Translations under genes and position numbers: made by a program | Assembly (NCBI GenBank): GCA_944380295.1 | Contig: CALWHE010000006.1 | Location: 11,670 to 75,669, forward strand | DNA from: an uncultured Christensenellaceae bacterium | Lineage (GTDB): Bacteria > Bacillota > Clostridia > Christensenellales > UBA3700 | Reading direction: 5' to 3' | DNA length: 64,000 nucleotides | The notes under the pieces: generated by a model | Told to the model about the DNA's origin: nothing | The model's input: the letters and a program-made list of their open reading frames with translations, nothing else | Database searches by the model: none | In this document: one piece after another, positions 1 to 64,000 of the stretch | Position numbering within the stretch: position 1 is the stretch's first letter | Layout: every line of letters starts with the position of its first letter

Positions 1-262
1 TGTTTGTTTATGATGGTAATTATGCTGGACAGATGTCTATAAGGGTGCGCGGAAGGGCGATGGATTTGCGTGCGGATTTGGACAAAGGTGCCGCAGGCAA
101 TACTTGTTGTATTGTCAAGGCGCATTTGTGCAAAGGCGTGCGTAAAGACGCGCCCTACTGCGTGCCCGCATAGCGTCTGTCCGGCAGAGAAAAATATCAC
201 GTCCTGCGCCGCCGAACATTTTTGTCGCTTTTCACTTTTGTTCGGCGGCGCAGGACATTTCT
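1..262 (+). repeat. Mosaic repeat: rod-hairpin module E (25..184) plus hairpin module H4 (201..256). The window starts inside the element.
   Basis: Nearly identical to 13060..13320 and 60745..60995. Inverted arms are ctggacagatgtctat / atagcgtctgtccgg. H4 is an 18-bp perfect stem, GTCCTGCGCCGCCGAACA / TGTTCGGCGGCGCAGGAC. Confidence 0.85.
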
Positions 263-489
263 TTCATCAGTCTTCTCTTTTCTCTTTCCAGTTCCTCGTC
301 GCTCATTTCGGCAATGCCGCCGCCCGTGAGTTCCACATAGGCTTTGAGCGCGGCAACGTCGGGTGGGTAATATTTTTGCGTGACTTTGCGGCGCAGAAGT
401 TCGTCCTGCGCGCCGTATTCCTCGCTCACTTCGCTCACGCTGCCGCCCACGGCTTTGCGATAGAGCGCGTCCAATATCTTTTCGTCCAT
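232..489 (-). CDS. Small phage-related hypothetical protein with a possible terminase-small-subunit-like motif
   Basis: 85-aa ATG ORF, 22 nt downstream of the terminase stop on the same strand. Charged helical sequence with a YYPPDV..LKAYVEL motif. Its last codons (SCAAEQK) and stop lie inside repeat module H4. Confidence 0.45.
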   Translation of the reverse strand: MDEKILDALYRKAVGGSVSEVSEEYGAQDELLRRKVTQKYYPPDVAALKAYVELTGGGIAEMSDEELEREKRRLMKEMSCAAEQK

Positions 490-511
490 GCCTTGCGCCC
501 GCTGCGGCGGG

Positions 512-1930
512 TCATCTCCTCCTCTTTTTGATCAGCCGTTCCTTGTCCAGCTCTATCTGCGTTTTTTTGCGTGCGGGGCGCGCCGCCGCTTCCGGACGCG
601 ACATCAGATAATAGCGCAGCGCGTCCAAGGCGTGATCGTCCTTTTTCACGGGCGTATCGCCCGCGCCCCACCAATAGCTTTTGAATTCGCGTATCAGGTT
701 CACGCAGGTGGAAAAAATCTTCAATCTGCCGCTTTTGAGATATGAACGCACGCGCGCTATGCCGGAAAAGAGGTCTTTGTTCACCTTGGGCGAAAGCGCC
801 AAGCCGCGCTCGAAAAACAGCTCCGTCACGCTCCGCTCCGCCGCCAGCGTGCGCTGGTTGGCGGCGCTGTCTATCAGCCCTTCCAGCCTGCCGTCATGCC
901 CGCGCCGCCAATTCAGCCTGTCTGCCAGCGCGTTTATGCCCTGCACGTGTTCGTCTATGCCCAACCCGGCGGCATACCACTCCCCCGTGACATACACGTT
1001 GCCGTCCCAGTCCACGGCAAAAAACAGACACGCCAAAGGGTTATGCAAGCCCGGATCCACGCTCAGTTTGTCCTGCCATTCGGGCGGCACGTCAAAGGGC
1101 GGGATCACGTGCACGCTCTGCTCGAATTCCGGATACACCGCCCCTTCCGCCTCGGAAAACATGCCGAAGCGGCGGCTGAGCAGGCTTTTTTCGTCCAGCG
1201 CGCTGCTGAGCGCCGCCACTTCCTCTTTGTCCAGCCAGGGATTGTCCGCCCACTGCATGTGGATGTGCCACACTTCCCCGTCCGCGGCGGAGTTGAGAAA
1301 GATCTTGTCATAAACCCACGTCAGTCCTTTGAGCGGGGTCATGGTGCCCCAGATGTCCCCCTTTTTGTCCAGCACGCGCATGCGGCATTCTTCATAGATG
1401 TCGCACGGCGGCTCCTCGTCGAACCACACCCAGTCCAAAGACGCGCCCTGGAATTTTTCTCTGCCCTGGTCGCAGCTTTTGAAGGATATGCGCGAAAGCC
1501 CGCCGAAGACGTTGCGCACCAAAAGATAATCGATCACGCCGCGCTCGGGCGAACTTTTTCTGCCCTCGCACATCACCACGTCCGCGATCCACTCCGGGCG
1601 CAGATAAGAGAGTATTTTGGCTTGCGCCACATCACGCTGCACCTCGAAGGAGAGCGAAACCACCCAGCCCTGGCTGTTCGGGCGGTTGGGACGGAACGGG
1701 TGGATCCCGCGCGCCGCCCACACCGCTTCCACCGCGCCGCACTCCGTTTTGCCGCTGCGGTTGCCGCCGAACACCCAGCGGTTGCGTTTGAGGCATTTGT
1801 GGAAAGCCATCTGCTTGGCGTGCACGCGCTCTACGTTGTATTCGCTCAATCTGCCCGGTGCGGCACGGCGTTTTTGCTCCCCCTCTATCGCCAAAATGCG
1901 CAGCAGGAGTTGTTTTTCCCTCTCGTCCAT
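512..1930 (-). CDS. terL: Phage terminase large subunit, apparently orphan
   Basis: Walker A GGNRSGKTE and Walker B-like WVWFDEE, with terminase-like N-terminal ATPase and C-terminal nuclease layout. I prefer ATG 1930, preceded by GGTGGAGGG, over the TTG at 1969 used by the ORF track. Confidence 0.85.
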   Translation of the reverse strand: MDEREKQLLLRILAIEGEQKRRAAPGRLSEYNVERVHAKQMAFHKCLKRNRWVFGGNRSGKTECGAVEAVWAARGIHPFRPNRPNSQGWVVSLSFEVQRDVAQAKILSYLRPEWIADVVMCEGRKSSPERGVIDYLLVRNVFGGLSRISFKSCDQGREKFQGASLDWVWFDEEPPCDIYEECRMRVLDKKGDIWGTMTPLKGLTWVYDKIFLNSAADGEVWHIHMQWADNPWLDKEEVAALSSALDEKSLLSRRFGMFSEAEGAVYPEFEQSVHVIPPFDVPPEWQDKLSVDPGLHNPLACLFFAVDWDGNVYVTGEWYAAGLGIDEHVQGINALADRLNWRRGHDGRLEGLIDSAANQRTLAAERSVTELFFERGLALSPKVNKDLFSGIARVRSYLKSGRLKIFSTCVNLIREFKSYWWGAGDTPVKKDDHALDALRYYLMSRPEAAARPARKKTQIELDKERLIKKRRR

Positions 1931-2039
1931 CTCTGCCCTCCACCTCCGCCTCGCCGCCGCGGCGGACAAGTTATCTCATCAAGCGGCAAAATTTTTCTTT
2001 TTTTGCTTTATTTTCCCCGCACAAGCGTGTATAATTAAA

Positions 2040-2873
2040 ATGTATATGATCTCGACCAAACGTTTTGCACCGCTGTGTTTTGTCCTTTTGCTCACGCTTG
2101 TCGCGCTGGCGGCAGGAGCGCTGTGTCTGCCCGCCGCGGCGGCAGCGGAAACCCCCTCCGCGGGCGACTATATGGTGACAACGGGCAACACCCTCACCCT
2201 TTACGACGGCAACACCAATCAGCCCGTGCTGGAAGTGCCCGCCACCTATTACGTGACCTTGAAGAGCGCGGAAGCCACGGGCGGATGTTATTCCGTTGCC
2301 TACGCGGGCAAGACTTACTCGGTCAAGACCGCGGACTTCACCGCCCGCACCGCCCTGCACAATGAGGAAAAATACGGCGCCGTGCCCGCGGAAAACAAAT
2401 ATTACGCCTTTGACAAGTCTGCGGTGTTTGCCGCCGACGCGCAGCTTACCTTTTATTATTACTCTAACAACGGCGCCCTTACATCGGCAACGTTCAACGA
2501 CCCCAACGCTTCCGTTACGGAAATTTACGGCTTGGTGACCATCGGCGGCAGCGTTTATTACTCCGCAAGCACAAACATAGACCTGTTTCAAGGCAAGATC
2601 GTCTATCTTTCCTGCTCGCAGGCAAGCGGAGAATTTGCCACTCTCACCCCTGCCGGGATAGCCGCCAACCCCTATGAGAGCGTGAAGGCGGAAAAAGACG
2701 CGCAGACCGCCGGCGCGAGCGACCAAGACGGCTCGAACGGCAGCGCCGACGCAAGCGATCCCGCCGACACTTCCAACAACCTGGAACGCATAATTTTAAG
2801 CGTGGTCATCGCCGTGCTGTGCGTGGCGGTGGTGCTGCTCATCTTCCGCCCGGGAGCGAAGAAGAAGCAGTGA
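2040..2873 (+). CDS. Secreted, C-terminally membrane-anchored protein of unknown function
   Basis: N-terminal signal-like segment (KRFAPLCFVLLLTLVALAAGALCLPAAAAA). Tyr/Thr-rich beta-looking body, acidic low-complexity linker, C-terminal TM helix followed by KKKQ. The upstream part of ORF 1617..2873 is antisense to terL. Start is ATG 2040 or 2046. Confidence 0.6.
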   Translation: MYMISTKRFAPLCFVLLLTLVALAAGALCLPAAAAAETPSAGDYMVTTGNTLTLYDGNTNQPVLEVPATYYVTLKSAEATGGCYSVAYAGKTYSVKTADFTARTALHNEEKYGAVPAENKYYAFDKSAVFAADAQLTFYYYSNNGALTSATFNDPNASVTEIYGLVTIGGSVYYSASTNIDLFQGKIVYLSCSQASGEFATLTPAGIAANPYESVKAEKDAQTAGASDQDGSNGSADASDPADTSNNLERIILSVVIAVLCVAVVLLIFRPGAKKKQ

Positions 2874-2879
2874 TTTGTT

Positions 2880-3478
2880 TGTCCTGCGCGGCACGGGCAG
2901 CGCGGGGCTGCACCCCTTATATACTCCGCAATAACGGGAAATCTTGACGCGGCAAACATCTTCGCAAAAACGCAAATTAGCGCAAGTGTGTTCGACGGCT
3001 CAGGACGCGATATTTTTCTCTGCCGGACAGACGCTATGCGGGCAGCGTGACGCTGCCCGCGCTTTATTGCACTTTGCCGTGTAAGTATTGCGAAAAGATC
3101 AGCCGGAAAGACGAACAAGTTACTTCAAGGCATATAATGGGTGCAGCGGCACGCTGCCCGCCACGCACGACGAGCGCGGAGCTGTATCGTCTTTCTGTCG
3201 CTCTTGCTATGTTTTATAACACTTTATTTAATGTGCCCACAGCACCGCCACGCACGACGAGCGCGGAGCTGTATCGTCGTGCATTTCACGTGCCCTCTCG
3301 TCGCTTGCGGTTTGAGGGCACATTTCACGTTTTTGCCAACTCGTTGGCAAAAACATTTCACTTTTCGGCAGAGGAAACGCGGCGCTTACGCAACCGCTAT
3401 ATCTGCCGAAAAATTTCACGTCCGAAGCGGCACGGCACCCTTTTGCTTATCGTTCATTGCCGTGCCGCGCAGGACATT
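2880..3478 (+). repeat. Mosaic intergenic repeat region: truncated E arm, P2 palindromes, F module, one heptamer-hairpin cassette
   Basis: P2 at about 3045..3062 and 3139..3160. Cassette at about 3246..3475 with ATTTCAC at about 3283, 3320, 3355 and 3412. Shares long blocks with 12460..12800 and 45520..45968. Confidence 0.85.
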
Positions 3479-3480
3479 AT

Positions 3481-3981
3481 TCACACTCTATACGCCTCAT
3501 ATTTTCTGAACGGGCACTCCTCCGCGCCTTCGGACAGCCGCTGTTTGATCAGCAACAAAAAAGGGTTTGCGCCGAACAGCTCTTTGAGCCGCGCCCCGTC
3601 ATAGCCGCGTTCCAACATGATTTTGGCAAAGGCGGAAAGCGCCGCTTCCGCGTTATAGACCACATTGCGGCGGCTGACCTTGGCAACGGCGGCGATGGTT
3701 TCATAAGTGAGCTTTTTGAAGTAACGGCAGGTCAGCATACGCCGGAATTTTTCCGCCAGTCTGCGCAAACACTCCTCCACCGCCACCTTGGCGTTGATAT
3801 AGCTCTCCTTCACTTCCACCAGGTCTTGAATGCGGCGGCACATGTCCTCCGCCGTGCGCAGACTGCGCCAGCTGCCCAGCGCCTCGTCCATCAAGCGCCT
3901 GTCCGCCTGAAACGCCGCCTCATGCAAATGCGGATACGCCGTCAAAAGCGTTTTTGCCCATAACTTCACCTCTCTTTCCAT
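3481..3981 (-). CDS. Sigma-70 region-4-like HTH protein, possibly a phage late-gene activator (RinA/ArpU-like class)
   Basis: The C-terminal segment RRMLTCRYFKKLTYETIAAVAKVSRRNVVYNAEAAL resembles sigma region 4. AAGGAG RBS lies upstream of ATG 3981. Same strand as terL and upstream of it. Confidence 0.5.
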   Translation of the reverse strand: MEREVKLWAKTLLTAYPHLHEAAFQADRRLMDEALGSWRSLRTAEDMCRRIQDLVEVKESYINAKVAVEECLRRLAEKFRRMLTCRYFKKLTYETIAAVAKVSRRNVVYNAEAALSAFAKIMLERGYDGARLKELFGANPFLLLIKQRLSEGAEECPFRKYEAYRV

Positions 3982-4059
3982 CTCTTCTCCTTTGCCGCAC
4001 GGCGGCTTTATCGGTTTGGTTTTTTTGCTATATGTTCAAAGCGCCTGCCGGCGCATTCC

Positions 4060-4540
4060 CCTTGCGGCTTTTGCCCTGCCGCGACCGGCATGCGGATAAG
4101 CGCTCCCCGGCGCAAGTCTTGTCTTACTTGCGGCAGAACGGTTTGCCACCCACGCGCTCCCCCTGCGGCTTTTGCCCTGCCGCGACCGGCATGCGGATAA
4201 GCGCTCCCCGGTGCAAGTCCGCTTATTTGCGGCAGGACGGCTTGCCACCCGCGCGCGCCCCCTGCGGCTTTTGCCCTGCCGCGACCGGCATGCGGATAAG
4301 CGCTCCCCGGCGCAAGTCTTGTCTTACTTGCGGCAGGACGGCTTGCCACCCGTGCGCCCCCTGCGGCTTTTGCCTGATGTCACCGGCATGCGGATAAGCG
4401 CTCCCCGGCGCAAGTCTTGTCTTACTTGCGGCAGGACGGCTTGCCACCCGTGCGCCCCCTGCGGCTTTTGCCCTGCCGCGACCGGCATGCGGATAAGCGC
4501 TCCCTGGTGCAAGTCTTGTCTTACTTGCAGCGTTCGGGCA
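4060..4540. repeat. Tandem array, about 98 bp x 5
   Basis: Unit ccctgcggcttttgccctgccgcgaccggcatgcggataagcgctccccggcgcaagtcttgtcttacttgcggcaggacggcttgccaccc... starts at about 4060, 4162, 4260, 4358 and 4456. Internal hairpin CGCAAGT n8 ACTTGCG. Confidence 0.9.
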
Positions 4541-4757
4541 TAAAAAGCTCCGCGCCGCCATCTGCCGGCGCCGCGCGCTTGCGTTTTGCATGAAACTCTT
4601 TTGAACTCCGCGGGATCCGCCGCGCAAACAGACCTCTCGGCGGGCTTTAAGTCCCCGCCGCGGCGGCGCTTCAAACCGCCGTTTGCGCCCTTCCTTTTTC
4701 CACACTTCCATTGTATCATACAAAACTCCGGTTTTCAAGATTAGAGTGCAAAAAATT

Positions 4758-4771
4758 TGAACATTTGTTCG
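4758..4771. promoter_or_regulatory. Candidate LexA (Cheo/SOS) box
   Basis: TGAACATTTGTTCG contains GAAC-N4-GTTC, compared with the Firmicute consensus CGAACNNNNGTTCG. It sits in an AT-rich gap. Confidence 0.35.
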
Positions 4772-4944
4772 CATTTTTCTCAAATTTATCGCACTTCAAC
4801 GCAATATGTATGTCATATTAAGTGAAAATCATGCGAACATACGGTAAAATCATCGAATGATTTTATTATGTTATGTTTTATATGTATCGCCGCTCCTGTC
4901 CCTTTTCCGCCGCCCTGCCGCCTCTTCATTTGCTTTTTTGCCGT

Positions 4945-5205
4945 TCAGCCGCCCTTCTCCGTCTGTTGCGCCGCTCCTGCCGTTGCGCATTATGCCGCCC
5001 GCCCTGCCGCTTGCTCTTTATCGCCGCCCTTCTCCGTCCGCTTGCGCTATCCCTGCCGTTGCGCATTATACCGCCCGTCCTGCCGCCTGCTCTTCTCCGC
5101 CGCCCTTCTCCGTCCGATTGCGCTATCCCTGCCCGTTGCGCATTATACCGCCCGCTCTTCTCCGCCGTTCCGCCACTTCTGTTTTTATCCGCCGCGCCGC
5201 ATTGT
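4945..5205. repeat. Degenerate tandem repeat, about 76 bp x 3-4, pyrimidine-rich on the plus strand
   Basis: Recurring gccgcccttctccgtc..gcgct.tccctgccgttgcgcattataccgcccg.cctgccgc. The frame-changing period explains the three overlapping spurious ORFs listed here. Confidence 0.8.
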
Positions 5206-5293
5206 CCGCCATTTTTCTCTTCCTGCCGCCTGTCCGTTCGGCTTTTTTGCCTCAACGCTTTGCCCGCGCGCGATTTTGTGTTATAATGATCTT

Positions 5294-6355
5294 ATGTTGA
5301 AAAGCGGCGAATTGCAAGTTAAAGATTTTTCCGTGTCATACTTCGGTTACGGACAAAAGGTGCGCGGCGTGGAATTTTCACTCCGAGAAGGCGAAGTGAT
5401 GTGCCTTTTGGGCGAGGAAGGCTGCGGCAAAACTTCACTCATGCGCGGGCTTGCCGGCTTGGAAGAGGTTGGCGGCAGCGTGACTTTGGGCGGAGTTGAC
5501 TTTTTGCGCCTGCCGCTCAAAGAACGCGAAGTGTGTTATACCTTCGGCGCGGACAGCTTGGACAAAAAAAAGACGGTGGCGCAAAACATAGTCAAGCCGC
5601 TGGTGCTGCGCGGCGCGGACGAGCGCTATATCAAACAGCGCCTGCAATATGCCGCCGAGCTGATGGACTTGGAGAACATCTTGCCGGAAAAGGTCAAGGG
5701 TCTGCCGCCTTATTATTTGGCAAAAACAATTTTGGCGCGCGCCTTTGTGCGCCCCACCGATCTGCTTTTATTGGACGATCTGCCCGCGCAGCTCTCCTAT
5801 TCCCAGCGCGAGCGGGTGTTCAACCGCATGCGCCTTGCCTGCGCCCGGGCGGGCGGACGGATCATATATGCCACCCAGCGCCCGGAAGAGGCGGAAGGCT
5901 TTCCGCACAAGGTGGGCGTGATGAGCGAAGGCGCCCTTGTCCAATGCGCGCCCATGCGCGATATATACAAATTCCCCGCTCATAGGGCGGCTGCCGAGAT
6001 ATTCAAACGCGACTTCACCCTGCTTCCCGCCACCGCGCGGCTGAACGGCGAATGGCTGGTGGAAGCGTGCGGGAGCAAGCTGCCCTGCCCGCCCCTGCTC
6101 AACAAGATCTATGACGGCAGGCAGGTCATCGCCTGCGTGCGCCGCGAGGACGTGAGCGTGGGCGGCGGCATTACCGCCAAAGTGCTGGGCGCATACGACT
6201 GCGGCAGAGAGCGCTTTTTGCGCCTGGGCGTGCCCGGCGGCATTATCTATTGCAATGCCGAAGCGCCCGTCGGTTCGGAAATATCCGTTTCCGTCAGCCG
6301 CGCCGCCTTTGTCTTTGACGCCGCCTCCGGCTATAACATCGCCGCGCGCGACTGA
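5294..6355 (+). CDS. MalK/UgpC-like ABC ATPase with degenerate catalytic motifs and a TOBE-like C-terminus; orphan
   Basis: Walker A GEEGCGKTS is present. LPPYY replaces the LSGGQ signature, Walker B reads LLLLDDL with no catalytic Glu, and ATQR replaces the H-loop. No permease or binding-protein gene is adjacent. ATG 5294 lies 6 nt after TATAAT. Confidence 0.75.
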   Translation: MLKSGELQVKDFSVSYFGYGQKVRGVEFSLREGEVMCLLGEEGCGKTSLMRGLAGLEEVGGSVTLGGVDFLRLPLKEREVCYTFGADSLDKKKTVAQNIVKPLVLRGADERYIKQRLQYAAELMDLENILPEKVKGLPPYYLAKTILARAFVRPTDLLLLDDLPAQLSYSQRERVFNRMRLACARAGGRIIYATQRPEEAEGFPHKVGVMSEGALVQCAPMRDIYKFPAHRAAAEIFKRDFTLLPATARLNGEWLVEACGSKLPCPPLLNKIYDGRQVIACVRREDVSVGGGITAKVLGAYDCGRERFLRLGVPGGIIYCNAEAPVGSEISVSVSRAAFVFDAASGYNIAARD

Positions 6356-6419
6356 AAAGCGCCCGTATCCGCCCGCGCCGCAAGCGCTCTTTTCTCCGCC
6401 CCGCCCTTTCCGCTCGCTC

Positions 6420-6555
6420 GAACCGCCGCTGCCGGCACAACTTTCCCCACTCCCCCGCACCGCCGCTGCCGGCACAACTTTTCCCGCTCTTCCGAACGCC
6501 GCTGCCGGCGCAATTTTCCGCTCACCCGAATCGCCGCTGCCGGCACAACGCTTTG
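6420..6555. repeat. Short tandem repeat, about 34-37 bp x 4
   Basis: Core cgccgctgccggcacaactt recurs at about 6424, 6461, 6498 and 6532. Confidence 0.75.
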
Positions 6556-6590
6556 TGCGGCGCGCCCCTTCAAGCTCCGTCCGCCCCGGA

Positions 6591-6710
6591 ATTTTATAAA
6601 GTCCGCTTTATAAAACTTGCGTTTTTGACGATTTTATAAAGTCTGCTTTACAAAACTTGTATTTTTACCGATTTTATAAAGTCTACTTTACAAAATTCTT
6701 GACATCGCCC
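6591..6710 (+). promoter_or_regulatory. Three 40-bp tandem units, each with an AT-rich palindrome (TTTTATAAAG n4 CTTTATAAAA) plus a -35-like hexamer
   Basis: Units at 6591..6630, 6631..6670 and 6671..about 6710. The first palindrome is perfect with 10-bp arms, and the others have 1-2 changes. The last unit ends in the real -35. Confidence 0.7.
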
Positions 6711-6728
6711 CCGCCGCTGTGCTATAAT
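6699..6728 (+). promoter_or_regulatory. Sigma-A-type promoter of the DUF4143 ATPase gene
   Basis: TTGACA (6699..6704), 18-nt spacer, TATAAT (6723..6728), then GGAGG RBS and ATG 6746. Confidence 0.7.
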
Positions 6729-6745
6729 CGTAAGCGGAGGCAACC

Positions 6746-7975
6746 ATGATAATACGCAATAAATATCTGCAAAAGATACTTCCTTTTATCGATAAACCGG
6801 TCATCAAGGTCATCGTGGGCATCAGGCGCTGCGGTAAAACGGTTTTACTTTCTCAAATCAAAGAACTGGTGCAAAATTCGGGCGTGGAAGCGGAGCGGAT
6901 CGTGGAGCTGAACTTTGAATCATTTGCCAGCGAACCCTTCAAGACCGCCAAGGCGCTTTACGACCATATCAGGCAAAAAAGCGCAAAGCAAAACGGTAAA
7001 AAGCTATATCTGTTTTTAGACGAGATCCAGGAAGTGCCCCAATGGCAAAAAGCGATCGATTCCCTTTTTGTGGACATAGCTTGCGATATTTATATCACCG
7101 GTTCCAACTCCAACTTGCTCTCCGGCGAGCTTGCCACCTATATTTCCGGCAGATACGTGCACTTTGACGTATACCCTTTTTCTTTTGCCGAGAGCGTGGA
7201 ATATTCCGCACAGCTGGGGCGCGGCAAGAGCACGGAAGAGCTTTTTGACGAATATCTGCAACTGGGCGGACTGCCGCAGCGGTTCTTATTTGAAGACAAA
7301 AGCGCCGTCCGCACTTATTTGTCCGACATCTTCGACACTGTGGTGATAAAGGATATTTTATTGCGCGGCAAGATAGAAAACCCCGACCTCTTGCGCAGGC
7401 TGACGGCGTTTTTACTGGACAACGTGGGCAACACGTTTTCCGCAAGTTCCGTCCGCGGCAAATTGGCAAGCGAGGGCGTAAAAACCAGCGTGCCCACATT
7501 AATGAATTATATCGCCGCCATTAAAAACGCCATGATAATCAACGCCGCTCCGCGCTACGACATAAAGGGGAAAGCGCTGCTTTCCACGGGAGAAAAATAT
7601 TACGCCGCCGATCTGGGACTGCGCAACATCGTAAAAAGCTCCGATATGGTGGATCTGAGCAAACTTTACGAAAATGCGGTGTTCAACGAAATGCTCTCCC
7701 GCGGCTGGGAAGTGTGCGTGGGCAAGGAAGGCGAGCGCGAAGTGGATCTGATCTGCGTGAAAGACGGCAAAAAAGTCTATATCCAGGTGACATATCTGCT
7801 GGCGGATAAAGCCGTTACGGAGCGCGAATTCCGCCCCCTGCGCGAAATAGACGACAACTTCCCCAAATATGTGATAAGCGGCGACAGGCACGACCTTTCC
7901 GCGGGCGGTATCATCCACAAAAACATCATAACTTTCCTCACGGAAGACCGGGCGGACGCCGGCGCGCTGTGGTAA
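6746..7975 (+). CDS. AAA+ ATPase with a DUF4143-type C-terminal nuclease-like domain
   Basis: Walker A GIRRCGKT and Walker B LFLDEIQ. C-terminal E..EVDLICV...YIQVTY is a PD-(D/E)xK-like motif. Family-typical N-terminus (MIIRNKYL..I...KVI.G.RRCGKT). The 5' part is visibly lower in GC than its neighbours. Confidence 0.85.
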   Translation: MIIRNKYLQKILPFIDKPVIKVIVGIRRCGKTVLLSQIKELVQNSGVEAERIVELNFESFASEPFKTAKALYDHIRQKSAKQNGKKLYLFLDEIQEVPQWQKAIDSLFVDIACDIYITGSNSNLLSGELATYISGRYVHFDVYPFSFAESVEYSAQLGRGKSTEELFDEYLQLGGLPQRFLFEDKSAVRTYLSDIFDTVVIKDILLRGKIENPDLLRRLTAFLLDNVGNTFSASSVRGKLASEGVKTSVPTLMNYIAAIKNAMIINAAPRYDIKGKALLSTGEKYYAADLGLRNIVKSSDMVDLSKLYENAVFNEMLSRGWEVCVGKEGEREVDLICVKDGKKVYIQVTYLLADKAVTEREFRPLREIDDNFPKYVISGDRHDLSAGGIIHKNIITFLTEDRADAGALW

Positions 7976-8005
7976 AAAATTTTCCCGCAAATCCTGTCGT
8001 CGGGC

Positions 8006-8035
8006 TTGACATCGTCCCCGCCGCTGCGCTATCAT
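8006..8035 (+). promoter_or_regulatory. Promoter of the riboswitch-thiT unit, a near copy of the 6699..6728 promoter
   Basis: TTGACA (8006..8011), 18-nt spacer, TATCAT (8030..8035). About 28 of 31 positions are identical to cttgacatcgcccccgccgctgtgctataat at 6698. Confidence 0.6.
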
Positions 8036-8160
8036 ATCAGCGGCTGGGGGTGCCTCCGAGGAGGCTGAGAGAGTCCCTTTGAACTTGGTCAAGGTAATTC
8101 TTGCGAAAGGAAGCAAAATCGGAAATGTTTTCTTAAAGTTCCTTCAGCCGAAGGAGTTTT
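8036..8160 (+). ncRNA. TPP (THI-box) riboswitch with expression platform
   Basis: ctgggggtgcc..ggCTGAGAgagtccctttGAACttGgtCaaggTAATtcttGCGaaAGGAAgc matches the THI-box core. Downstream hairpin TCCTTC agcc GAAGGA plus T7 sequesters the GGAG RBS just before ATG 8164 of a thiamine transporter. Confidence 0.85.
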
Positions 8161-8163
8161 TTT

Positions 8164-9300
8164 ATGTTCAACGCTTTGTTATGCGCCGCCGAGTATGTGA
8201 ATTTTTTCAACTTCGATTCCCTGCTCGGCACCACCGTGTGCGTGGGTCTTATCCTGATGGGCGCGGCAATACTTGCCAACCTCATCGTGTTTTTCGCCGC
8301 CCGCAGTAAATTTAAGCTCTCCGTGCTTGTGAGCGTGCTGCTCGTGCTGCTTTACCTGATCGTGGTCATCATTCTCAATATCCGCGACACGGCAAAAGAC
8401 GGCGGCTTTGAGTCGGGCAACACCGGTATGAGCGAGGAAGACGAAAACGGCATCGTCATATTCAACACCTCAAACGCCGTGTGGATCTCCGTGGCGGTGA
8501 TCGTGGTATTCGGCGCGCTCATCGCCCTGCTGCTCATCGACCGTAAAAAAGTTTCGCCGCGCGCCCACACCCTGGCCGTGGTTTACGCCGCGCTCTCCGT
8601 GGCGCTGGGCACGGGACTTTCTTACCTGAAAATGTTCGACGCCCCTTACGGCGGCTCCATCACCCTCTTCGGCTTGCTGCCCATCGCCCTCTATTCCTAT
8701 ATGTTCGGCGTGCGCCGCGGCACGCTGGCGGGCTTTATCTACGGGCTTTTGCAGCTGTTGCAGGGACCTAACATCCTGCACCCCGCGCAATTCTTCCTGG
8801 ACTATATCATCCCCTTTGCCGTGGTGGGCGCCTGCGGCGGCGTTTTCCGCCCGCTTACGGAGCGCTCCAAGCTCTCCCCCGTCCTCAAAGGCGTGGTGGG
8901 ACTTTCAAGCGGCATTGTGCTGGGCATTTTGCTGCGCTATCTCTTCCACGTCATCTCCGGCGCGGTCTTCTTCGGCGAATACGCGGGCGAATACGGCTTT
9001 GACAACGCCTGGGCTTACTCCGCCGCTTACAACGCCCTCTACGTGTTCCCCGACGGCGCCATCTGCCTCTTCGGCGGACTGCTGCTCATGCTCAGCTCTT
9101 CCTTCCGCGGACAGACTGACAGGGTGACGGCGGCGTTCAGAAAGAGCGCGGCAAAGCCCGCCTTTGCGGCGCAGACGGCAGGAGCGGAAGCTCCCGCGCA
9201 GGAAAACGCGCCCGCCGCACAGGCGCAGGACAACGCACAGCCCGCGCAAGAGGCGCAGGAAAACGCCGCCGCAGAAGATCGGGATCGGAACGCGCGCTGA
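8164..9300 (+). CDS. thiT: Thiamine transporter ThiT (ECF S-component) with an extra N-terminal TM region and a low-complexity C-terminal tail
   Basis: Residues about 145-300 match ThiT/YuaJ-type sequence (YGGSITL, LDYIIPF, FFGEYA, AYN..Y..P). About 140 extra N-terminal residues with TM helices. Ala/Gln/Glu-rich tail. TPP riboswitch upstream. Confidence 0.8.
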   Translation: MFNALLCAAEYVNFFNFDSLLGTTVCVGLILMGAAILANLIVFFAARSKFKLSVLVSVLLVLLYLIVVIILNIRDTAKDGGFESGNTGMSEEDENGIVIFNTSNAVWISVAVIVVFGALIALLLIDRKKVSPRAHTLAVVYAALSVALGTGLSYLKMFDAPYGGSITLFGLLPIALYSYMFGVRRGTLAGFIYGLLQLLQGPNILHPAQFFLDYIIPFAVVGACGGVFRPLTERSKLSPVLKGVVGLSSGIVLGILLRYLFHVISGAVFFGEYAGEYGFDNAWAYSAAYNALYVFPDGAICLFGGLLLMLSSSFRGQTDRVTAAFRKSAAKPAFAAQTAGAEAPAQENAPAAQAQDNAQPAQEAQENAAAEDRDRNAR

Positions 9301-9496
9301 GAGCAAACCGCCGGCAAAACGCCCAACGCAGTCTGAGCGCGGCACAAAAAATCGCCAAGGCAAAATGACCGCCGGCAAAACGACCGCCATTGTCAAGGCA
9401 AAACGACCGCCGGCAAATAACCAAACCGCGCCCCGCCAACCTTTCCGGCTTGCGGGGCGCATATCTTTTTTATACCTCTTGACTTAGCCGCCGTTT

Positions 9497-9542
9497 TTCG
9501 GCTGATTTAATATCAGATGTTAAATCAGCCGAAAGTTTTTTT
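9497..9542 (+). terminator. Rho-independent terminator downstream of thiT
   Basis: 14-bp stem TTCGGCTGATTTAA / TTAAATCAGCCGAA, 9-nt loop, then a T-run. Confidence 0.8.
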
Positions 9543-9640
9543 GCAATGTTTTTCCGCAAATTCGCCGCACTTTTTTAGCGATTTTCGGCGATTTTTCTTT
9601 TACGGAAAATGCTTTGTATATGTTTATTATTTTGATTTTT

Positions 9641-9770
9641 CGGCAAGTTGGCGGGATTTTGTTCGGCAAGTTGGCGGGATTTTGTTCGGCAAGTTGGCGG
9701 GATTTCGTTCGGCAAGTTGGCGTGATTTCGTTCGGCAAGTTGGCGGGATTTCGTTCGGCAAGTCGGCAAA
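9641..9770. repeat. 23-bp tandem repeat, five full copies plus a partial sixth
   Basis: CGGCAAGTTGGCGGGATTT(T/C)GTT at 9641, 9664, 9687, 9710 and 9733, with a partial copy at 9756. Confidence 0.9.
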
Positions 9771-9875
9771 GGCGCGCTTTGTTTTGGCGGCGGCGCGCGG
9801 CGGGCGAAAAATTCGCGCGGGCAAAGCGTTGCCGTTTATTTGTGTTTTTTTCTTTTGCGTGTTATAATCGTTAGT

Positions 9876-10679
9876 ATGGAAATAGGCATATCGACGGCTT
9901 CTTATTTTCCGCGCCTGGTGACGGAAGACGCCATGGAGCAAGTGGCTCTTGCGGGCGCCAAGGTGAGCGAGGTGTTTTTTGCCACCCACAGCGAGTATAC
10001 GCGCGAGTTCGCCGCCGAGGTGAAAAAGCGCGCCGACGCGGGCGGAGTGCGCATAAATTCCGTGCATGCGCTGACAAATCAATTCGAGCCGGAGCTGTTC
10101 GGCAAGGGGCTGCGGGCGCATGCGGACGCCCTCACCACTTTTACCCGCGTGTGCGAAGCGGGCAAGGTGCTGGGCGCGAAGTATTACGTGCTGCACGGCG
10201 CCACCCGTCTGAAACCGGCGGTCAAATATGTGTTCGATTACGAATTTCTCGCCTCGCGCGTGAACAAACTGTGCGACATCGCGCAAAGCCACGGTATCAC
10301 GCTCACATACGAAAACGTGCATTGGGCATACTTTTCCGTGCCGGAATACTTTGAAAAGCTCGCGCCGCTCTGTCCCCGTCTGGGCGCCACTCTGGACGTG
10401 AAGCAAGCCATGCAGTCGCGCCTCGATTACGCGGATTTTCTGCGCGTGATGGGCAGCCGGCTGAAAACGGTGCACCTGTGCAACTGGACGGAGAGCGGCA
10501 AACTGGTCATGCCCCACTCAAAAGAAGGCGTGCTCGATTTCAAGCTGCTTTTCAAGCGCCTGCGCGACGCGGGCTTTGACGGCGCGTGCCTGATCGAGGT
10601 CTATTCCTCGTGCTATAACGATTTTGCGGAAATAGCGCGCAGCCTTGATTATTTGAACGACATAAAAACAGACCTGTAA
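9876..10679 (+). CDS. Sugar phosphate isomerase/epimerase (xylose-isomerase-like TIM barrel)
   Basis: AP_endonuc_2-like pattern (SVH, YYVLHG, LTYENVH, acidic metal ligands). ATG 9876 lies 7 nt after TGTTATAAT. Confidence 0.8.
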   Translation: MEIGISTASYFPRLVTEDAMEQVALAGAKVSEVFFATHSEYTREFAAEVKKRADAGGVRINSVHALTNQFEPELFGKGLRAHADALTTFTRVCEAGKVLGAKYYVLHGATRLKPAVKYVFDYEFLASRVNKLCDIAQSHGITLTYENVHWAYFSVPEYFEKLAPLCPRLGATLDVKQAMQSRLDYADFLRVMGSRLKTVHLCNWTESGKLVMPHSKEGVLDFKLLFKRLRDAGFDGACLIEVYSSCYNDFAEIARSLDYLNDIKTDL

Positions 10680-10699
10680 GGTCTATTGGAGGAACATAT

Positions 10700-12121
10700 A
10701 TGCGTTACAGCAAAAAAGAGATGAAGATCCGCGTGGATTACAATAACATGATGTCCGCCGTCCTGGGCAGGGGTCGCGGCATTGCCGCCGCAGACGTGGA
10801 AAGCGTGGCGGCGCGCGCGGACAAGGCGTTCAACGCCGTGGCGGCAAAGTCCGGCATCGGCATGATGGGCTGGACCAAACTTGCCGGCGGACAGGCGGAC
10901 GTGGTGGAAGAGATAATTGCCACCGCCAAGCAGGTGCGCCGCGACTGCGAATATTTTGTGGTGCTGGGCATAGGCGGCAGCGCGCTGGGTCCCATTGCGG
11001 CGTTCAGAGCCATCAAGCACTTGCACTATAACGACTTGAAAAAGAGCAAACGCCGCGGTCCCAAGTTTTATGTGGAAGACAACGTGGATCCCGAGCGCAT
11101 GGCGGCGCTTTTGGACGTTATCGAACCGGAAAAGACCATTTTCAACGTGATAACCAAATCCGGCTCCACTTCCGAAACCATGACCCAGTATCTTATCGTG
11201 AACGACATACTCAAAAAGGTCCTGGGCGATAAAGCCAAAGACCACATCATCACCACCACTTCCCGCACCAAGGGCAACCTGATCAAGCTGGCGCAAAAGC
11301 ACGGTTACAAGACCTTTTATATCCCGGACGGCGTGGGCGGCAGATTCAGCGAGCTGTGCCCCGTGGGACTTTTGCCCGCCGCCGTGCTGGGCATAGACAT
11401 CCGCGGCTTGCTCGCGGGCGCCAAGTTCATGCAGGAGCTGTGCGAAAACCCCAACATGAAGCGCAACCCCGCCCTGATGAGCGCCGCGCTCATGTATATC
11501 GCCATGACCAAATACGGCAAAAACATCTCCGTGATGATGCCTTACGCAGACAGCCTGCAATTCATCGCGGACTGGTATGCGCAGCTGTGGGCGGAAAGCC
11601 TGGGCAAAAACAAGACGCTCGACGGCAAAGACTGCAACGTGGGTCAGACCCCCGTCAAGGCGTTGGGCGTGACCGACCAGCACTCGCAGGTGCAGCTTTA
11701 CACGGAAGGACCTTTCGACAAGGTGATCACCTTCATCGGCGTGGACGCATACCGCACCGACGTGACCATACCCGGCGGCTGCGAGGAGATCCCGGACGTG
11801 AACTTCCTCTCCGGACACACGATGAGCGAACTTATCAAAGCCGAACAAAAAGCCACCGAATACGCCGTGACCAAGGCGGGCAAGATGAATTACACCATCA
11901 CCCTGCCCGTGGTGAACGAATTCACGCTGGGACAGCTTTTGATGCTGTTCATGATGGAAACGGCATATTGCGGCGAATTGCTTGGCATAGACGCCTTCAA
12001 CCAGCCGGGCGTGGAAGAGGGCAAAAACGCCACTTACGCGCTTTTGGGCAGGAACGGTTACGAAGAGAAGAAAAAGGAGCTGGACGCGGCGCCGGCGAAA
12101 CAGACAAAATACATAATATAA
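10700..12121 (+). CDS. pgi: Glucose-6-phosphate isomerase
   Basis: Bacterial-type PGI motifs (VLGIGGSALGP, ITKSGSTSET, GGRFS, QHSQ.QL). GGAGG RBS. Confidence 0.95.
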   Translation: MRYSKKEMKIRVDYNNMMSAVLGRGRGIAAADVESVAARADKAFNAVAAKSGIGMMGWTKLAGGQADVVEEIIATAKQVRRDCEYFVVLGIGGSALGPIAAFRAIKHLHYNDLKKSKRRGPKFYVEDNVDPERMAALLDVIEPEKTIFNVITKSGSTSETMTQYLIVNDILKKVLGDKAKDHIITTTSRTKGNLIKLAQKHGYKTFYIPDGVGGRFSELCPVGLLPAAVLGIDIRGLLAGAKFMQELCENPNMKRNPALMSAALMYIAMTKYGKNISVMMPYADSLQFIADWYAQLWAESLGKNKTLDGKDCNVGQTPVKALGVTDQHSQVQLYTEGPFDKVITFIGVDAYRTDVTIPGGCEEIPDVNFLSGHTMSELIKAEQKATEYAVTKAGKMNYTITLPVVNEFTLGQLLMLFMMETAYCGELLGIDAFNQPGVEEGKNATYALLGRNGYEEKKKELDAAPAKQTKYII

Positions 12122-12124
12122 GCG

Positions 12125-13335
12125 AAAGAGAAAAAGGATAAGGCGGGTCCCGTTTTCAACGGGATCTGCCTTTTCCTCTTTCGCTTCCTGAAAGACAACC
12201 CCGGCATTCGCAATCGACATAATCATTCCAATATACTTTTATTCAGGGTGCAGCGTCACGCTGCCTCCGCCCCCTACACCGTGAAATCGATTGCTTGAGC
12301 CGCGGTTTTCTCTCTTTTTGCGGAACACGATATCGCATATCGCGCTTGGTCTTGCCGCAAAAATTCACTCTTTCCGCCCTCATTCGCTCCGCGCGCTCCG
12401 CTCATTCGGAAAATGCGCACGGCGCATTTTAGAGGTAACGCTTGGCAAAAGTGTGATTTTGCCGCGCTTTATTACACTTTGCTACGGAAGCATTACGAAG
12501 AGATTAGCCGGATAAACGAACAAGTGACTTCAAGGCATATAATGGGTGCAGCGGCACGCTGCCCGCCACGTCCGCGATGCGCCGTGCTATGCACGGCAGT
12601 ATGAGCGGACATTTCACGTGCCCTCTCGTCGCTTTGCGGTTTGATGGCACATTTCACGTTTTTGCCAACTCGTTGGCAAAAACATTTCACTTTTCGGCAG
12701 AAAAAACGCGGCGCTTGCGCAACCGCTATATCTGCCGAAAAATTTCACGTCCGTAGCGGCACGGCACACTTTCGTTTATAGATTTTGCCGTGCCGCGCAG
12801 GACATAAAGGGGTGGAGCGCCCCGCGCTCCGGGCGCAGCATTATATTCTAATAACGCCGCAGGCAGCCGCCACGCACGACGAGCGCGGAGCTGTATCGTC
12901 GTGCATTTCACGTGCCCTCTCTGTGAGCGCGCAAGTTCTTCACATTGCGGTCACATATGATCGGGGTGCAGCGTCACGCTGCTTTGAGGGCACATTTCAC
13001 GTTTTTGCCAAGGTGTTGGCAAAAACATTTCACTTTTGCGCGGTTGGCATATCATATATGTTTGTCTATGATGATAATTATGCCGGACAGACGTCTATAA
13101 GGGTGCGCAGGAGAGTGATGGATTTGCGTGCGGATTTGGACAAATGTGCCGCAGGCAATACTTGTTGTATTGTCAAGGCGCATTTGTGCAAAGGCGTGCG
13201 TAAAGACGCGCCCTACTGCGTGCCCGCATAGCGTCTGTCCGGCAGAGAAAAATATCACGTCCGGAGCAAGGGCACATTTCTTCGCTTATCGCTCATTGTG
13301 CCCTTGCGCAGGACATAAAGCGCTCCTGCCCGCTT
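12125..13335 (+). repeat. Mosaic intergenic repeat region: module L, then two heptamer-hairpin cassettes, the second carrying module E
   Basis: L at 12125..12565. Cassettes at 12565..12803 and 12805..13315. ATTTCAC at about 12610, 12650, 12685, 12742, 12903, 12990 and 13030. E at 13083..13242. Confidence 0.9.
12142..12182. terminator. Bidirectional terminator-like hairpin at the start of repeat module L
   Basis: GGCGGGTCCCGTT ttc AACGGGATCTGCC followed by a T-rich run and preceded by an A-rich run. The same hairpin module follows the aminotransferase gene (about 29430..29470) and rnj (about 36960..37010). Confidence 0.7.
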
Positions 13336-13419
13336 TTCCTTGACACCTGCGCGCCTTTATGATATATTATAGACAAATTGATTTTCACATGCGTTATGCG
13401 CGTGTCTTACGGGGACGAA

Positions 13420-16400
13420 ATGGACGAGGAAAAGCACGAGATCGCTATTGAGGAATGCGGCGCGGAAGAGCCGCTGCCGCAGCCTGACGACGGAGCGGAG
13501 AGCGCGAAACGCAAGGGCAAATTCCGCGGCAAAAAAGGGAAAAAGCGTGAAAAAGGCGCGCTCACGGCGGCGTTTGCCGGCAAATTGCTCGACCGCAAAT
13601 GGGTGGTGGTGGGCGTTATCACCGCCCTTTTGGTGCTTTCTTTCATCGGGCTTTTGTTTGTGAAAAAGAACGGCGACGTCACCTCTTATCTTAAAGACGA
13701 CACAAACACCATGATAGGAAAAAGCGTGCTGGAAGACGCCTATTCCATTCAAGGCGACCTCAACATCGCCATCTCCTATCTGAGCAAAGACCAGGTGCAG
13801 ACCATATACGATTCCATCGTTTCCGACCCGGAGCTTACGCACATGTATGTAACGGAGAACAAAGACGGCAAAGAGGTGCGCTCCACCATCATCAGCAAAG
13901 ACGTGTGGATAGGCACCTTTGACATGGTCTTGGAGCTGGGCGAAGGCGGTTTGGACTTCGGCTTTGTCCATGTGGACGGCATCGACCCGGTGGTGGCGCA
14001 GCAGATATACGATTCCGCAGCGAAGAATTACGTCAAGCAAACGCAGCTGGGCAACGGCACGGTGGTGACCACTTATATCCTCTCCTTCTATCTCAAAAGC
14101 GCCGCCAGCGACAACGCGACGATAGACGCGCTCGACCGCATAGAAGAGATCATCAACGACAACATCAATCAGCAAAAATCGGCGGGGCTGATCAGCGAGA
14201 CCATCTCCGCGGAATCGTGCTACTACTTTGGCGGCACGGCGGAAAACGCGCGCATTCTGGTGGCAAGCTCTGTGGGCGACATGCCTATTTTTGTGGCGAT
14301 AGCGGTGGTGGCGGTGTTCTTCATCCTGCTGCTGACCTCGCATTCATACTTTGAGCCGCTCATCTTTTTGGCAACGCTGGGCATTTCCATCCTGCTCAAC
14401 ATGGGCTCCAACATCATCGCCGGCAACCCGGTGGGCACCATTTCCACTATCACGTCTTCCTGCTCCACCATCTTGCAGCTGGCGCTTGCCATGGACTATG
14501 CCATCTTCCTCATGCACACGTATTACGAGGAACTGCGCATAAAGCTCAACCCGCGCGACGCCATCATCTCCGCCCTGCCCAAAACGCTGGCTTCCATTTC
14601 CGCCAGCGCGCTGACCACCATCGGCGGCTTTGTCGCCCTCTTCTTCATGCAGTTCGGCATGGGATACGACCTGGGCTTTGTGCTGGCAAAGGGCGTGCTT
14701 TTGTCCCTTTTAACGGTGATCATCCTGCAACCGGTGATGATACTTTTGTTCAGCAAGCCCATCATGAAGAGCCAGCACTCCTGGATAGTGGAGCCGCGGC
14801 TGGGCTTTGTGTCCAAAAACATCACCAAAAAAGGCGTGGCGGTGGCGGTGATCGCCATATGCGCGGTGATATGTCTGCCCTGCGCTTATTTCCAATCGCT
14901 CACGCCGCTGACATACATCTCCACCACGGAAGCCACACCCACCGACCAAATGACCAACCCGCAATACGTCTTGCAGGACTATTCCAACCAGGTGATAGTG
15001 CTGGTGCCCTTCTCCCCCAAAGAGGGCGATGAGGCGGATAAGACAGACTATGTTGCCAAGCAATACGAGTTTTTGGCTTGGCTGAAAACCGGTTTGGGCA
15101 CGGAAGAAGGCACGCACAAGGCGGAGGATATCCTCTCTCTGTGCACCATCATTCCGCAGGAGCGTTATCAGGAGATCGCCGAACACGAAAACGGGCTGGT
15201 GATGAGCTTTATCCAGGGCAACTTTGTCAATTCATACACATCCGCAGACGGCTCCACGCGCGAATACATGCTTTACACCGTCAACCTGCAAGGTCACCCG
15301 GAAGACGAGGAGTCTTACGCCTCTATCGCCGCCATCCGCGCATACGCCGCGCAGCTGTTCGGCGTGGAAGAAACACAGGTGTATATGACCGGACTTGCCC
15401 AGGGCGCAAGCGACCTTGCCTCCGTCACCCCGGACGACTTCATGCTGGTCAACATACTCTCCGCGGCGATCATATTTATCATTCTGCTCTTCACCTTCCG
15501 CTCTTTTATCACCTCGCTGATCTTGCTGGCGGTGATAGAAGCGGGTATCTTCTTCAACCTGGCGATCGTATATTTCGTATCCCTGCTCGCCCCTTACGCC
15601 CCCGGACTGCTCTCCGTGTTCTCCGGCGAGATAAACTTTATGGCATACCTCATCGTCAGCGCCATAGAGCTGGGCGCCACGGTGGATTACGCCATCCTCT
15701 TCACCTCTAAACTGAACGAGGAAAAAGCCAAAGGCTGCCGTCCGGAACGCGCCATCCGCAACGCCGTCTTCCGTTCCGCGCCTTCCGTGACCACCTCGGC
15801 GGCGATCCTCATCGCCGTGTGTTTGGCGGTGAACGCCATCTCTTCCAACATCATCGTGCGCCAGATAACGGAACTCATCGCGCGCGGCACGTTTTTCAGC
15901 TATATCCTGGTCTTCACCCTGCTGCCCTCCATCCTGCTCTTCAAGGAAAAGGCGCACGCCGCCCTGCTCAAACGCAAGGGCACGGAAGTTGTCTATGACG
16001 ACAACGCCGAAGATCTCAACAACGCCAAACGTGAGGCAAAGCGCGCCCGCCACATCGAGATGATGCAGGCAAAGGCGGCGGAATTCGGCTTTGATTACGA
16101 CCCCAACGCCCCCTTTATCGACTTCAAGCAGATAAAAGCCGACTTGGCGGCAAAAAAGCAGGAGCGCGAACAAACCCGTCTGCGCGAAAAAGCGCTGAAA
16201 CAGGCAAAGGCGCAGGCAAAAAAGGAAGGCGTGACTTTTGAGGAATACCTCGCCGCCCACCCTCTCCCCGCCGGCGATACCCCCGCCGCCGCGGACGACT
16301 TGATAAGCTCCGATACAAACAGCGCCGCAAACGATACCGCCGACCCGGCAAACGCAAGCGATACCGCCCCTGCGGACGGCGCAAACGCCGCCCCGAACAC

Positions 16401-16560
16401 AAACGACCCGGCAAGCGATACTTTGGGCACGGACGGCGCAAGCGATACTTCGGGCGCGGACGGCGCAAGCGACGCCGCCAATGCTGACAACGCTCCCGAT
16501 ACCCCAAGCGCGGACAACTCCGCCGGCGATAAAGATACTTCCGGCGGCGTGCAAAATTAA
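13420..16560 (+). CDS. MMPL/RND-superfamily membrane transporter with a long disordered C-terminal tail
   Basis: Two six-TM bundles, each preceded by a large extracytoplasmic domain. MMPL-like segments (GISILLNMGSN.., LAMDYAIFL.., AIELGATVDYAILF). About 200-aa Lys/Ala then Asp/Ala/Ser/Thr-rich tail. Promoter TTGACA n17 TATATT at about 13340..13368. Confidence 0.85.
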   Translation: MDEEKHEIAIEECGAEEPLPQPDDGAESAKRKGKFRGKKGKKREKGALTAAFAGKLLDRKWVVVGVITALLVLSFIGLLFVKKNGDVTSYLKDDTNTMIGKSVLEDAYSIQGDLNIAISYLSKDQVQTIYDSIVSDPELTHMYVTENKDGKEVRSTIISKDVWIGTFDMVLELGEGGLDFGFVHVDGIDPVVAQQIYDSAAKNYVKQTQLGNGTVVTTYILSFYLKSAASDNATIDALDRIEEIINDNINQQKSAGLISETISAESCYYFGGTAENARILVASSVGDMPIFVAIAVVAVFFILLLTSHSYFEPLIFLATLGISILLNMGSNIIAGNPVGTISTITSSCSTILQLALAMDYAIFLMHTYYEELRIKLNPRDAIISALPKTLASISASALTTIGGFVALFFMQFGMGYDLGFVLAKGVLLSLLTVIILQPVMILLFSKPIMKSQHSWIVEPRLGFVSKNITKKGVAVAVIAICAVICLPCAYFQSLTPLTYISTTEATPTDQMTNPQYVLQDYSNQVIVLVPFSPKEGDEADKTDYVAKQYEFLAWLKTGLGTEEGTHKAEDILSLCTIIPQERYQEIAEHENGLVMSFIQGNFVNSYTSADGSTREYMLYTVNLQGHPEDEESYASIAAIRAYAAQLFGVEETQVYMTGLAQGASDLASVTPDDFMLVNILSAAIIFIILLFTFRSFITSLILLAVIEAGIFFNLAIVYFVSLLAPYAPGLLSVFSGEINFMAYLIVSAIELGATVDYAILFTSKLNEEKAKGCRPERAIRNAVFRSAPSVTTSAAILIAVCLAVNAISSNIIVRQITELIARGTFFSYILVFTLLPSILLFKEKAHAALLKRKGTEVVYDDNAEDLNNAKREAKRARHIEMMQAKAAEFGFDYDPNAPFIDFKQIKADLAAKKQEREQTRLREKALKQAKAQAKKEGVTFEEYLAAHPLPAGDTPAAADDLISSDTNSAANDTADPANASDTAPADGANAAPNTNDPASDTLGTDGASDTSGADGASDAANADNAPDTPSADNSAGDKDTSGGVQN

Positions 16561-16571
16561 CGCTTTGACAT

Positions 16572-16601
16572 AAACGGGCGCAGCGCTGCGCCCGTTTTTT
16601 T
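16572..16601 (+). terminator. Rho-independent terminator after the MMPL gene
   Basis: AAACGGGCGCAGC/GCTGCGCCCGTTT palindrome followed by T7. Confidence 0.85.
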
Positions 16602-16628
16602 AATACGCCGCTCACGGAGATAACGGAA

Positions 16629-17078
16629 ATGGAAATATCGGCATATAAAAAGCACTTTGCACCGGCTTTTGCGCAATTTAACTTTGCTTGGCTGAACAAA
16701 TATTTCACTCCCGAACCCGCAGACTTTGCCGTTTTGAACGATCTGCAAGCGCAAATAGATGCGGGCGGTATGGCTTTTTTTGCCCTTGAAGAGGGCAAGG
16801 TCATCTCTGCTTGCCTGGTAGTGCCGCTTGAAAACGATGTGTGGGAAATATGCAAATTCGCCACCGACGAACATTATCGCCGCAGGGGCGCAGGCAGCGC
16901 GGTCCTTGCCGCCTGTATGCAATACGCCGCCGCGCACGGCGCCAAAAAACTTATGATAGTTTCCCACACCGTTTTGCAAGACGCCGTCCGGCTTTACCGT
17001 AAAATGGGTTTTGAAGAAGTCCCCGTCACCGACAGACAATTCGAGCGCGTCAGTATCCAATTCGAGCGCCGCCTTTGA
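16629..17078 (+). CDS. GNAT family N-acetyltransferase
   Basis: Acetyl-CoA binding motif RRRGAGSAVL, with typical GNAT length and C-terminal Y.K.GF. Confidence 0.85.
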   Translation: MEISAYKKHFAPAFAQFNFAWLNKYFTPEPADFAVLNDLQAQIDAGGMAFFALEEGKVISACLVVPLENDVWEICKFATDEHYRRRGAGSAVLAACMQYAAAHGAKKLMIVSHTVLQDAVRLYRKMGFEEVPVTDRQFERVSIQFERRL

Positions 17079-17082
17079 CCCG

Positions 17083-17424
17083 TCAGATGTCATCGAAGTT
17101 GGTGGTATCGCCCAACATTTTGTTCAATTGCTCTGCGGTGTAAATTCTTTCGTTGGCAAAATGCTTTTTACCCGCCCTTTTGCCCTCTCGTTTGCCCCGC
17201 TTAGACTGCTGTTCCGCCCGCTCCTGCTGGCGCTTGATCGCCGCGTCTATGTTGGGAATAGCCATGGTCAGCAACACTTTGGCAGGGGCGCTTATATCGC
17301 GGCGCACCTCTTTGAAGCCTCCGTATCGCAGCACCGCCCACGCCGCTTCTTTTTGCGCTTCCACATCCAGCAGATCGAGCGCCTCGATGATGGAAGGCAA
17401 ACAATAAAATCCGTTTGTCATCAT
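17083..17424 (-). CDS. Hypothetical protein, possibly related to mobile elements or phage
   Basis: ORF 17083..17493. I prefer the ATG at 17424 (MMTNGFY...), preceded by AGGGGGG. Basic KR-rich centre. No family confidently recognised. Confidence 0.45.
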   Translation of the reverse strand: MMTNGFYCLPSIIEALDLLDVEAQKEAAWAVLRYGGFKEVRRDISAPAKVLLTMAIPNIDAAIKRQQERAEQQSKRGKREGKRAGKKHFANERIYTAEQLNKMLGDTTNFDDI

Positions 17425-17549
17425 GATCCCCCTGTAAAGCTCCGCGCTTTCGCGCTCAAAAAATTTTGCGACTTTAATATAACGCCGTGCCACTTGTCCG
17501 CACCAGCCTCGCCTGCCGCTTTACTAAAAATATCGACCGTCTTGTAATA

Positions 17550-18645
17550 AACAGGGTGCAGCGTCACGCTGCCCGCCGCGCTTTTATAGTGCTTTATTAA
17601 GTATTGCGAAGAGATACGCTTACTACCACTTCCCGCCTCTGCGAAGCATATCAGAGTGCAGCGTCACGCTGCCCGCGCTTTTATTGCACTTTATCAAGTA
17701 TTGCAGGGAATAACGCTTACTACCACTTCCCGCCTCTGCGAAGCATATCAGGGTGCAGCGGCACGCTGCCCGCACCTTCCCGGCACGGCGATAAGCGCCG
17801 TTTCTATCTGTATATTATCGGACAAGCGGCTTTGACAATGTCCGGGAACAGGGCGAAAAAACGCCGTGCTGCGAAAGTGCAAAGAGTGGCACCTCGGAGT
17901 AAAGCATAGTTTTTGCGCAGCATAACAAGGGGTGGAGCGCCCCGCGCTCCGGGTGCAGCGTTATACTCGAATAGCGCCGCAGGTAGCCATCACGCACGAC
18001 GAGCGCGGAGCTGTATCGTCGTGCATTTCACGTGCCCTCTCGTCGCTTGCGGTTTGAGGGCACATTTCACGTTTTTGCCAACTCGTTGGCAAAAACATTT
18101 CACTTTTGCGCAGCAGTATATGTTCGCTTATCGCTCACTTATATCTGCGCAAAAATTTCACGTCCGCAGCCGCCGAACATAGCTTTCGCTTATTGATTTT
18201 GTTCGGCGGCGCAGGACATAAAGGGGTGGAGCGCCCAGCGCTCCTCTACTTATATTATAACACGGAAAACCGCGGTTTTTGAGATGAGAGTGCAAAATTT
18301 TTTTTGCAAAACCACAAAAAACCTTCCCCATAGGCGGCAATTTTGCCTCGCGCGACGCGCGTTATATCTTTTTTCTTTTTCTTGTTTTTTCTCTTTTTCT
18401 TCGACTTTTGCTTTATCTTTCTCTTCTTTGAAGAAAAAGAAAAGGGGGGTTTGGGGGGAAAGGAAAAGGAGCGTGACGGGAGCGCGGGGCGGCAGCGTGA
18501 CGGGAGCGCGGGGCGCTCCACCCCCTGTTATGCTTCGCAGAGATAAACCATGATCGCGGAGCGTTTCTCTTCACAAAACCAATATTTGTTTGCGGCAGAA
18601 TGCCGATAAGCGCGGCTCTTCCCACAAGCGGCATATGCGGTTCGG
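17550..18645 (+). repeat. Mosaic intergenic repeat region
   Basis: P2 palindrome plus about 75 nt repeated with a 97-100 nt period at 17552, 17652 and 17749. Cassette at 17929..18217 with four ATTTCAC. P1 boxes at about 17929, 18222 and 18500. Pyrimidine/purine tract at 18365..18475. Confidence 0.9.
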
Positions 18646-18651
18646 CAAAAT

Positions 18652-19410
18652 TTACCGGCAAATGGCGTCGAGAATGCGCACGATGTCCGCATAGGAGTGC
18701 GCGGTGTATGTGGGGGTGATGTCGGGTTTGGCAGGCTTGTGTTCGGGGTCGAACCAAATTGAGGGCAAGCCGGCGTTTTCCGCGCCCTTGATGTCGGCGG
18801 TGAGGGAATCGCCTATCACATAGCAAAGTTCGGGACGGAAATCGGGGATCAGCCGCTCCACCGCCTCGAAATATGCGCGTTCGGGCTTGCGCGTGCCCAT
18901 GCTCTCGGAGATAAAGACGTCCTCGAAAAACTCCTCTATCCCGCTGCCCTTGACGCGCAGGCGCTGCGTGGTTTGCAGTCCGTTGGTGATGAGGAAAAGG
19001 CGGTGACGGCGCGCTTTGAGCGCGTGCAAAAAACGCTTGGCGCCGGGCAACAGAAAGTATGCGCGGCGCATGCATGCTTTGAAAAATTCGTTGAGCTGTT
19101 CGGCGGTCGCTTGCAACGGCAGGCGCCCTAGGAGTTCTTCAAAACGCAAAACGGCAATCTCCTCGCGCGTGCGTTCTCCGCGCTCCACCGCCAGCCAACA
19201 CGCCTTGTTGACTGCGGAAAAAAGGCGCGCAGCCTTTTGCACGCCGCGCGCACGGAAATTTTTCAGCGTTGCCGTGATGCAGGCGCGCTCCGCCCGTTTG
19301 AAGTCCAGCAGAGTGTCGTCCGCGTCTATGAGCAGGATAAGTCCGCCCTCATTTGCCCCGGCAGGAAGGGCGCTTTGCCCGCCCGCTTTCGCCTCTTTTA
19401 CAGGGGGCAA
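18652..19410 (-). CDS. HAD-IA family hydrolase (YjjG-like nucleotidase class)
   Basis: Motif I DADDTLLDF, motif II ITNG, motif III/IV GDSLTADIKGAENAG. The only in-frame start is the TTG at 19410, which overlaps the ridA 3' end by 13 nt. Confidence 0.8.
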   Translation of the reverse strand: MPPVKEAKAGGQSALPAGANEGGLILLIDADDTLLDFKRAERACITATLKNFRARGVQKAARLFSAVNKACWLAVERGERTREEIAVLRFEELLGRLPLQATAEQLNEFFKACMRRAYFLLPGAKRFLHALKARRHRLFLITNGLQTTQRLRVKGSGIEEFFEDVFISESMGTRKPERAYFEAVERLIPDFRPELCYVIGDSLTADIKGAENAGLPSIWFDPEHKPAKPDITPTYTAHSYADIVRILDAICR

Positions 19411-19775
19411 ACCGTGTCTATCTCCGCCAAAGCGCCCTTGGGCAAGGTTTTGACCGCCACGCAGCTGCGCGCGGGCTTGCCGGTGAAATATTTGGCGTAT
19501 ATGCCGTTAAACACGGCAAAGTCTGCCATATCCGCCAAAAAACAGGTGGTTTTTACCACTTTGGTTATGTCCGTGCCGGCGGCTTTGAGCAGTTCCGCCA
19601 CGTTTTTGCACACCTGTTCCGTCTGTTCGGCAATGCCGCCGCTCACCATCTCGCCCGTGGCGGGATCGATGGCTATCTGTCCGGATGTGTAGACCATACC
19701 GCCGGCGATCACCGCCTGGGAATAAGGTCCGATGGCGCCGGGCGCGTTTTTTGTGCAGACAATTTTGGTTTCCAT
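19398..19775 (-). CDS. ridA: RidA family reactive enamine/imine deaminase
   Basis: Strong YjgF/RidA pattern (APGAIGPYSQA, YTSGQI, ARS.V.V..LP). AAGGAG RBS. Confidence 0.95.
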   Translation of the reverse strand: METKIVCTKNAPGAIGPYSQAVIAGGMVYTSGQIAIDPATGEMVSGGIAEQTEQVCKNVAELLKAAGTDITKVVKTTCFLADMADFAVFNGIYAKYFTGKPARSCVAVKTLPKGALAEIDTVCPL

Positions 19776-19831
19776 AATATCTCCTTTGGCGCCGCCGAAA
19801 AAATTTGGTTCTTAGGGCGGCTGCCGACCGT

Positions 19832-21040
19832 TCAGGTCAACTTGAAGCCGGCGTCTAAAAGCGCCGCCTTGATCGCCTCTATATGTTCAAAGTTGCGCGT
19901 TTCCATGAGTATGCGCAGGAAACAGCCGTTGATGTCGCTGCTTTCGTTGCCCCTTTCGTGATGGACGGCGATGACGTTGCCGCCCAGATCGGCGATGATG
20001 CGCGACACCTCTTTGAGCTGACCGGGCTTGTCCATCAGCTCTATGCACACGGAGTAAGTCCTGCCCGATTTGAGCAAGCCGCGCTTGATGACGCGTGAGA
20101 GAATGGTCACGTCTATGTTGCCGCCCGACACCAGGCAGCACACTTTTTTGCCTTCTACGGGCACTTTATCGAACATGACCGCCGCCACAGACACGGCGCC
20201 TGCGCCTTCTGCGATCATCTTCTGCTTTTCTATGAGCGCCAGGATGGCGGAACAGATCTCGTCTTCCGTGACGGTGACGATGCCGTCCACGTATTTGCTC
20301 ACGTATTCAAAGGTGTGTTCGCCGGGCGTTTTGACGGCGATGCCGTCCGCGATGGTGGACACGCTCGGGAGCGTTTCTATCTTCTTATCGCGCATGGCGT
20401 TGAACATGCTGGGCGCGCCCGCCGCCTGCACGCCGTAAACTTTCACTTCCGGGCGCAGCGATTTGACGGCAAAGGCGAGTCCTGAGATAAGTCCGCCGCC
20501 GCCCACGGGCACCACGATGGCGTCCACGTCGTCGAGCTGGTCGAGGATCTCCAAACCGATCGTGCCCTGCCCTGCGATGACGTCCACGTCGTCGAAGGGA
20601 TGGATAAACGTATAGCCGAATTTTTCTTTGAGTTCCAGCGCCTTGGCGTAAGCGTCGTCATAAACGCCTTTGACCAGGCACACCTCGGCGCCCAGCGCCT
20701 TGGTGGCTTCCACTTTGGAGATGGGGGCGCCGTCAGGCAGGCAGATGAGCGATTTGACGCCGCTGCGCGTTGCCGCCAGCGCCACGCCCTGCGCGTGGTT
20801 GCCCGCCGAGCAGGCGATCACGCCGCGCGCTTTTTCCTCTTCCGCCAGCTGGGATATCTTGTAATATGCGCCTCTGACCTTGAAAGAGCCGGTCACTTGC
20901 AGGCATTCGGTTTTAAGATAGACCTCGCATTTATCGCACAGTCTGCGCGCGGGGATCATATCCGTTTTGCGGATCACGTCTTTGAGGATGAACGCCGCGT
21001 GATAAACCTTGTCCAAGGTGAGTTCGTCTTTTTTCTTCAT
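19832..21040 (-). CDS. ilvA: Threonine ammonia-lyase (threonine dehydratase)
   Basis: PLP site SFKVRGA, GGGGL loop, C-terminal ACT-like domain. Start ATG 21040 forms an ATGA overlap with the ilvD stop. The upstream 30 codons of the listed ORF are discarded. Confidence 0.9.
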
Positions 21041-22701
21041 GAAAGTATTGCTCCTTTGTCCGCGCTGCTGACCATGGCGGCATAGCGTTTGAGCCATTTG
21101 CCGGGGATCTCTTTTTGCGGGCACACCCATTTGGCTCTGCGCGCGGCAAGCTCTCGATCCGAAACGCGCAGGTGCACTTTGTATTGCGGGATATTTATCT
21201 CTATGATGTCGCCTTCCTCGATGAGCGCGAACTCGCCGCCAGCCGCCGCTTCCGGGGAAACGTGACCTATGCTGGCGCCCCTGCTGGCGCCGGAGAATCT
21301 GCCGTCTGTGATGAGCGCCACGCTCTTGTCCAGTCCCATGCCGGCAAGCGCCGAAGTGGGATTGAGCATTTCACGCATGCCCGGTCCGCCCTTGGGACCT
21401 TCATATTTGATCACCACCACGTCGCCGGGGTTGATTTTTCCTGCGTATATGGCGGTTATCGCCTCATCCTCGCCGTTGAACACGCGCGCTTTGCCCTCAT
21501 GCACCAGCATTTCCGGCGCCACGGCGCTGCGCTTGACCACGCAGCCGTTTTTGGCGATGTTGCCAAAGAGTATAGCAAGTCCGCCCGTTTTGGTGTAAGG
21601 GTCTTCCAGCGGGCGTATCGCCTTTTGCACGGCGGAGAGCTTGACGCCTTTGAGGTTTTCCGCCACCGTTTTGCCCGTGACCGTTTGGCAGCCGCCGTCC
21701 AAAAAGCCGCCGCGCAGCAGTTCGGAGAGCACCGCCTGCACGCCGCCGGCAAAATAGAGGTCCTGGATATGCGTGGGACCCGCGGGCGCCAGGTGGCAGA
21801 GGTTGGGCGTTTTTTCGCTTATTTCGTTAAAGATGTTGAGGTCGAGCTTGACTCCCGCTTCGTGCGCGATCGCCAAAAGGTGCAGCACGGAGTTGGAAGA
21901 ACAGCCCAAAGCCATGTCGCAGGTGACGGCGTTGCGGATGGAACGCTCGTTGATGATGTCGCGGGCGGTGATGTTTTTGTTCACCATCTCCACGATCGCC
22001 GCGCCGGCGTGCTTGGCGAGAATGATCCTCTCGCTGAACACGGCGGGAACGGTGCCGTTGCCGGGCAGCGCGATGCCGATGGCTTCGCACAGGCAGTTCA
22101 TGGAGTTTGCCGTATACATGCCCGCGCAGGAACCGCAGCCGGGGCAGCAACGCGCGGTGATGTCGTCAAGCTGCTTATCGTCGATAAGTCCTGCTTTGCG
22201 CGCGCCCACCGATTCGAACATTTTAGACAGGGAAACTTCCTCTCCGCACACATTGCCCGCCAGCATGGGACCGCCGCTGACCACCACCGCGGGCAAATCG
22301 AGCCTGCACGCCGCCATGACCATGCCGGGCACTATCTTGTCGCAGTTGGGCACCAGCACCATGCCGTCGAAGAGGTGCGCGTTGACCATGGTCTCCACGC
22401 TGTCTGCGATCAGCTCGCGTGAAGGCAGCGAATATTTCATGCCGATGTGACCCATGGCAATGCCGTCGCATACGCCGATCGCCGGCACGAGCACGGGAGT
22501 GCCGCCCGCCGCGGATACGCCCGCCTTGACCGCGTTTGCTATCTTGTCCAAATTGATGTGACCGGGCACTATCTCGCTGAACGCGGAAACCACGGCGATG
22601 AGGGGCTTTTTCAGCTCCTCGTCGGAAAAGCCGCACGCCTTTAACAGCGAACGCTGGGGGGCGCTTTCCGCCCTATCGGTAAAATAACTGCTTCTTAACA
22701 T
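21037..22701 (-). CDS. ilvD: Dihydroxy-acid dehydratase
   Basis: Full-length IlvD/Edd pattern ([39 protein letters not shown]). GGAGGA RBS. Confidence 0.97.
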
Positions 22702-22721
22702 CGGTATCCTCCATTATGTCC

Positions 22722-23590
22722 TGCGCAAGGGCACAATGAGCGATAAGCGAACTTGTGCGCCCTTGCTTCGGACGTGAAATTTTTGCGCGGATATATGCGA
22801 GCGGCAAGCGAGCATAACTGCCGCGCAAAAGTGAAATGTTTTTGCTTTATAAAGCAAAAACGTGAAATGTGCTCTTAAACCGCTCCGCGACGAAAGAGCA
22901 CGTGAAATGTCCGCTCATACTGCCTCGCAAGGCGAGCCGCATCGCGGACGTGGCGGCTGCCTGCGGCGCTATTAGAATATAATGCTGCACCCGGAGCGCG
23001 GGGCGCTCCACCCCTGATCGTGCCTTGAAGTAACTTTCCCGTCTGTCCGGCTGACCTCTTCGCAACTCTTACACAATATAGTGTAATAAAGCGCGGCAAA
23101 ATCGCACTTTTGCCAAGCGTCACCTCTAAAATGCGCCGTGCGCATTTTCCGAGTGAGCGGAGCGCGCGGAGCGGCAGCGTGCCGGGAGCGGCAGCGTGCC
23201 GGGAGCGCGGGGCGCTCCACCCCTGATCGTGCCTTGAAGTCACTTTCCCGTCTGTCCGGCTGACCTCTTCGCAACTCTTACACAGTAAAGTGTAATAAAG
23301 CGCGGGCAGCGTGCCGGGAGCGCGGGGCGCTCCACCCCTGATCGTGCCTTGAAGTCACTTTTCCGTCTGTCCGGCTGACCTCTTCGCAATGCTTACACAA
23401 TAAAGTGTAATAAAGCGCGGGCAGCGTGACGCTGCACCCTGGTAAGTGTAATATCCCGCCGTCCAAAACCGCGCTTTTGGACGAGCGCACCTTGGGCAAG
23501 GCGACTGCCTTGCGCGCCGCTCCCGCGGCGGCGGAAAGGGGTGAAGTTTTGCGGCTAACGCTTGCGCGCTTTCTTATATCTTGCCGCAAA
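22722..23590 (-). repeat. Mosaic repeat region between ilvC and ilvD
   Basis: Cassette at 22726..23014, with GTGAAAT on the plus strand at about 22770, 22830, 22862 and 22902. Three tandem F modules, each ending in a P1 or P2 box, at 23015..23445. Module G at 23450..23530. Confidence 0.9.
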
Positions 23591-23593
23591 ACG

Positions 23594-23640
23594 AGGGGAA
23601 AACCGCAGCGGAGCGTGTCGGGTTTTCCCCTTTAGGCGTA
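23594..23640 (-). terminator. Terminator-like hairpin downstream of ilvC
   Basis: 11-bp stem AGGGGAAAACC / GGTTTTCCCCT with a 16-nt loop. A modest U-rich tract follows on the minus strand. Confidence 0.55.
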
Positions 23641-23716
23641 ACCGCAAAATGCCGTGGGCAGATTTTGCTTGACCATTGCAGCCCCTATCCCGCGGCATTT
23701 TCAACCGGCGGTTATT

Positions 23717-24772
<1,056 letters not shown>

Positions 24773-26437
24773 TTAATGCATGGTGACGATGTCGTCTATC
24801 GTCTTGCCGGCGGGGATCATGGGGAAGACCATCTCGTCCCTGTCGATGACCGCCTCTATCACCACGGGCTTGTCCGTGACCTTGACCGCCTTGTCCAACG
24901 CGGCGTTGAGCTCTTCCAGCGTGGAGCACTTAAAGCCCACGCCGCCGAACGCCTCCGCCAGCTTGACGTAATCGGTCTTTCTGTCCAAGGTGGTGCAGGA
25001 ATAACGTTTGCCGTAAAAGAGCGTCTGCCACTGTCTGACCATGCCCAGCACGTTATTGTTGAGCACCACGGAAATGACGGGCAGCTTGTATGTGACCGCC
25101 GTGCACAGCTCGTTGAGGTTCATGTGGAAGCAGCCGTCCGAAGTGATGTCCGCCACCACGCGCTGCGGGAACGCCGCCTTGGCGCCTATGCTGGCGCCGT
25201 ATGCAAAGCCCATCGTGCCCAGTCCGCCCGAAGAGAGGAAGGAGCGGGGCGAAAGATTTTTGCAATATTGCGCCGCCCACATCTGATGCTGACCCACGTC
25301 CGTGACCATGATGCCGTCTTTGCCCAGCCTGTCGCACACGGCGTTTATCACCTCAAAAGGCTGCAAAATGCCCTCTTTGTGCTGCGGGTAAATGTCCTCG
25401 CTCTGCAACTTTTTCAGATGGGCGAGCCATTGACTGCGGTCTTTTTTGTCGATATGCGGCAAAAGCGCGCGCAAAACGTGCGCCACGTCGCCCACCAATG
25501 AATAAGAGGAAGTGACGTTCTTATTGATCTCCGCCGAATCGATGTCGATGTGTATCACCTTGGCTTTGGTGGCGAATTTCTTTTTGTTGGTGGCAACGCG
25601 GTCGGAAAAACGTGTGCCCACGGCGATCACCAGATCCGCTTCCGCCACAGCCATGTTGGCGGAACGGAAACCGTGATGACCCAGCAATTTGAGGTCGAGC
25701 GGAGCGTTTTGGCACGCCGCCGTGCCCATCAAGGTGTTGGTGCAAGGCAGACTGCCCTGCTGCAAAAAGGCGGAAAGCTCCGCGGAAGCGCCCGAACTCA
25801 CCACGCCGCCGCCATAGAGCACCACGGGGCGCTCGGAAGCGTTGATCATCTGCGCGGCTTTTTTGATGTCCTCGCCGTCGAACCTGTCGTGCTTGACCGG
25901 CTCCACTTTGGGCGCGGACGTGAATTCGCATTCCGCGGCGGTCACGTCTTTGGTGATGTCCACCAGCACGGGACCGGGACGATCGGAACAGGCTATCCTG
26001 AACGCCTCGCGCAGCGTGTCCGCCAGCTCTTCCACCTTGCGCACCACAAAGTTATGCTTGGTGATGGGCATGGTGATGCCGGCGATGTATACCTCCTGGA
26101 AGCTGTCCAGACCGATGAGGTCGGAAGCCACGTTGGCGGTGATGGCGACAAGCGGCACGCTGTCCATGAACGCCGTGGCAATGCCCGTCACCAGGTTGGT
26201 GGCGCCGGGGCCGGAAGTGGCAAAAACCACGCCCGTCTTGCCGGTGGCGCGCGCATATCCGTCGGCGGCGTGAGCCGCGCCCTGTTCGTGCGCGGTGGTG
26301 ATGTGCCTGATCCTGTCGGAATTTTTGTAAAGCGCGTCGTAAATGTTGAGGATAGCTCCGCCCGGATAACCGAAAACGGTGTCTATGCCCTGCTCGGCAA
26401 GGACTTCTATCACGATCTGCGAACCGTTTATCTTCAT
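24773..26437 (-). CDS. ilvB: Acetolactate synthase large (catalytic) subunit
   Basis: TPP enzyme N-terminus (FGYPGGAILNIYDAL), TPP-binding GGLGTMGF...N, 554 aa. Confidence 0.95.
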   Translation of the reverse strand: MKINGSQIVIEVLAEQGIDTVFGYPGGAILNIYDALYKNSDRIRHITTAHEQGAAHAADGYARATGKTGVVFATSGPGATNLVTGIATAFMDSVPLVAITANVASDLIGLDSFQEVYIAGITMPITKHNFVVRKVEELADTLREAFRIACSDRPGPVLVDITKDVTAAECEFTSAPKVEPVKHDRFDGEDIKKAAQMINASERPVVLYGGGVVSSGASAELSAFLQQGSLPCTNTLMGTAACQNAPLDLKLLGHHGFRSANMAVAEADLVIAVGTRFSDRVATNKKKFATKAKVIHIDIDSAEINKNVTSSYSLVGDVAHVLRALLPHIDKKDRSQWLAHLKKLQSEDIYPQHKEGILQPFEVINAVCDRLGKDGIMVTDVGQHQMWAAQYCKNLSPRSFLSSGGLGTMGFAYGASIGAKAAFPQRVVADITSDGCFHMNLNELCTAVTYKLPVISVVLNNNVLGMVRQWQTLFYGKRYSCTTLDRKTDYVKLAEAFGGVGFKCSTLEELNAALDKAVKVTDKPVVIEAVIDRDEMVFPMIPAGKTIDDIVTMH

Positions 26438-26473
26438 TGTGCACCCCTGTTTGGTATAAATATATTTATAGAT

Positions 26474-26502
26474 ATAATAGCCTTACGCGCCGCCTTTGTC
26501 AA
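26474..26502 (-). promoter_or_regulatory. Candidate sigma-A promoter for ilvB
   Basis: On the minus strand: TTGACA (26502..26497), 17-nt spacer, TATTAT (26479..26474), about 35 nt upstream of ATG 26437 with an AGGGGTG RBS. Confidence 0.55.
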
Positions 26503-26647
26503 GCATTTTTTACGCGCGCGCAAAAAGCGGCGGAAAAAGACGCGGGAGCTTCTTCCCGCACGCGCAAAAAAACGGCAAAACGCCGCTCCGCCCCTTGCCG
26601 CTCATGTCCTGAATTTGCCGCTGCCGCTGAAAAACGGCGTAAAAACC

Positions 26648-26793
26648 GATGTCAAAACATTTATATTCCAATCGGAACTTGTGTCATAACTTACACTACT
26701 TCCGATTGAAAAATAGTATATCAAAGATAAAAGACGATGTCAAGATATTTATTCCGTTCGGAACTTGTGTCAAAACTTACACTACTTCCGAGC
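26648..26793 (-). repeat. Two copies of a 58-60 bp unit, each an imperfect hairpin plus TTGACA
   Basis: 26648..26707 and 26736..26793. Hairpin TCGGAAGTAGTGT n8 ACACAAGTTCCGA as read on the minus strand. The second copy covers the stop codon of the acyl-CoA ligase gene. Confidence 0.8.
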
Positions 26794-28392
26794 GGAACTC
26801 TCTTCTTTGAGTTTGCCCACGTCCACTTTGCCCACGGCGGTGCGAGGCAGTTTGTCCACAAAAATTATCTCGCGCGGACGGGCGTAAACTATCAATTTTT
26901 GCTCGCACGCCGCCCTGATCGCCTCTTCCGCCCGCTGTCTGTCCGCGCCCTTTTCCAAGGCGCAGTAAAGGCGCATATATTCTCTGTCGCCGCGGCTGAC
27001 CTTGACGGCGTAACTTTCCGCCACCGCGCTCACGTCGCCGGCAACTTCGCATATCTCCTGAGGATAGACCACCACGCCGCTCACCTTTTCCGCGGCTTTG
27101 ATGCGGTCGTAAAAGTAAACTCTGCCCTGCTCGTCCACTCTGCCGCTGTCGCCCGTTTTCAGCCATTTTTCCCCGCCGATGTTCATAAACACCCGATCGT
27201 TGTCCCCGTCGCGATAGCCCTGCATCAGCGTGGGCGCGCACACGACCAGCTCTCCTTCCTGCCCCGGCGGCAGCAGTTTTTCCCCGTCTGTGCAGGCGAT
27301 CTTAATGCCGTGCAGCGGCTTGCCCATGCAGCCTTTGATATACTCGCCCGGCTCGTTCACGCAGCACACCGTCACGCACTCCGTCTGCCCGTAACCTTCC
27401 AGCAGGCAGGCGGAAGAACCCGCCTTTTTCAGCGCCACGTCAAATTGGTTTTTCAGAGAAGAAGTCAGCTTGTCCCCGCCGCAAAAGATGTGTTTCACCC
27501 CTTTCATGGCGGCAAAAGCCTCGCCCCCGCCCAACATCTTTTTATACATCAGCGGCACGCCGGCAATAATGGTCACGCCGCGCTTTTTGATGACGGAGAG
27601 CACCTCTTTGGTGGAATATTTGGGGATCATCACGCTCTCTATGCCGCGCGAGAGCATGGAGTGCATGCACACCCCCAGCCCGAAGCCGTGAAAGATGGGC
27701 AGCACCATCAGGGATACGTCCCGGTTGCCGTCGTAATCGGCAATGACGTATGTGAGGCACTCGGTCAGCTCGTTGAACGCCTTGTGCGAAAGTTTGATGG
27801 TCTTGGGCTTGCCCGTGGTGCCGCCCGAGTGCATGAAAACGGCGGTGTCTTCACCTTTTCCCACCGGTGCGCCCGTGTGTTCGGGGAACTTTTTCATGAT
27901 CGCGCGCCAAGGCGTGGCGCCCGTCACGCGCGGCTCGCTCGTGCGGCGGTAAATGCCTGCGACAAGCGGCGGCAGATGGTCGGAAGCAGAAGCCGTCACC
28001 ACCGGACAGCCCGGCTGTAACTGCGCCTTGTTCTGCGCAAAGTAACCGTCAAAGGTGAGCAAAAGTTTGCTGCCCGCGTCCGCGGTCATCTCCGAAAGCG
28101 GCAGCGGCGGCATGAGCGGATGGATAAGATTGGCTATCGCGCCCAGTTTGTTCACGGCATAAAACGCCGCCGTGGCGGCGGGCAGATTGGGCAGATGAAT
28201 GGTCACCACGTCCCCCCTGCCAATGCCCAAAGAGAGCAGGAACGAGCAAAATTTGTTGCACTCGCGCCGCACGCGCGCCTTGCTTATCCTGCTGCCCTTG
28301 AAATATATCACCGTTTTGTCGTCAGAAAAGTCGGAAAGACCATCCGCAACATATTCATACATCGTCCGATCGGTATCGATAGCTCTGCCCAT
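26782..28392 (-). CDS. AMP-dependent synthetase/ligase (acyl-CoA synthetase family)
   Basis: AMP-binding signature MHSGGTTGKPK, plus GYGQTE and TGD..R.DE.G motifs. Start trimmed to ATG 28392 because the upstream 84 codons of the listed ORF run through repeat modules. Confidence 0.85.
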   Translation of the reverse strand: MGRAIDTDRTMYEYVADGLSDFSDDKTVIYFKGSRISKARVRRECNKFCSFLLSLGIGRGDVVTIHLPNLPAATAAFYAVNKLGAIANLIHPLMPPLPLSEMTADAGSKLLLTFDGYFAQNKAQLQPGCPVVTASASDHLPPLVAGIYRRTSEPRVTGATPWRAIMKKFPEHTGAPVGKGEDTAVFMHSGGTTGKPKTIKLSHKAFNELTECLTYVIADYDGNRDVSLMVLPIFHGFGLGVCMHSMLSRGIESVMIPKYSTKEVLSVIKKRGVTIIAGVPLMYKKMLGGGEAFAAMKGVKHIFCGGDKLTSSLKNQFDVALKKAGSSACLLEGYGQTECVTVCCVNEPGEYIKGCMGKPLHGIKIACTDGEKLLPPGQEGELVVCAPTLMQGYRDGDNDRVFMNIGGEKWLKTGDSGRVDEQGRVYFYDRIKAAEKVSGVVVYPQEICEVAGDVSAVAESYAVKVSRGDREYMRLYCALEKGADRQRAEEAIRAACEQKLIVYARPREIIFVDKLPRTAVGKVDVGKLKEESSARK

Positions 28393-28439
28393 AAATTCCC
28401 TGCGCCGCCCTGCGCGGCAAAAAACACTTAATATGGTTA

Positions 28440-29482
28440 TGATAACATAAGCGCGCGTGTATGTCAAGAAAGCAGAATTATGTCCTGCACAAGGGCGCAA
28501 TGAGCGATAAGCGAAGAAATGCGCCCTTGCTCCGGACGTGAAATTTTTGCGCAGATATAAGTGAGCGGTAAGCGAACATAACTTCCGCGCAAAAGTGAAA
28601 TGTTTTTGCCAACTCGTTGTCAAAAACGTGAAATGTGCCCTCAAACCGCAGAGCGACGAGAGAGCACGTGAAATGTTTGCTCATACTGCCGCAAAGCGGC
28701 GCATCGCAAACGTGGCGGCTGCCTGCGGCGCTATTAGAGTATAATGCTGCACCCGGAGCGCGGGGCGGTCCACCCCTTTATGTCCTGCGCCGCCAAACAA
28801 GAGTGAAAAGCGACAAAAATGTTTGGCGGCTCCGGACGTGAAATTTTTGCGCAGATATAAATAAGCGGTAAGCGAACGTATAATGCTGCGCAAAAGTGAA
28901 ATGTTTTTGCCTCGCAAGGCAAAAACGTGAAATGTGCCCTCAAACCGCAAGCGACGAGAGGGCACGTGAAATGTTTGCTCATACTGCCGCAAAGCGGCGC
29001 ATCGCAAACGTGGCGGCTGCCTGCGGCACTATTAGAATATAATGCTGCACCGGAGCGCGGGGCGCTCCACCCCTTACACGCCTTGACGTCACTTTTCTGT
29101 ATTTTCAGCCAATCGCTTTGCAATACCTACCCAATTAAGTGTAATAAAGCGCGGCAAAATCACATTTTTGCCAAGCGTCACCTCAAAAATGCGCCGTGCG
29201 CATTTTCCGAATGAGCGGAGCACGCGAAGCGAATGAGGGCGGAAAGAGTGAATTTTTGCGGCACGACCAAGCGCGCCACGAGATTACGCCGCCCGCAAAA
29301 AGAGAGAAAACCGCGGCTCAAGCAATCGAATCCGCGGCAAAGTGGCGGAGGCAGCGCGGTGCTGAACTCTAAATAAAATTATATTGGAATGATAATGTCG
29401 ATTGCGAATGCCGGGGTTGTCTTTCGGGAAGCGAAAAATGAAAGGGCAGTTTCCGTTGTAAACGAAAACCGCCCTATCCCTT
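28440..29482 (-). repeat. Mosaic repeat region: two head-to-tail heptamer-hairpin cassettes plus module L
   Basis: Cassettes at 28478..28776 and 28778..29073. L at about 29075..29482, ending in the terminator hairpin next to the aminotransferase stop. Confidence 0.92.
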
Positions 29483-30760
29483 TTATTTTTCGCTTATCTT
29501 AATTAGCTTTTCTATGCACGCCACCTTTATGCAGCACACCAACACTTTGAGCGCCTGCTCGAACTCCTCTTCCGTGGCAAAGGTGGGAGCGATGCGGATA
29601 TTGCTGTCTTTGTCGTCCACGCCGTAAGGGAAAGTGTCGCCCACGTTGGTGACGGTAAGTCCCACGCTCTTGCACAGCTTGCCCACTTCTTTGGCGCAGC
29701 CGTCCAGCACGTCCAGGCTGATGAAGTAACCGCCGCGCGGTTTGGTCCAGCGCGCGATACCGCTGTTTTCGCCGAACTCTTCGGAGAAGACTTCTTCAAA
29801 TTTTTCAAACTTAGGGCGGATAAGAGCCGCCTGTTTTGCCATGATGGCAGCCACGTTCTCCGGCGATTGCAGATAGAGGTAATGCGCGTATTGCCACACC
29901 TTGTTAAAGCCGATGGTCTGGAACTTCATGTGCGAGAGGACGTCGGCGATATTGTTCTTGCTTGCCGCCATCACCGCCACGCCCGCGCCGGCGAACGTCA
30001 CTTTGGACGTGGAAGCGAATTCGTATATCCTGTCCGCCGTGCCCGCTTCTTTGGCGATGTCCATGATGTTGGCGAGCTTGTCGCCCTGCTCGTAAAGGTC
30101 GTGCACGCAATAAGCGTTGTCCCAGAAGATGCGGAAGTCCTTGGCAGCGGTGGTCATTTTGGCAAGGCGCTCCACCGTTTCGTCCGAGAAGGTGTAACCG
30201 GTGGGGTTCTGATATTTGGGCACGCACCAGATGCCCTTCACGCTCTCATCGGACGCCGCCAGCATCTCCACCAGCTCCATATTGGGACCGGCGGGGGTCA
30301 TGGGCACGTTGATCATCTCTATGCCGAAGTGCTGGCAGATGGCAAAATGCCTGTCATAACCGGGCACGGGGCAGAGAAATTTGACCTTGCCGGCGTTCCA
30401 AGGCTTGCCGCCGCACACGCCGAACTGCATGGCGCGCTGGACGGTGTCGAACATCATTTGCAGGCTGGAATTGCCGCCGATGACGGTTTCTTCCTTTTCC
30501 ACGCCCAAGATCTTGGCAAACAGGGCGCGCAGCTCCGGAATGCCTTCCAAGCCGCCGTAATTGCGGTAATCGGGCTTGGGAAATTGAGTGGCGGAATTTA
30601 TCATATCCAACATGGGCATGGTGATGTCCATCTGCTGCGGGCAGGGTTTGCCGCGCGAGATGTCCAGGGATATCTTTTGTTTTTTGATCTCTTTGAGCAC
30701 CTTGTTCTGCTCTCCGAGCGCCTGTTGCAACTCTTCCTTGCTCATCTTGGTGTAATTCAT
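29483..30760 (-). CDS. PLP-dependent aminotransferase, class I/II fold (aspartate/aromatic-like)
   Basis: PLP-lysine context ASTSKVTFAGAG, about 425 aa. ATG 30760 has better spacing from GAGAGG than ATG 30766. Confidence 0.8.
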   Translation of the reverse strand: MNYTKMSKEELQQALGEQNKVLKEIKKQKISLDISRGKPCPQQMDITMPMLDMINSATQFPKPDYRNYGGLEGIPELRALFAKILGVEKEETVIGGNSSLQMMFDTVQRAMQFGVCGGKPWNAGKVKFLCPVPGYDRHFAICQHFGIEMINVPMTPAGPNMELVEMLAASDESVKGIWCVPKYQNPTGYTFSDETVERLAKMTTAAKDFRIFWDNAYCVHDLYEQGDKLANIMDIAKEAGTADRIYEFASTSKVTFAGAGVAVMAASKNNIADVLSHMKFQTIGFNKVWQYAHYLYLQSPENVAAIMAKQAALIRPKFEKFEEVFSEEFGENSGIARWTKPRGGYFISLDVLDGCAKEVGKLCKSVGLTVTNVGDTFPYGVDDKDSNIRIAPTFATEEEFEQALKVLVCCIKVACIEKLIKISEK

Positions 30761-30817
30761 ATACATACCTCTCTTGAAAAAATTTTCCTCGCCCCGCCGC
30801 GCCGGACGGAGCGCTTT

Positions 30818-32140
30818 TTAATCGCTTTCTTTATCGCTGCGGCTGCGGTAGACCATGCGTATCGGCGTGCCTTTGAAGCCGAAGGCGGTGCGCAGCCTGT
30901 TTTCCAGGTAACGCTTATAACTGAAATGCAGCAGCTTGGCGTCGTTGACGAAAAAGACGAAGGTGGGCGGATAAACGCCGTCCTGCGTGGCGTATAAGAT
31001 CTTCAAGCGCCGCCCGTTGTAAGAAGGCGGTTCGGTGGCGAGCACCGCGTCGCGCACCACGTCGTTCAACAGCCCCGTGGTGATACGTCTGCCGCCCTGC
31101 TCATATGCTTCCACCAGCATGTCCAGCGCCTTGTCCAGCCGCTGACCCGTGAGCGCGGAAACATACGCCACGCTCTTATAGTCCATAAATTTAAGCTCCG
31201 CGTCCAGCCTCTTGTTGAACGCGTTGATGGTGGAAGAGTCTTTTTCCACCTTGTCCCACTTGTTCATCAAGATGAGAGAAGGCTTGTTCTGCTCGTCAAC
31301 ATAGCCGCATATCTTCACGTCCTGTTCGCTGACGCCCTCGCTCGCGTCGATGACGATGAGGCACACGTCCGCGCGGCGCACCGCCGCCAGGGCGCGCATG
31401 ACGGCATAACTCTCCACGCCCTTTTCCACGCCCGATTTTTTTCTCATGCCGGCGGTATCGATAATGGTGAATTTTCTGCCCTTGGCGTCTTCAAACGGCG
31501 TATCGATGGCGTCGCGCGTGGTGCCGGCAACGTCGCTGACGATCACCCGCTCATAGCCCAAGAGCCGGTTGACAAGCGAACTTTTCCCCGCGTTGGGCTT
31601 GCCCACCACGGCAATTTTTATGCGCTCTTCTTCCTCTTCTTCCGGGATGAGCGCAAAACCTTTGGTTATCTCATCCAGCAGATCGCCCAAGCCCTTGCCC
31701 TGTTCGGCGGAAATGCCCACCACTTCGTCCATGCCCAGCTCATAAAAATCGTATATGCGCTCTTCTTCGTTGTTGTCCAGCTTGTTGACCGCCACGATGA
31801 CGGGCTTTTTGCTCTTGCGCAAAAACTGCGCCACGTCCCTGTCCCCGGAGGTAAGCCCCGCCTTGCCGTCCACCAAAAGCACGATGACGTCGGCAATGTC
31901 CACCGCCACTTCCGCTTGCAGACGGATGTGCCGCCACATTTTGTCATCGCTCTTGATCTCCAAGCCGCCCGTGTCTATCAGCGTGAAAGTGCGGCCGCAC
32001 CACTCCGCGTCGCAATAGACGCGGTCGCGCGTGACGCCGGGCGCGTCTTCCACAATGGAAACGCGCTTGCCGGTGAGCTTATTAAAAAGCGTGGACTTGC
32101 CCACATTGGGTCTGCCCACAATGGCAACGGTGGGTTTCAT
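30818..32140 (-). CDS. der: Ribosome-associated GTPase Der (EngA)
   Basis: Two G domains (GRPNVGKST, GKPNAGKSS) plus a KH-like C-terminus. Start trimmed to ATG 32140 (MKPTVAIVG). Confidence 0.95.
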   Translation of the reverse strand: MKPTVAIVGRPNVGKSTLFNKLTGKRVSIVEDAPGVTRDRVYCDAEWCGRTFTLIDTGGLEIKSDDKMWRHIRLQAEVAVDIADVIVLLVDGKAGLTSGDRDVAQFLRKSKKPVIVAVNKLDNNEEERIYDFYELGMDEVVGISAEQGKGLGDLLDEITKGFALIPEEEEEERIKIAVVGKPNAGKSSLVNRLLGYERVIVSDVAGTTRDAIDTPFEDAKGRKFTIIDTAGMRKKSGVEKGVESYAVMRALAAVRRADVCLIVIDASEGVSEQDVKICGYVDEQNKPSLILMNKWDKVEKDSSTINAFNKRLDAELKFMDYKSVAYVSALTGQRLDKALDMLVEAYEQGGRRITTGLLNDVVRDAVLATEPPSYNGRRLKILYATQDGVYPPTFVFFVNDAKLLHFSYKRYLENRLRTAFGFKGTPIRMVYRSRSDKESD

Positions 32141-32193
32141 ACTTACGCCATTATACAATATCCGCGCGCATAAGTAAAGTATTTGGCCGCCCT

Positions 32194-32916
32194 TCACGCC
32201 TGCAAAGGCAGCCGCTTTTTCAAGATGTCGAACAGCGCCACGGAAACCACCGACTTTATTATCGCGCTTGGGATAAACAGCACAAAACAGGACATGAGCG
32301 CCGCGGGCAGAGTGAGGTCGGAGTGCATATAGTAGCGGAAGAGCAGATAATAATAAAAAGTGCCGCCCAGCAGCTGCAAGAGCGAGATAAACAAACTTGC
32401 CGCATGCCGCCACAAAAAGCGCGCCTTGGGCGGCAGGAATTTATCGTGCCGCACCGCAAAGGAGATGCCCGCCGCCATCAAAGGCAGTGTGAGCAGAAAG
32501 CCGAAGGAAGGCTGCAAGACATATCCCGGTCCGCCGCCCGCGGTGAACACGGGTATGCCCAAAAGCCCCATCGCCACATAGATGACTTGCGAAAGCGCCG
32601 CCGCGCCGGGGGTGAGAAAACAGCCGGCAAGCGCGGTTGCCAGCGTGAGCAAAGACATTGCCACCGGCTGCATGGGTATCTTGATAAATCCGCAGACAAC
32701 GGTGACCGCCACAAACAGCGCGATCAGCGCCACCTGCCGCGCGCGGCGCGGTCTGCGCGCCCTCGCTCCGCCCTGTTCGCAAGCGGGCGCGGCGGTGCTT
32801 TCCCCGCCTTCTTCCCGCTCTGCGCGCTCCCCGTCTTTTTCTGCCGGATCCTGCGCCTTGCCGCCATCTTTTTCATCGAAAAGCGCGGCGCCTTTTTTCT
32901 CGCCAAAACCGTTCAT
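32194..32916 (-). CDS. bioY: Biotin transporter BioY (ECF S-component) with a disordered N-terminal extension of about 60 aa
   Basis: BioY core (FIKIPMQPV..SLLTLA..L.G....GA.SQ..Y...G..G.PVF..GGGP.Y...PSFGFL). Confidence 0.85.
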   Translation of the reverse strand: MNGFGEKKGAALFDEKDGGKAQDPAEKDGERAEREEGGESTAAPACEQGGARARRPRRARQVALIALFVAVTVVCGFIKIPMQPVAMSLLTLATALAGCFLTPGAAALSQVIYVAMGLLGIPVFTAGGGPGYVLQPSFGFLLTLPLMAAGISFAVRHDKFLPPKARFLWRHAASLFISLLQLLGGTFYYYLLFRYYMHSDLTLPAALMSCFVLFIPSAIIKSVVSVALFDILKKRLPLQA

Positions 32917-32990
32917 GGTCTTAGTGTAAAATATTTAAGCGATATTGTCAACGCAAAAATGCTTGCTTGTAAACCTTATTGTGTAAAATT

Positions 32991-34154
32991 TCACTCCCCG
33001 TCCGACGGCGCGGCGCTGTCCGGCGCCTCTCCTTCCGCCGCGGGAGCGGGAAAGACTTCCGCGTCTTTATAGCGTTCCAACACCTCTTTGAGCGCCGCCG
33101 CAAGGCGGTCTTCTCCGTCTGCTGGCAGCAGTTCGCGCGCCGCCGCGCGGCAGCGCTCCTGCGCGGCTTTGTCCATAAGCAAGTCTATTGCCTGTTTGAC
33201 GGCTTCCGCCTCGCTCCCTGCCGCGGGATAGATCTTTTTCAGCGCCTTGAACACCCCTTTCTGCGCCTTGTTCACGGGGGGAAGCAGCACCACGGGCAGA
33301 TCGTTTGCCGCGCACTCCGCGGCGATGAAGGCGGTGGGCGCGATCACGGCTATGTCCGCCGCCGCATACAAAACGTCCATGCTCTCTTCCGCTGCCACGA
33401 TCACGTCCGGGCAGCGTTTTTCCACCTGCGCCGCGCCGCGTTCCCCGCCCGAGAGCAGGGGCGTGAGCACGTCCGCATAGGCGGCAAACGCCTGCGCCGC
33501 CCGCATGGCGCGGCGGGAGCAATACCTGCCGCCCGCGATCAGCGCCACCGGTCTTTCTCCGCTTATGCCCAGCTGTTTGAGCGCCTTTTCCCGCACGCCG
33601 ACGGAGGGCGAAACGGGCATGCCCGTCACCCTGATGCGTTCGCGTTCTATGCCGCGCCGCGCCAATTTCTCCGCGCACGCCTCCGTGGCGGCAAGATAGA
33701 CGTCCGCGCCCTTTACGCTCATACCGCAGGCAGGGGCAAAGTCCAGCGCTCCCGCGATCACGCAGCCCTTGTAAGCGGTGGCTGCCGCGGCGGAGAGAGT
33801 CAGCGCCAGGGCGCGCGAAGTAAAGCAGACCACGGCTTTGGGCGCAAAGCGGTAAAGCACGTTTTCGCACCGCTCGCCCGCCGGGACCACGCGCGGCATT
33901 TTGCCCCGCTTGAACTTTTGCTGCTTTTTCTCTTTTATCTTGTAACGCTTATAAAACTTCTTCAAAAACGCGCCGCTCAGCGAGGGGCAGTAACGCGAAG
34001 CCAAAATATAACCCTTGATGCCGCTGCCCGAACACAGCTCGCCTTCGTCTATGAACACCACGTCCGTGAGCGTGCCTGCAAAGCGCCTTTGCACGGCAAG
34101 GGCGGCGTTGTCAAAAAGTCCTTTTTTGCCTATGAGCACAATGCAGTCGTTCAT
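32991..34154 (-). CDS. MGDG-synthase/UgtP-like glycosyltransferase (GT28 family), divergent
   Basis: Collinear with the UgtP layout (..D.Y..AT....E.L...G......I.VTG.P..P). C-terminal GT-B half, then an acidic tail. ATGA overlap with the upstream U32 gene. Confidence 0.6.
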   Translation of the reverse strand: MNDCIVLIGKKGLFDNAALAVQRRFAGTLTDVVFIDEGELCSGSGIKGYILASRYCPSLSGAFLKKFYKRYKIKEKKQQKFKRGKMPRVVPAGERCENVLYRFAPKAVVCFTSRALALTLSAAAATAYKGCVIAGALDFAPACGMSVKGADVYLAATEACAEKLARRGIERERIRVTGMPVSPSVGVREKALKQLGISGERPVALIAGGRYCSRRAMRAAQAFAAYADVLTPLLSGGERGAAQVEKRCPDVIVAAEESMDVLYAAADIAVIAPTAFIAAECAANDLPVVLLPPVNKAQKGVFKALKKIYPAAGSEAEAVKQAIDLLMDKAAQERCRAAARELLPADGEDRLAAALKEVLERYKDAEVFPAPAAEGEAPDSAAPSDGE

Positions 34155-35338
34155 ACTCTCCTCCTGCGCAGCATATCGCCCGCTTGCAGCGGCACGGGAC
34201 AGCTTATCAGCACCGTCTGCTGCACCGCCTTGGCGTCTGCAAGCGGCGCGCCGTCTTCGTCGGACATGGCGGTCAGCTCAAAAGTCCGCGCGCTGTTTTC
34301 CGCCTTGGCGCACAGCGTTTCCAGCTCCTCTCCCACGGCGAACCTGCCCCGCTGTTCCACCGCGTAAAGCCCGTTTTTCTCCCCTTTCACCACGCCCACG
34401 AAGTCGAACTCCTGCGCGGGGCGCGAGGTGAGGAAGCTCTCCTTTGCCGCGCCAAAGTAAAAGCCGGTGCAATACTGCCTGTGGCTGTGTTTGTTCACCT
34501 CTTGCACGGCAAACTCGGGCGCGCCCTCCCCGCGCATTGCCGCGTCCAGCGCCGCGCGGTATGCGCTCACCGCCGAGGCGCAGTAATAGCGCGTTTTCAT
34601 CCGCCCTTCTATCTTGAAAGAATGCACCCCCGCAGCCAAAAGCTCGCGCAAATGCTCTATCATGCACAAATCCGCGCTGTTGAGGATATAAGTGCCGTTT
34701 TCGCTCTCCCCCACCGTGAGCGGCGCCCCGCCGCCCGCGCTCAGCTTATACTCCCAGCGGCAGGGCTGGGCGCAGTCGCCGCGGTTGGCGCTCCTGCCCG
34801 TGAGATAATCGGACAAAAGGCATCTGCCGCTGAACGATATGCACATCGCCCCGTGCACAAAACACTCTATCTCCACCTGCGGCGGCAGCATGTCGCGCAG
34901 GCGTTTTATCCCGTCCAGGCTCATCTCGCGCGCCGTCACGATCCTCTTCACGCCCATATCCGCCCAAAACGCCGCCGCATACCCGTTGGTGACGTTGGCT
35001 TGCGTGGAAAGGTGCACGGCGAGCGCGGGCGCTTTTTTCCGCACCAGAGATATTATGCCCGGATCGGCAACGATAACACCGTCCGCGCCCGCCTCTTGCA
35101 GGCGCGCGATATGCTCTTCCAGCGTGGGAAAATCTTCATCGCGCGCATAGATGTTGACGGCGGCGTAATACTTTTTGCCCGCCGCGTGCGCCATGGCAAT
35201 GCCCGCGGCAAACTCTTTGTCCATGCTCTTGTCCGCACGCAAAGAAAAAGCGCCGCCCGCATACACCGCGTCCGCGCCGAAGTGCAGCGCCGTTTCCAAC
35301 TTTTCCCTGTCCCCCGCCGGGGCAAGCAATTCGGGCAT
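34151..35338 (-). CDS. Peptidase U32 family protein (TrhP/RlhA-type putative RNA hydroxylation factor)
   Basis: U32 signature ECFVHGAMCISFSGRCLLS. Start trimmed to ATG 35338 (MPELLAPAG), preceded by GGAGAGAGGG. Confidence 0.88.
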   Translation of the reverse strand: MPELLAPAGDREKLETALHFGADAVYAGGAFSLRADKSMDKEFAAGIAMAHAAGKKYYAAVNIYARDEDFPTLEEHIARLQEAGADGVIVADPGIISLVRKKAPALAVHLSTQANVTNGYAAAFWADMGVKRIVTAREMSLDGIKRLRDMLPPQVEIECFVHGAMCISFSGRCLLSDYLTGRSANRGDCAQPCRWEYKLSAGGGAPLTVGESENGTYILNSADLCMIEHLRELLAAGVHSFKIEGRMKTRYYCASAVSAYRAALDAAMRGEGAPEFAVQEVNKHSHRQYCTGFYFGAAKESFLTSRPAQEFDFVGVVKGEKNGLYAVEQRGRFAVGEELETLCAKAENSARTFELTAMSDEDGAPLADAKAVQQTVLISCPVPLQAGDMLRRRRV

Positions 35339-35453
35339 TATCCCTCTCTCCAAAGCCGCGCCCCGCAAACGGCGCGGCGCGTTATTTTTATCATCATACC
35401 ATATCCGCCGCCAAAATGCAAAGGACCGAATCAAAACGTCTCTTGCCCGCAGC

Positions 35454-36062
35454 CTACCGCGCGCCGCCGGATATTTTTGTCACCGCCACGCCCTCTTCCC
35501 AATATATGCGTGTTTCAAAGGGCGGCTCGCTGATGTGCCGCACAAATCTGCGCATGTTGAGCACAATGGTGCGGTGCTTGTGCGGGGGCAAAAAATCGCC
35601 GCGCACCAAGCCCAGATAATTTATGTCGTCCGTGACGATAATGCCCCCTTTTTCAAGGTGCGGCAAAATTGCCTCAAACAGCTCTCCGCACGCGCTCTTG
35701 GGACCGTCCAAAAACACCAAGCCGTATTTTTTGCCTGCCATGATCTGCGGCAGAATGAGCCGCACGTCCCCGCAAAAAGCGCTTATCCGCTCTTCCGTCC
35801 CCAGCCGCCGCCACAGCTTTTGCGCCCGCGCCAGCCGCTCTCCATCGATGTCCGCCGTGTCCACCCGCGCCCGGCAGGCAAGCGCCATGCACGCCGCCGA
35901 ATATCCCACCGCCGTGCCTATCTCCAAAATGCGCTCCGGGTCCGTCTGCCGCGCCAGATCGCACAATAAGTTGCGGCAAAAATGCGAACAGACCGGAATA
36001 AAATCCGCCCTGGCTTGCGCATATGCGCCCGATAATATATCGTTTATCTCCTTGTTTTCCAT
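35454..36062 (-). CDS. Class I SAM-dependent O-methyltransferase (YrrM/TrmR-like)
   Basis: SAM motif I ILEIGTAVGYSA and acidic motif FLDGPK. About 200 aa. Lies upstream of a U32 gene, as in the Bacillus yrrM-yrrN-yrrO cluster. Confidence 0.8.
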   Translation of the reverse strand: MENKEINDILSGAYAQARADFIPVCSHFCRNLLCDLARQTDPERILEIGTAVGYSAACMALACRARVDTADIDGERLARAQKLWRRLGTEERISAFCGDVRLILPQIMAGKKYGLVFLDGPKSACGELFEAILPHLEKGGIIVTDDINYLGLVRGDFLPPHKHRTIVLNMRRFVRHISEPPFETRIYWEEGVAVTKISGGAR

Positions 36063-36069
36063 ATCGCGC

Positions 36070-37030
36070 CGCTCTTATTATAGCAATTCTCCGCGAACAA
36101 GTAAAGGGAGTGCGGGGCGGGCAGCGTGACGCTGCACGCTTTATGTCCTGCGCAAGGGCGCAATGAGCGATAAGCGAAGAAATGCGCCCTTGCTCCGGAC
36201 GTGATATATTTTGCCGTGACAGACATATGAAATAAGCGTAAAAACACCAAACGGCAAAATGCGATATGTCGGCTACGCCGACGCGATATGTCCTGCGCGG
36301 CACGGCAAAGTCAATAAGCAAAAGTGTGCCGTGCCGCTCCGGACGCGATATTTTTGCGCGGATATATGTGAGCGGCAAGCGAACATAACTTCCGCGCAAA
36401 AGCGAAATGTTTTTGCCTTGCAAGGCAAAAACGTGAAATGTGCTCTTAAACCGCTCCGCGACGAAAGAGCACGTGAAATGTTTGCTCATACTGCCACAAA
36501 GCGGCGCATCGCAAACGTGGCGGCTGCCTGCGGCGCTATTAGAGTATAATACTGCACCCCTAATAAAGTGTAATAAAGCGCAGCAAAATCGCACTTTTGC
36601 CAAGCGTCACCTCTAAAATGCGCCGTGCGCATTTTCCGAATGAGCGGAGCGCGCGGAGCGGCAGCGTGACGCTGCACCCTGATAAATATAATATACCGCC
36701 GTCCAAAACCGCGCTTTTGGACGAGCGCACCTTGGGCAAGGCGACTGCCTTGCGCGCCGCTTCGCGGCGGCGGAAAGAGTGAATTTTTGCGGTAAGACCA
36801 AGCGCGATACGAGATTACGCCGCCCGCAAAAAGAGAGAAAACCGCGGCTCAAGCAACCGATTTCACGGCAAAGTGGCGGAGGCAGCGTGATGCTGCACCA
36901 CAATTAAAAGTATATTGGGAATGATAATATCGATTGCGAATGCCGGGGTTGTCTTTCGAGAAGCGAAAGAGGAAAAGGCAGTTCCCGTTTGTAACGGGAA
37001 AAGCCTTATCCTTTTTCTCTTTCGCTTATT
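36070..37030 (-). repeat. Mosaic repeat region between rnj and the methyltransferase gene
   Basis: Degenerate cassette at 36141..36560, with heptamer variants GTGATAT, GCGATAT and GCGAAAT as well as GTGAAAT at 36433 and 36473. Module G at about 36690..36765. Module L at about 36560..37030 with its terminator hairpin next to the rnj stop. Confidence 0.9.
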
Positions 37031-37032
37031 TC

Positions 37033-39015
37033 TTATACTTCGATTATTATCGGCAATATCATCGGCTTCTGCCTGTTCATATCAAAATATCTGGTCAGCG
37101 TGCGCTTTAATTTGCGTTTGCAGTTCGCCCTGTCGTCGGCGGACTTGTAATCGCGTTCGTCCAGCACGTTTGCCACCAGCCCGCGCACCGCATCTATCTC
37201 CGCCTCTTCCAGCTGCATGCCGCGCGTTATCACTTCCGCGGGCGCCACCGCCTTGCCTTCCGCCAGCGCCACCGTGACCAGCACCATGACGATGCCGTTA
37301 TTGCTCAACTGGCGGCGGTCGCGCAAGGTGACGTTATCCACGTCCGTCAAGCCGTCCACATACACGTTGCCCGCCTCCACCCGCTCTTCCGCTTTGAGGG
37401 AGTGGCGGTGCAGCACAAAGCGCGAACCTATCTCCGCAATGGCTATGGCGGAAGGCTTCATGCCCAAAGACACCGCCAAAGCCTCGTGCTGGCGCAGGTG
37501 GCGGTATTCCCCGTGTACGGGAATGAAAAATTCCGGTTTGATCAAAGAAAGCATGAGTTTGAGTTCGTCCTGGCAGGCGTGACCGGACACGTGCAGCGCT
37601 TCCAAAGAGCCGTAAAGCACGCCGGCGCCGCGGCGATAAAGGTTGTTTATCACCGTATACACCAATTTTTCGTTGCCGGGAATGGGATTTGAAGAGATAA
37701 CGACCAGATCGTGCGCGCCCACTTCTATCTTGTCTTCCCCCGCCGCCATGCGCGTGAGAGCGCTCATCGGCTCGCCCTGCGAACCGGTGGTTATCAGGCA
37801 TTGTTTGGCATAATGGTGCTTGTGCATCTCTTCCGGCTCTATGACGGTGCCGTCTTTGACTTTGAGCAAGCCCAGCTCGCGCGCCATGCCGGAGATGTTC
37901 ACCATGCTCCTGCCGTTGAAAACTATCTTGCGCCCGCACTTTTCGCAGATGTCCACGATCTGCTGCAAGCGGTTGACGTTGGAGGCAAAAGTGGCGATGA
38001 TGATGCGCTTGTCCTCATGCATGGCAAAAATGCGTTCCAGCGTTTCTCCCACCTTGCGTTCGGAAATGGTGGTGCCGGGCTTTTCCACGTTTGTGCTCTC
38101 CCCCAGCATCAGGCGCACGCCCTCTTTGCCTATCTGCGCGATGCGGGTGAGATCCATCACCTGCCCGCCCACGGGCGTATAGTCGATTTTATAGTCCCCC
38201 GTGTGGAAAACGCTGCCCACGGGCGTGCTTATGCTCAGCGCGAACGCACCGGAAATGCTGTGGCTGACGCGGATGAACTCCACGGAAAAACAGCCCGCGC
38301 GCACCACATCTCCGCCTTCGACCTTGACAAGGCGGGGCGAATTTATGCCGCGCTCTTCCAGCTTGTGCGAGATGAGCGCGCAGGAAAGATCGCTGGCGTA
38401 TATCCTCAGCTGAGGCAGCTTTTCCGCCAGATACGGCACCGCGCCGATGTGGTCTTCATGCCCGTGCGTGATGAACAAGCCGCGCACCTTGTCAGCGTTT
38501 TCCTCTATATAAGAAAAATCGGGAATGATCAGATCCACGCCCGGCGTATCCGTGGTGGGAAAGGAAGAGCCGCAGTCTATGATGACGATGTCGTTGCCAA
38601 AGCGCAGCGCGGTCATGTTTTTGCCAATCTCGCCCACGCCGCCCAAAAAGATGACTTCCAGCCCTTTTTTGCCGCCCTTGCCCGCGATCGAAGCGCCGCC
38701 CTCTATGGGCACGCCGTGCCGCTTGGGCACGGGTTTTGCCTGAACGCCCTTGTCCGCAGCCACCCTAACAGTGCTGTTTTTCTTTGCAGGGGATCGTCCC
38801 GCTTGATCGCCGCGCCCTTTTGCCGCATTTGCGCCGCGCCCCTTGCCCGCCGCCTTTGCGGGAGCGCCCTTGGCGCCCTGTCCCGCCTTGTCAGCGAAGC
38901 GGGACTGCTTTTGCCCGCTCTTTGCGCCCGGTTGCGCCGCACGCGCCTTTTTGTTCTCTTTGCTCTTGGGCGCGCCCTTTGCCGCCGCCGCTTTATTTTT
39001 TACTTTTTCCGCCAC
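37033..39015 (-). CDS. rnj: Ribonuclease J with a Lys/Ala/Gly-rich N-terminal extension of about 128 aa
   Basis: Metallo-beta-lactamase HGHEDHIG, beta-CASP and C-terminal domains. GTG start at 39015 with a GGAGA RBS. Confidence 0.93.
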   Translation of the reverse strand: MAEKVKNKAAAAKGAPKSKENKKARAAQPGAKSGQKQSRFADKAGQGAKGAPAKAAGKGRGANAAKGRGDQAGRSPAKKNSTVRVAADKGVQAKPVPKRHGVPIEGGASIAGKGGKKGLEVIFLGGVGEIGKNMTALRFGNDIVIIDCGSSFPTTDTPGVDLIIPDFSYIEENADKVRGLFITHGHEDHIGAVPYLAEKLPQLRIYASDLSCALISHKLEERGINSPRLVKVEGGDVVRAGCFSVEFIRVSHSISGAFALSISTPVGSVFHTGDYKIDYTPVGGQVMDLTRIAQIGKEGVRLMLGESTNVEKPGTTISERKVGETLERIFAMHEDKRIIIATFASNVNRLQQIVDICEKCGRKIVFNGRSMVNISGMARELGLLKVKDGTVIEPEEMHKHHYAKQCLITTGSQGEPMSALTRMAAGEDKIEVGAHDLVVISSNPIPGNEKLVYTVINNLYRRGAGVLYGSLEALHVSGHACQDELKLMLSLIKPEFFIPVHGEYRHLRQHEALAVSLGMKPSAIAIAEIGSRFVLHRHSLKAEERVEAGNVYVDGLTDVDNVTLRDRRQLSNNGIVMVLVTVALAEGKAVAPAEVITRGMQLEEAEIDAVRGLVANVLDERDYKSADDRANCKRKLKRTLTRYFDMNRQKPMILPIIIEV

Positions 39016-39303
39016 TATGTTCTCCGTAACTTCTTTTGCGCCCGCGCACTTCGCGCAGCGCCTCGCATACTTGAAATATTATAACAAACCGCGCGCAAAA
39101 TATCAAGCGTTGCGCGCCGCGGCGCAAAAGAGGCGGACAATAAGGATAAAAAAGGCGGTTTTTCGACAAAAAGTGCACAAAACAAACATATAAGCGCTTT
39201 ATCTTTTACGCCCATACGTTATGAAAATTTTCGCGTTATATGCCTCTCGTGCGTTGAAAGTGCAATAAAAATACATAGTTACGCTCGCCGCAAGCGGCGC
39301 GGA

Positions 39304-39474
39304 GCGCAAATCACGAACCGCCCGTGCATTGCAAAGCGTAAGCTCAAAACGCTGCCAAACGGCGGGATCTTTTGCCATGCGGAATAAAAGCGCAGATCAT
39401 AAACCGCCTGCGACATTGCAAAGCGTAAGCCGCAAGTGCTGCCGGCGACAGTATCTTTTATAATGCGGAATGCT
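39304..39474. repeat. Direct repeat, about 86 bp x 2, upstream of rnj
   Basis: gcgca.atca..aaccgcc.g.g.cattgcaaagcgtaagc...gctgcc....atctttt...atgcggaat occurs twice, at 39304..39389 and 39390..39474. Confidence 0.75.
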
Positions 39475-39489
39475 GCGGAGCGGATCGAC

Positions 39490-40233
39490 TTATGCGTTCA
39501 AGCCGAACAACTCCGGGCGGCGGGCGGCATGCATGTTGGCGCGGTAATAACTCGTCAACGTCCCTATGTCCGACCAATAGCAATTTGTTTGATAAAGGTT
39601 TATCCTGTTGACGATGGCGGGAAAAACGTCGCGGGAAAAATCGCTCACACCGGGCGGGATAAAGTCCAATATTCTTTTTTCCATCACGTATATGCCCATA
39701 TTGACGATGCCGGTTTTATATATCTGCGGCTTTTCCCTGAAAGCGCGCACGCCGCCCCTGCCGTCCGGCTCCACCTCGCCCATGCCGCTCGGGTCTTTCA
39801 CCTTTTTCACCGCCATGGTGCACAATGCCGGGCGCCGCGCGTGACTGCGCAGCATGTCCCCTATGTTCAAAGAGGTGAGCGCGTCCCCGCTCATCACCAC
39901 GCATGTGCCCTTGATGAATTTTTCCGCCGCCTTCACGCCGCCCGCCGTGCCCAGCGGAGTTTTTTCCACAAAATATGTGATGTGCGCGCCCAGCCTGCGC
40001 CCGTTGCCGAAGTAGGACACGATGCGCTCGGGCATATATCCCAGCGTCATGGCGATGTCCGTCACGCCCGCGCGCACCAGCGAACTTACTATCAGTTGCA
40101 GCACGGGTTTGTCCAAAATGGGCACCATGGGTTTGGGCATGCTGCCCGTGAGCGGTAGCAGCCGCGTGCCTTTGCCGCCCGCCATGATTATTGCCTGCGC
40201 CGGCACTTGTTCGGCGTTTTTTATCATTTCCAT
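39490..40233 (-). CDS. Sugar-1-phosphate nucleotidyltransferase (NTP_transferase family)
   Basis: IIMAGGKGTRLLPLT..PKPMVPI signature, 247 aa with no C-terminal extension. Confidence 0.85.
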   Translation of the reverse strand: MEMIKNAEQVPAQAIIMAGGKGTRLLPLTGSMPKPMVPILDKPVLQLIVSSLVRAGVTDIAMTLGYMPERIVSYFGNGRRLGAHITYFVEKTPLGTAGGVKAAEKFIKGTCVVMSGDALTSLNIGDMLRSHARRPALCTMAVKKVKDPSGMGEVEPDGRGGVRAFREKPQIYKTGIVNMGIYVMEKRILDFIPPGVSDFSRDVFPAIVNRINLYQTNCYWSDIGTLTSYYRANMHAARRPELFGLNA

Positions 40234-40476
40234 ATCGCCAGTATGCGCATGGGCGCGTAAATTATTCCCAGCGCAGCTTTTCCGCCGCCGTGACGATCAC
40301 CGCGTCCGCGCTTTCCCGGCGCGTTTACTGTTTGCGTATCGTCTCCGCGGCGCAAATTGCCGTCAAAAAGCCGAACGCCGAGGCATAAGCAAAATTTTAT
40401 CCGAATGCGCTTATCCCTTGCTTTTATCGGCGCAAAGTATTATAATGATATCACAACATCAACTTGGAGAAAGAAC

Positions 40477-41544
40477 ATGAGAGTTTATAACTTTTCTGCC
40501 GGACCTTCCATGCTGCCCATGGAAGTATTAAAAGAGGCCCAGGCGGATTTTGTGGATTATCAGGGCTGCGGCATGTCCGTGACCGAGATGAGCCACCGCA
40601 GCAAGCAATTCGACGCCATCCACAATGAGTGCATCTCTCTGATACGCGAACTGATGGGCGTGCCGGATAATTACGAAGTGCTGCTTTTGCAGGGCGGCGC
40701 CTCCACGCAATTTGCCGCCATCCCCATGAACCTGATGACGAGCGGCAAAGCCGATTACGTGGTCACGGGCAACTTTGCCAAAAAGGCGATGCAAGAGGCA
40801 CGCAAATACGGCGACATTCACATTGCAGGCTCCTCGGAAGAGGCGAAATACACATATATCCCCAAAACCTTGGACATTCGTGACGACGCGGACTATCTCT
40901 ACATCTGCCAGAACAACACCATTTTCGGCACGCGTTTCACCAAACTGCCCGAGTGCAAAATGCCGCTGGTGGCGGACGTTTCCTCCAACATTTTGAGCGA
41001 AGAGATGGACGTGAGCAAATACGGCGTGATGTATGCCGGCGCGCAGAAGAACCTGGCTCCCGCCGGTCTGACCATTGTGATCGTGCGCAAAGACTTGATC
41101 AAGGAGCCGATGGCTTTCTGCCCCACCATGCTCAGCTGGAAGGTGATGGCGGAGAACAACAGTCTTTACAACACGCCCCCTTGCTTTGCCATCTACATGG
41201 CGATGCTCAACCTGCGCCACCTCAAAAAACTGGGCGGCGTGAAGGAAATGCAGAAGATAAACGAGCGCAAAGCCGCGCTTTTGTATGATTACATAGACTC
41301 TTCCTCTTTCTATGTCAACCGCGTGAACAAGGAAGACCGCTCTTTGATGAACGTGCCTTTCAACACGCCGAACGCGGATCTGGACGCGGCGTTTGTCAAG
41401 GAGGCGGGCGCAAACGGCTTTGTGTCCATCAAGGGTCACAGGCTGGTGGGCGGCATGCGCGCTTCCATATACAACGCCATGCCCGTGGAAGGCATAACTT
41501 CCCTGATAGAATTCATGAAGGAATTTGAAAGAAAGAACGGCTGA
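40477..41544 (+). CDS. serC: Phosphoserine aminotransferase
   Basis: NFSAGPSMLP N-terminus, full-length SerC pattern, GGAGA RBS, TATAAT at 40441. Confidence 0.95.
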   Translation: MRVYNFSAGPSMLPMEVLKEAQADFVDYQGCGMSVTEMSHRSKQFDAIHNECISLIRELMGVPDNYEVLLLQGGASTQFAAIPMNLMTSGKADYVVTGNFAKKAMQEARKYGDIHIAGSSEEAKYTYIPKTLDIRDDADYLYICQNNTIFGTRFTKLPECKMPLVADVSSNILSEEMDVSKYGVMYAGAQKNLAPAGLTIVIVRKDLIKEPMAFCPTMLSWKVMAENNSLYNTPPCFAIYMAMLNLRHLKKLGGVKEMQKINERKAALLYDYIDSSSFYVNRVNKEDRSLMNVPFNTPNADLDAAFVKEAGANGFVSIKGHRLVGGMRASIYNAMPVEGITSLIEFMKEFERKNG

Positions 41545-41552
41545 GGTAAACG

Positions 41553-42677
41553 ATGGACATTCTCAAATTAAACGCCATATCCCCGCTGGTGGGCGAAATA
41601 CTCACCTCGGACGACTATAACATCACCGAAGATGCCGCGGCTCCCGTTGCCGTTTTGGTGCGCAGCGCCAACATGCACGAAATGCAGCTGCCCGAAAGCG
41701 TGCTTGCCGTGGCAAGAGCGGGCGCGGGCGTGAACAACATCCCCCTGGACGAGCTTGCCAAAAAGGGCGTGTGCGTGTTCAACACCCCCGGCGCCAATGC
41801 CAACGCGGTCAAAGAATTGGTGATCTGCGCGCTGCTGCTTGCCTCGCGCAAGATAGTGCGCGGCATAAACTGGGTGCAAACGCTCACGGAAGAAGACGCC
41901 GCCAAAGCGGTGGAAAAAGGCAAAAAAGCATTCGTAGGGCGTGAGATAACCGGCAAAACGCTGGGCATCGTGGGCTTGGGCGCCATCGGCAGACTGGTTG
42001 CCGGCGCGGCGCTTGCCCTGGGCATGAACGTGATAGGATACGATCCTTATCTCTCTCCCGCGCTGGCGGAAAAGCTGGACAGCCGCGTCAAAACGGTTTC
42101 CGACCTCGACGCGCTTTTCGCCGCCGCCGATTACATCACCCTGCACGTGCCTTCCACTCCGCAGACCAAGGGCTGCATAAACAAAGATTCCATCGCCAAG
42201 ATGAAAGACGGCGCGGTGATCGTCAACTGCGCGCGCGGCGATCTGTTTGTGGACGAAGACGTGATAGCGGCGGTCAAGTCGGGCAAGATAGACCGCGTGG
42301 TCACCGACCTGCCCAACAACAAACTTTTGGGCATAGACGGGATCATCACCATTCCGCACTTGGGTGCTTCCACGCCGGAAGCGGAAGACAATTGCGCGGT
42401 GATGGCGGCAAAGGAACTCAAAGATTACATAGAGCAAGGCATAGTGGTCAACTCCGTCAACTTCCCCTGCCTGGATCCCGGCGCCAAGCCGGCGGGCAAA
42501 ATAAGGGTGACGGCGTTGCTCAAAGCGGACGCGCTCCCTGCCGCGCTCAAAGCCGTGAGCGGCGAGGTCAAAACCGCCACCCGCGGCGAATATGCTTATC
42601 TGGTGGCGGACGGCGACACAGACAGCCTTGCCGAACTGGAAAAAGTAAAGGGCGTTATCAAAGCAAGACGCATTTGA
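41553..42677 (+). CDS. serA: D-3-phosphoglycerate dehydrogenase (short form)
   Basis: 2-hydroxyacid dehydrogenase fold, NAD site GIVGLGAIG, catalytic R/E/H context (NCARG, PHLGAST). Adjacent to serC. Confidence 0.88.
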   Translation: MDILKLNAISPLVGEILTSDDYNITEDAAAPVAVLVRSANMHEMQLPESVLAVARAGAGVNNIPLDELAKKGVCVFNTPGANANAVKELVICALLLASRKIVRGINWVQTLTEEDAAKAVEKGKKAFVGREITGKTLGIVGLGAIGRLVAGAALALGMNVIGYDPYLSPALAEKLDSRVKTVSDLDALFAAADYITLHVPSTPQTKGCINKDSIAKMKDGAVIVNCARGDLFVDEDVIAAVKSGKIDRVVTDLPNNKLLGIDGIITIPHLGASTPEAEDNCAVMAAKELKDYIEQGIVVNSVNFPCLDPGAKPAGKIRVTALLKADALPAALKAVSGEVKTATRGEYAYLVADGDTDSLAELEKVKGVIKARRI

Positions 42678-42892
42678 CGCCGCCCCGTTACCGGAGCATG
42701 CCCCGTGCGGCTGCCGCCGGTAATTTGAAGGGAGAGATACTCATTTCTCTCCTAAAAGGCGGAAAGATACCCGAGGTATCGCCGCCGACACACCACTGCG
42801 TCCCCTGCGGGACGCCACCAACACAGCCCAACATGCTGGATTCCCTTTTTTGTATCTATTTTCTTTTCTTAATATCCAGCAATGTTTGGGGG

Positions 42893-42924
42893 AGGCGCGA
42901 GGATCCCGCGCCTTCTTTTTTTTG
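42893..42924 (+). terminator. Rho-independent terminator downstream of serA
   Basis: AGGCGCG n7 CGCGCCT followed by TCTTTTTTTT. Confidence 0.7.
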
Positions 42925-42989
42925 CACAAAACCGCCGCCCGTGCCGTTACAACCGCCTCTCTGTAAATGATCGAGCGTTTTCCGCCGTA

Positions 42990-43262
42990 TCGGAAGCGCG
43001 GCTGACGTTGTTTCAAGCGCGCGACCGGGCGTTGTTTCAAGCGCGCGGCTGGCGTTGTTTCCAAACGCACGGCAACCGGAAGCGCGGGCATTGCTTTCAA
43101 ACACACGGCAACCGGAAGCGCGGGCGTTGCTTCAAGCGCGCGGCGATCGAAATCGCGGGCGTTGTTTCAAGCGCGCGGCGATCGAAAGCGCGGGCGTTGC
43201 TTTCAAGCGCACGGCAACCGGAAGCGCGGGCATTGCTTTCAAACGCACGGCAAAGAGCGCAA
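42990..43262. repeat. Degenerate tandem repeat, 27-40 bp units, about 7-8 copies
   Basis: Recurring gcg(t/a)tg(t/c)tt(t)caa(g/a)cgc(g/a)cgg[cgatcgaaa / caaccggaa]gcgcggg. Confidence 0.85.
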
Positions 43263-43298
43263 AAAAAATCCCCCGCTTGCGCGGGGGACCTTTCTTTT
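43261..43298. terminator. Bidirectional terminator (pckG on minus, serA side on plus)
   Basis: A8, TCCCCCGC ttgc GCGGGGGA, then a T-rich run. Lies 12 nt from the pckG stop. Confidence 0.85.
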
Positions 43299-43309
43299 GC
43301 TTGTGAAAA

Positions 43310-45097
43310 TTACTTTTTGAGGTTTTCTTCCAAAGCCTTTTCCATGTCGGCAAGCTCTTTGGGCAGCGTGCCGTCTTTATCGAACTTGGAGTAGAACGCC
43401 TTGATGCCTTCGCAATCTTCCAGCCAAGCCTGCTTGTCGATGGAGAGCAGATCCTTGATGGTGTCGATGGTGACGTCGTCCAGACCTTCGATGTTGATGT
43501 CTTCGGGCTTGGGCACATAGCCGATGGGGGTCTCCACCGCTTCCGCTTCGCCGTCTATCCTCTTGAGCATCCAGTCGAGCACGCGCAGGTTGTCGCCGAA
43601 GCCGGGCCAGATGAAGTGACCGTTTTCGTCCGTTCTGAACCAGTTGACGTTGAAGAACTTAGGCTGCTTGGAAGGCTCGACCGTCTTGCCGATGTCCAGC
43701 CAATGCTGGAAATAGTCGCCCATGTTGTAACCGCAGAAAGGCAGCATAGCCATAGGATCGCGGCGCACGACGCCCACGGCGCCGGAAGCGGCAGCGGTGG
43801 TCTCGGAAGCCATGATGGAGCCTACGAACACGCCGTTATCCCAATTCTTTGCCTCGTAAACGAGCGGAGCGGTCTTGGCTCTGCGTCCGCCGAAGATGAA
43901 AGCGCTGATCGGCACAGGCTCGCCGGTGAAGAATTTCTCGGAAATGCAGGGGCAGTTTTCCGCGGGAGCGGTGAAACGGCTGTTGGGATGAGCGCCCTTC
44001 TCCGTGGAAGTGGTGCCGTCCCAAGGATTGCCTTTCCAGTCGATGGCGTTCTTGGGCGGATTTTTATCCAGACCTTCCCACCACACGGTGCCGGTATCCT
44101 TGTTGTAAGCCACGTTGGTGAAGATGGTGTTCTTCTTGGTGGAAGCCAGCGCGTTGGGGTTGGACTTTTCGTTGGTGCCGGGAGCCACGCCGAAGAAGCC
44201 GTTCTCCGGGTTGATGGCGTAAAGTCTGCCGTCTTCGCCCTTCTTGATCCAAGCGATGTCGTCGCCCACCGTCCAGACCTTGTAGCCCTTCTTCTTGTAA
44301 ACTTCCGGGGGCACGAGCATGGCGAGGTTGGTCTTGCCGCAAGCGGACGGGAAAGCAGCCGCCATGTAAACGGTGTCTTTGCCGGGACGCTCGATGCCCA
44401 AAATGAGCATGTGCTCCGCCTGCCAGCCTTCGTTACGGCCCTGGTAAGAAGCTATGCGCAGAGCAAAGCACTTCTTGCCCAAGAGCACGTTGCCGCCGTA
44501 ACCGGAGTTGACGGATATGATGGCGTTGTCTTCCGGGAACTGGCAGATATATCTCTTTTCCGCGTCTATCTGGCATTTTGCGTGAGTGCCGCGCACAAAG
44601 TCGTTGGAATCGCCGAGCGCGTCGAGCACGTTTTTACCCACGCGGGTCATGATACGCATGTTGAGCACCACGTAAATGGAGTCGGTGGTTTCGATGCCTA
44701 TCTTGGAGATGGGACCGCCCACGGGACCCATGGAGTAAGGAATGACATACATCGTCCTGCCCTCGTAAGCGCCGTCCAAGATGGCGTTTAGCATGGGATA
44801 AGCCTCCTTGGGATCCATCCAGTTGTTGGTGGGGCCGGCTTCTTTTTCCGTGCGGGCGCAAATAAAGGTGCGTCCTTCCACGCGCGCCACGTCGTTGACG
44901 GCGGTGCGGTGCAGCAGGCAGCCGGGGAGCACTTCCTGATTGAGCTTGATCATCTCGCCGGTGGCAAGAGCCTGCTCGGTCAGCTCTTCATACAGCTTGT
45001 CGCTGCCGTCGATCCAGACAACTTTGTCAGGTCTGCACAGCTTGACCCTGCTTTCGACGAAATCCAAAACTTGCTGGTTGCTTGTCAGATTTGCCAT
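43310..45097 (-). CDS. pckG: Phosphoenolpyruvate carboxykinase (GTP)
   Basis: GTP-PEPCK motifs (GPTNNWMDP, FPSACGKTNLAM, FGGRR). AAGGAG RBS. Confidence 0.95.
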   Translation of the reverse strand: MANLTSNQQVLDFVESRVKLCRPDKVVWIDGSDKLYEELTEQALATGEMIKLNQEVLPGCLLHRTAVNDVARVEGRTFICARTEKEAGPTNNWMDPKEAYPMLNAILDGAYEGRTMYVIPYSMGPVGGPISKIGIETTDSIYVVLNMRIMTRVGKNVLDALGDSNDFVRGTHAKCQIDAEKRYICQFPEDNAIISVNSGYGGNVLLGKKCFALRIASYQGRNEGWQAEHMLILGIERPGKDTVYMAAAFPSACGKTNLAMLVPPEVYKKKGYKVWTVGDDIAWIKKGEDGRLYAINPENGFFGVAPGTNEKSNPNALASTKKNTIFTNVAYNKDTGTVWWEGLDKNPPKNAIDWKGNPWDGTTSTEKGAHPNSRFTAPAENCPCISEKFFTGEPVPISAFIFGGRRAKTAPLVYEAKNWDNGVFVGSIMASETTAAASGAVGVVRRDPMAMLPFCGYNMGDYFQHWLDIGKTVEPSKQPKFFNVNWFRTDENGHFIWPGFGDNLRVLDWMLKRIDGEAEAVETPIGYVPKPEDINIEGLDDVTIDTIKDLLSIDKQAWLEDCEGIKAFYSKFDKDGTLPKELADMEKALEENLKK

Positions 45098-45109
45098 AGT
45101 ATATTCTCC

Positions 45110-45968
45110 TTAAATATTATTTACGAATTTTGCGGATACTCCGCCGCGAATATTATATCATCAACCGGGCAAAAAAGTAAACAAAATAAACGTGGTTTCT
45201 GCCCCTGCCGCAAAGCGGCGTATCGCAAACGTGACGGGCAGCGTGCCGCTGCACCCGGAGCGCGGGGCGCTCCGCCCCTTACACGCCTTGACGTTGCTTT
45301 TCCGTTTGTTCTGCTAATCTCTTCGCAATACTTCCATATCAAAGTGTAATAAAGCGCGGCAAAATCGGCAATGTTACGCTGTCTTGCGCGCCGGCTGTTT
45401 TGGACGGCGGGAAGTCACACTTTTAAGACTATGCGATGCAAAGAGATGAAGTAAGTAATGTAAATGAAGTTACTTCAAGGCGTATAAGAGTGCAGCATGT
45501 TTCTGTCGCTCTTGCCACGCTCTATTACACTTTATTAAGAGCGAGTATTGCAAAAAGATCAGACGGAAAGACGAACAAGTTACTTCAAGGCTTGATCAGG
45601 GGTGGAGCGCCCCGCGCTCCGGGTGCAGCGTCACGCTGCCGCCCCGCGCTCCCCGCCACGCACGACGAGCGCGGAGCTGTATCGTTTTTCTGTCGCTCTT
45701 GCTATGTTTTATCGCATTTTATTTAATGTGCCCACAGCACCGCCACGCACGACGAGCGCGGAGCTGTATCGTCGTGCATTTCACGTGCCCTCTCGTCGCT
45801 TTGCGGTTTGAGGGCACATTTCACGTTTTTGCCTTGCAAGGCAAAAACATTTCACTTTTGCGCGGAAGTTATGCTCGCTTTCCGCTCACATATATCCGCG
45901 CAAAAATTTCACGTCCGGAGCCGCCAAACATTTTTGTCGCTTTTCACTCTTCTTTGGCGGCGCAGGAC
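45110..45968 (+). repeat. Mosaic repeat region between pckG and clpC; its last hairpin overlaps the clpC 3' end
   Basis: P1/P2 boxes at about 45228..45275 and 45599..45660. F module at about 45500..45600. Cassette at about 45640..45968 with four ATTTCAC. Confidence 0.9.
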
Positions 45969-48487
45969 ACCTTAAATCCCCCGTCTTTGACGGTGAGTTC
46001 GACGCTGTCGCCCTCTTTGATCTCGCCGGCGAGCAGCTTTTCCGAGAGCATGTCTTCCACATTGCGCTGGACGGCGCGGCGCAGAGGTCTGGCGCCGTAT
46101 TCCTTGTTATAGCCCTTTTCTATCAGCAGATCGCACGCCGCCTCGTCAAAGGTGAAGGTGATGTTGCGCTCTTTGAGGCGCTTTGCAACATCGTTCAGCA
46201 TCTTGGTGCAGATGGTGCGCATATCCGCCTTTTCCAGGCTGCGGAAGATGATGATATCGTCTATGCGGTTGATGAATTCGGGCTTGAAAGCGTCTTTGAG
46301 CGCCTGCATCTGCCTGTCTCTCACGTTTTCGTAATCCTGCTCTGCGGAGCCGAAGCCCAGGCGGGAATTTTTTATCTCCCCCGCGCCAATGTTGGAGGTC
46401 ATGATGATGATGGTGTTTTTGAAGTTGACCTCCCTGCCGTGCGAGTCTTTGAGGTGACCGTCGTCCAGCACCTGCAAAAGCACGTTGAACACGTCCGGGT
46501 GCGCCTTTTCTATCTCGTCGAACAAGATGACGGAATAAGGATGGCGGCGCACTTTTTCCGTGAGCTGACCGCCCTCGTCGTAACCCACGTAGCCGGGCGC
46601 GGAACCGATGAGTTTGGACACGTTGAACTTTTCCATATATTCGGACATATCCACGCGTATCATCAGGTTTTCGTCGCCGAACATTGCCTCCGCCAGGGCT
46701 TTGGAAAGCTCCGTCTTGCCCACGCCGGTGGGACCCAGGAAGATGAACGAACCTATCGGGCGGCGGCGGTCCTGCACGCCGGCGCGGGCGCGGCGCACCG
46801 CTCTTGCCACGGCGGACACCGCCTCGTCCTGTCCGATCACGCGCTTGCGCAGCTCCTCTTCCAGGTGCAGAAGTTTGGACGATTCGCTCTCCGTCAGCTT
46901 GGCGACGGGAATGGACGTGGTGAGCGACACCACTTCCGCAATGTCCTTATCGTCGATGGCAAGCTCCGTCTGCGCCTTGTCGCTGCCCCACTTTTTCTTG
47001 CCTTCCGCAATTTGGGCGTTCAGCTTCTTGATCTTGTCGTCTATCTCCGCGCACTTGGCGTATTCGCGCCTGTCCACGTGGTTTTTCAGCTCTATGTTCA
47101 GCTTGTTCACCTCTTCTTCCATGTCCTTGATGGGCTGAGGCAGCACAAAGTTGGACACCTTCTTTTTCGCCATCGCCTCGTCTATGAGGTCGATCGCCTT
47201 ATCGGGCAAAAATCTGTCCGATATATACCTGTCTGAGAGCACGGCGGCGGCTTCTATGGCGGAGTCGGATATCTTCACGTTGTGGAACTTTTCGTATTTG
47301 GAGCGCAAACCTTTGAGAATGGTCTGCGTTTCCTCCACCGTGGGCGGCTCCACCATGATGGGCTGCAACCTGCGCTCCAAAGCGGCGTCTTTTTCTATAT
47401 ATTTGGTATACTCGGCGATGGTGGTGGCGCCTATTGTCTGCAACTCTCCGCGCGCCAAAAGCGGCTTTAAGATGTTTGCCATATCCAAAGAACTGTCACC
47501 GGAAGCGCCCGCACCCACGATGAGGTGAATTTCGTCGATGAAGAGAATGATGTTGGAGTCCGATTTGATGAAATCGAGCAGTTTTTTCATCCTCTCTTCA
47601 AACTCGCCGCGGTATTTGGTGCCCGCCATCAGCCCCGCCACGTCCAGGGAAAAGATGGTCTTGCCACGCAGTGTTTCCGGCACTTCGCCCGCCACGATGG
47701 CTTGCGCCAATCCTTCCACAATGGCGCTCTTGCCCACGCCCGGCTCGCCGATGAGCACGGGATTGTTTTTGGTGCGGCGGGAGAGCACTTCTATTATCCT
47801 GTCTATCTCCTTGCTCCTGCCGATGACGGGGTCCAGCTTGCCCTCGCGCGCCTTTTGCGTGATGTCCGTGCCCAGCTTTTCCATCTCCTTGGAGATGCCG
47901 CCCTTGCGCGGCTTTTCCGCCTCGCGTTCGCCGCCGCGCGCTCTCGGACGGGGATCATCGCCCACCAAGCGCCGCTCGAACATGCGGCGCATCTCATCGA
48001 ACGGATCGAGCTCCTCTTCGTCGTCTTCGTCTTCGTCCTCGCCAAAGTTCATATTGCCGGGCGAATCGATGTTGAGCACGAGCCGCCTTGCCTTGTCGCG
48101 CAGCTCGTTCACGTCCACGCCCAAAGCCATCAGCTTTTGCACGGCGTAAGAATCGCGCATGTTAAGCACGCCGAACAGCAAAAGCGCGGAATTTATCTCG
48201 CCGCCCTCCGTGTTGTTTGCCGCCGCGGCGCACCAGTCCAGCACCTTGCGCGTGCGGTCGGACAGCCGCACTTTGTCGAGCGGCGTTTCTCTGTCTGCAT
48301 TGACAAAATCGGGCACGTTGCCCTGCGAGAGCGAATATTCCTGCAAAAGCGGACGCGCAAAACAGTCCACGCCCAGCATGGCGGCAAGGAAAAACTCCGT
48401 GCCCAGCAGACCCGCGCTCGTGTGTGCGGCAAGTTTACCTGCCGCCGTTACCACTCTGTTACACTCTTCCGTAAAATTATAATCCAT
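45944..48487 (-). CDS. clpC: ATP-dependent Clp protease ATP-binding subunit ClpC
   Basis: Clp N-domain repeats, two AAA modules ([16 protein letters not shown]), a UVR-like middle domain. Start trimmed to ATG 48487 (MDYNFTEE) after GGAGGAAG. Downstream of mcsB. Confidence 0.95.
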
Positions 48488-48504
48488 CTTTTCTTCCTCC
48501 TTCC

Positions 48505-49500
48505 TCAGCGGGCGAGCGCTTTTTGCACTATCCTCGCCCTGGTGATATCCCTTTCTTCCGCGTTCAGTTTTTTGCCCGCCGCCTTGCACAGCATTGCAGG
48601 TTGAGTGAGCGTTATCAGCTCGTCCGCCTTATCCGCGTCCGCCGCGATATACTCCAAACAGATGCCCAGCTTTACATAAGCGATCAGCTCCATGAACTCT
48701 TCCGAAGAGATCTTGCATGCGTTGGTAAGCACGCCGTAAGCGCGCATTATCTTGTCTTTCAGGTCAACGCCTCCCCGTCTGGCAAGCTCTTCTCTGGCGG
48801 CGCGTTCGGCGCGGATAAAGCTCTCCGCCACCTTGGTCACGCGCCCCAGTATCTCCTCCTCGCCGGCGCCTATCATCGCCTGGTTGGATATCTGATACAT
48901 AAATCCCTGCGCGCCGCTGCCCTCGCCGTAAACGCCCCTGGCGGTCACGCCGAACTTGGGCAGGGTGTTGAGCACGCTGCCCAGCGACCCGGACAGCGCC
49001 AAGCCGGGCAAAAACACCATAAAAGACGCCCTCATGCCCGCGCCCATGTTGGTGGGGCAGGCGGTGAGATAGCCGTATTTTTCGTCAAAGGCAAAGTCCA
49101 GCTGCGCCGCCATCGCCTTGTCCGCCTCCACCAGCCGCTTGAACGCGCCGGCAAGATCGAAGCCGGACACTATGCACTGCGCGCGGATATGGTCTTCTTC
49201 GTTTATCATCACGGAGAGATCCTGCAAGGCGCTTATCATCACCGCGCCGTAACGCGATCCCACCAGCGCCGGAGAGATGAGGTGCCGCTCCACCAAAGAC
49301 TGCGCCTCTGTGTGATCCAACCCGTTCATGCGATACATGCGGAACTCGCCCAGCGGCGCCAGCGCCTTTTCCACCCCGCGCATGAGCACGGAATATATGC
49401 CCTCTTCACCCGTCAGCTTGTCGGGAAAAGGCAGCGATGTGATGTTGCGGGCAAATCTCACCCGGCTGGAAAAAACCACGTCTTTACTTCTGTCCGTCAT
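48505..49500 (-). CDS. mcsB: Protein arginine kinase McsB
   Basis: ATP:guanido phosphotransferase domain (INEEDHIRAQ, CPTN.G.GMRAS). Operon position between mcsA and clpC. Confidence 0.93.
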   Translation of the reverse strand: MTDRSKDVVFSSRVRFARNITSLPFPDKLTGEEGIYSVLMRGVEKALAPLGEFRMYRMNGLDHTEAQSLVERHLISPALVGSRYGAVMISALQDLSVMINEEDHIRAQCIVSGFDLAGAFKRLVEADKAMAAQLDFAFDEKYGYLTACPTNMGAGMRASFMVFLPGLALSGSLGSVLNTLPKFGVTARGVYGEGSGAQGFMYQISNQAMIGAGEEEILGRVTKVAESFIRAERAAREELARRGGVDLKDKIMRAYGVLTNACKISSEEFMELIAYVKLGICLEYIAADADKADELITLTQPAMLCKAAGKKLNAEERDITRARIVQKALAR

Positions 49501-49507
49501 ATGCGCC

Positions 49508-50032
49508 TCACTTTTTCAGCGCGTCCAGCTTGGCCTGGAGCTGCGCCGCCAATTTGAAATCTCTCACCTTAACCGCCTCGTCTATCTGCGCGGAAAGCGC
49601 CTGCGCCTCGTCCACGGGCTTGATCTTCTCCGTGCTCCGCGCCTGCGCCTCGTCCACGGGCTGCTGCGGCGCCTGTCCCGCCTTTTGCGGCGCGCGCCCG
49701 GTATAAGGTTTGCCGCGCATCTGCTTGTATGTCTGTTCCACTATGTCGGAAAACACGCGGTAACACTCGCTGCACCCGAACCGCAGATTTTTGCGCACGT
49801 CCCGCTCCGTGGTGCCGCACTTGTTGCACACCCTGGCAGTGGTGCGATAACCGCCCATGCCCGACATCAGCATGGCGGCTTCGTTGAAAAAGTCCTGCAC
49901 AAAGTTTTCCCCTTCGCTCAGCCTGGCGGCGCAATGCGCGCACAAATGCTGCTCGCTCTTCACGCCGTTTACGTTGGTCTTGACCACGATGGTCGCCTTG
50001 CGCATGCCGCATATCTGACATATCTCGTCCAT
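49508..50032 (-). CDS. mcsA: McsA, activator of the protein arginine kinase (zinc-finger and UVR motif protein)
   Basis: CxxC pairs (CQICG..CAHCA, CNKCG..CSEC) and a C-terminal UVR-like helix. AAGGAGAGGG RBS. Confidence 0.9.
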   Translation of the reverse strand: MDEICQICGMRKATIVVKTNVNGVKSEQHLCAHCAARLSEGENFVQDFFNEAAMLMSGMGGYRTTARVCNKCGTTERDVRKNLRFGCSECYRVFSDIVEQTYKQMRGKPYTGRAPQKAGQAPQQPVDEAQARSTEKIKPVDEAQALSAQIDEAVKVRDFKLAAQLQAKLDALKK

Positions 50033-50047
50033 ATCCCTCTCCTTTTA

Positions 50048-50494
50048 TCACTTCTGCATCAAAGTGATAAGAATTTGCTTGTATATCTCGCGGCGCAGTC
50101 TGCCGCTGTCTTCCGCCCCCGCCAGGGCTTTTTCCGTGAGCGCCGCCAAAATCAGCGCCTTTTCCCTGTCTGTGACGGCGTTTTGCCCACGCAGCCGCTC
50201 CGCCATGTCCGCGGCGCGGTTCTCCGGCAGCCGCTCCATGCCCTCCAACTCTTTGAGCTGATTTGCCACGGGATCTCCGCTCTGGCTGATCCTCACCAGC
50301 GTGATACCCCCGCCGCCGCGCTTGGAGCGCACGATATAACCCTTGCTCAAAGAAAACCTGGTGGCAAGCACATAATTTATCTGACTGGGAGCCACGGAAA
50401 AATATTGCGCCAAGTCGCCGCGCGACAAGGTTATCTCGTCGCCGCCGCCCAACACGGATAAGATAAATTGTTCTATCTCATCGGAAATATTCAT
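50048..50494 (-). CDS. ctsR: CtsR, class III stress gene repressor
   Basis: SQINYVLATRF and SKRGGGGITLVRI motifs. I prefer ATG 50494 after GGAGGG over the GTG at 50506. Confidence 0.93.
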   Translation of the reverse strand: MNISDEIEQFILSVLGGGDEITLSRGDLAQYFSVAPSQINYVLATRFSLSKGYIVRSKRGGGGITLVRISQSGDPVANQLKELEGMERLPENRAADMAERLRGQNAVTDREKALILAALTEKALAGAEDSGRLRREIYKQILITLMQK

Positions 50495-50514
50495 TCCGCC
50501 CTCCACTCAATGCG

Positions 50515-51000
50515 CCGCCCTTGCGCCGCCTTTTTGTCCGCCTTGCGCTTTGCCCCGCCTGGCTTTTGCCCTAGCTTTGCTTTCCGTTCCGCTTGGCTCT
50601 TGCTCTGCGCTCCGGCTTGGCTTTCGCTCTTGCGTTACGCTCATGCTTGGCTTTTGCCCTGCGTTGCGTTCTGCCCGGCTCTTGCCCTGCGTTGTATTCC
50701 GCTCCGCTTTGGCTTTTGCTCTTGCGTTCCGTTCGGCTCTTGCTTTGCTTTGCGTTCCGCTTGGTCTTTGCCTCGCGTTGCGTTCCGCCCGGCTCTTGCC
50801 CTGCGTTGTATTCCGCTCCGCTTTGGCTTTTGCTCTTGCGTTCCGTTCGGCTCTTGCTTTGCGTTCCGCTTGGTCTTTGCCTCGCGTTGCGCTCCGCCCG
50901 GCTCTTGCTCTGCGTTTCCGCCCCGCTCTTACCTTACATTGCGTTCCGCTTGGTCTTTTCGGTCGTCCGACAGCTCCCTTTGCCTTGTCGCGTTTTTTCG
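50515..51000. repeat. About 490 nt of degenerate tandem repeats between the CtsR-box promoter and ctsR
   Basis: About 110-nt unit seen twice nearly intact at about 50660..50770 and 50771..50880. Shorter gcgttccgcttgg(c/t)ctt.gc-type subrepeats occur throughout. T/C-rich on plus, purine-rich on the transcribed strand. Confidence 0.85.
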
Positions 51001-51024
51001 CGCCCGTTCGGCTCGGTTCGCGTC

Positions 51025-51078
51025 TTTGACCTTGTTTGACCTTTGACTTTATTATACACCTTTTTATGCCGCTGTCAA
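51025..51078 (-). promoter_or_regulatory. Sigma-A promoter with a CtsR operator
   Basis: Minus strand reads TTGACA (51078..51073), 16-nt spacer, TATAAT (51056..51051), then AGTCAAA GGTCAAA CAA GGTCAAA (51048..51025). This matches the CtsR heptad direct repeat consensus exactly. Confidence 0.85.
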
Positions 51079-51193
51079 GGGGTTTGGTGCAAATTTTTTT
51101 GTGAATTTTTTGTAAAGAAAAAAGAAAACTTCGCCGCCGAGGCGACGATCGGCGGAATTTTGCGGTTTTTACAGAAGAAAACAGTCACTCCCC

Positions 51194-51334
51194 TTAATTG
51201 GGCTCTCCCTTTCTTTTGTTTACGTAATAAGCAATGATGGCGGCGCGCTGCTTTCTTATCATTTCCGGCGTTGTGGCTCGTTTGAAGCCGCTCTTGTTTT
51301 TATTTGCTTTTTGACCGATTTTTTTATTCCTCAT
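51194..51334 (-). CDS. Possible small basic protein (46 aa), unannotated and low confidence
   Basis: ATG ORF MRNKKIGQKANKNKSGFKRATTPEMIRKQRAAIIAYYVNKRKGEPN in an AT-rich island. No clear SD. Too short for the ORF track. Confidence 0.2.
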   Translation of the reverse strand: MRNKKIGQKANKNKSGFKRATTPEMIRKQRAAIIAYYVNKRKGEPN

Positions 51335-51618
51335 TATCGAGCGACACCTTGCACTATCTTGCAGAACATTTCAAGTCACGCAAATTGATCGAATGCATGC
51401 AGAATAATGCCGCCCGTCTTGCCGATAAAAAAATGCGGCAACGGCTGGAAGATATGATCGTCAAAATGAAAAAATAATTATAATGAATATATCGGCAATA
51501 AAAACCTATGGGCGCAATGCTCCCCTGCGATAAATCTGTAATACAACTATATTTTAACCGCAAACTTCGCGTTTTTCAAGCGTTTGGGCAAAGCGTTGCG
51601 CTTGAAAGTATGCTCCGC

Positions 51619-51650
51619 ATAAAAAAAGCGGGCACGAATGCCCGCTTTTC
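51619..51650 (-). terminator. Rho-independent terminator of ppdK
   Basis: Minus strand: AGCGGGCA ttcg TGCCCGCT followed by T7, about 20 nt after the stop. Confidence 0.88.
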
Positions 51651-51668
51651 TCCATATGCGTTTGACTT

Positions 51669-54335
51669 TTATTTTTCCTCGATATAAGCCGTTTTGGGAT
51701 CGACCGTTTCTATGCGGGGATTGTTGATGTTGGCTTGCGCCGCCGCCAGGCGTGCGATGGGCACGCGGAAAGGCGAGCAGGACACATAAGTAAGTCCCAC
51801 GTTGTGGCAGAACTCTATGGTGGAAGGATCGCCGCCGTGTTCGCCGCAGATGCCGAGCTTGATGTCCGGGCGGGTGGCTTTTCCGCCTTCTATGGCTATC
51901 TTCATCAGCTTGCCCACGCCCACCTGGTCCAGGCGCGCGAAGGGATCGGATTCAAAGATCTTCTTCCTGTAATAGTCGCCCAGGAACTTGCCGGCGTCGT
52001 CGCGGCTGAACCCGAAGGTCATCTGCGTGAGGTCGTTGGTGCCGAAGGAGAAGAATTCCGCCTCTTTGGCTATCTCGTCCGCGGTGAGCGCGGCGCGGGG
52101 GATCTCTATCATGGTGCCGATGTGATAAACTATCTTCATCTTCTGCTCGTCCATGACCTGTTCCGCCGTTTCCACCACCACGTTTTTGACGTATTTCAGC
52201 TCTTTGACCTCGCCCACGAGCGGTATCATTATCTCGGGCACGACGTTATAGCCTTCTCTGTTCACGGTGATGGCTGCCTCGATGACGGCGCGGGTCTGCA
52301 TGCGCGCGATCTCCGGGAACGTCACGGAGAGGCGGCAGCCGCGGTGACCCATCATGGGGTTGGCTTCATGCAGAGAGGTGATGGTGGCGGACAGCTCTTC
52401 GTAAGAGATGTTCATATCTTTGGCAAGCGCCCTGATGTCCTCTTCCTTCTGCGGCACGAACTCATGCAGCGGCGGATCCAGGAAACGGATGGTGACCGGT
52501 CTGCCCTTCATCGCCTTGTAAAGTCCGATGAAGTCGCCCCTCTGCATGGGCAGCAGCTTGGCAAGCGCCTTTTCGCGCTCTTCGGTGGTCTTGCTCACGA
52601 TCATCTCGCGCACCGCCATGATCCTGTCTTCGGCAAAGAACATGTGCTCCGTGCGGCAAAGACCGATGCCCTCGGCGCCGTAATTGAACGCCTGCTGCGC
52701 GTCATGCGGCGTGTCTGCGTTTGTCCTCACCTGCAAGGCGCGGTAACGGTCCGCCCACTCCATGATGCGGGCAAAGTCGCCGGAAACTTCCGGTTCCACC
52801 GTGGGCAGCTGACCGGCATAAATGTTGCCGGAAGAACCGTCGAGGCAGATAAAATCGTTGGCGGTATACTTTTTGCCGCCGATGACCACTTCTTTCTTTT
52901 CTTCGTCTATCTTCAATTCGCCGCAGCCGGCAACGCAGCATTCGCCCATGCCTCTTGCCACCACCGCCGCGTGGGAAGTCATGCCGCCGCGCGCGGTGAG
53001 CACGCCTTCCGCGGCATACATGCCCTCGATGTCTTCGGGAGAGGTTTCCAACCTCACCAGCACCACCTTTTCGCCGGCGTTTTTGCGCTCCACCGCTTCT
53101 GCCGCGGAGAAAGCTATCTTGCCGCAAGCCGCGCCGGGAGAAGCGGGCAAGCCCTTGGCGATGGGCTTTGCCTCTTTAAGCGCCTTGGCGTCGAACTGCG
53201 GGTGCAGCAGCGCGTCCAGCTGCTTGGGTTCTATCTTCAAAAGAGCCTCTTTTTCCGTGATCATGCCCTCGTCCACCAGGTCGCAGGCGATACGCACCGC
53301 GGCGCGCGCCGTGCGCTTGCCGTTGCGCGTCTGCAACATGAACAGCCTGCCTTCTTCTATGGTGAACTCCATGTCCTGCATGTCTTTATTCTTTTCTTCC
53401 AGCGTTTTGGCGATGGACACGAATTGGTTGTAAACGGCGATGTTGGTCTGCGCCAGATGGTCGATGGGCTGAGGGGTGCGGATACCCGCCACCACGTCTT
53501 CGCCCTGCGCGTTCATCAGATATTCGCCGTATATGTGGTTTTCGCCCGTGGCGGGGTTGCGCGTGAAGGCAACGCCCGTGCCGGAAGTTTCACCCATGTT
53601 GCCGAACACCATGGACTGCACGTTGACCGCGGTGCCCCAGCTGCCGGGGATATCGTTTTCTCTGCGATAGATGATGGCGCGCTCGTTGTTCCAGCTGCGG
53701 AACACGGCTTTGACCGCTTCCACCAGCTGCACTTTGGGATCTTGGGGGAAGTCCTCTTTCATCGCCTTTTTATAGACCGCCTTGAACTTTTTGATCAGCT
53801 CCTGTAAGTCTTCGGCGGTGAGGTCGGTGTCCATTTTAACGCCTTTTGCCTCTTTCACTTCGTCGATTATCTTTTCGAATTCAGACTTGGAAACTCCCAT
53901 GACCACGTCCGAGAACATCTGGATAAATCTGCGGTAGCAGTCGTAAGCAAAACGGGGGTTGTTCGTCTTGGCGGCAAGCCCCTTGACGGAAACGTCGTTC
54001 AGACCCAGGTTGAGAATGGTATCCATCATGCCGGGCATAGACGCTCTTGCGCCCGAACGCACGGAAACGAGGAAAGGATTTTTCTCATCGCCGAACTTTT
54101 TGCCCACGTCTTTTTCCACCAATGCCAGGGTGTTGAAGATCTCTTCCACGATCTCGTCCGCCAGCTTTGCGCCGTCGTCGTAATAGCGCGTGCAAGCTTC
54201 GGTGGTGATGGTGAAGCCGGGAGGCACGGGCATGCCCCAAGAGGTCATCTTGGCGAGGTTGGCGCCTTTGCCGCCGAACAGATCTTTTCTGTCGCCGTCT
54301 GCTTCCTTGAACAAATAAACGTATTTTTTGGACAT
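51669..54335 (-). CDS. ppdK: Pyruvate, phosphate dikinase
   Basis: Full-length PPDK with phosphohistidine motif GGMTSHAAVVARG and a PEP-utilizer C-terminus. Start trimmed to ATG 54335 (MSKKYVYLF) after AGGAGG. Confidence 0.96.
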   Translation of the reverse strand: MSKKYVYLFKEADGDRKDLFGGKGANLAKMTSWGMPVPPGFTITTEACTRYYDDGAKLADEIVEEIFNTLALVEKDVGKKFGDEKNPFLVSVRSGARASMPGMMDTILNLGLNDVSVKGLAAKTNNPRFAYDCYRRFIQMFSDVVMGVSKSEFEKIIDEVKEAKGVKMDTDLTAEDLQELIKKFKAVYKKAMKEDFPQDPKVQLVEAVKAVFRSWNNERAIIYRRENDIPGSWGTAVNVQSMVFGNMGETSGTGVAFTRNPATGENHIYGEYLMNAQGEDVVAGIRTPQPIDHLAQTNIAVYNQFVSIAKTLEEKNKDMQDMEFTIEEGRLFMLQTRNGKRTARAAVRIACDLVDEGMITEKEALLKIEPKQLDALLHPQFDAKALKEAKPIAKGLPASPGAACGKIAFSAAEAVERKNAGEKVVLVRLETSPEDIEGMYAAEGVLTARGGMTSHAAVVARGMGECCVAGCGELKIDEEKKEVVIGGKKYTANDFICLDGSSGNIYAGQLPTVEPEVSGDFARIMEWADRYRALQVRTNADTPHDAQQAFNYGAEGIGLCRTEHMFFAEDRIMAVREMIVSKTTEEREKALAKLLPMQRGDFIGLYKAMKGRPVTIRFLDPPLHEFVPQKEEDIRALAKDMNISYEELSATITSLHEANPMMGHRGCRLSVTFPEIARMQTRAVIEAAITVNREGYNVVPEIMIPLVGEVKELKYVKNVVVETAEQVMDEQKMKIVYHIGTMIEIPRAALTADEIAKEAEFFSFGTNDLTQMTFGFSRDDAGKFLGDYYRKKIFESDPFARLDQVGVGKLMKIAIEGGKATRPDIKLGICGEHGGDPSTIEFCHNVGLTYVSCSPFRVPIARLAAAQANINNPRIETVDPKTAYIEEK

Positions 54336-54419
54336 AACTCCTCCTAAAAATATTGAGAGATATTTTTTGTTACCTCCATTATATATTAAATTGCGCGTAA
54401 AGGCAAGGGAAAAAGGAAA

Positions 54420-55190
54420 AAATGTAAAATACGAATTATGTCCTGCGCGTCGGCTGTTTCGGACGGTGGCAGCGTGACGCTGCACCCTTGATATGCTTCG
54501 CAGCAGCGTGACGCTGCACCCTTTATATGCTTCTCAGCAGCGTGACGCTGCACCCTTTATATGCTTCTCAGTGCCGGAACCGTCGGTTATCGAGGCTCTT
54601 CGCACTGGTATTTGTCGGGTATATGATGATACTAATGGCGGGCAGGCGCTGTTAAGGGCGCGCGGCTGTATCGACTTTCTGTCGCTCTTACTATGTTTAT
54701 AACATTTAATTTGATGTGCCCACAGCACCGCAACGTCCGCGATGCGCCGTGCTATGCACGGCAGTATGAGCGGGCATTTCACGTGCCCTCTCGTCGCTTG
54801 CGGTTTGAGGGCACATTTCACGTTTTTGCCAACTCGTTGGCAAAAACATTTCACTTTTGCGCGGTTGTCATATTTCATGTGTTTGTTTATGATGACAATT
54901 ATGCCGGACAGACGTCTATAAGGGTGCGCAGAAGGGCGATGGATTTGCGTGCAGGTTTGGACGGCGGGGACGCGGCAATACTTGCCCGGTTTATAACGAT
55001 ACGCTGTTTCCAATAACTATTAATGCCGGGCAGGCGCTGTTAAGGACATGCGGGAGGGCGATGGATTTGCGTGCAGGTTTGGACGGCGGGGACGCAGGTA
55101 ATACTCTTGCGGTATTATCAAGTCCCCGCCGTTCAAAGATGTGCGTAAAGCCGCGCCCTACCGCGTGCCCTTAACAGCGCCTGTCCGGCA
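54420..55190 (+). repeat. Mosaic repeat region between ppdK and recO; overlaps the recO 3' end
   Basis: Three tandem P2 units at 54469..54571. Truncated cassette with ATTTCAC at about 54775, 54815 and 54850. Half E copy from 54904. Variant E copy at 55026..55189. Confidence 0.9.
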
Positions 55191-55725
55191 ACGACAAAAA
55201 ACCTTTGAGCGATGTGAGCACCACGTCTGTTTTCTTAAATAAAAAATTGCCCAGATCGCGCAATTTTCCCGCCGGGCGCGCATAGCCGGCGGCGGCGAGG
55301 GCGGAGAGCAGAAAATCGCAGAGCACCTCTTCTTCCGCTTTCTGCGAATAAGCCAGGTCGCGCAGGCAGTTGAGGCTCGCCAAAAAAAGCGCGCCGTTGA
55401 ACTCCCCTTCCGGCTGGGTCTTTTCCAAAAATTCCAGCACGGTGCAGGCGGCGTAAAACTTGCGCATATCGGCGGTGAGGGAGAAAAAATTATCGTAAAC
55501 GTCGCAAGCGGTAACGGTGGCTTTGTCCCCCTTTACCGCCAGCACATATTTGGCGAAAGTCAGCGGAGAAGCGGCGTAACGCAACTTGCTTTTGGCGCTC
55601 CTTGCCGCGCGCACCTTGGCGCTTATCTTGCCGCGCTTATCGGCGTATATAGTAATGATATTGTCGCTTTCGCCGTAAGCCACGCTCTTTATACACAAGC
55701 CGTCCAAGGTGAGTATTTCGTTCAT
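55171..55725 (-). CDS. recO: DNA repair protein RecO, short (184 aa)
   Basis: N-terminal OB-fold pattern (L.G..I....YGESD.I..I....G) and position after era-yqzL. Its last 6 codons (LPDRRC) and stop lie in a repeat arm. Confidence 0.8.
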   Translation of the reverse strand: MNEILTLDGLCIKSVAYGESDNIITIYADKRGKISAKVRAARSAKSKLRYAASPLTFAKYVLAVKGDKATVTACDVYDNFFSLTADMRKFYAACTVLEFLEKTQPEGEFNGALFLASLNCLRDLAYSQKAEEEVLCDFLLSALAAAGYARPAGKLRDLGNFLFKKTDVVLTSLKGFLSLPDRRC

Positions 55726-55823
55726 TTTCCTTTGCTCTTTACGATAGATCTATACAGCAGATAGTATTTGATGTCGCCCGTGGCGGCAAACAGCCGCCAG
55801 AGGGTGTCTGTGCTTTTTTCCAT
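55722..55823 (-). CDS. yqzL: YqzL-like small protein (33 aa)
   Basis: MEKSTDTLWRLFAATGDIKYYLLYRSIVKSKGK has the W..F..TG.I..YLLY core of the YqzL family. Conserved position between era and recO. ATGA overlap with the recO start. Not in the ORF track because it is under 60 aa. Confidence 0.65.
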   Translation of the reverse strand: MEKSTDTLWRLFAATGDIKYYLLYRSIVKSKGK

Positions 55824-55892
55824 ACTCGCCTCCTTGGGCAGTATGCGCAAAGCGCGGCTTTTTATTTGCCTTTTTCCGAAAAACGCCGGCGC

Positions 55893-56783
55893 TTATTTTT
55901 GTCCGGGGTCGTAGCCCAGGCGGCGCATCACGGCGGGATCGTCCCGCCAGTCGGGCTTCACGCGCACCCACAGGGTGAGGAACACCTTGCCGCCCGTCAG
56001 CCTTTCCAGCTCAAAACGCGCGTCCGTGCCTATTTTTTTCAGCATCGCCCCGCCCTTGCCGATGATCATGGGCTTGTGCGCTTTTTTCTCGCACACCACG
56101 TCCGCGTCTATCTCCGTCACGCCGTTTTCTTTGACCTCATACTTATTGATGTTCACGCCCACGCCGTAAGGCACCTCGTCGGAGAGGTTGTAGAGCGCCT
56201 TTTCCCTGATGATCTCCGCCGCCATGTAACGCAGCGATCTGTCTGTGTAAGCGTCCTCGTCAAAGTAAGGCTGCCCTTGCGGCAAAAACTTTAATATCTC
56301 CTCTTTGAGCATGTCCAAATTTTTGCCCGTGCGCGCGGAAACGGGAATCACCGCGTCTATGCCTTTCACGTCTTTGAAGGCGGCGATGCGCTGCGGAATG
56401 AGCGCCTCGTCCACCACGTCGCACTTGTTTACCACCAGGATAAAGGGCGTTTTTGCCGCCGCAAACGCCTTGATGCGCTCCTCGTCGTATTTGTCCGGCT
56501 GCTTGTCGCACGCCAGCAGATAGAGCACCGCGTCCGCCCCTTCCGGCGCGCCTTCCGCTTCCTTCATCATATATTGCGAAAGCGCGTTTTTTGCCCTGTG
56601 CAGACCGGGGGTGTCTATGAACACGGCTTGATAACCCTCCCCGTTCAGAATGCCGAAAATGCGGTCGCGCGTGGTCTGCGGCTTGTGGGAAACGATGGAT
56701 ACCTTTTCCCCCACCAAAGAATTGACCAGCGTGGATTTGCCCGCGTTTGCCTTGCCCGTTACGGCGATAAAACCGCTTTTCAT
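55893..56783 (-). CDS. era: GTPase Era
   Basis: G1 GKANAGKST, DTPG, NKCD, C-terminal KH domain. Confidence 0.96.
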   Translation of the reverse strand: MKSGFIAVTGKANAGKSTLVNSLVGEKVSIVSHKPQTTRDRIFGILNGEGYQAVFIDTPGLHRAKNALSQYMMKEAEGAPEGADAVLYLLACDKQPDKYDEERIKAFAAAKTPFILVVNKCDVVDEALIPQRIAAFKDVKGIDAVIPVSARTGKNLDMLKEEILKFLPQGQPYFDEDAYTDRSLRYMAAEIIREKALYNLSDEVPYGVGVNINKYEVKENGVTEIDADVVCEKKAHKPMIIGKGGAMLKKIGTDARFELERLTGGKVFLTLWVRVKPDWRDDPAVMRRLGYDPGQK

Positions 56784-57292
56784 CTGTTCAGACCCGCCCT
56801 TGCAAGTATTTTTTCCTCTTTTTCACGCATCAGCCGCTTGTCCTCTTCCCGCTCGTGATCGTAACCGAAGAGGTGCAGCAGCCCGTGCACGAACAAATAT
56901 CCCGCCTCTCTCTGCACGCCGTGTCCGTATTCCTTTGCCTGCGCGCCGCACACGCTCATGCAGATGACGATGTCGCCCAACTGATAAAGTCCGGCGGCGG
57001 GATCGAACAAAAATTTGTCCGCGTCCCTGTCTGCCGGCAGCTGCGGCGCCGCATATTCCCGCGCGGGAAAACTGAGCACGTCCGTCACCCTGTTTATGCC
57101 GCGCTCGCTCTCGTTCAGCCGCCTGATCTGTTCCCTGCTCACCAGCTGCGCGTCCACGCGGAACGCCGGCTGCTCGCCCAGCTCTTTGCAGGCGAGCAAA
57201 AACAGCTCCTCAAAAAAGCCCGCGTCCGTTTTATGCACGCCTCTCATGCAACGCACAAACACATGCGCGGCATTTTTCACTTTTCTTTCCAT
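56780..57292 (-). CDS. ybeY: rRNA maturation endoribonuclease YbeY
   Basis: HGLLHLFGYDH zinc motif. ATGA overlap with era. Confidence 0.93.
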   Translation of the reverse strand: MERKVKNAAHVFVRCMRGVHKTDAGFFEELFLLACKELGEQPAFRVDAQLVSREQIRRLNESERGINRVTDVLSFPAREYAAPQLPADRDADKFLFDPAAGLYQLGDIVICMSVCGAQAKEYGHGVQREAGYLFVHGLLHLFGYDHEREEDKRLMREKEEKILARAGLNR

Positions 57293-58737
57293 CAGCGTTC
57301 TTCCTTGGCTTTGGCGTAATCTATGCGCTTGTGCAGCATGCCGGGAATGACTTTGACAATGGTGTTTTTGATCTTGTCCAGCTCTTTGATGGTGATGTCC
57401 ACGTTGTCGAACTGCCCGTCGTCCATCTTGTCTTTGATCACCTTGGCAACGGTGGCTTCCAGCGCTTCACGGCTCTCCGGACTGACGGCGCGCGTCATGG
57501 ATTCGCAGATGTCGCAGATCATGATGATCACGGAATATTTGCTGGTGGGCGTGGGGCAGTCGTAACGGAAATCCGCAATGTTCACGCTGCCGCCCAAGCC
57601 CTTGGCTTTGGTGTAAAAGAACATGATGGGCGAATCGCCGTGATGTTCCAGCGCCGCGTTGCACACCTCGTCCGGGAAGCGCATCTTGCGCAGCTGTTCA
57701 AAGCCGTCGCGGGTGTGGCGGCGTATCTTTGCCACGCTCACTTCCGGGATCAGGTCGTCGTGCGGGTTGTAATCCGTCTGGTTTTCGCTGAAATAGAGCG
57801 GATCGTTCATCTTGCCCACGTCGTGATAATAAGCGCACGCCCTTGCCATATAAGGATCGAGGTCTATGGCGATGGCGCAGCTTTCCGCCAGGTTGGCAAC
57901 GGTCAGGGAGTGGTTGAAGGTGCCGGGCGCTTCCTCGCTCATCTTGCGCAGCACGGGCTGGTTCAAGCCGCACACTTCCGCCAGTTTGAAGTCCGTCCAG
58001 ATGCGGGAGAAATATTCGTAAACGGGCAAGATCGCCGTGAAGACGCACACCGCCACCACGTTGCCGATGACGCCCAAGGCGTAACCGCCCAAAAAGTTGC
58101 GCGCCGTCCAGCCGTCCAAAAGCGACATCACCGCGCCGATGAGCGCCGTGCCCAAAGACACCGCAATGGCGCCCCAGGTCAGCGAGAAGCGGTTATAACG
58201 CCTGTTGATCACGAACAGCATGAAAAAGGCGGTCACAAAGTCCGCCACCGCGGACATGGCAAAACTGAGTCCGAACTCCCCGGGCAGATAAAAATAGACG
58301 GGCGGCGCTATGCACACCGCGGAAGCCACGGCGGAGAGAAGTCCGCAATAAAGCCCCGCGCGCGGAGAAACAAGCACGCCCGTGAGCAGCACGGTAAAGG
58401 CGATGGGCGTGGCGTAAGGGCTGATCCAAGCCGCCATGGCGCAATTTATCCACACGGTGAGGGCGATGGTGGGAAAAGTTATCAGCTGCGCTTTGACCCA
58501 GGTGCAGCCGCAGGTAAAGCCCTTCTCCCCCATCAGATAAATGGTCATGGTGATAAAAAGCGCATACATCACCAAAAACGCGGGCACAAAGGCGAAGTAT
58601 ATCTTCTCCACCCCGAACACACCGATCGTGTTCAGCATCAGCGCGTAGGCAAAGTATGTCAGCACGAACGCCGCCGGCAGCAGAGCCGCCGCAGAGATGA
58701 GCCCGCGCTTTATTCTGAGTTTTTTGTCCGAGTCCAT
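57292..58737 (-). CDS. pgpH: 7TM-HD phosphohydrolase (PgpH/YqfF-like) lacking the large N-terminal extracellular domain
   Basis: Seven or more TM helices followed by an HD domain (HSL.VA.L, YYHDVGK, HH). Position between yqfD and ybeY as in Bacillus. Confidence 0.85.
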   Translation of the reverse strand: MDSDKKLRIKRGLISAAALLPAAFVLTYFAYALMLNTIGVFGVEKIYFAFVPAFLVMYALFITMTIYLMGEKGFTCGCTWVKAQLITFPTIALTVWINCAMAAWISPYATPIAFTVLLTGVLVSPRAGLYCGLLSAVASAVCIAPPVYFYLPGEFGLSFAMSAVADFVTAFFMLFVINRRYNRFSLTWGAIAVSLGTALIGAVMSLLDGWTARNFLGGYALGVIGNVVAVCVFTAILPVYEYFSRIWTDFKLAEVCGLNQPVLRKMSEEAPGTFNHSLTVANLAESCAIAIDLDPYMARACAYYHDVGKMNDPLYFSENQTDYNPHDDLIPEVSVAKIRRHTRDGFEQLRKMRFPDEVCNAALEHHGDSPIMFFYTKAKGLGGSVNIADFRYDCPTPTSKYSVIIMICDICESMTRAVSPESREALEATVAKVIKDKMDDGQFDNVDITIKELDKIKNTIVKVIPGMLHKRIDYAKAKEER

Positions 58738-58786
58738 AATCTCTCCTTGGATAAAACGCGCCCGCGCGCACTGCGCGAAAAAAGAC

Positions 58787-59911
58787 TTACGCGGCGCGCG
58801 TTATATCTTTTATCACTTCATAGTATATATCCAAGGCATAGTGATTGTCCAGTCTTTTTACGTTTTTATAAGTATTAAGCACCTTTTCGCCCGCGATGAG
58901 CGGCGCCAGCTCCGCCTCGCGCAGGAGCATGCCCGCGGCGATATCTCTCTCGTCAAGCTCGTATATCTCCGCCCGCGTCCGATAATAAGTGACGCGGGTG
59001 AGCGAAAAAGCGGGCAAACCGCAAAACACGCTCACGCTCTCCTCCCGCTCGAAAAACTCAAAGCCGCACTCCCCCTCTCCGCCTATCGTCACGCCGCAGA
59101 TCTCCACCCGCGTGAAGGTCACGCTCTCGCCCGTGCGCACGTAGCGCGTCTGCCGCGCGGGCAGCACGCTCCTGCCGCCCACAAACACGCGCGCCTTCAC
59201 CTCTCCCGCCGCCGCGCACGCTTCATATATGTCTTCCCCCTTTTCGTCCTGACCGATCACCCGCCTGCCCGAGATGAGCAGATCGCCCTTTTTCACCGCG
59301 TCGCCCGGTTGCACTTCCGCCGTGCCGGAAAACACCGCCACGCTCTCCACGATCCCGTCCGCGCCCGCATAAACATTCTCCCGCTCCTGCGGCTTTTGCG
59401 GCTCGGCGTGCTGCATGACCATGTTCACGCGCACGCCGCAGCCGCACACCTTCACCGATACGAACGCCAGCTGCGGCACGGCTTGATAAAGCCGCTCTTC
59501 AAGCTCCTCTTCTTCCACTCCGCTTTTGAGCCGCGGAAAGCCCTCTTCTTCCATGATTTGCATTGCTAAGGTCTGCGCCGATTCATCTCCGCCCTCTATC
59601 TGCGCAAAAAACACAAAGCGCGAACATATCACGGCAGCCGCCAGACACAGCGCCGCCGCAAACAGCGCGCCCGCCCGGGCGCGCAGCGTTTTTTTCAGCC
59701 GTGCCGTGCCGCCCGCGCGGCGCAACACGCCGTCCACGCCCTTGGCGCGCAGCGCCTGCAAGGCGCGCGTTTCTTCCTTTGCCGGCACAAAAAAGCAATA
59801 TTCCTCTCCCCTGACCCTGCCGCCGCTCACGCGCACGCGTGCGGCAAAAAGCACGTTCACGGCACGCGCCGTCTGCGCCTTGGGGCAGGAGAGCAGACTT
59901 TTTATTCCCAT
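58787..59911 (-). CDS. yqfD: Sporulation protein YqfD
   Basis: YqfD layout: N-terminal domain, one TM, then a C-terminal domain with V.PGD.V.KGDLLISG. Follows yqfC with a 10-nt overlap. Start trimmed to ATG 59911. Confidence 0.8.
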   Translation of the reverse strand: MGIKSLLSCPKAQTARAVNVLFAARVRVSGGRVRGEEYCFFVPAKEETRALQALRAKGVDGVLRRAGGTARLKKTLRARAGALFAAALCLAAAVICSRFVFFAQIEGGDESAQTLAMQIMEEEGFPRLKSGVEEEELEERLYQAVPQLAFVSVKVCGCGVRVNMVMQHAEPQKPQERENVYAGADGIVESVAVFSGTAEVQPGDAVKKGDLLISGRRVIGQDEKGEDIYEACAAAGEVKARVFVGGRSVLPARQTRYVRTGESVTFTRVEICGVTIGGEGECGFEFFEREESVSVFCGLPAFSLTRVTYYRTRAEIYELDERDIAAGMLLREAELAPLIAGEKVLNTYKNVKRLDNHYALDIYYEVIKDITRAA

Positions 59912-60159
59912 CGCACGCACTCCACCCTGCCGCGCAGCACCAACTGTCCGGGCGCGCTCTCGCTCACCGTCAGCTCGCCGCCCTCTATCACCGCCTTGCC
60001 GCCCTTGACGCGCACTTTCACGCATTGCGGAGAATAATAATAAAGCCCCTGCCCGCCTTCCACCACCGCGCCCGCGGCGGGATATACGCACACCCGGCAG
60101 ACAACGCCGCCATCGGCGCGCATGCCCAAAAGCTGAGCCGTTTCCTCCCAAAAAGACAT
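59902..60159 (-). CDS. yqfC: Sporulation protein YqfC
   Basis: 85 aa, with typical ..I.V.....I.G..L.I.......L.I.G.I YabP/YqfC-like beta repeats. GGAGGG RBS. The upstream 87 codons of the listed ORF are repeat sequence. Confidence 0.75.
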   Translation of the reverse strand: MSFWEETAQLLGMRADGGVVCRVCVYPAAGAVVEGGQGLYYYSPQCVKVRVKGGKAVIEGGELTVSESAPGQLVLRGRVECVRWE

Positions 60160-60179
60160 AAAAAAACCCTCCGCAAAAG

Positions 60180-60995
60180 CATATGCGGAAGGGGAAAAGG
60201 TTATGTCCTGCGGCAGCGTGACGCTGCACCCTTTATGTCCTGCGCAAGGGCGCAATGAGCGATAAGCGAAAGTATGCGCCCTTGCTCCGGACGTGAAATT
60301 TTTGCGCGGACAGCGTGCCGCTGCACCCCGATATACTCCGTAGCTGCAAAAAAGCAACCACTCAACACAACACTTCGCACATATATGATATTGCGATAAG
60401 CGAACATAACTTCCGCGCAAAAGCGATATGTCGGCTGCGCCGACGCGATATGTCCTGCGCCGCCAAACAAAAGCGAAAAGCGATAAAAATGTTTGGCGGC
60501 TTCGGACGCGATATATTTTGCCGTAACAAACGTATTGAGTAACCGCACTGTATCGAACTGCAAAATGTAAAGGCTGCCTGCGGCGCTGTTTGAAATTGCA
60601 AAGGCAGCGTGGCGCTGCACCCCTTATGCGCTTCGCAGCAATGTAAAATACCGATAAGCGTTACTCTTCGCAACAACAATATGTGATTTGCGGCAAAATG
60701 CCGCAAGATACCGCCGCATTTTGCCGTTTGGCACATCTTATGTGTTTGTTTATGATGGTAATTATGCTGGACAGATGTCTATAAGGGTGCGCGGAAGGGC
60801 GATGGATTTGCGTGCGGATTTGGACAAAGGTGCCGCAGGCAATACTTGTTGTATTGTCAAGGCGCATTTGTGCAAAGGCGTGCGTAAAGACGCGCCCTGC
60901 TGCGTGCCCGCATAGCGTCTGTCCGGCAGAGAAAAATATCGCGTCCAGAGCAAGGGCGCACAAGTTCGCTTATCGCTCATTGCGCCCTTGCGCAG
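60180..60995. repeat. Mosaic repeat region between dnaB and yqfC, with mixed orientations
   Basis: P2 at about 60210, 60310 and 60600. Minus-oriented H4 and H3 modules with GCGATAT-type heptamers at 60222..60530. Plus-oriented E (60767..60926) and H4 (about 60940..60992) ending 10 nt before the dnaB stop. Confidence 0.9.
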
Positions 60996-61002
60996 GACAC
61001 TC

Positions 61003-62517
61003 TCACTCTTCCACCGGCGGCAGTTCGTCCATCACGTCCGGCAGGTTATCCTGTTCCGGGGGCACGTCCTCGTCGCTGTAAGTGACGGTATAGCTCTCTT
61101 CCGCGGCGACTTCCTGCTTTTTGGCGACCGTGGCGAAAGAGGAGCCGGGGTTATTGGTTTCCGTGAACTTCATCTTGTCGCCGTTAAAGATGAAGTTGAG
61201 CGTGCCGGTGGGACCGTTGCGGTGTTTTGCCACGATCAGCTGCACGTTTTTGACCGCCGTATCCACGTTATCCTTGGGACGGTGGATAAACATGACCACG
61301 TCCGCGTCCTGCTCTATCGCGCCCGATTCGCGCAGGTCGGAGAGCTTGGGCTCCACCGTCACGGCGGAGTCTTTATTGTCCTGTTCGCGCTTTTCCACGT
61401 CACGCGACATCTGCGAAAGCAGGATGACGGGCACGCCCAGCTCTTTGGCGATGACCTTCATGCCGCGGGAGATATCCGCCACTTCCTGTTGGCGGGAAGC
61501 ATTGCGCTTTTTGTCCTTCACGGTCATCAGCTGCAAGTAGTCCACCACCACCAGGTCCAGCCCGCCCATCTTCTTTTTCAGGGTGCGGCACTTGTGCAAA
61601 ATATCCTCGTGCGAGAGGTTGACCGTATCGTCCAGATAGAGATTGGAAGGCGCGAGATAATTGGACACGCTCCACATGCGCGTCCAATCGGCGCCGTCTT
61701 CCTGACCCTTGACGATCGTTTGCATGCCCACGTCGCTCATGTTGACCAGAATGCGCTGGGCAAGTTCCGTGGCGGACATTTCCAGGTTGAACACCGCCAC
61801 CACCTTTTTCTTGTCGTTTTTGAGGACGTTGCTCACCACGTTGAGCGCAAACGCCGTTTTACCAAGACCCGGTCTGGCGGCGACGATGATTATCTGACCG
61901 GGCAAAAAGCCGTTGAGCAGATTGTCCAGGTTGTTGAAGCCGGAGCGCAAGCCCTCCGCCCCTTTTTTGTGCGAAAACACGTCGTTGAGCCTGACCATGA
62001 GCTGCGCCATGGGCACGCTCACGTGTTGCAGATCGCCCTCCGCCGTCTGCGTGCCCAAATCGAAAAACTGCGCCTCGGCAAAGGCGCGCACGCTGTCCAC
62101 GTTATCGTCGCTGTAAGCGCGCTCCACAATGGCGTTGGCGCGGCGTATCATGGTGCGCAGCATGCCGTCGCGCTTGACGATGGAGAAATAATATTGCGCG
62201 TTGGCGGTGGAAGCGATGCTGTCCGTCAGCGCCTCGATGGCGCCGGCGCCGCCCACCGCGTCCAGCTCTCCCTTGCGGTTAAGCCTGCTCATCACGGCGA
62301 TGGCGTCCACGGAAGCGCCGCTCTCGCGGGCGAGTTCCGTTATCACTTTGAAGATCTTTTTATGCGCCACGGCATAAAAATCGTCCTCGCTCAGACCGGG
62401 GAGAAACTCCGAACACTTTTCGTTATCCAGCAGCATGGCGGCAAGCACCGCCTGTTCCGCCTCGTAACTGTTGGGCATCACGCGCAGGCTTACCCCTTCC
62501 GTTTTTTTCTCAGGCAT
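61003..62517 (-). CDS. dnaB: Replicative DNA helicase (DnaB family) with an acidic C-terminal tail of about 50 aa
   Basis: N-terminal DnaB domain and RecA-like core with Walker A ARPGLGKT. GGAGG RBS. Confidence 0.96.
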   Translation of the reverse strand: MPEKKTEGVSLRVMPNSYEAEQAVLAAMLLDNEKCSEFLPGLSEDDFYAVAHKKIFKVITELARESGASVDAIAVMSRLNRKGELDAVGGAGAIEALTDSIASTANAQYYFSIVKRDGMLRTMIRRANAIVERAYSDDNVDSVRAFAEAQFFDLGTQTAEGDLQHVSVPMAQLMVRLNDVFSHKKGAEGLRSGFNNLDNLLNGFLPGQIIIVAARPGLGKTAFALNVVSNVLKNDKKKVVAVFNLEMSATELAQRILVNMSDVGMQTIVKGQEDGADWTRMWSVSNYLAPSNLYLDDTVNLSHEDILHKCRTLKKKMGGLDLVVVDYLQLMTVKDKKRNASRQQEVADISRGMKVIAKELGVPVILLSQMSRDVEKREQDNKDSAVTVEPKLSDLRESGAIEQDADVVMFIHRPKDNVDTAVKNVQLIVAKHRNGPTGTLNFIFNGDKMKFTETNNPGSSFATVAKKQEVAAEESYTVTYSDEDVPPEQDNLPDVMDELPPVEE

Positions 62518-62537
62518 TGTTTACCTCCGTTTATATC

Positions 62538-64000
62538 TTACCGCAAATCTTCCGCGCCGTCAACAAGCAGGGACAGCGTGTCGGAAAATTCCCGCATGGC
62601 GCGCTCGAAAGGCTTGTTTGCCGTCAGATCCACGCCCGCAAGTTTGAGTATCTCCGCGGGAGGCATGCTGCCGCCGGCGCGCAGAAATTTTTCATAGCCG
62701 CGCACGGCGCTCTCCCCCTCTTCCAGTATGCCCCGCGCTATGCTCACCGCGCTGGTGATGCCGGTGGCATACTTGTAAACGTAAAAAGAGCGGTAAAAGT
62801 GCGGTATGCGCGCCCATTCCCAGGCTATCTCCCTGTCGGAGATCACGCTTGCGCCGTAATATTGTCTGTTGAGCTTGAAGTATATCTCGTTGAGCGCGTC
62901 GCAGGTCACGGGCAGGTCGTTCTCCGCCAGGGCGTGCGCCTTTTCTTCAAATTCCGCAAACTGGGTCTGGCGGAAAAGCGTGGTGCGGAACATGTCCAGA
63001 TAATATGTGAGCAGATATTCGCGCTCGGCTTTGTCCGCGCTCTTTGCCAAAAGGTATTTGAGCAGCAGCACTTCGTTCACCGTAGACGCCACTTCCGCCA
63101 CAAAGATCTCGTATTGCGATTTGGCAAAGGGCTGGGTCTTGTCCGAATAGTAAGAGTGCATGGCGTGCCCCAGCTCGTGCGCGATGGTGAACACGTCGTG
63201 CGCCGTGCCGTTATAATTGAGCAGCACGTAAGGGTGGGAGCAAAAAGAGCCGCATGAATAAGCGCCGCTTCTCTTGCCCTTGTTCTCGTAAACGTCTATC
63301 CAGCGCTTTTCCATCGCCTCGCGTATGTGCGAAAGATACTCTTCCCCCAGCGGCGCCAGGGCTTTTTTCACCGTTTCGCACGCCTCGTCATAGCTCACTG
63401 ACAGCCGGTAATTTTCCGTGACCGGCACGTGCAGATCGAACATATGCAGCTTTTTCAAGCCCATGCGGCGCGCCCGCCACGCCATGTAAGCGTGCAGCTC
63501 AGGCAGCCCCGCGTGCACGTTTTTTATCAGGTTGTCGTAAATGCAGCGCGGCACGTTTTCTCCGTCCATGGCGCGGGAGAGGCAGTCGGGATACTTGCGC
63601 GCTTTGGCAAAAAAGAGGTCCTTTTTCACGTTGCCCGCATAAAGCTGCCCCACCGTGTGCAGCATGTCGCCGAAGCCGGCAAACATGGACTTGAACGCCG
63701 CCCTGCGCACCCGCCTGTCCTTGGAGGTGAGCAGCACGGAATACACCCCGTGCGACATCTCCACCCTCTTGCCGTCCTCGCCGCGCACCGGTTTGAACTT
63801 CACGTCCAAAGAATCGAACATGTTGAAGGCGTCGTGAAACCCGCCGGCAAACAGCCCCGCTCCCGCCAGCAGTTTTTCCTCCGCCGCGGAGAGCGTGTGC
63901 TCCTTTTTGCGCACCACGTCTTTGAGCAGCCTGTCAAAATCGGCAAACTCCGGCTTTTGCGCCAGCGCCAGCAAAAACTCCGCGTCGAGCGCCGTCAGCT
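62538..64000 (-). CDS. pepF: Oligoendopeptidase F (M3B), N-terminus outside the window
   Basis: HELGHAMH zinc motif and PepF-like C-terminal half. The reading frame stays open to the window edge, and PepF proteins are about 600 aa. Confidence 0.88.
   Translation of the reverse strand, partial: LTALDAEFLLALAQKPEFADFDRLLKDVVRKKEHTLSAAEEKLLAGAGLFAGGFHDAFNMFDSLDVKFKPVRGEDGKRVEMSHGVYSVLLTSKDRRVRRAAFKSMFAGFGDMLHTVGQLYAGNVKKDLFFAKARKYPDCLSRAMDGENVPRCIYDNLIKNVHAGLPELHAYMAWRARRMGLKKLHMFDLHVPVTENYRLSVSYDEACETVKKALAPLGEEYLSHIREAMEKRWIDVYENKGKRSGAYSCGSFCSHPYVLLNYNGTAHDVFTIAHELGHAMHSYYSDKTQPFAKSQYEIFVAEVASTVNEVLLLKYLLAKSADKAEREYLLTYYLDMFRTTLFRQTQFAEFEEKAHALAENDLPVTCDALNEIYFKLNRQYYGASVISDREIAWEWARIPHFYRSFYVYKYATGITSAVSIARGILEEGESAVRGYEKFLRAGGSMPPAEILKLAGVDLTANKPFERAMREFSDTLSLLVDGAEDLR

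Follow-up and report, generated by a model that had tools for sequence, protein, structure and literature searches.

Is the run of hairpins that separates the aspartate aminotransferase gene from the gene for an AMP-binding enzyme a structured RNA, or a DNA repeat? The question arises at a locus where a sequence-only reading had recognized two head-to-tail units, at 28478–28776 and 28778–29073 of the window (the whole 64-kb stretch of DNA that we analysed; G+C content 56.5%). We confirmed both units, with the heptamers and the spacing then described. Unit 1, on the minus strand, spans 28482–28776 (28478–28776 overall) and opens with a GC-rich palindrome, box A (28755–28771), followed by a linker and then by the hairpins H0 (28675–28711), H1 (28635–28667), H2 (28602–28627), H3 (28545–28594) and H4 (28482–28537). 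Its heptamers read ATTTCAC on the minus strand, at 28668, 28628, 28595 and 28538, and GTGAAAT on the forward strand, with a spacing of 57, 33 and 40 nt. Unit 2 lies on the same strand at 28782–29073 (28778–29073 overall), with box A at 29052–29068, hairpins H0 (28973–29009), H1 (28934–28965), H2 (28903–28926), H3 (28845–28895) and H4 (28782–28837), and GTGAAAT at 28838, 28896, 28927 and 28966.

Read in the ATTTCAC direction, the order of a unit is GC box, linker, H0, H1, H2, H3, H4 and ATAA, with a heptamer between successive hairpins. The H1 stem is GTGCCCTC..GAGGGCAC, the H2 stem GTTTTTGCC..GGCAAAAAC and the H3 stem TTTTGCGC..GCGCAAAA; the outer stem of H4 is GTCC..GGAC, after which comes ATAA. 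Stems measure 8–11 bp or longer and hairpin interiors up to ∼40 nt. In every array the first base of a stem directly follows one heptamer and its last base directly precedes the next, a flush fit that had been claimed earlier and is borne out by both sequence and alignment. The common string H0–H1–H2–H3–H4 is ∼230 nt long and, together with the GC-rich palindromic box, makes a cassette of ∼300 nt. The box itself had been described as a single GC palindrome; it is indeed present, but some 11 copies belong to one family, GGAGCGC-nnn-GCGCTCC, and about 21 to another, GCAGCG-nnn-CGCTGC.

The heptamer is far too frequent to be a chance word. Exact ATTTCAC occurs 43 times on the two strands of the window, against 7.9±3.0 (maximum 16) in 100 dinucleotide-preserving shuffles, none of which reached 43. 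Counting again, we also arrived at the earlier figure of 37 copies in element context: these fall into 11 arrays of 1–4 heptamers each, all on a single strand within any one array. The remaining six (12281, 16702, 19483, 21368, 32988 and 36860) lie outside arrays in a chance-like scatter. The combined pattern heptamer–H2–heptamer is found nine times in the window, where none is expected.

Ten cassettes contain the H1–H2 core, with their first heptamers at 3283, 12611, 12905, 18025, 45778 and 54776 on the plus strand and at 36473, 28966, 28668 and 22902 on the minus strand; two partial arrays (60237–60514, minus; 194–256, plus) complete the set. Beyond the focal pair, complete cassettes lie at 3252–3475 (plus strand; H4 at 3420–3475), 12545–12803 (plus), 17934–18217 (plus), 22718–23009 (minus; ilvC–ilvD gap) and 45747–45968 (plus; H4 at 45913–45968, overlapping the end of clpC). 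The cassette at 3252–3475 has a duplicated H0 as its leader in place of box A; 12545–12803, the first of a tandem pair in the PGI–MMPL gap, has a box B-type leader and an H0 of the GTCCGC type (12570–12610); and 17934–18217 has copies of box A at both sides. Nested insertions interrupt the cassette at 12814–13314 (plus; H1 at 12912–12993, H4 at 13259–13314): a module carrying box B substitutes for the H1 loop, and H3 is split by a ∼210–270-nt element with inverted ends. The cassette at 54735–54854 (plus) is shortened to H0, H1 and H2, followed by an H3 that is split by a nested element. At the window edge, 194–256 comprises ATATCAC and H4, the end of a unit resembling 13059–13314. By eye, the duplicated-H0 leader of three copies shows a weak promoter-like TTGCTA-17-TTTAAT.

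Two arrays previously set down as degenerate, at 36141–36560 and 60215–60530, prove not to be decayed. Their heptamers include those of a second class, ATATCGC/ATATCAC (the window has 32; 10 are expected), and they have extra hairpins, GTCGGCGYAGCCGAC and ATTTTGCCG..CGGCAAAAT. The first (36145–36558, minus) is an extended array of eight hairpins in the order H0-H1-H2-H3-H4c-s-X-H4a, with the small hairpin s at 36268–36282, X at 36208–36260 and H4a at 36145–36200; its heptamers are ATTTCAC (two), ATTTCGC (one), ATATCGC (three) and ATATCAC (one). The second (60237–60514, minus) is an array of the ATATCGC class in the order X-H4b-s-H3-H4a (H4b 60452–60507, s 60430–60444, H4a 60237–60292), in which H3 is split by a box B module and ATTTCAC appears at 60293. 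Another contig (L147) has the order H4d-s-H3. Whatever the module order, all junctions read AT(A/T)TC(A/G)C; arrays begin with ..CAC before the first hairpin and end with AT(A/T)A.. after the last. In its simplest form the elementary unit is therefore a conserved-end hairpin, 5′-CAC + palindrome + AT(A/T)-3′, with one T joining successive units.

The cassettes account for much of the non-coding DNA. Nine of the 11 gaps of at least 600 nt hold a cassette, 60% of the DNA in long intergenic gaps is present more than once in the window, and these gaps contain 96% of the window's repeated DNA. The cassettes thereby raise the non-coding share of the window, which is ∼23%, and they are likely to complicate short-read assembly. 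The neighbouring genes are of an ordinary chromosomal kind (ilvA, ilvD, ilvC, ilvB, aspartate aminotransferase, der, RNase J, clpC, PPDK, recO, era and dnaB). The earlier statement that all copies are intergenic holds with one exception: the far arm of H4 at 45913–45968 encodes, on the minus strand, the last codons of clpC and its stop codon (45944–45946). In all forms of the clpC–PEPCK gap, an H4 arm encodes the last 6–8 residues of ClpC and the stop. Because of this, ClpC tails differ between strains, one of them being VSCAAAE.

Pairing within the hairpins is strongly maintained. We aligned H1–H4 from 15 distinct copies, taken both from the window and from further strains, coding the hairpins as structure. 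Standard pairs fill 99.5% of 646 cells, whereas sliding the partners by 1–3 columns reduces this to 38–54%. Two-sided changes occur at 13 pairs (67 cells). The inner nine pairs of H4 exist in four unrelated versions—AAGGGCGCA, CGCCAAACA, GGCACGGCA and CGCCGAACA—each with its exact complement, and the base of H4 keeps two mismatches, G.A and A.G. Either strand of a unit gives an equally stable fold (−112.6 versus −114.5 kcal/mol; z∼−3.65 each). Wobble pairs favour neither strand, with 4 G.T versus 2 A.C over 66 modules; in the first 15 copies they number 6 versus 0, which represents four independent events.

Does the design have a precedent? At Rfam gathering thresholds the sole match in the window is a TPP riboswitch, so the earlier judgement that the cassettes belong to no Rfam family stands at that level. 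It does not stand below it. With E-value reporting, seven cassettes match RF01706, Gut-1, at 25.9–33.5 bits (gathering cut-off 50 bits), and the design is the same. The top score, 33.5 bits, belongs to 17934–18217; focal unit 1 scores 30.3 bits over 28536–28679, again below the cut-off, and 3252–3475 scores 25.9 bits. All matches run in the GTGAAAT direction and cover the whole model; alignment to the consensus spans positions 1–77 of the model and matches each of its four heptamers. The Gut-1 consensus is CAaUGAAAU-hairpin-GUGAAAU-hairpin-GUGAAAU-hairpin-gUGAAAU, and GUGAAAU and GUGAUAU correspond to ATTTCAC and ATATCAC in reverse complement. Like Gut-1, the cassettes have three consecutive hairpins bounded by GUGAAAU or GUGAUAU, with stems that abut the heptamers. 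In the Gut-1 seed alignment, the upstream gene's terminator comes before the arrays, which use both GUGAAAU and GUGAUAU; often another array follows in reverse orientation (AUUUCAC or AUAUCAC), and one seed module, AUUUCAC-GUUUGCCGCAAGGCAAAC-AUUUCAC, resembles H2.

There are differences as well. Model hairpins are short (stems of 4–6 bp, loops of 3–5 nt) and those of the cassettes much longer, so that alignment needs inserts of 38, 16 and 25 nt at model loops of 4, 3 and 5 nt. A cassette unit has at least five hairpins and a GC box, and the 64 kb contain at least 10 copies. In the seeds, a GUGAAAU array and an inverted AUUUCAC array often occur as a pair; the arrays in the window are unidirectional. 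Gut-1 was described from 43 examples, all from human gut metagenomes, and was judged on covariation to be a likely non-coding RNA, with nothing further said (Weinberg et al. 2010, PMC2864571). We found no later paper on it in the literature searched. The cassettes are thus an enlarged, multi-copy variant of a design known since 2010. This match to a described family weakens the novelty of the repeat but does not abolish it, because Gut-1 has no known function or host. What is new here is the host lineage, the behaviour as a repeat family and the rule of conserved-end hairpins joined at heptamers. A motif that has stood in Rfam since 2010 with no host, function or follow-up that we could find can now be set beside a relative of closely similar architecture whose lineage is identifiable: an uncultured species of Clostridia, nearest to MAGs of the Christensenellaceae. 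Here the motif has the behaviour of a mosaic repeat, present in many copies and variable between strains, and not that of a single-copy gene. Whether it is an RNA gene or a DNA repeat with a dedicated enzyme thereby becomes a testable question.

The cassettes are real features of this species. Many contigs with an identical IlvC, PGI, McsB or O-methyltransferase in ENA and Logan assemblies have the same cassettes, so that their presence in many independent metagenome assemblies of the species speaks against an assembly artefact. One contig (L005) equals the window at 100% identity over 14.7 kb; gene identity in the others is ∼98%. The nearest GTDB representatives, uncultured Christensenellaceae MAGs, have an IlvC with 87% identity. 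Among 80 GTDB loci of the nearest relatives by IlvC there were no arrays or GC boxes, with the exception of a GTGATAT array in L014. This locus, from a GTDB MAG of another species, has four GTGATAT-bounded hairpins just upstream of ilvC and scores 45.2 bits to Gut-1. The heptamer is therefore conserved across species and the hairpins are not; between species, conservation is limited to the heptamer. The exact heptamer–H2–heptamer pattern, which does find the copies in the window, had no match in GTDB representative genomes. No cassette was found in JGI metagenome contigs or IMG/VR with a pattern of three ATTTCAC words and hairpin ends GT..AC; the 54 JGI and two IMG/VR loci that fit the pattern were all unrelated simple tandem repeats or minisatellites. 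A blastn search with one unit against plasmids and phages gave no match. The best explanation is a high-copy, species-restricted family.

Within the species, the cassettes are in flux. The sequence-only reading had proposed a search for presence or absence in related strains, and such polymorphism was found. The cassette at 17934–18217 is missing in contigs L004 and L003 and present in L002. The number of cassettes in the PGI–MMPL gap ranges from none (L151 and L145) through one (L143 and L144) to two (the window); at the empty site box A is directly joined to CCGCTTTTCCTTGACA, the MMPL promoter region, and the filled site reads box, cassette, box. At the focal locus, L002 has a single unit where the window has two. 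What distinguishes a filled from an empty site is a repeated box; there is no short target duplication, and there are no other clean ends. Modules vary as well. Upstream of ilvD, between constant flanks, some strains have AAGGGCGCA as the interior of H4 and others have GGCACGGCA, the tip of H2 has three forms, and H0 is also variable. Across strains, the clpC–PEPCK gap takes a deletion form (from mid-H4 to box B), a one-unit, a two-unit and a fused form. Hairpin interiors are swapped between strains while stem bases and heptamers stay constant, and further repeats sit inside the H1 loop and H3. Hence, between near-identical strains (∼98% identical in genes), cassettes are gained, lost, tandem-duplicated, partly deleted and invaded by other repeats.

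How are the cassettes placed with respect to transcription? In the focal gap, a terminator-like hairpin of the upstream aspartate aminotransferase gene (29443–29475, minus strand; a 15-bp stem, then a T run) precedes the cassettes, which lie downstream of it. A promoter-like site of the downstream AMP-binding enzyme gene (28439–28467, minus; TTGACA, 17 nt, TATCAT, with TG) lies 13 nt past the end of unit 1. This gap and the PGI–MMPL gap share one order: stop codon, 15-bp terminator-like hairpin, repeats, cassette, good −35/−10 elements, gene. By eye, the RNase J–OMT gap has a like order of terminator, cassette and promoter. In the clpC–PEPCK gap a promoter-like site for PEPCK lies past the cassette, and an upstream terminator is lacking because H4 overlaps the clpC stop. 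A sigma-70 scan of the examined gaps gave no sigma-70-like promoter belonging to the cassette itself. In the ilvC–ilvD gap, where the end of H4 is 5 nt short of the ilvD ribosome-binding site, a scan found neither a promoter-like site nor a strong terminator; this copy is therefore probably co-transcribed. Relative to the flanking genes, six cassettes are in sense and three in antisense orientation, and one lies in a divergent gap. Whichever way they act, the cassettes leave marks on their neighbours: the last 6–8 codons of ClpC are altered, and stable hairpins are set beside the ilvD ribosome-binding site.

We favour, with moderate confidence, the reading that the cassettes are a mosaic intergenic DNA repeat family of the REP/BIME or NIME type, made of conserved-end hairpins and sharing the design of Gut-1. 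Reshuffling between strains, occurrence in both orientations, placement outside obvious transcription units and equal folding of the two strands point to a repeat at the DNA level. Of the three explanations offered by the sequence-only reading, the non-autonomous mosaic mobile element fits best, in view of strain gain and loss, copy number, module swaps and nesting. If so, the fold of a single strand would be what counts, and this could be that of DNA exposed at replication or repair. The survival of the heptamer across species beside arbitrary hairpin sequences suggests that a trans-acting protein may read the conserved hairpin ends. A candidate reader would be an HUH/Y1-type enzyme, either a nuclease acting on single-strand DNA or a transposase, like those of REP/RAYT or IS200/IS605, and the cassettes would spread by its activity. 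Alternatively, they might spread by recombination between flanking boxes together with copy-choice between copies. The effects on neighbouring genes—a hairpin by the ilvD ribosome-binding site, a new ClpC tail—would be by-products. Compensatory change is expected for an RNA too. Within the 64 kb, the orientation of the cassettes shows no replication-strand bias, although a lagging-strand single-strand mechanism might predict one.

The strongest competitor, though in our judgement an unlikely one, is a structured non-coding RNA: an enlarged Gut-1, whose heptamer would be a single-stranded site for an RNA-binding protein or for an endonuclease that cuts the array into hairpins. The seven Gut-1 matches below the cut-off are consistent with one another and cover the full model, and the discoverers of Gut-1 rated it a likely RNA (PMC2864571). 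Moreover, pairing is kept by compensatory change, folding is stronger than in shuffles, and, as seen directly in the sequence, a U.G and an A-U pair can lengthen each stem when the heptamer is taken as GUGAAAU. Conservation of the heptamer between species and the probable co-transcription of the ilvC–ilvD copy also agree with an RNA. Against this, the copies take both sense and antisense orientations (6 versus 3), and in the three scanned gaps they come after a terminator and before the next promoter (in the clpC–PEPCK gap, the promoter side only), with no sigma-70-like promoter of their own. Neither equal folding nor the wobble count singles out a strand. Further, strains 98% identical in genes vary in copy number, module content and module order, and the loops contain other, nested repeats. 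Gut-1 seeds themselves often hold both array orientations at one locus.

Slightly more doubtful is a bolder form of the DNA reading, an undescribed system of gut Clostridia in which an enzyme, maybe an HUH/Y1 nuclease, cuts and joins at the CAC...ATW ends of arbitrary single-stranded hairpins, with Gut-1 as the small form and the cassettes as the large form. Such an enzyme would add, remove and reorder hairpin modules as cassettes; interest would be high only if it were found. Recombination between boxes could, however, explain gain and loss with no dedicated enzyme: since filled and empty sites show no target duplication and no clean ends beyond the repeated box, ordinary box recombination could suffice. 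Nor can the breakpoints of exchange be placed on the heptamer itself; they could fall anywhere in the conserved stem bases.

We give little credence to a further possibility, that the heptamers are double-stranded DNA sites for a nucleoid-associated or insulator-like protein and the hairpins mere spacers. It would agree with the heptamer being the sole invariant sequence, common to arrays in other species, and with arrays that sit between transcription units. It leaves unexplained why palindromic spacers are kept by compensatory change and why stems abut heptamers exactly, and the spacings of 33, 40 and 57–58 nt are out of helical phase. Finally, it is highly improbable that the cassettes are inert remnants of former duplications or an artefact of assembly: no function was demonstrated in our sequence analysis, but independent assemblies with the same cassettes and compensatory changes that hold pairing at 99.5% contradict such a reading, as does the active rearrangement of arrays between close strains.

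The preferred reading, a mosaic DNA repeat family, can be set against known systems, and several of these fall away. Intrinsic terminators do not fit: H2 and H3 have a T run 5′ and an A run 3′ of the stem, H2 scored weakly, and in two gaps the upstream genes have better terminator-like sites at other positions. The likeness to CRISPR logic in reverse, proposed earlier, is not supported, and a CRISPR array proper does not fit; the constant part is 7 nt long (not 25–40), the variable parts are not unique but palindromic and found again in other copies, and the 40 ORFs of the window encode no cas domains. In integron attC arrays, which are accompanied by an intI gene, inverted core sites (RYYYAAC ... 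GTTRRRY) bound each folded site; the heptamers of the cassettes flank their hairpins as direct and not inverted repeats, and no integrase was found in the window. A MITE would have terminal inverted repeats and a target-site duplication, and the cassettes have neither, starting with a GC box and ending with GGAC-ATAA. Genes for AAA_14/DUF4143 ATPases, considered as a partner, are strain-variable via a repeated promoter-like segment and not via cassettes. Readings of GTGAAAT as a DnaA box or a Rex/CRP half-site do not fit the hairpin constraint and the spacing. A comparison of the 40 ORFs with Pfam found no transposase, RAYT or recombinase encoded in the window.

The closer parallels are among intergenic repeats. 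BOX elements of Streptococcus pneumoniae, intergenic repeats composed of varying numbers of modules, fold strongly, and the cassettes are likewise modular, intergenic and strongly folding; by description, BOX is set apart by three fixed module types and by the lack of a constant junction heptamer. REP/BIME sequences, which go with RAYT transposases in enterobacteria and pseudomonads, are GC-rich palindromes found between genes in high copy; they carry a short conserved word at the hairpin foot and combine with other motifs into strain-variable mosaics that are tolerated between transcription units. The cassettes, too, are high-copy imperfect palindromes in intergenic DNA, but their feet are CAC and AT(A/T), their junction is ATTTCAC, the GTAG word is missing, and their hairpins are of many sequences and stand head to tail instead of in inverted pairs. 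None of the 40 ORFs in the window is a RAYT (Y1) gene, and we know of no RAYT/REP system described in Clostridia. The NIMEs of Neisseria consist of RS units flanked by dRS3, with variable units, intergenic placement and strain-variable content. The cassettes resemble them as variable units that are punctuated by a constant short element and fill gaps. Their punctuation, however, is 7 nt long and not a 20-bp element with inverted ends, their units are palindromic, and NIME sequences and host are unrelated to those of the cassettes.

A last parallel concerns the ends of the hairpins. Neither tnpA nor tnpB was found in the window, and the cassettes differ from IS200/IS605 elements in having no distinct left-end and right-end hairpins and in being too diverse for recognition by a single TnpA as known. 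In an IS200/IS605 element of a Firmicute, TCAC is the target word common to TnpA and TnpB (PMC10278001). The hairpins of IS200/IS605 are recognized on single-stranded DNA, directly 3′ of the short target word; both heptamer classes of the cassettes end in TC(A/G)C, a resemblance that we offer as a lead.

The protein-coding end of clpC lies within the cassette, the ~300-nt intergenic repeat whose hairpins H0 to H4 are joined by the heptamer ATTTCAC. One arm of the fifth hairpin, H4 (window 45913–45968), contains the final 6–8 codons of clpC together with its stop. The overlap (window 45913–45968 and 45944–48589, (−) strand) has a counterpart near 9495–9560 in the strain loci L153–L160. Because the end of clpC sits within an H4 arm, the C-terminus of ClpC varies among strains with the version of H4.

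The cassettes share the window with other dispersed repeats. A separate repeat of ~210–270 nt with inverted ends GCCGGACAGACGTCTAT / ATAGCGTCTGTCCGGC is found at window 1–209, 13059–13267 and 60743–60951, and also at 54896–55105; it interrupts hairpin H3 in cassettes and has the appearance of a small element derived from a transposon. GC-rich palindromic boxes form two families, GGAGCGC-nnn-GCGCTCC (box A, 11 sites in the window) and GCAGCG-nnn-CGCTGC (~21 sites, including window 12250–12264, 17558–17769 and 54469–54551). Boxes of the two families are solitary, nested in one another, in tandem (three copies at window 54469–54551, with 34 nt spacing) or on either side of cassettes. An additional recurrent hairpin, TTTTGCGG..CCGCAAAA (window 12316–12362, 23547–23591, 29254–29300 and 36785–36831), is part of a ~150–190-nt repeat that in several gaps follows the terminator of the upstream gene and precedes the cassettes.

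Tandem repeats are also present. Five copies of a ~99-nt unit, 70–91% identical, occupy window 4048–4558, and the unit is also present as a single copy near window 17600–17900. About seven copies of the 23-nt repeat TTCGGCAAGTTGGCGGGATTTTG (window 9616–9790) precede a gene for a xylose isomerase-like TIM-barrel protein, and other strains carry related copies. In the gap adjoining the ctsR-mcsA-mcsB-clpC genes, a repeat rich in C and T (window 50565–50996) shows periodicities of 28 and ~81–86 nt. Two further tandem repeats (window 6420–6720) lie upstream of an AAA_14/DUF4143 ATPase gene: the first has units of ~41–43 nt with CCGCCGCTGCCGGCACAACTTT and a copy number that varies between strains, and the second is ATTTTATAAAGTCTGCTTTACAAAACTTG repeated three times.

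Gene content also differs between strains. Comparison of the ATPase gene region (window 6746–7975) with L143–L152 reveals one to three AAA_14/DUF4143 ATPase genes near the thiamine transporter gene, in variable positions; the window copy is flanked by a repeated promoter-like segment, TTGACAT..GCTGTG.TA.AA, and not by cassettes. The segment downstream of the MMPL gene is a strain-variable island, holding a DNA methylase, Vsr, MZB and helicase gene set in L143 and L144 (15545–21422) and, as its counterpart at window 16557–17493, an acetyltransferase gene together with a DUF6291 gene.

The TPP riboswitch upstream of the thiamine transporter gene (window 8036–8128, 62.9 bits) is ordinary. A prophage, or what remains of one, lies at the window's left edge, as shown by the gene for a large terminase subunit (512–1969, (−) strand).

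An array resembling Gut-1 (Rfam RF01706, hairpins bounded by GUGAAAU) is present in a different species, an Eubacteriales MAG whose IlvC is 78% identical. Between an upstream gene and ilvC (L014, 9824–9903), it comprises four short hairpins bounded by GTGATAT, and scores 45.2 bits against Gut-1, slightly below the curated 50-bit cut-off.

Follow-up and report, generated by a model that had tools for sequence, protein, structure and literature searches.

Why do clpC and a small phage-related ORF end with the same few amino acids? A preliminary description of the DNA analysed here, a stretch of 64,000 nucleotides (the window, G000:C6:11670-75669, i.e., part of contig C6 of the present genome), had noted that both genes run into copies of a hairpin repeat (H4), and proposed that the element had inserted into, or recombined with, their 3' ends and supplied new terminal codons and the stop. 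The source genome is a metagenome assembly of 1.75 Mb in 27 contigs with 54% GC, and its nearest public relatives are uncultured Christensenellaceae/Clostridia assemblies.

Both tails are indeed encoded by the repeat, codon by codon. The clpC gene (45944..48487, minus strand) codes for 847 aa from an ATG at 48487, with the Pfam domains listed for members of the ClpC cluster. Its 3' end reads ...GGA TTT AAG GTG TCC TGC GCC GCC AAA GAA GAG TGA on the minus strand, of which everything from the third base of the Val codon through the last seven codons (SCAAKEE) to the stop belongs to an H4 hairpin of stem class GCCGCCAAA (45913..45968, minus strand) with the arms GTCCTGCGCCGCCAAA and TTTGGCGGCTCCGGAC and a 9-bp upper stem. 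This is the first hairpin of an array; it holds the clpC TGA (45944-45946) in its loop and is followed on the clpC strand by a GTGAAAT linker (45906..45912, minus strand; ATTTCAC on the plus strand) and by three further GTGAAAT-linked hairpins (45773..45876, minus strand), the spacer of 846 bp between clpC and pckA (45098..45943) being a mosaic of repeat modules. The second gene, an 85-aa ORF (232..489, minus strand), ends ...AAA GAA ATG TCC TGC GCC GCC GAA CAA AAG TGA, its last eight codons (MSCAAEQK) plus TGA being read from another H4 copy (201..256, minus strand; perfect 20-bp stem, RNA fold -44 kcal/mol, z -9.6) through the same arm and in the same frame. In both genes the stop is the TCA within the loop word TTTTCAC, as first described. 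On one side the ORF is flanked by the gene for a terminase large subunit (512-1969; PHROG 2, E 6e-32) and on the other by one for a portal, and it weakly matches a terminase small subunit itself (E 8e-5), which agrees with its description as phage-related. The whole packaging module (window 232-1969 plus G000:C6:5870-11142, shortly ahead of the window) comprises the terminase large subunit, the small-terminase-like ORF, the portal and a small ORF, with repeat arrays of 0.4-1 kb separating each gene from the next; hairpins contain the ends of three of these genes, and yet the genes are intact across 19-29 cluster members.

The larger hairpin family to which H4 belongs has four stem classes, H4 being one of them, and a structural scan found approximately 78 copies of 55-56 nt genome-wide. 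The family is defined by a constant base (GTCC..GGAC), an upper stem covarying between classes and a loop with stop codons. On the gene-end strand the module is AT-GTCCTGCGC-(upper stem)-(loop)-(complement)-GCTCCGGAC-GTGAAAT, laid out on the clpC strand as AT-GTCC-TGC-GC-(upper stem)-(loop)-(complement)-GC-TCC-GGAC-GTGAAAT(TTTT). Approximate copy numbers of the upper-stem classes are 31 for CGCCGAAC / CGCCAAAC (H4), 28 for GGCACGGC, 19 for AAGGGCGC and 6 for GGCGGCGG. Among 65 distinct hairpin copies, stem positions 0-3 are invariant, 59 retain the mismatches at positions 4 and 6, and positions 9-15 use two to three Watson-Crick pair types each while being paired in 61-65 of the copies. The H4 arm pattern matches 14 times in the window against 3.3 expected, a number reached by none of 100 shuffles, and nhmmer recovered 30 strong H4 copies in the 1.75-Mb genome. 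Further copies in the window include one without contact to a gene end, where other modules precede (18162..18217, minus strand), one within a repeat array (60452..60507, plus strand), and one nearly identical to the clpC copy (28782..28837, plus strand), the loop-stem edge of which reads CAAGAG instead of GAAGAG, so that its tail would end in AAKQE.

To see how many genes end in this way, we surveyed the genome with a home-made codon-usage caller (1308 genes, 83% of the genome), which extended the two cases first described to 12 genes ending within a family hairpin, all in the frame ATG TCC TGC and with loop stops at +21, +24 or +27. Besides clpC and the ORF 232..489 these are SpoIIE (tail MSCAARQ), an M16 peptidase (SCAARQWR), an Amidase_3 protein (MSCAARQNL), an FMN reductase (MSCVARQSQ, after a second translated module), a P22-like portal (MSSAAEQNQ), a DUF1256 protein (MSCARAQ), a GNAT protein on contig C3 and a GNAT-like protein on C13 that was named without a Pfam scan (both MSCAAEQNQ), and two small ORFs (C6:5870-6253 and C9:9146-9553, both MSCAARQ). 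Pfam matches were obtained for eight of ten scanned tail genes (M16 peptidase, GNAT, SpoIIE, Amidase_3, FMN_red, P22-like portal, DUF1256), and none for the 85-aa ORF and the two small ORFs on C6 and C9. A thirteenth candidate (C8:40128-43505, 1125 aa), reading through a hairpin in another frame, was discarded as a shadow ORF by its composition. Twelve more genes stop 2-9 nt before a hairpin, including argS, recF, dnaB and a ROK kinase (named by sequence); in the window, a hairpin of class GGCACGGC (3420..3475, minus strand) begins 5 nt past the stop of a 166-aa gene (3481-3981). For dnaB (61003-62517, minus strand), which is named from its helicase-like sequence, the preliminary description had reported a nearby H4 copy; a family hairpin does begin 4 nt past the stop (60943..60998, minus strand), but it belongs to class AAGGGCGC and not to H4. 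The same description had an ORF, which it called an acyl-CoA ligase gene, ending in a different repeat, and the TAG of this ORF (26782..28644, 620 aa, minus strand) is found inside the arm TCGGAAGTAGTGT. Around this stop (window 26648-26793), a hairpin unit of ~60 bp is locally duplicated, and one copy holds the TAG.

Comparison with other species shows where the tail came from. None of the ~35 ClpC orthologues from the genus, family, order and public collections ends in SCAA, and the SCAAKEE end is likewise missing from the repeat-free relatives among them, indicating that the tail is element-derived. In seven congeners, the residues after KDGxF are EIVKES, VTQKV, DMVKADKKEQ, IMEKA, IMEKASK or LTFTKK/LIFTKK, and ordinary hairpin-plus-T terminators lie downstream of their clpC genes; H4 DNA is confined to the present species among the eight genomes of the genus. 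The native end of ClpC has been replaced by element sequence of about the same length rather than extended. The tail is also absent from the congeners' SpoIIE, M16 peptidase, amidase and FMN reductase, e.g., SpoIIE ends ...AVKIFSEE and similar in congeners versus ...AIKIMSCAARQ here, and the amidase ...AECIFKCVLR and similar versus ...AECIAMSCAARQNL. Across these five compared genes, ClpC included, the native last 4-20 residues are replaced, the FMN reductase having lost ~20 native C-terminal residues. At the FMN reductase gene, we searched beyond the array for the native 3' end that would have been displaced and did not find it, which argues either against a simple insertion or for decay of the remnant. 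The tail of this gene (G000:C3:86940-87464) spans two repeat modules (LQPERGAFHSIMSCVARQSQ). Thus, of the original proposal, the origin of the terminal codons and stop in the element is borne out for ClpC and four further genes, and 'recombined with' fits the present state better than 'inserted into'. The reverse direction, in which the SCAA tail would be native to ClpC, or captured from a gene, and the repeat family would have arisen from a gene 3' end, could draw on the VS(C/R)AA found at the ClpC end of all conspecific strains. However, no orthologue outside the species carries the tail, the same bases recur in ~78 mostly non-coding copies, and four other genes show an equal replacement relative to congeners, which makes such an origin extremely improbable.

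Differences between strains of the species show that the junction and the hairpin behind it have separate histories. The ClpC cluster at 90% identity contains four ends, with the tails SCAAKEE, SCAAAE (...FEVSCAAAE) and SRAAE (...FDVSRAAE, the majority). In SCAAAE strains the junction GTG|TCCTGCGC is identical and the hairpin that follows is of class GGCGGCGG, and SRAAE strains, i.e., most of the conspecific strains, keep only the 5' arm of the H4 hairpin and have a clpC-pckA spacer of 349 bp with different content, versus 846 bp here. In all seven of the other gene clusters examined, tails likewise switch between classes at one junction: amidase tails are MSCAARQNL, MSCARAQ and MSCAAEQNQ, and portal tails MSSAAEQNQ, MSCATEQNQ, MSSARAQ and MSCAARQSQ. 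The junction ATGTCCTGCGC (GTGTCC in clpC) is constant in nearly all strain variants, and the core changes among four classes. Aligning the amidase locus of the present genome with that of one other strain, we found the gene plus ATGTCCTGCGC identical over 51 columns, the hairpin core at about 50% identity over 37 columns and the downstream array at 97% identity over 208 columns. The incoming core is one base off H4 copies elsewhere in the present genome, indicating replacement from a paralogous copy and not gradual divergence. In SpoIIE of other strains, ATGTCCTGCGC is kept and a different module follows, giving the tail MSCAA. For the FMN reductase there is one strain variant in which the junction differs and frame c is read (...EKKEDLCCPAPPNK); in other strains the junction of this gene keeps ...HVEKKEDL and the hairpin is then read in another frame (CPAPPNK). 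The hairpin core is exchanged at a fixed gene-hairpin junction. The junction is older than the sampled strains, and the core beyond it is still being exchanged.

Given a 27-contig metagenome assembly with abundant repeats, one might suspect that assemblers had joined gene ends to collapsed repeats. Yet the exact ClpC protein is recorded on five contigs, the variant junctions were seen in several independent samples and on contigs of up to 118 kb that continue into pckA, and the amidase and SpoIIE junctions recur across samples in the same way, leaving an artefact of this kind with a practically negligible probability.

The single reading frame of the tails calls for a separate explanation. Frame a (ATG TCC) reaches a stop within nine codons in 67 of the 78 copies (86%), and does so in every stem class, compared to 34 of 78 for frame c (TGT CCT) and two of 78 for frame b (GTC CTG). 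In the present genome, all 12 tail genes use frame a and none frame c (0/12), which is far from 1:1:1; under tolerance of short tails alone, the chance of this outcome is 0.65^12 ~ 0.006 as a rough estimate, and the use of a single frame is not fully accounted for by tail length. Fusions in other frames would give tails of at least 19 residues, or tails that become long once the core is exchanged, and would be removed by selection. A junction would then survive only if every arriving class gives a short tail, which only frame a does, so that the restriction to this frame may be a consequence of core exchange itself.

The frame excess beyond the tail-length prediction also speaks for a different idea, namely that the tail serves as a C-terminal tag, e.g., as a Cys-containing signal for degradation, sorting or modification, and was spread by selection with the hairpin as its vehicle. 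Twelve proteins share an (M)SC(A/V)A C-terminus in one frame, and the first residues, M-S-C/S, persist across strains. Nevertheless, we hold a tag to be very improbable: the proteins are unrelated in where they reside and what they do (ClpC in the cytoplasm, SpoIIE in the membrane, a phage portal, a cell-wall amidase), the tail after SC varies freely within the species (AARQ, ARAQ, AAEQNQ, AAKEE, AAAE), ClpC ends in SRAAE, without the Cys, in most strains, congeners do without the tail, and its constant part coincides with the constant base of the hairpin.

The family hairpin is the outermost module of mosaic hairpin arrays, 0.35-1.5 kb long, that occupy intergenic gaps, with a gene close by on the ATGTCC side; on the GTGAAAT side, repeats extend for at least 350 nt until the next gene is reached. 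The array boundary on the gene side is sharp (ATGTCC), and array length and content vary between loci and strains. We looked for terminal inverted repeats, a target-site duplication and a mobilising enzyme for the arrays and found none, and no second boundary could be defined. The module GCAGCGTGACGCTGCACCC, common in the arrays of the present genome, also occurs just past the amidase gene of L152 (G003:C31), a congener without H4, suggesting that some modules are older than the species. Hairpins linked by GTGAAAT are the hallmark of the Gut-1 RNA (Rfam RF01706, function unknown), and here the linker follows H4 and each next hairpin. At clpC, the three hairpins after H4 align to the whole Gut-1 model in cmscan with 28 bits (E 0.0044), below the gathering score of 50, and an Rfam scan of the window at the gathering threshold gave no Gut-1 match anywhere, so that H4 is best described as the first hairpin of sub-threshold Gut-1-like arrays. 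Unlike in Gut-1, the arrays are longer and shuffled, and the first hairpin overlaps coding sequence; a limited literature search on Gut-1 RNA yielded no description of an overlap with gene ends. The only Rfam match at the gathering threshold in the window is a TPP riboswitch (RF00059, 62.9 bits; 8036-8128). Other repeats in the window are ~7 tandem copies of a 23-bp unit (TTCGGCAAGTTGGCGGGATTTTG) at 9616-9790, iteron-like in look, and tandem repeats at 4048-4558 (period ~99 bp) and 50565-50996 (~28/81-86 bp).

As 24 of the 78 hairpins contain the stop of a co-directional gene or lie within 9 nt of it, always as the array module that faces the gene, the hairpin might instead be a regulatory device at the stop codon, coupling termination with mRNA 3'-end stability or transcription attenuation, with the tails as its price. 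The stems are stable, and in E. coli, REPs within 15 nt of the stop have been reported to stall ribosomes (PMC12306157), a precedent that holds for distances of up to 15 nt. Against this, 34 hairpins face a gene start and others sit within arrays, the clpC hairpin lacks its 3' arm in most strains and the SpoIIE hairpin is wholly lost in other strains, both with no sign of harm, and the hairpin is not a canonical intrinsic terminator, 6 nt separating the stem from the T-run. An intrinsic (rho-independent) terminator had been considered and was rejected: GTGAAA comes between the stem and T5, and the loop has at least 20 nt. From this analysis, a primarily regulatory role seems rather unlikely.

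Taken together, these data favour, with a probability of roughly 85%, the reading that the shared tail results from translation of repeat DNA, the native ends having been displaced, the cores swapped and the tails tolerated. The arrays lie so close to genes that in 12 of these the hairpin has taken the place of the native last 4-20 codons and the stop, and translation would run as (M)-S-C-A-... through the 5' arm to end at a TGA or TAA in the loop. Other copies would then donate new cores by gene conversion or template switching, for which the constant base and the downstream array could provide the homology, and the tails would be tolerated by-products and not a functional tag. A stable hairpin at or containing the stop may in addition weaken translation termination or shield the 3' end of the mRNA, as E. 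coli REPs do. The gene-side homology beside a swapped core amounts to only ~11 nt, short for ordinary RecA-dependent conversion, and is a weakness of the proposal of gene conversion or template switching. We also considered, as a distinctly unlikely but far-reaching variant, that core exchange is active: an enzyme recognising the mismatched GTCC..GGAC base would rewrite the surroundings of stop codons, tune termination or mRNA fate and diversify C-termini, and, if true, the C-termini of proteins, essential ones included, would be diversified within a species.

Repeats that overlap gene 3' ends are already known. In Coxiella burnetii, QMITE1/QMITE2 overlap the 3' ends of ubiB, pntAA, mutT, nagZ, ruvB, recN and enhC by 1-50 bp, the genes being functional and the repeat supplying terminal residues or the stop, and strains differ in whether the QMITE in enhC is read (PMC5896051). 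The hairpins described here are similar to QMITEs in that dispersed hairpin-forming repeats reach gene 3' ends and provide residues or a stop, yet they show no terminal inverted or direct repeats, form the edge module of mosaic arrays, account for 12 fusions in one frame, and exchange their core among discrete classes at a fixed junction. Among MITE features, one that recurs here, in 12 genes, is an overlap with the CDS 3' end through which the repeat contributes residues or the stop; it is a known effect of such elements and not a defining one. The nearest architectural analogue is the REP/BIME system of Enterobacteria and Pseudomonas, likewise high-copy, imperfect palindromes that are extragenic, form mosaic clusters and often follow stops. 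In contrast to these, the hairpins have no GTAG-type head, measure 56 nt, possess a large loop and reach into coding sequence. A cognate RAYT was sought and not found, all PF01797 matches being three IS200-like copies with no H4-type hairpin near them. A Y1 transposase/RAYT as the mobilising enzyme was discarded, since only these IS200-like copies exist, at least one of them broken, and their hairpins are unrelated. The three Y1 transposase genes (G000:C5:40935-41252, C5:24818-25130 and C11:8468-8785, one with internal stops) all end at one point, ...GYYVDTV, followed by ACA(C/T)A(T/A)TTTTATGGACAC and then by AT-rich, apparently foreign DNA. Rickettsia palindromic elements, reportedly described by Ogata and co-workers in 2000, are said to be inserted in frame inside genes, adding an internal peptide; as with those elements, repeat DNA is translated within otherwise conserved proteins, whereas the hairpins described here take the place of the C-terminus and bring the stop with them. 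To integron attC sites there is a resemblance only (constant base, variable centre, gene 3' ends), the hairpins following dispersed housekeeping genes. New in comparison with these systems are the single shared frame, the involvement of many genes of a small genome, conserved housekeeping genes among them, and the core exchange that gives rise to allelic C-termini.

In conclusion, essential conserved proteins such as ClpC and SpoIIE can owe their C-terminal residues to selfish or structural repeat DNA and differ in them from strain to strain, which has consequences for annotation, for the alignment of orthologues and for the clustering of proteins in metagenome-assembled genomes. For Gut-1-like arrays, which have no known function, the first hairpin lies on stop codons, making an effect on termination and mRNA ends testable. 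Swapped cores at fixed junctions represent a natural allelic series, in which the same gene and the same array are combined with different hairpins, and which can be used to measure the effects of the hairpin and to study the recombination of hairpin repeats.
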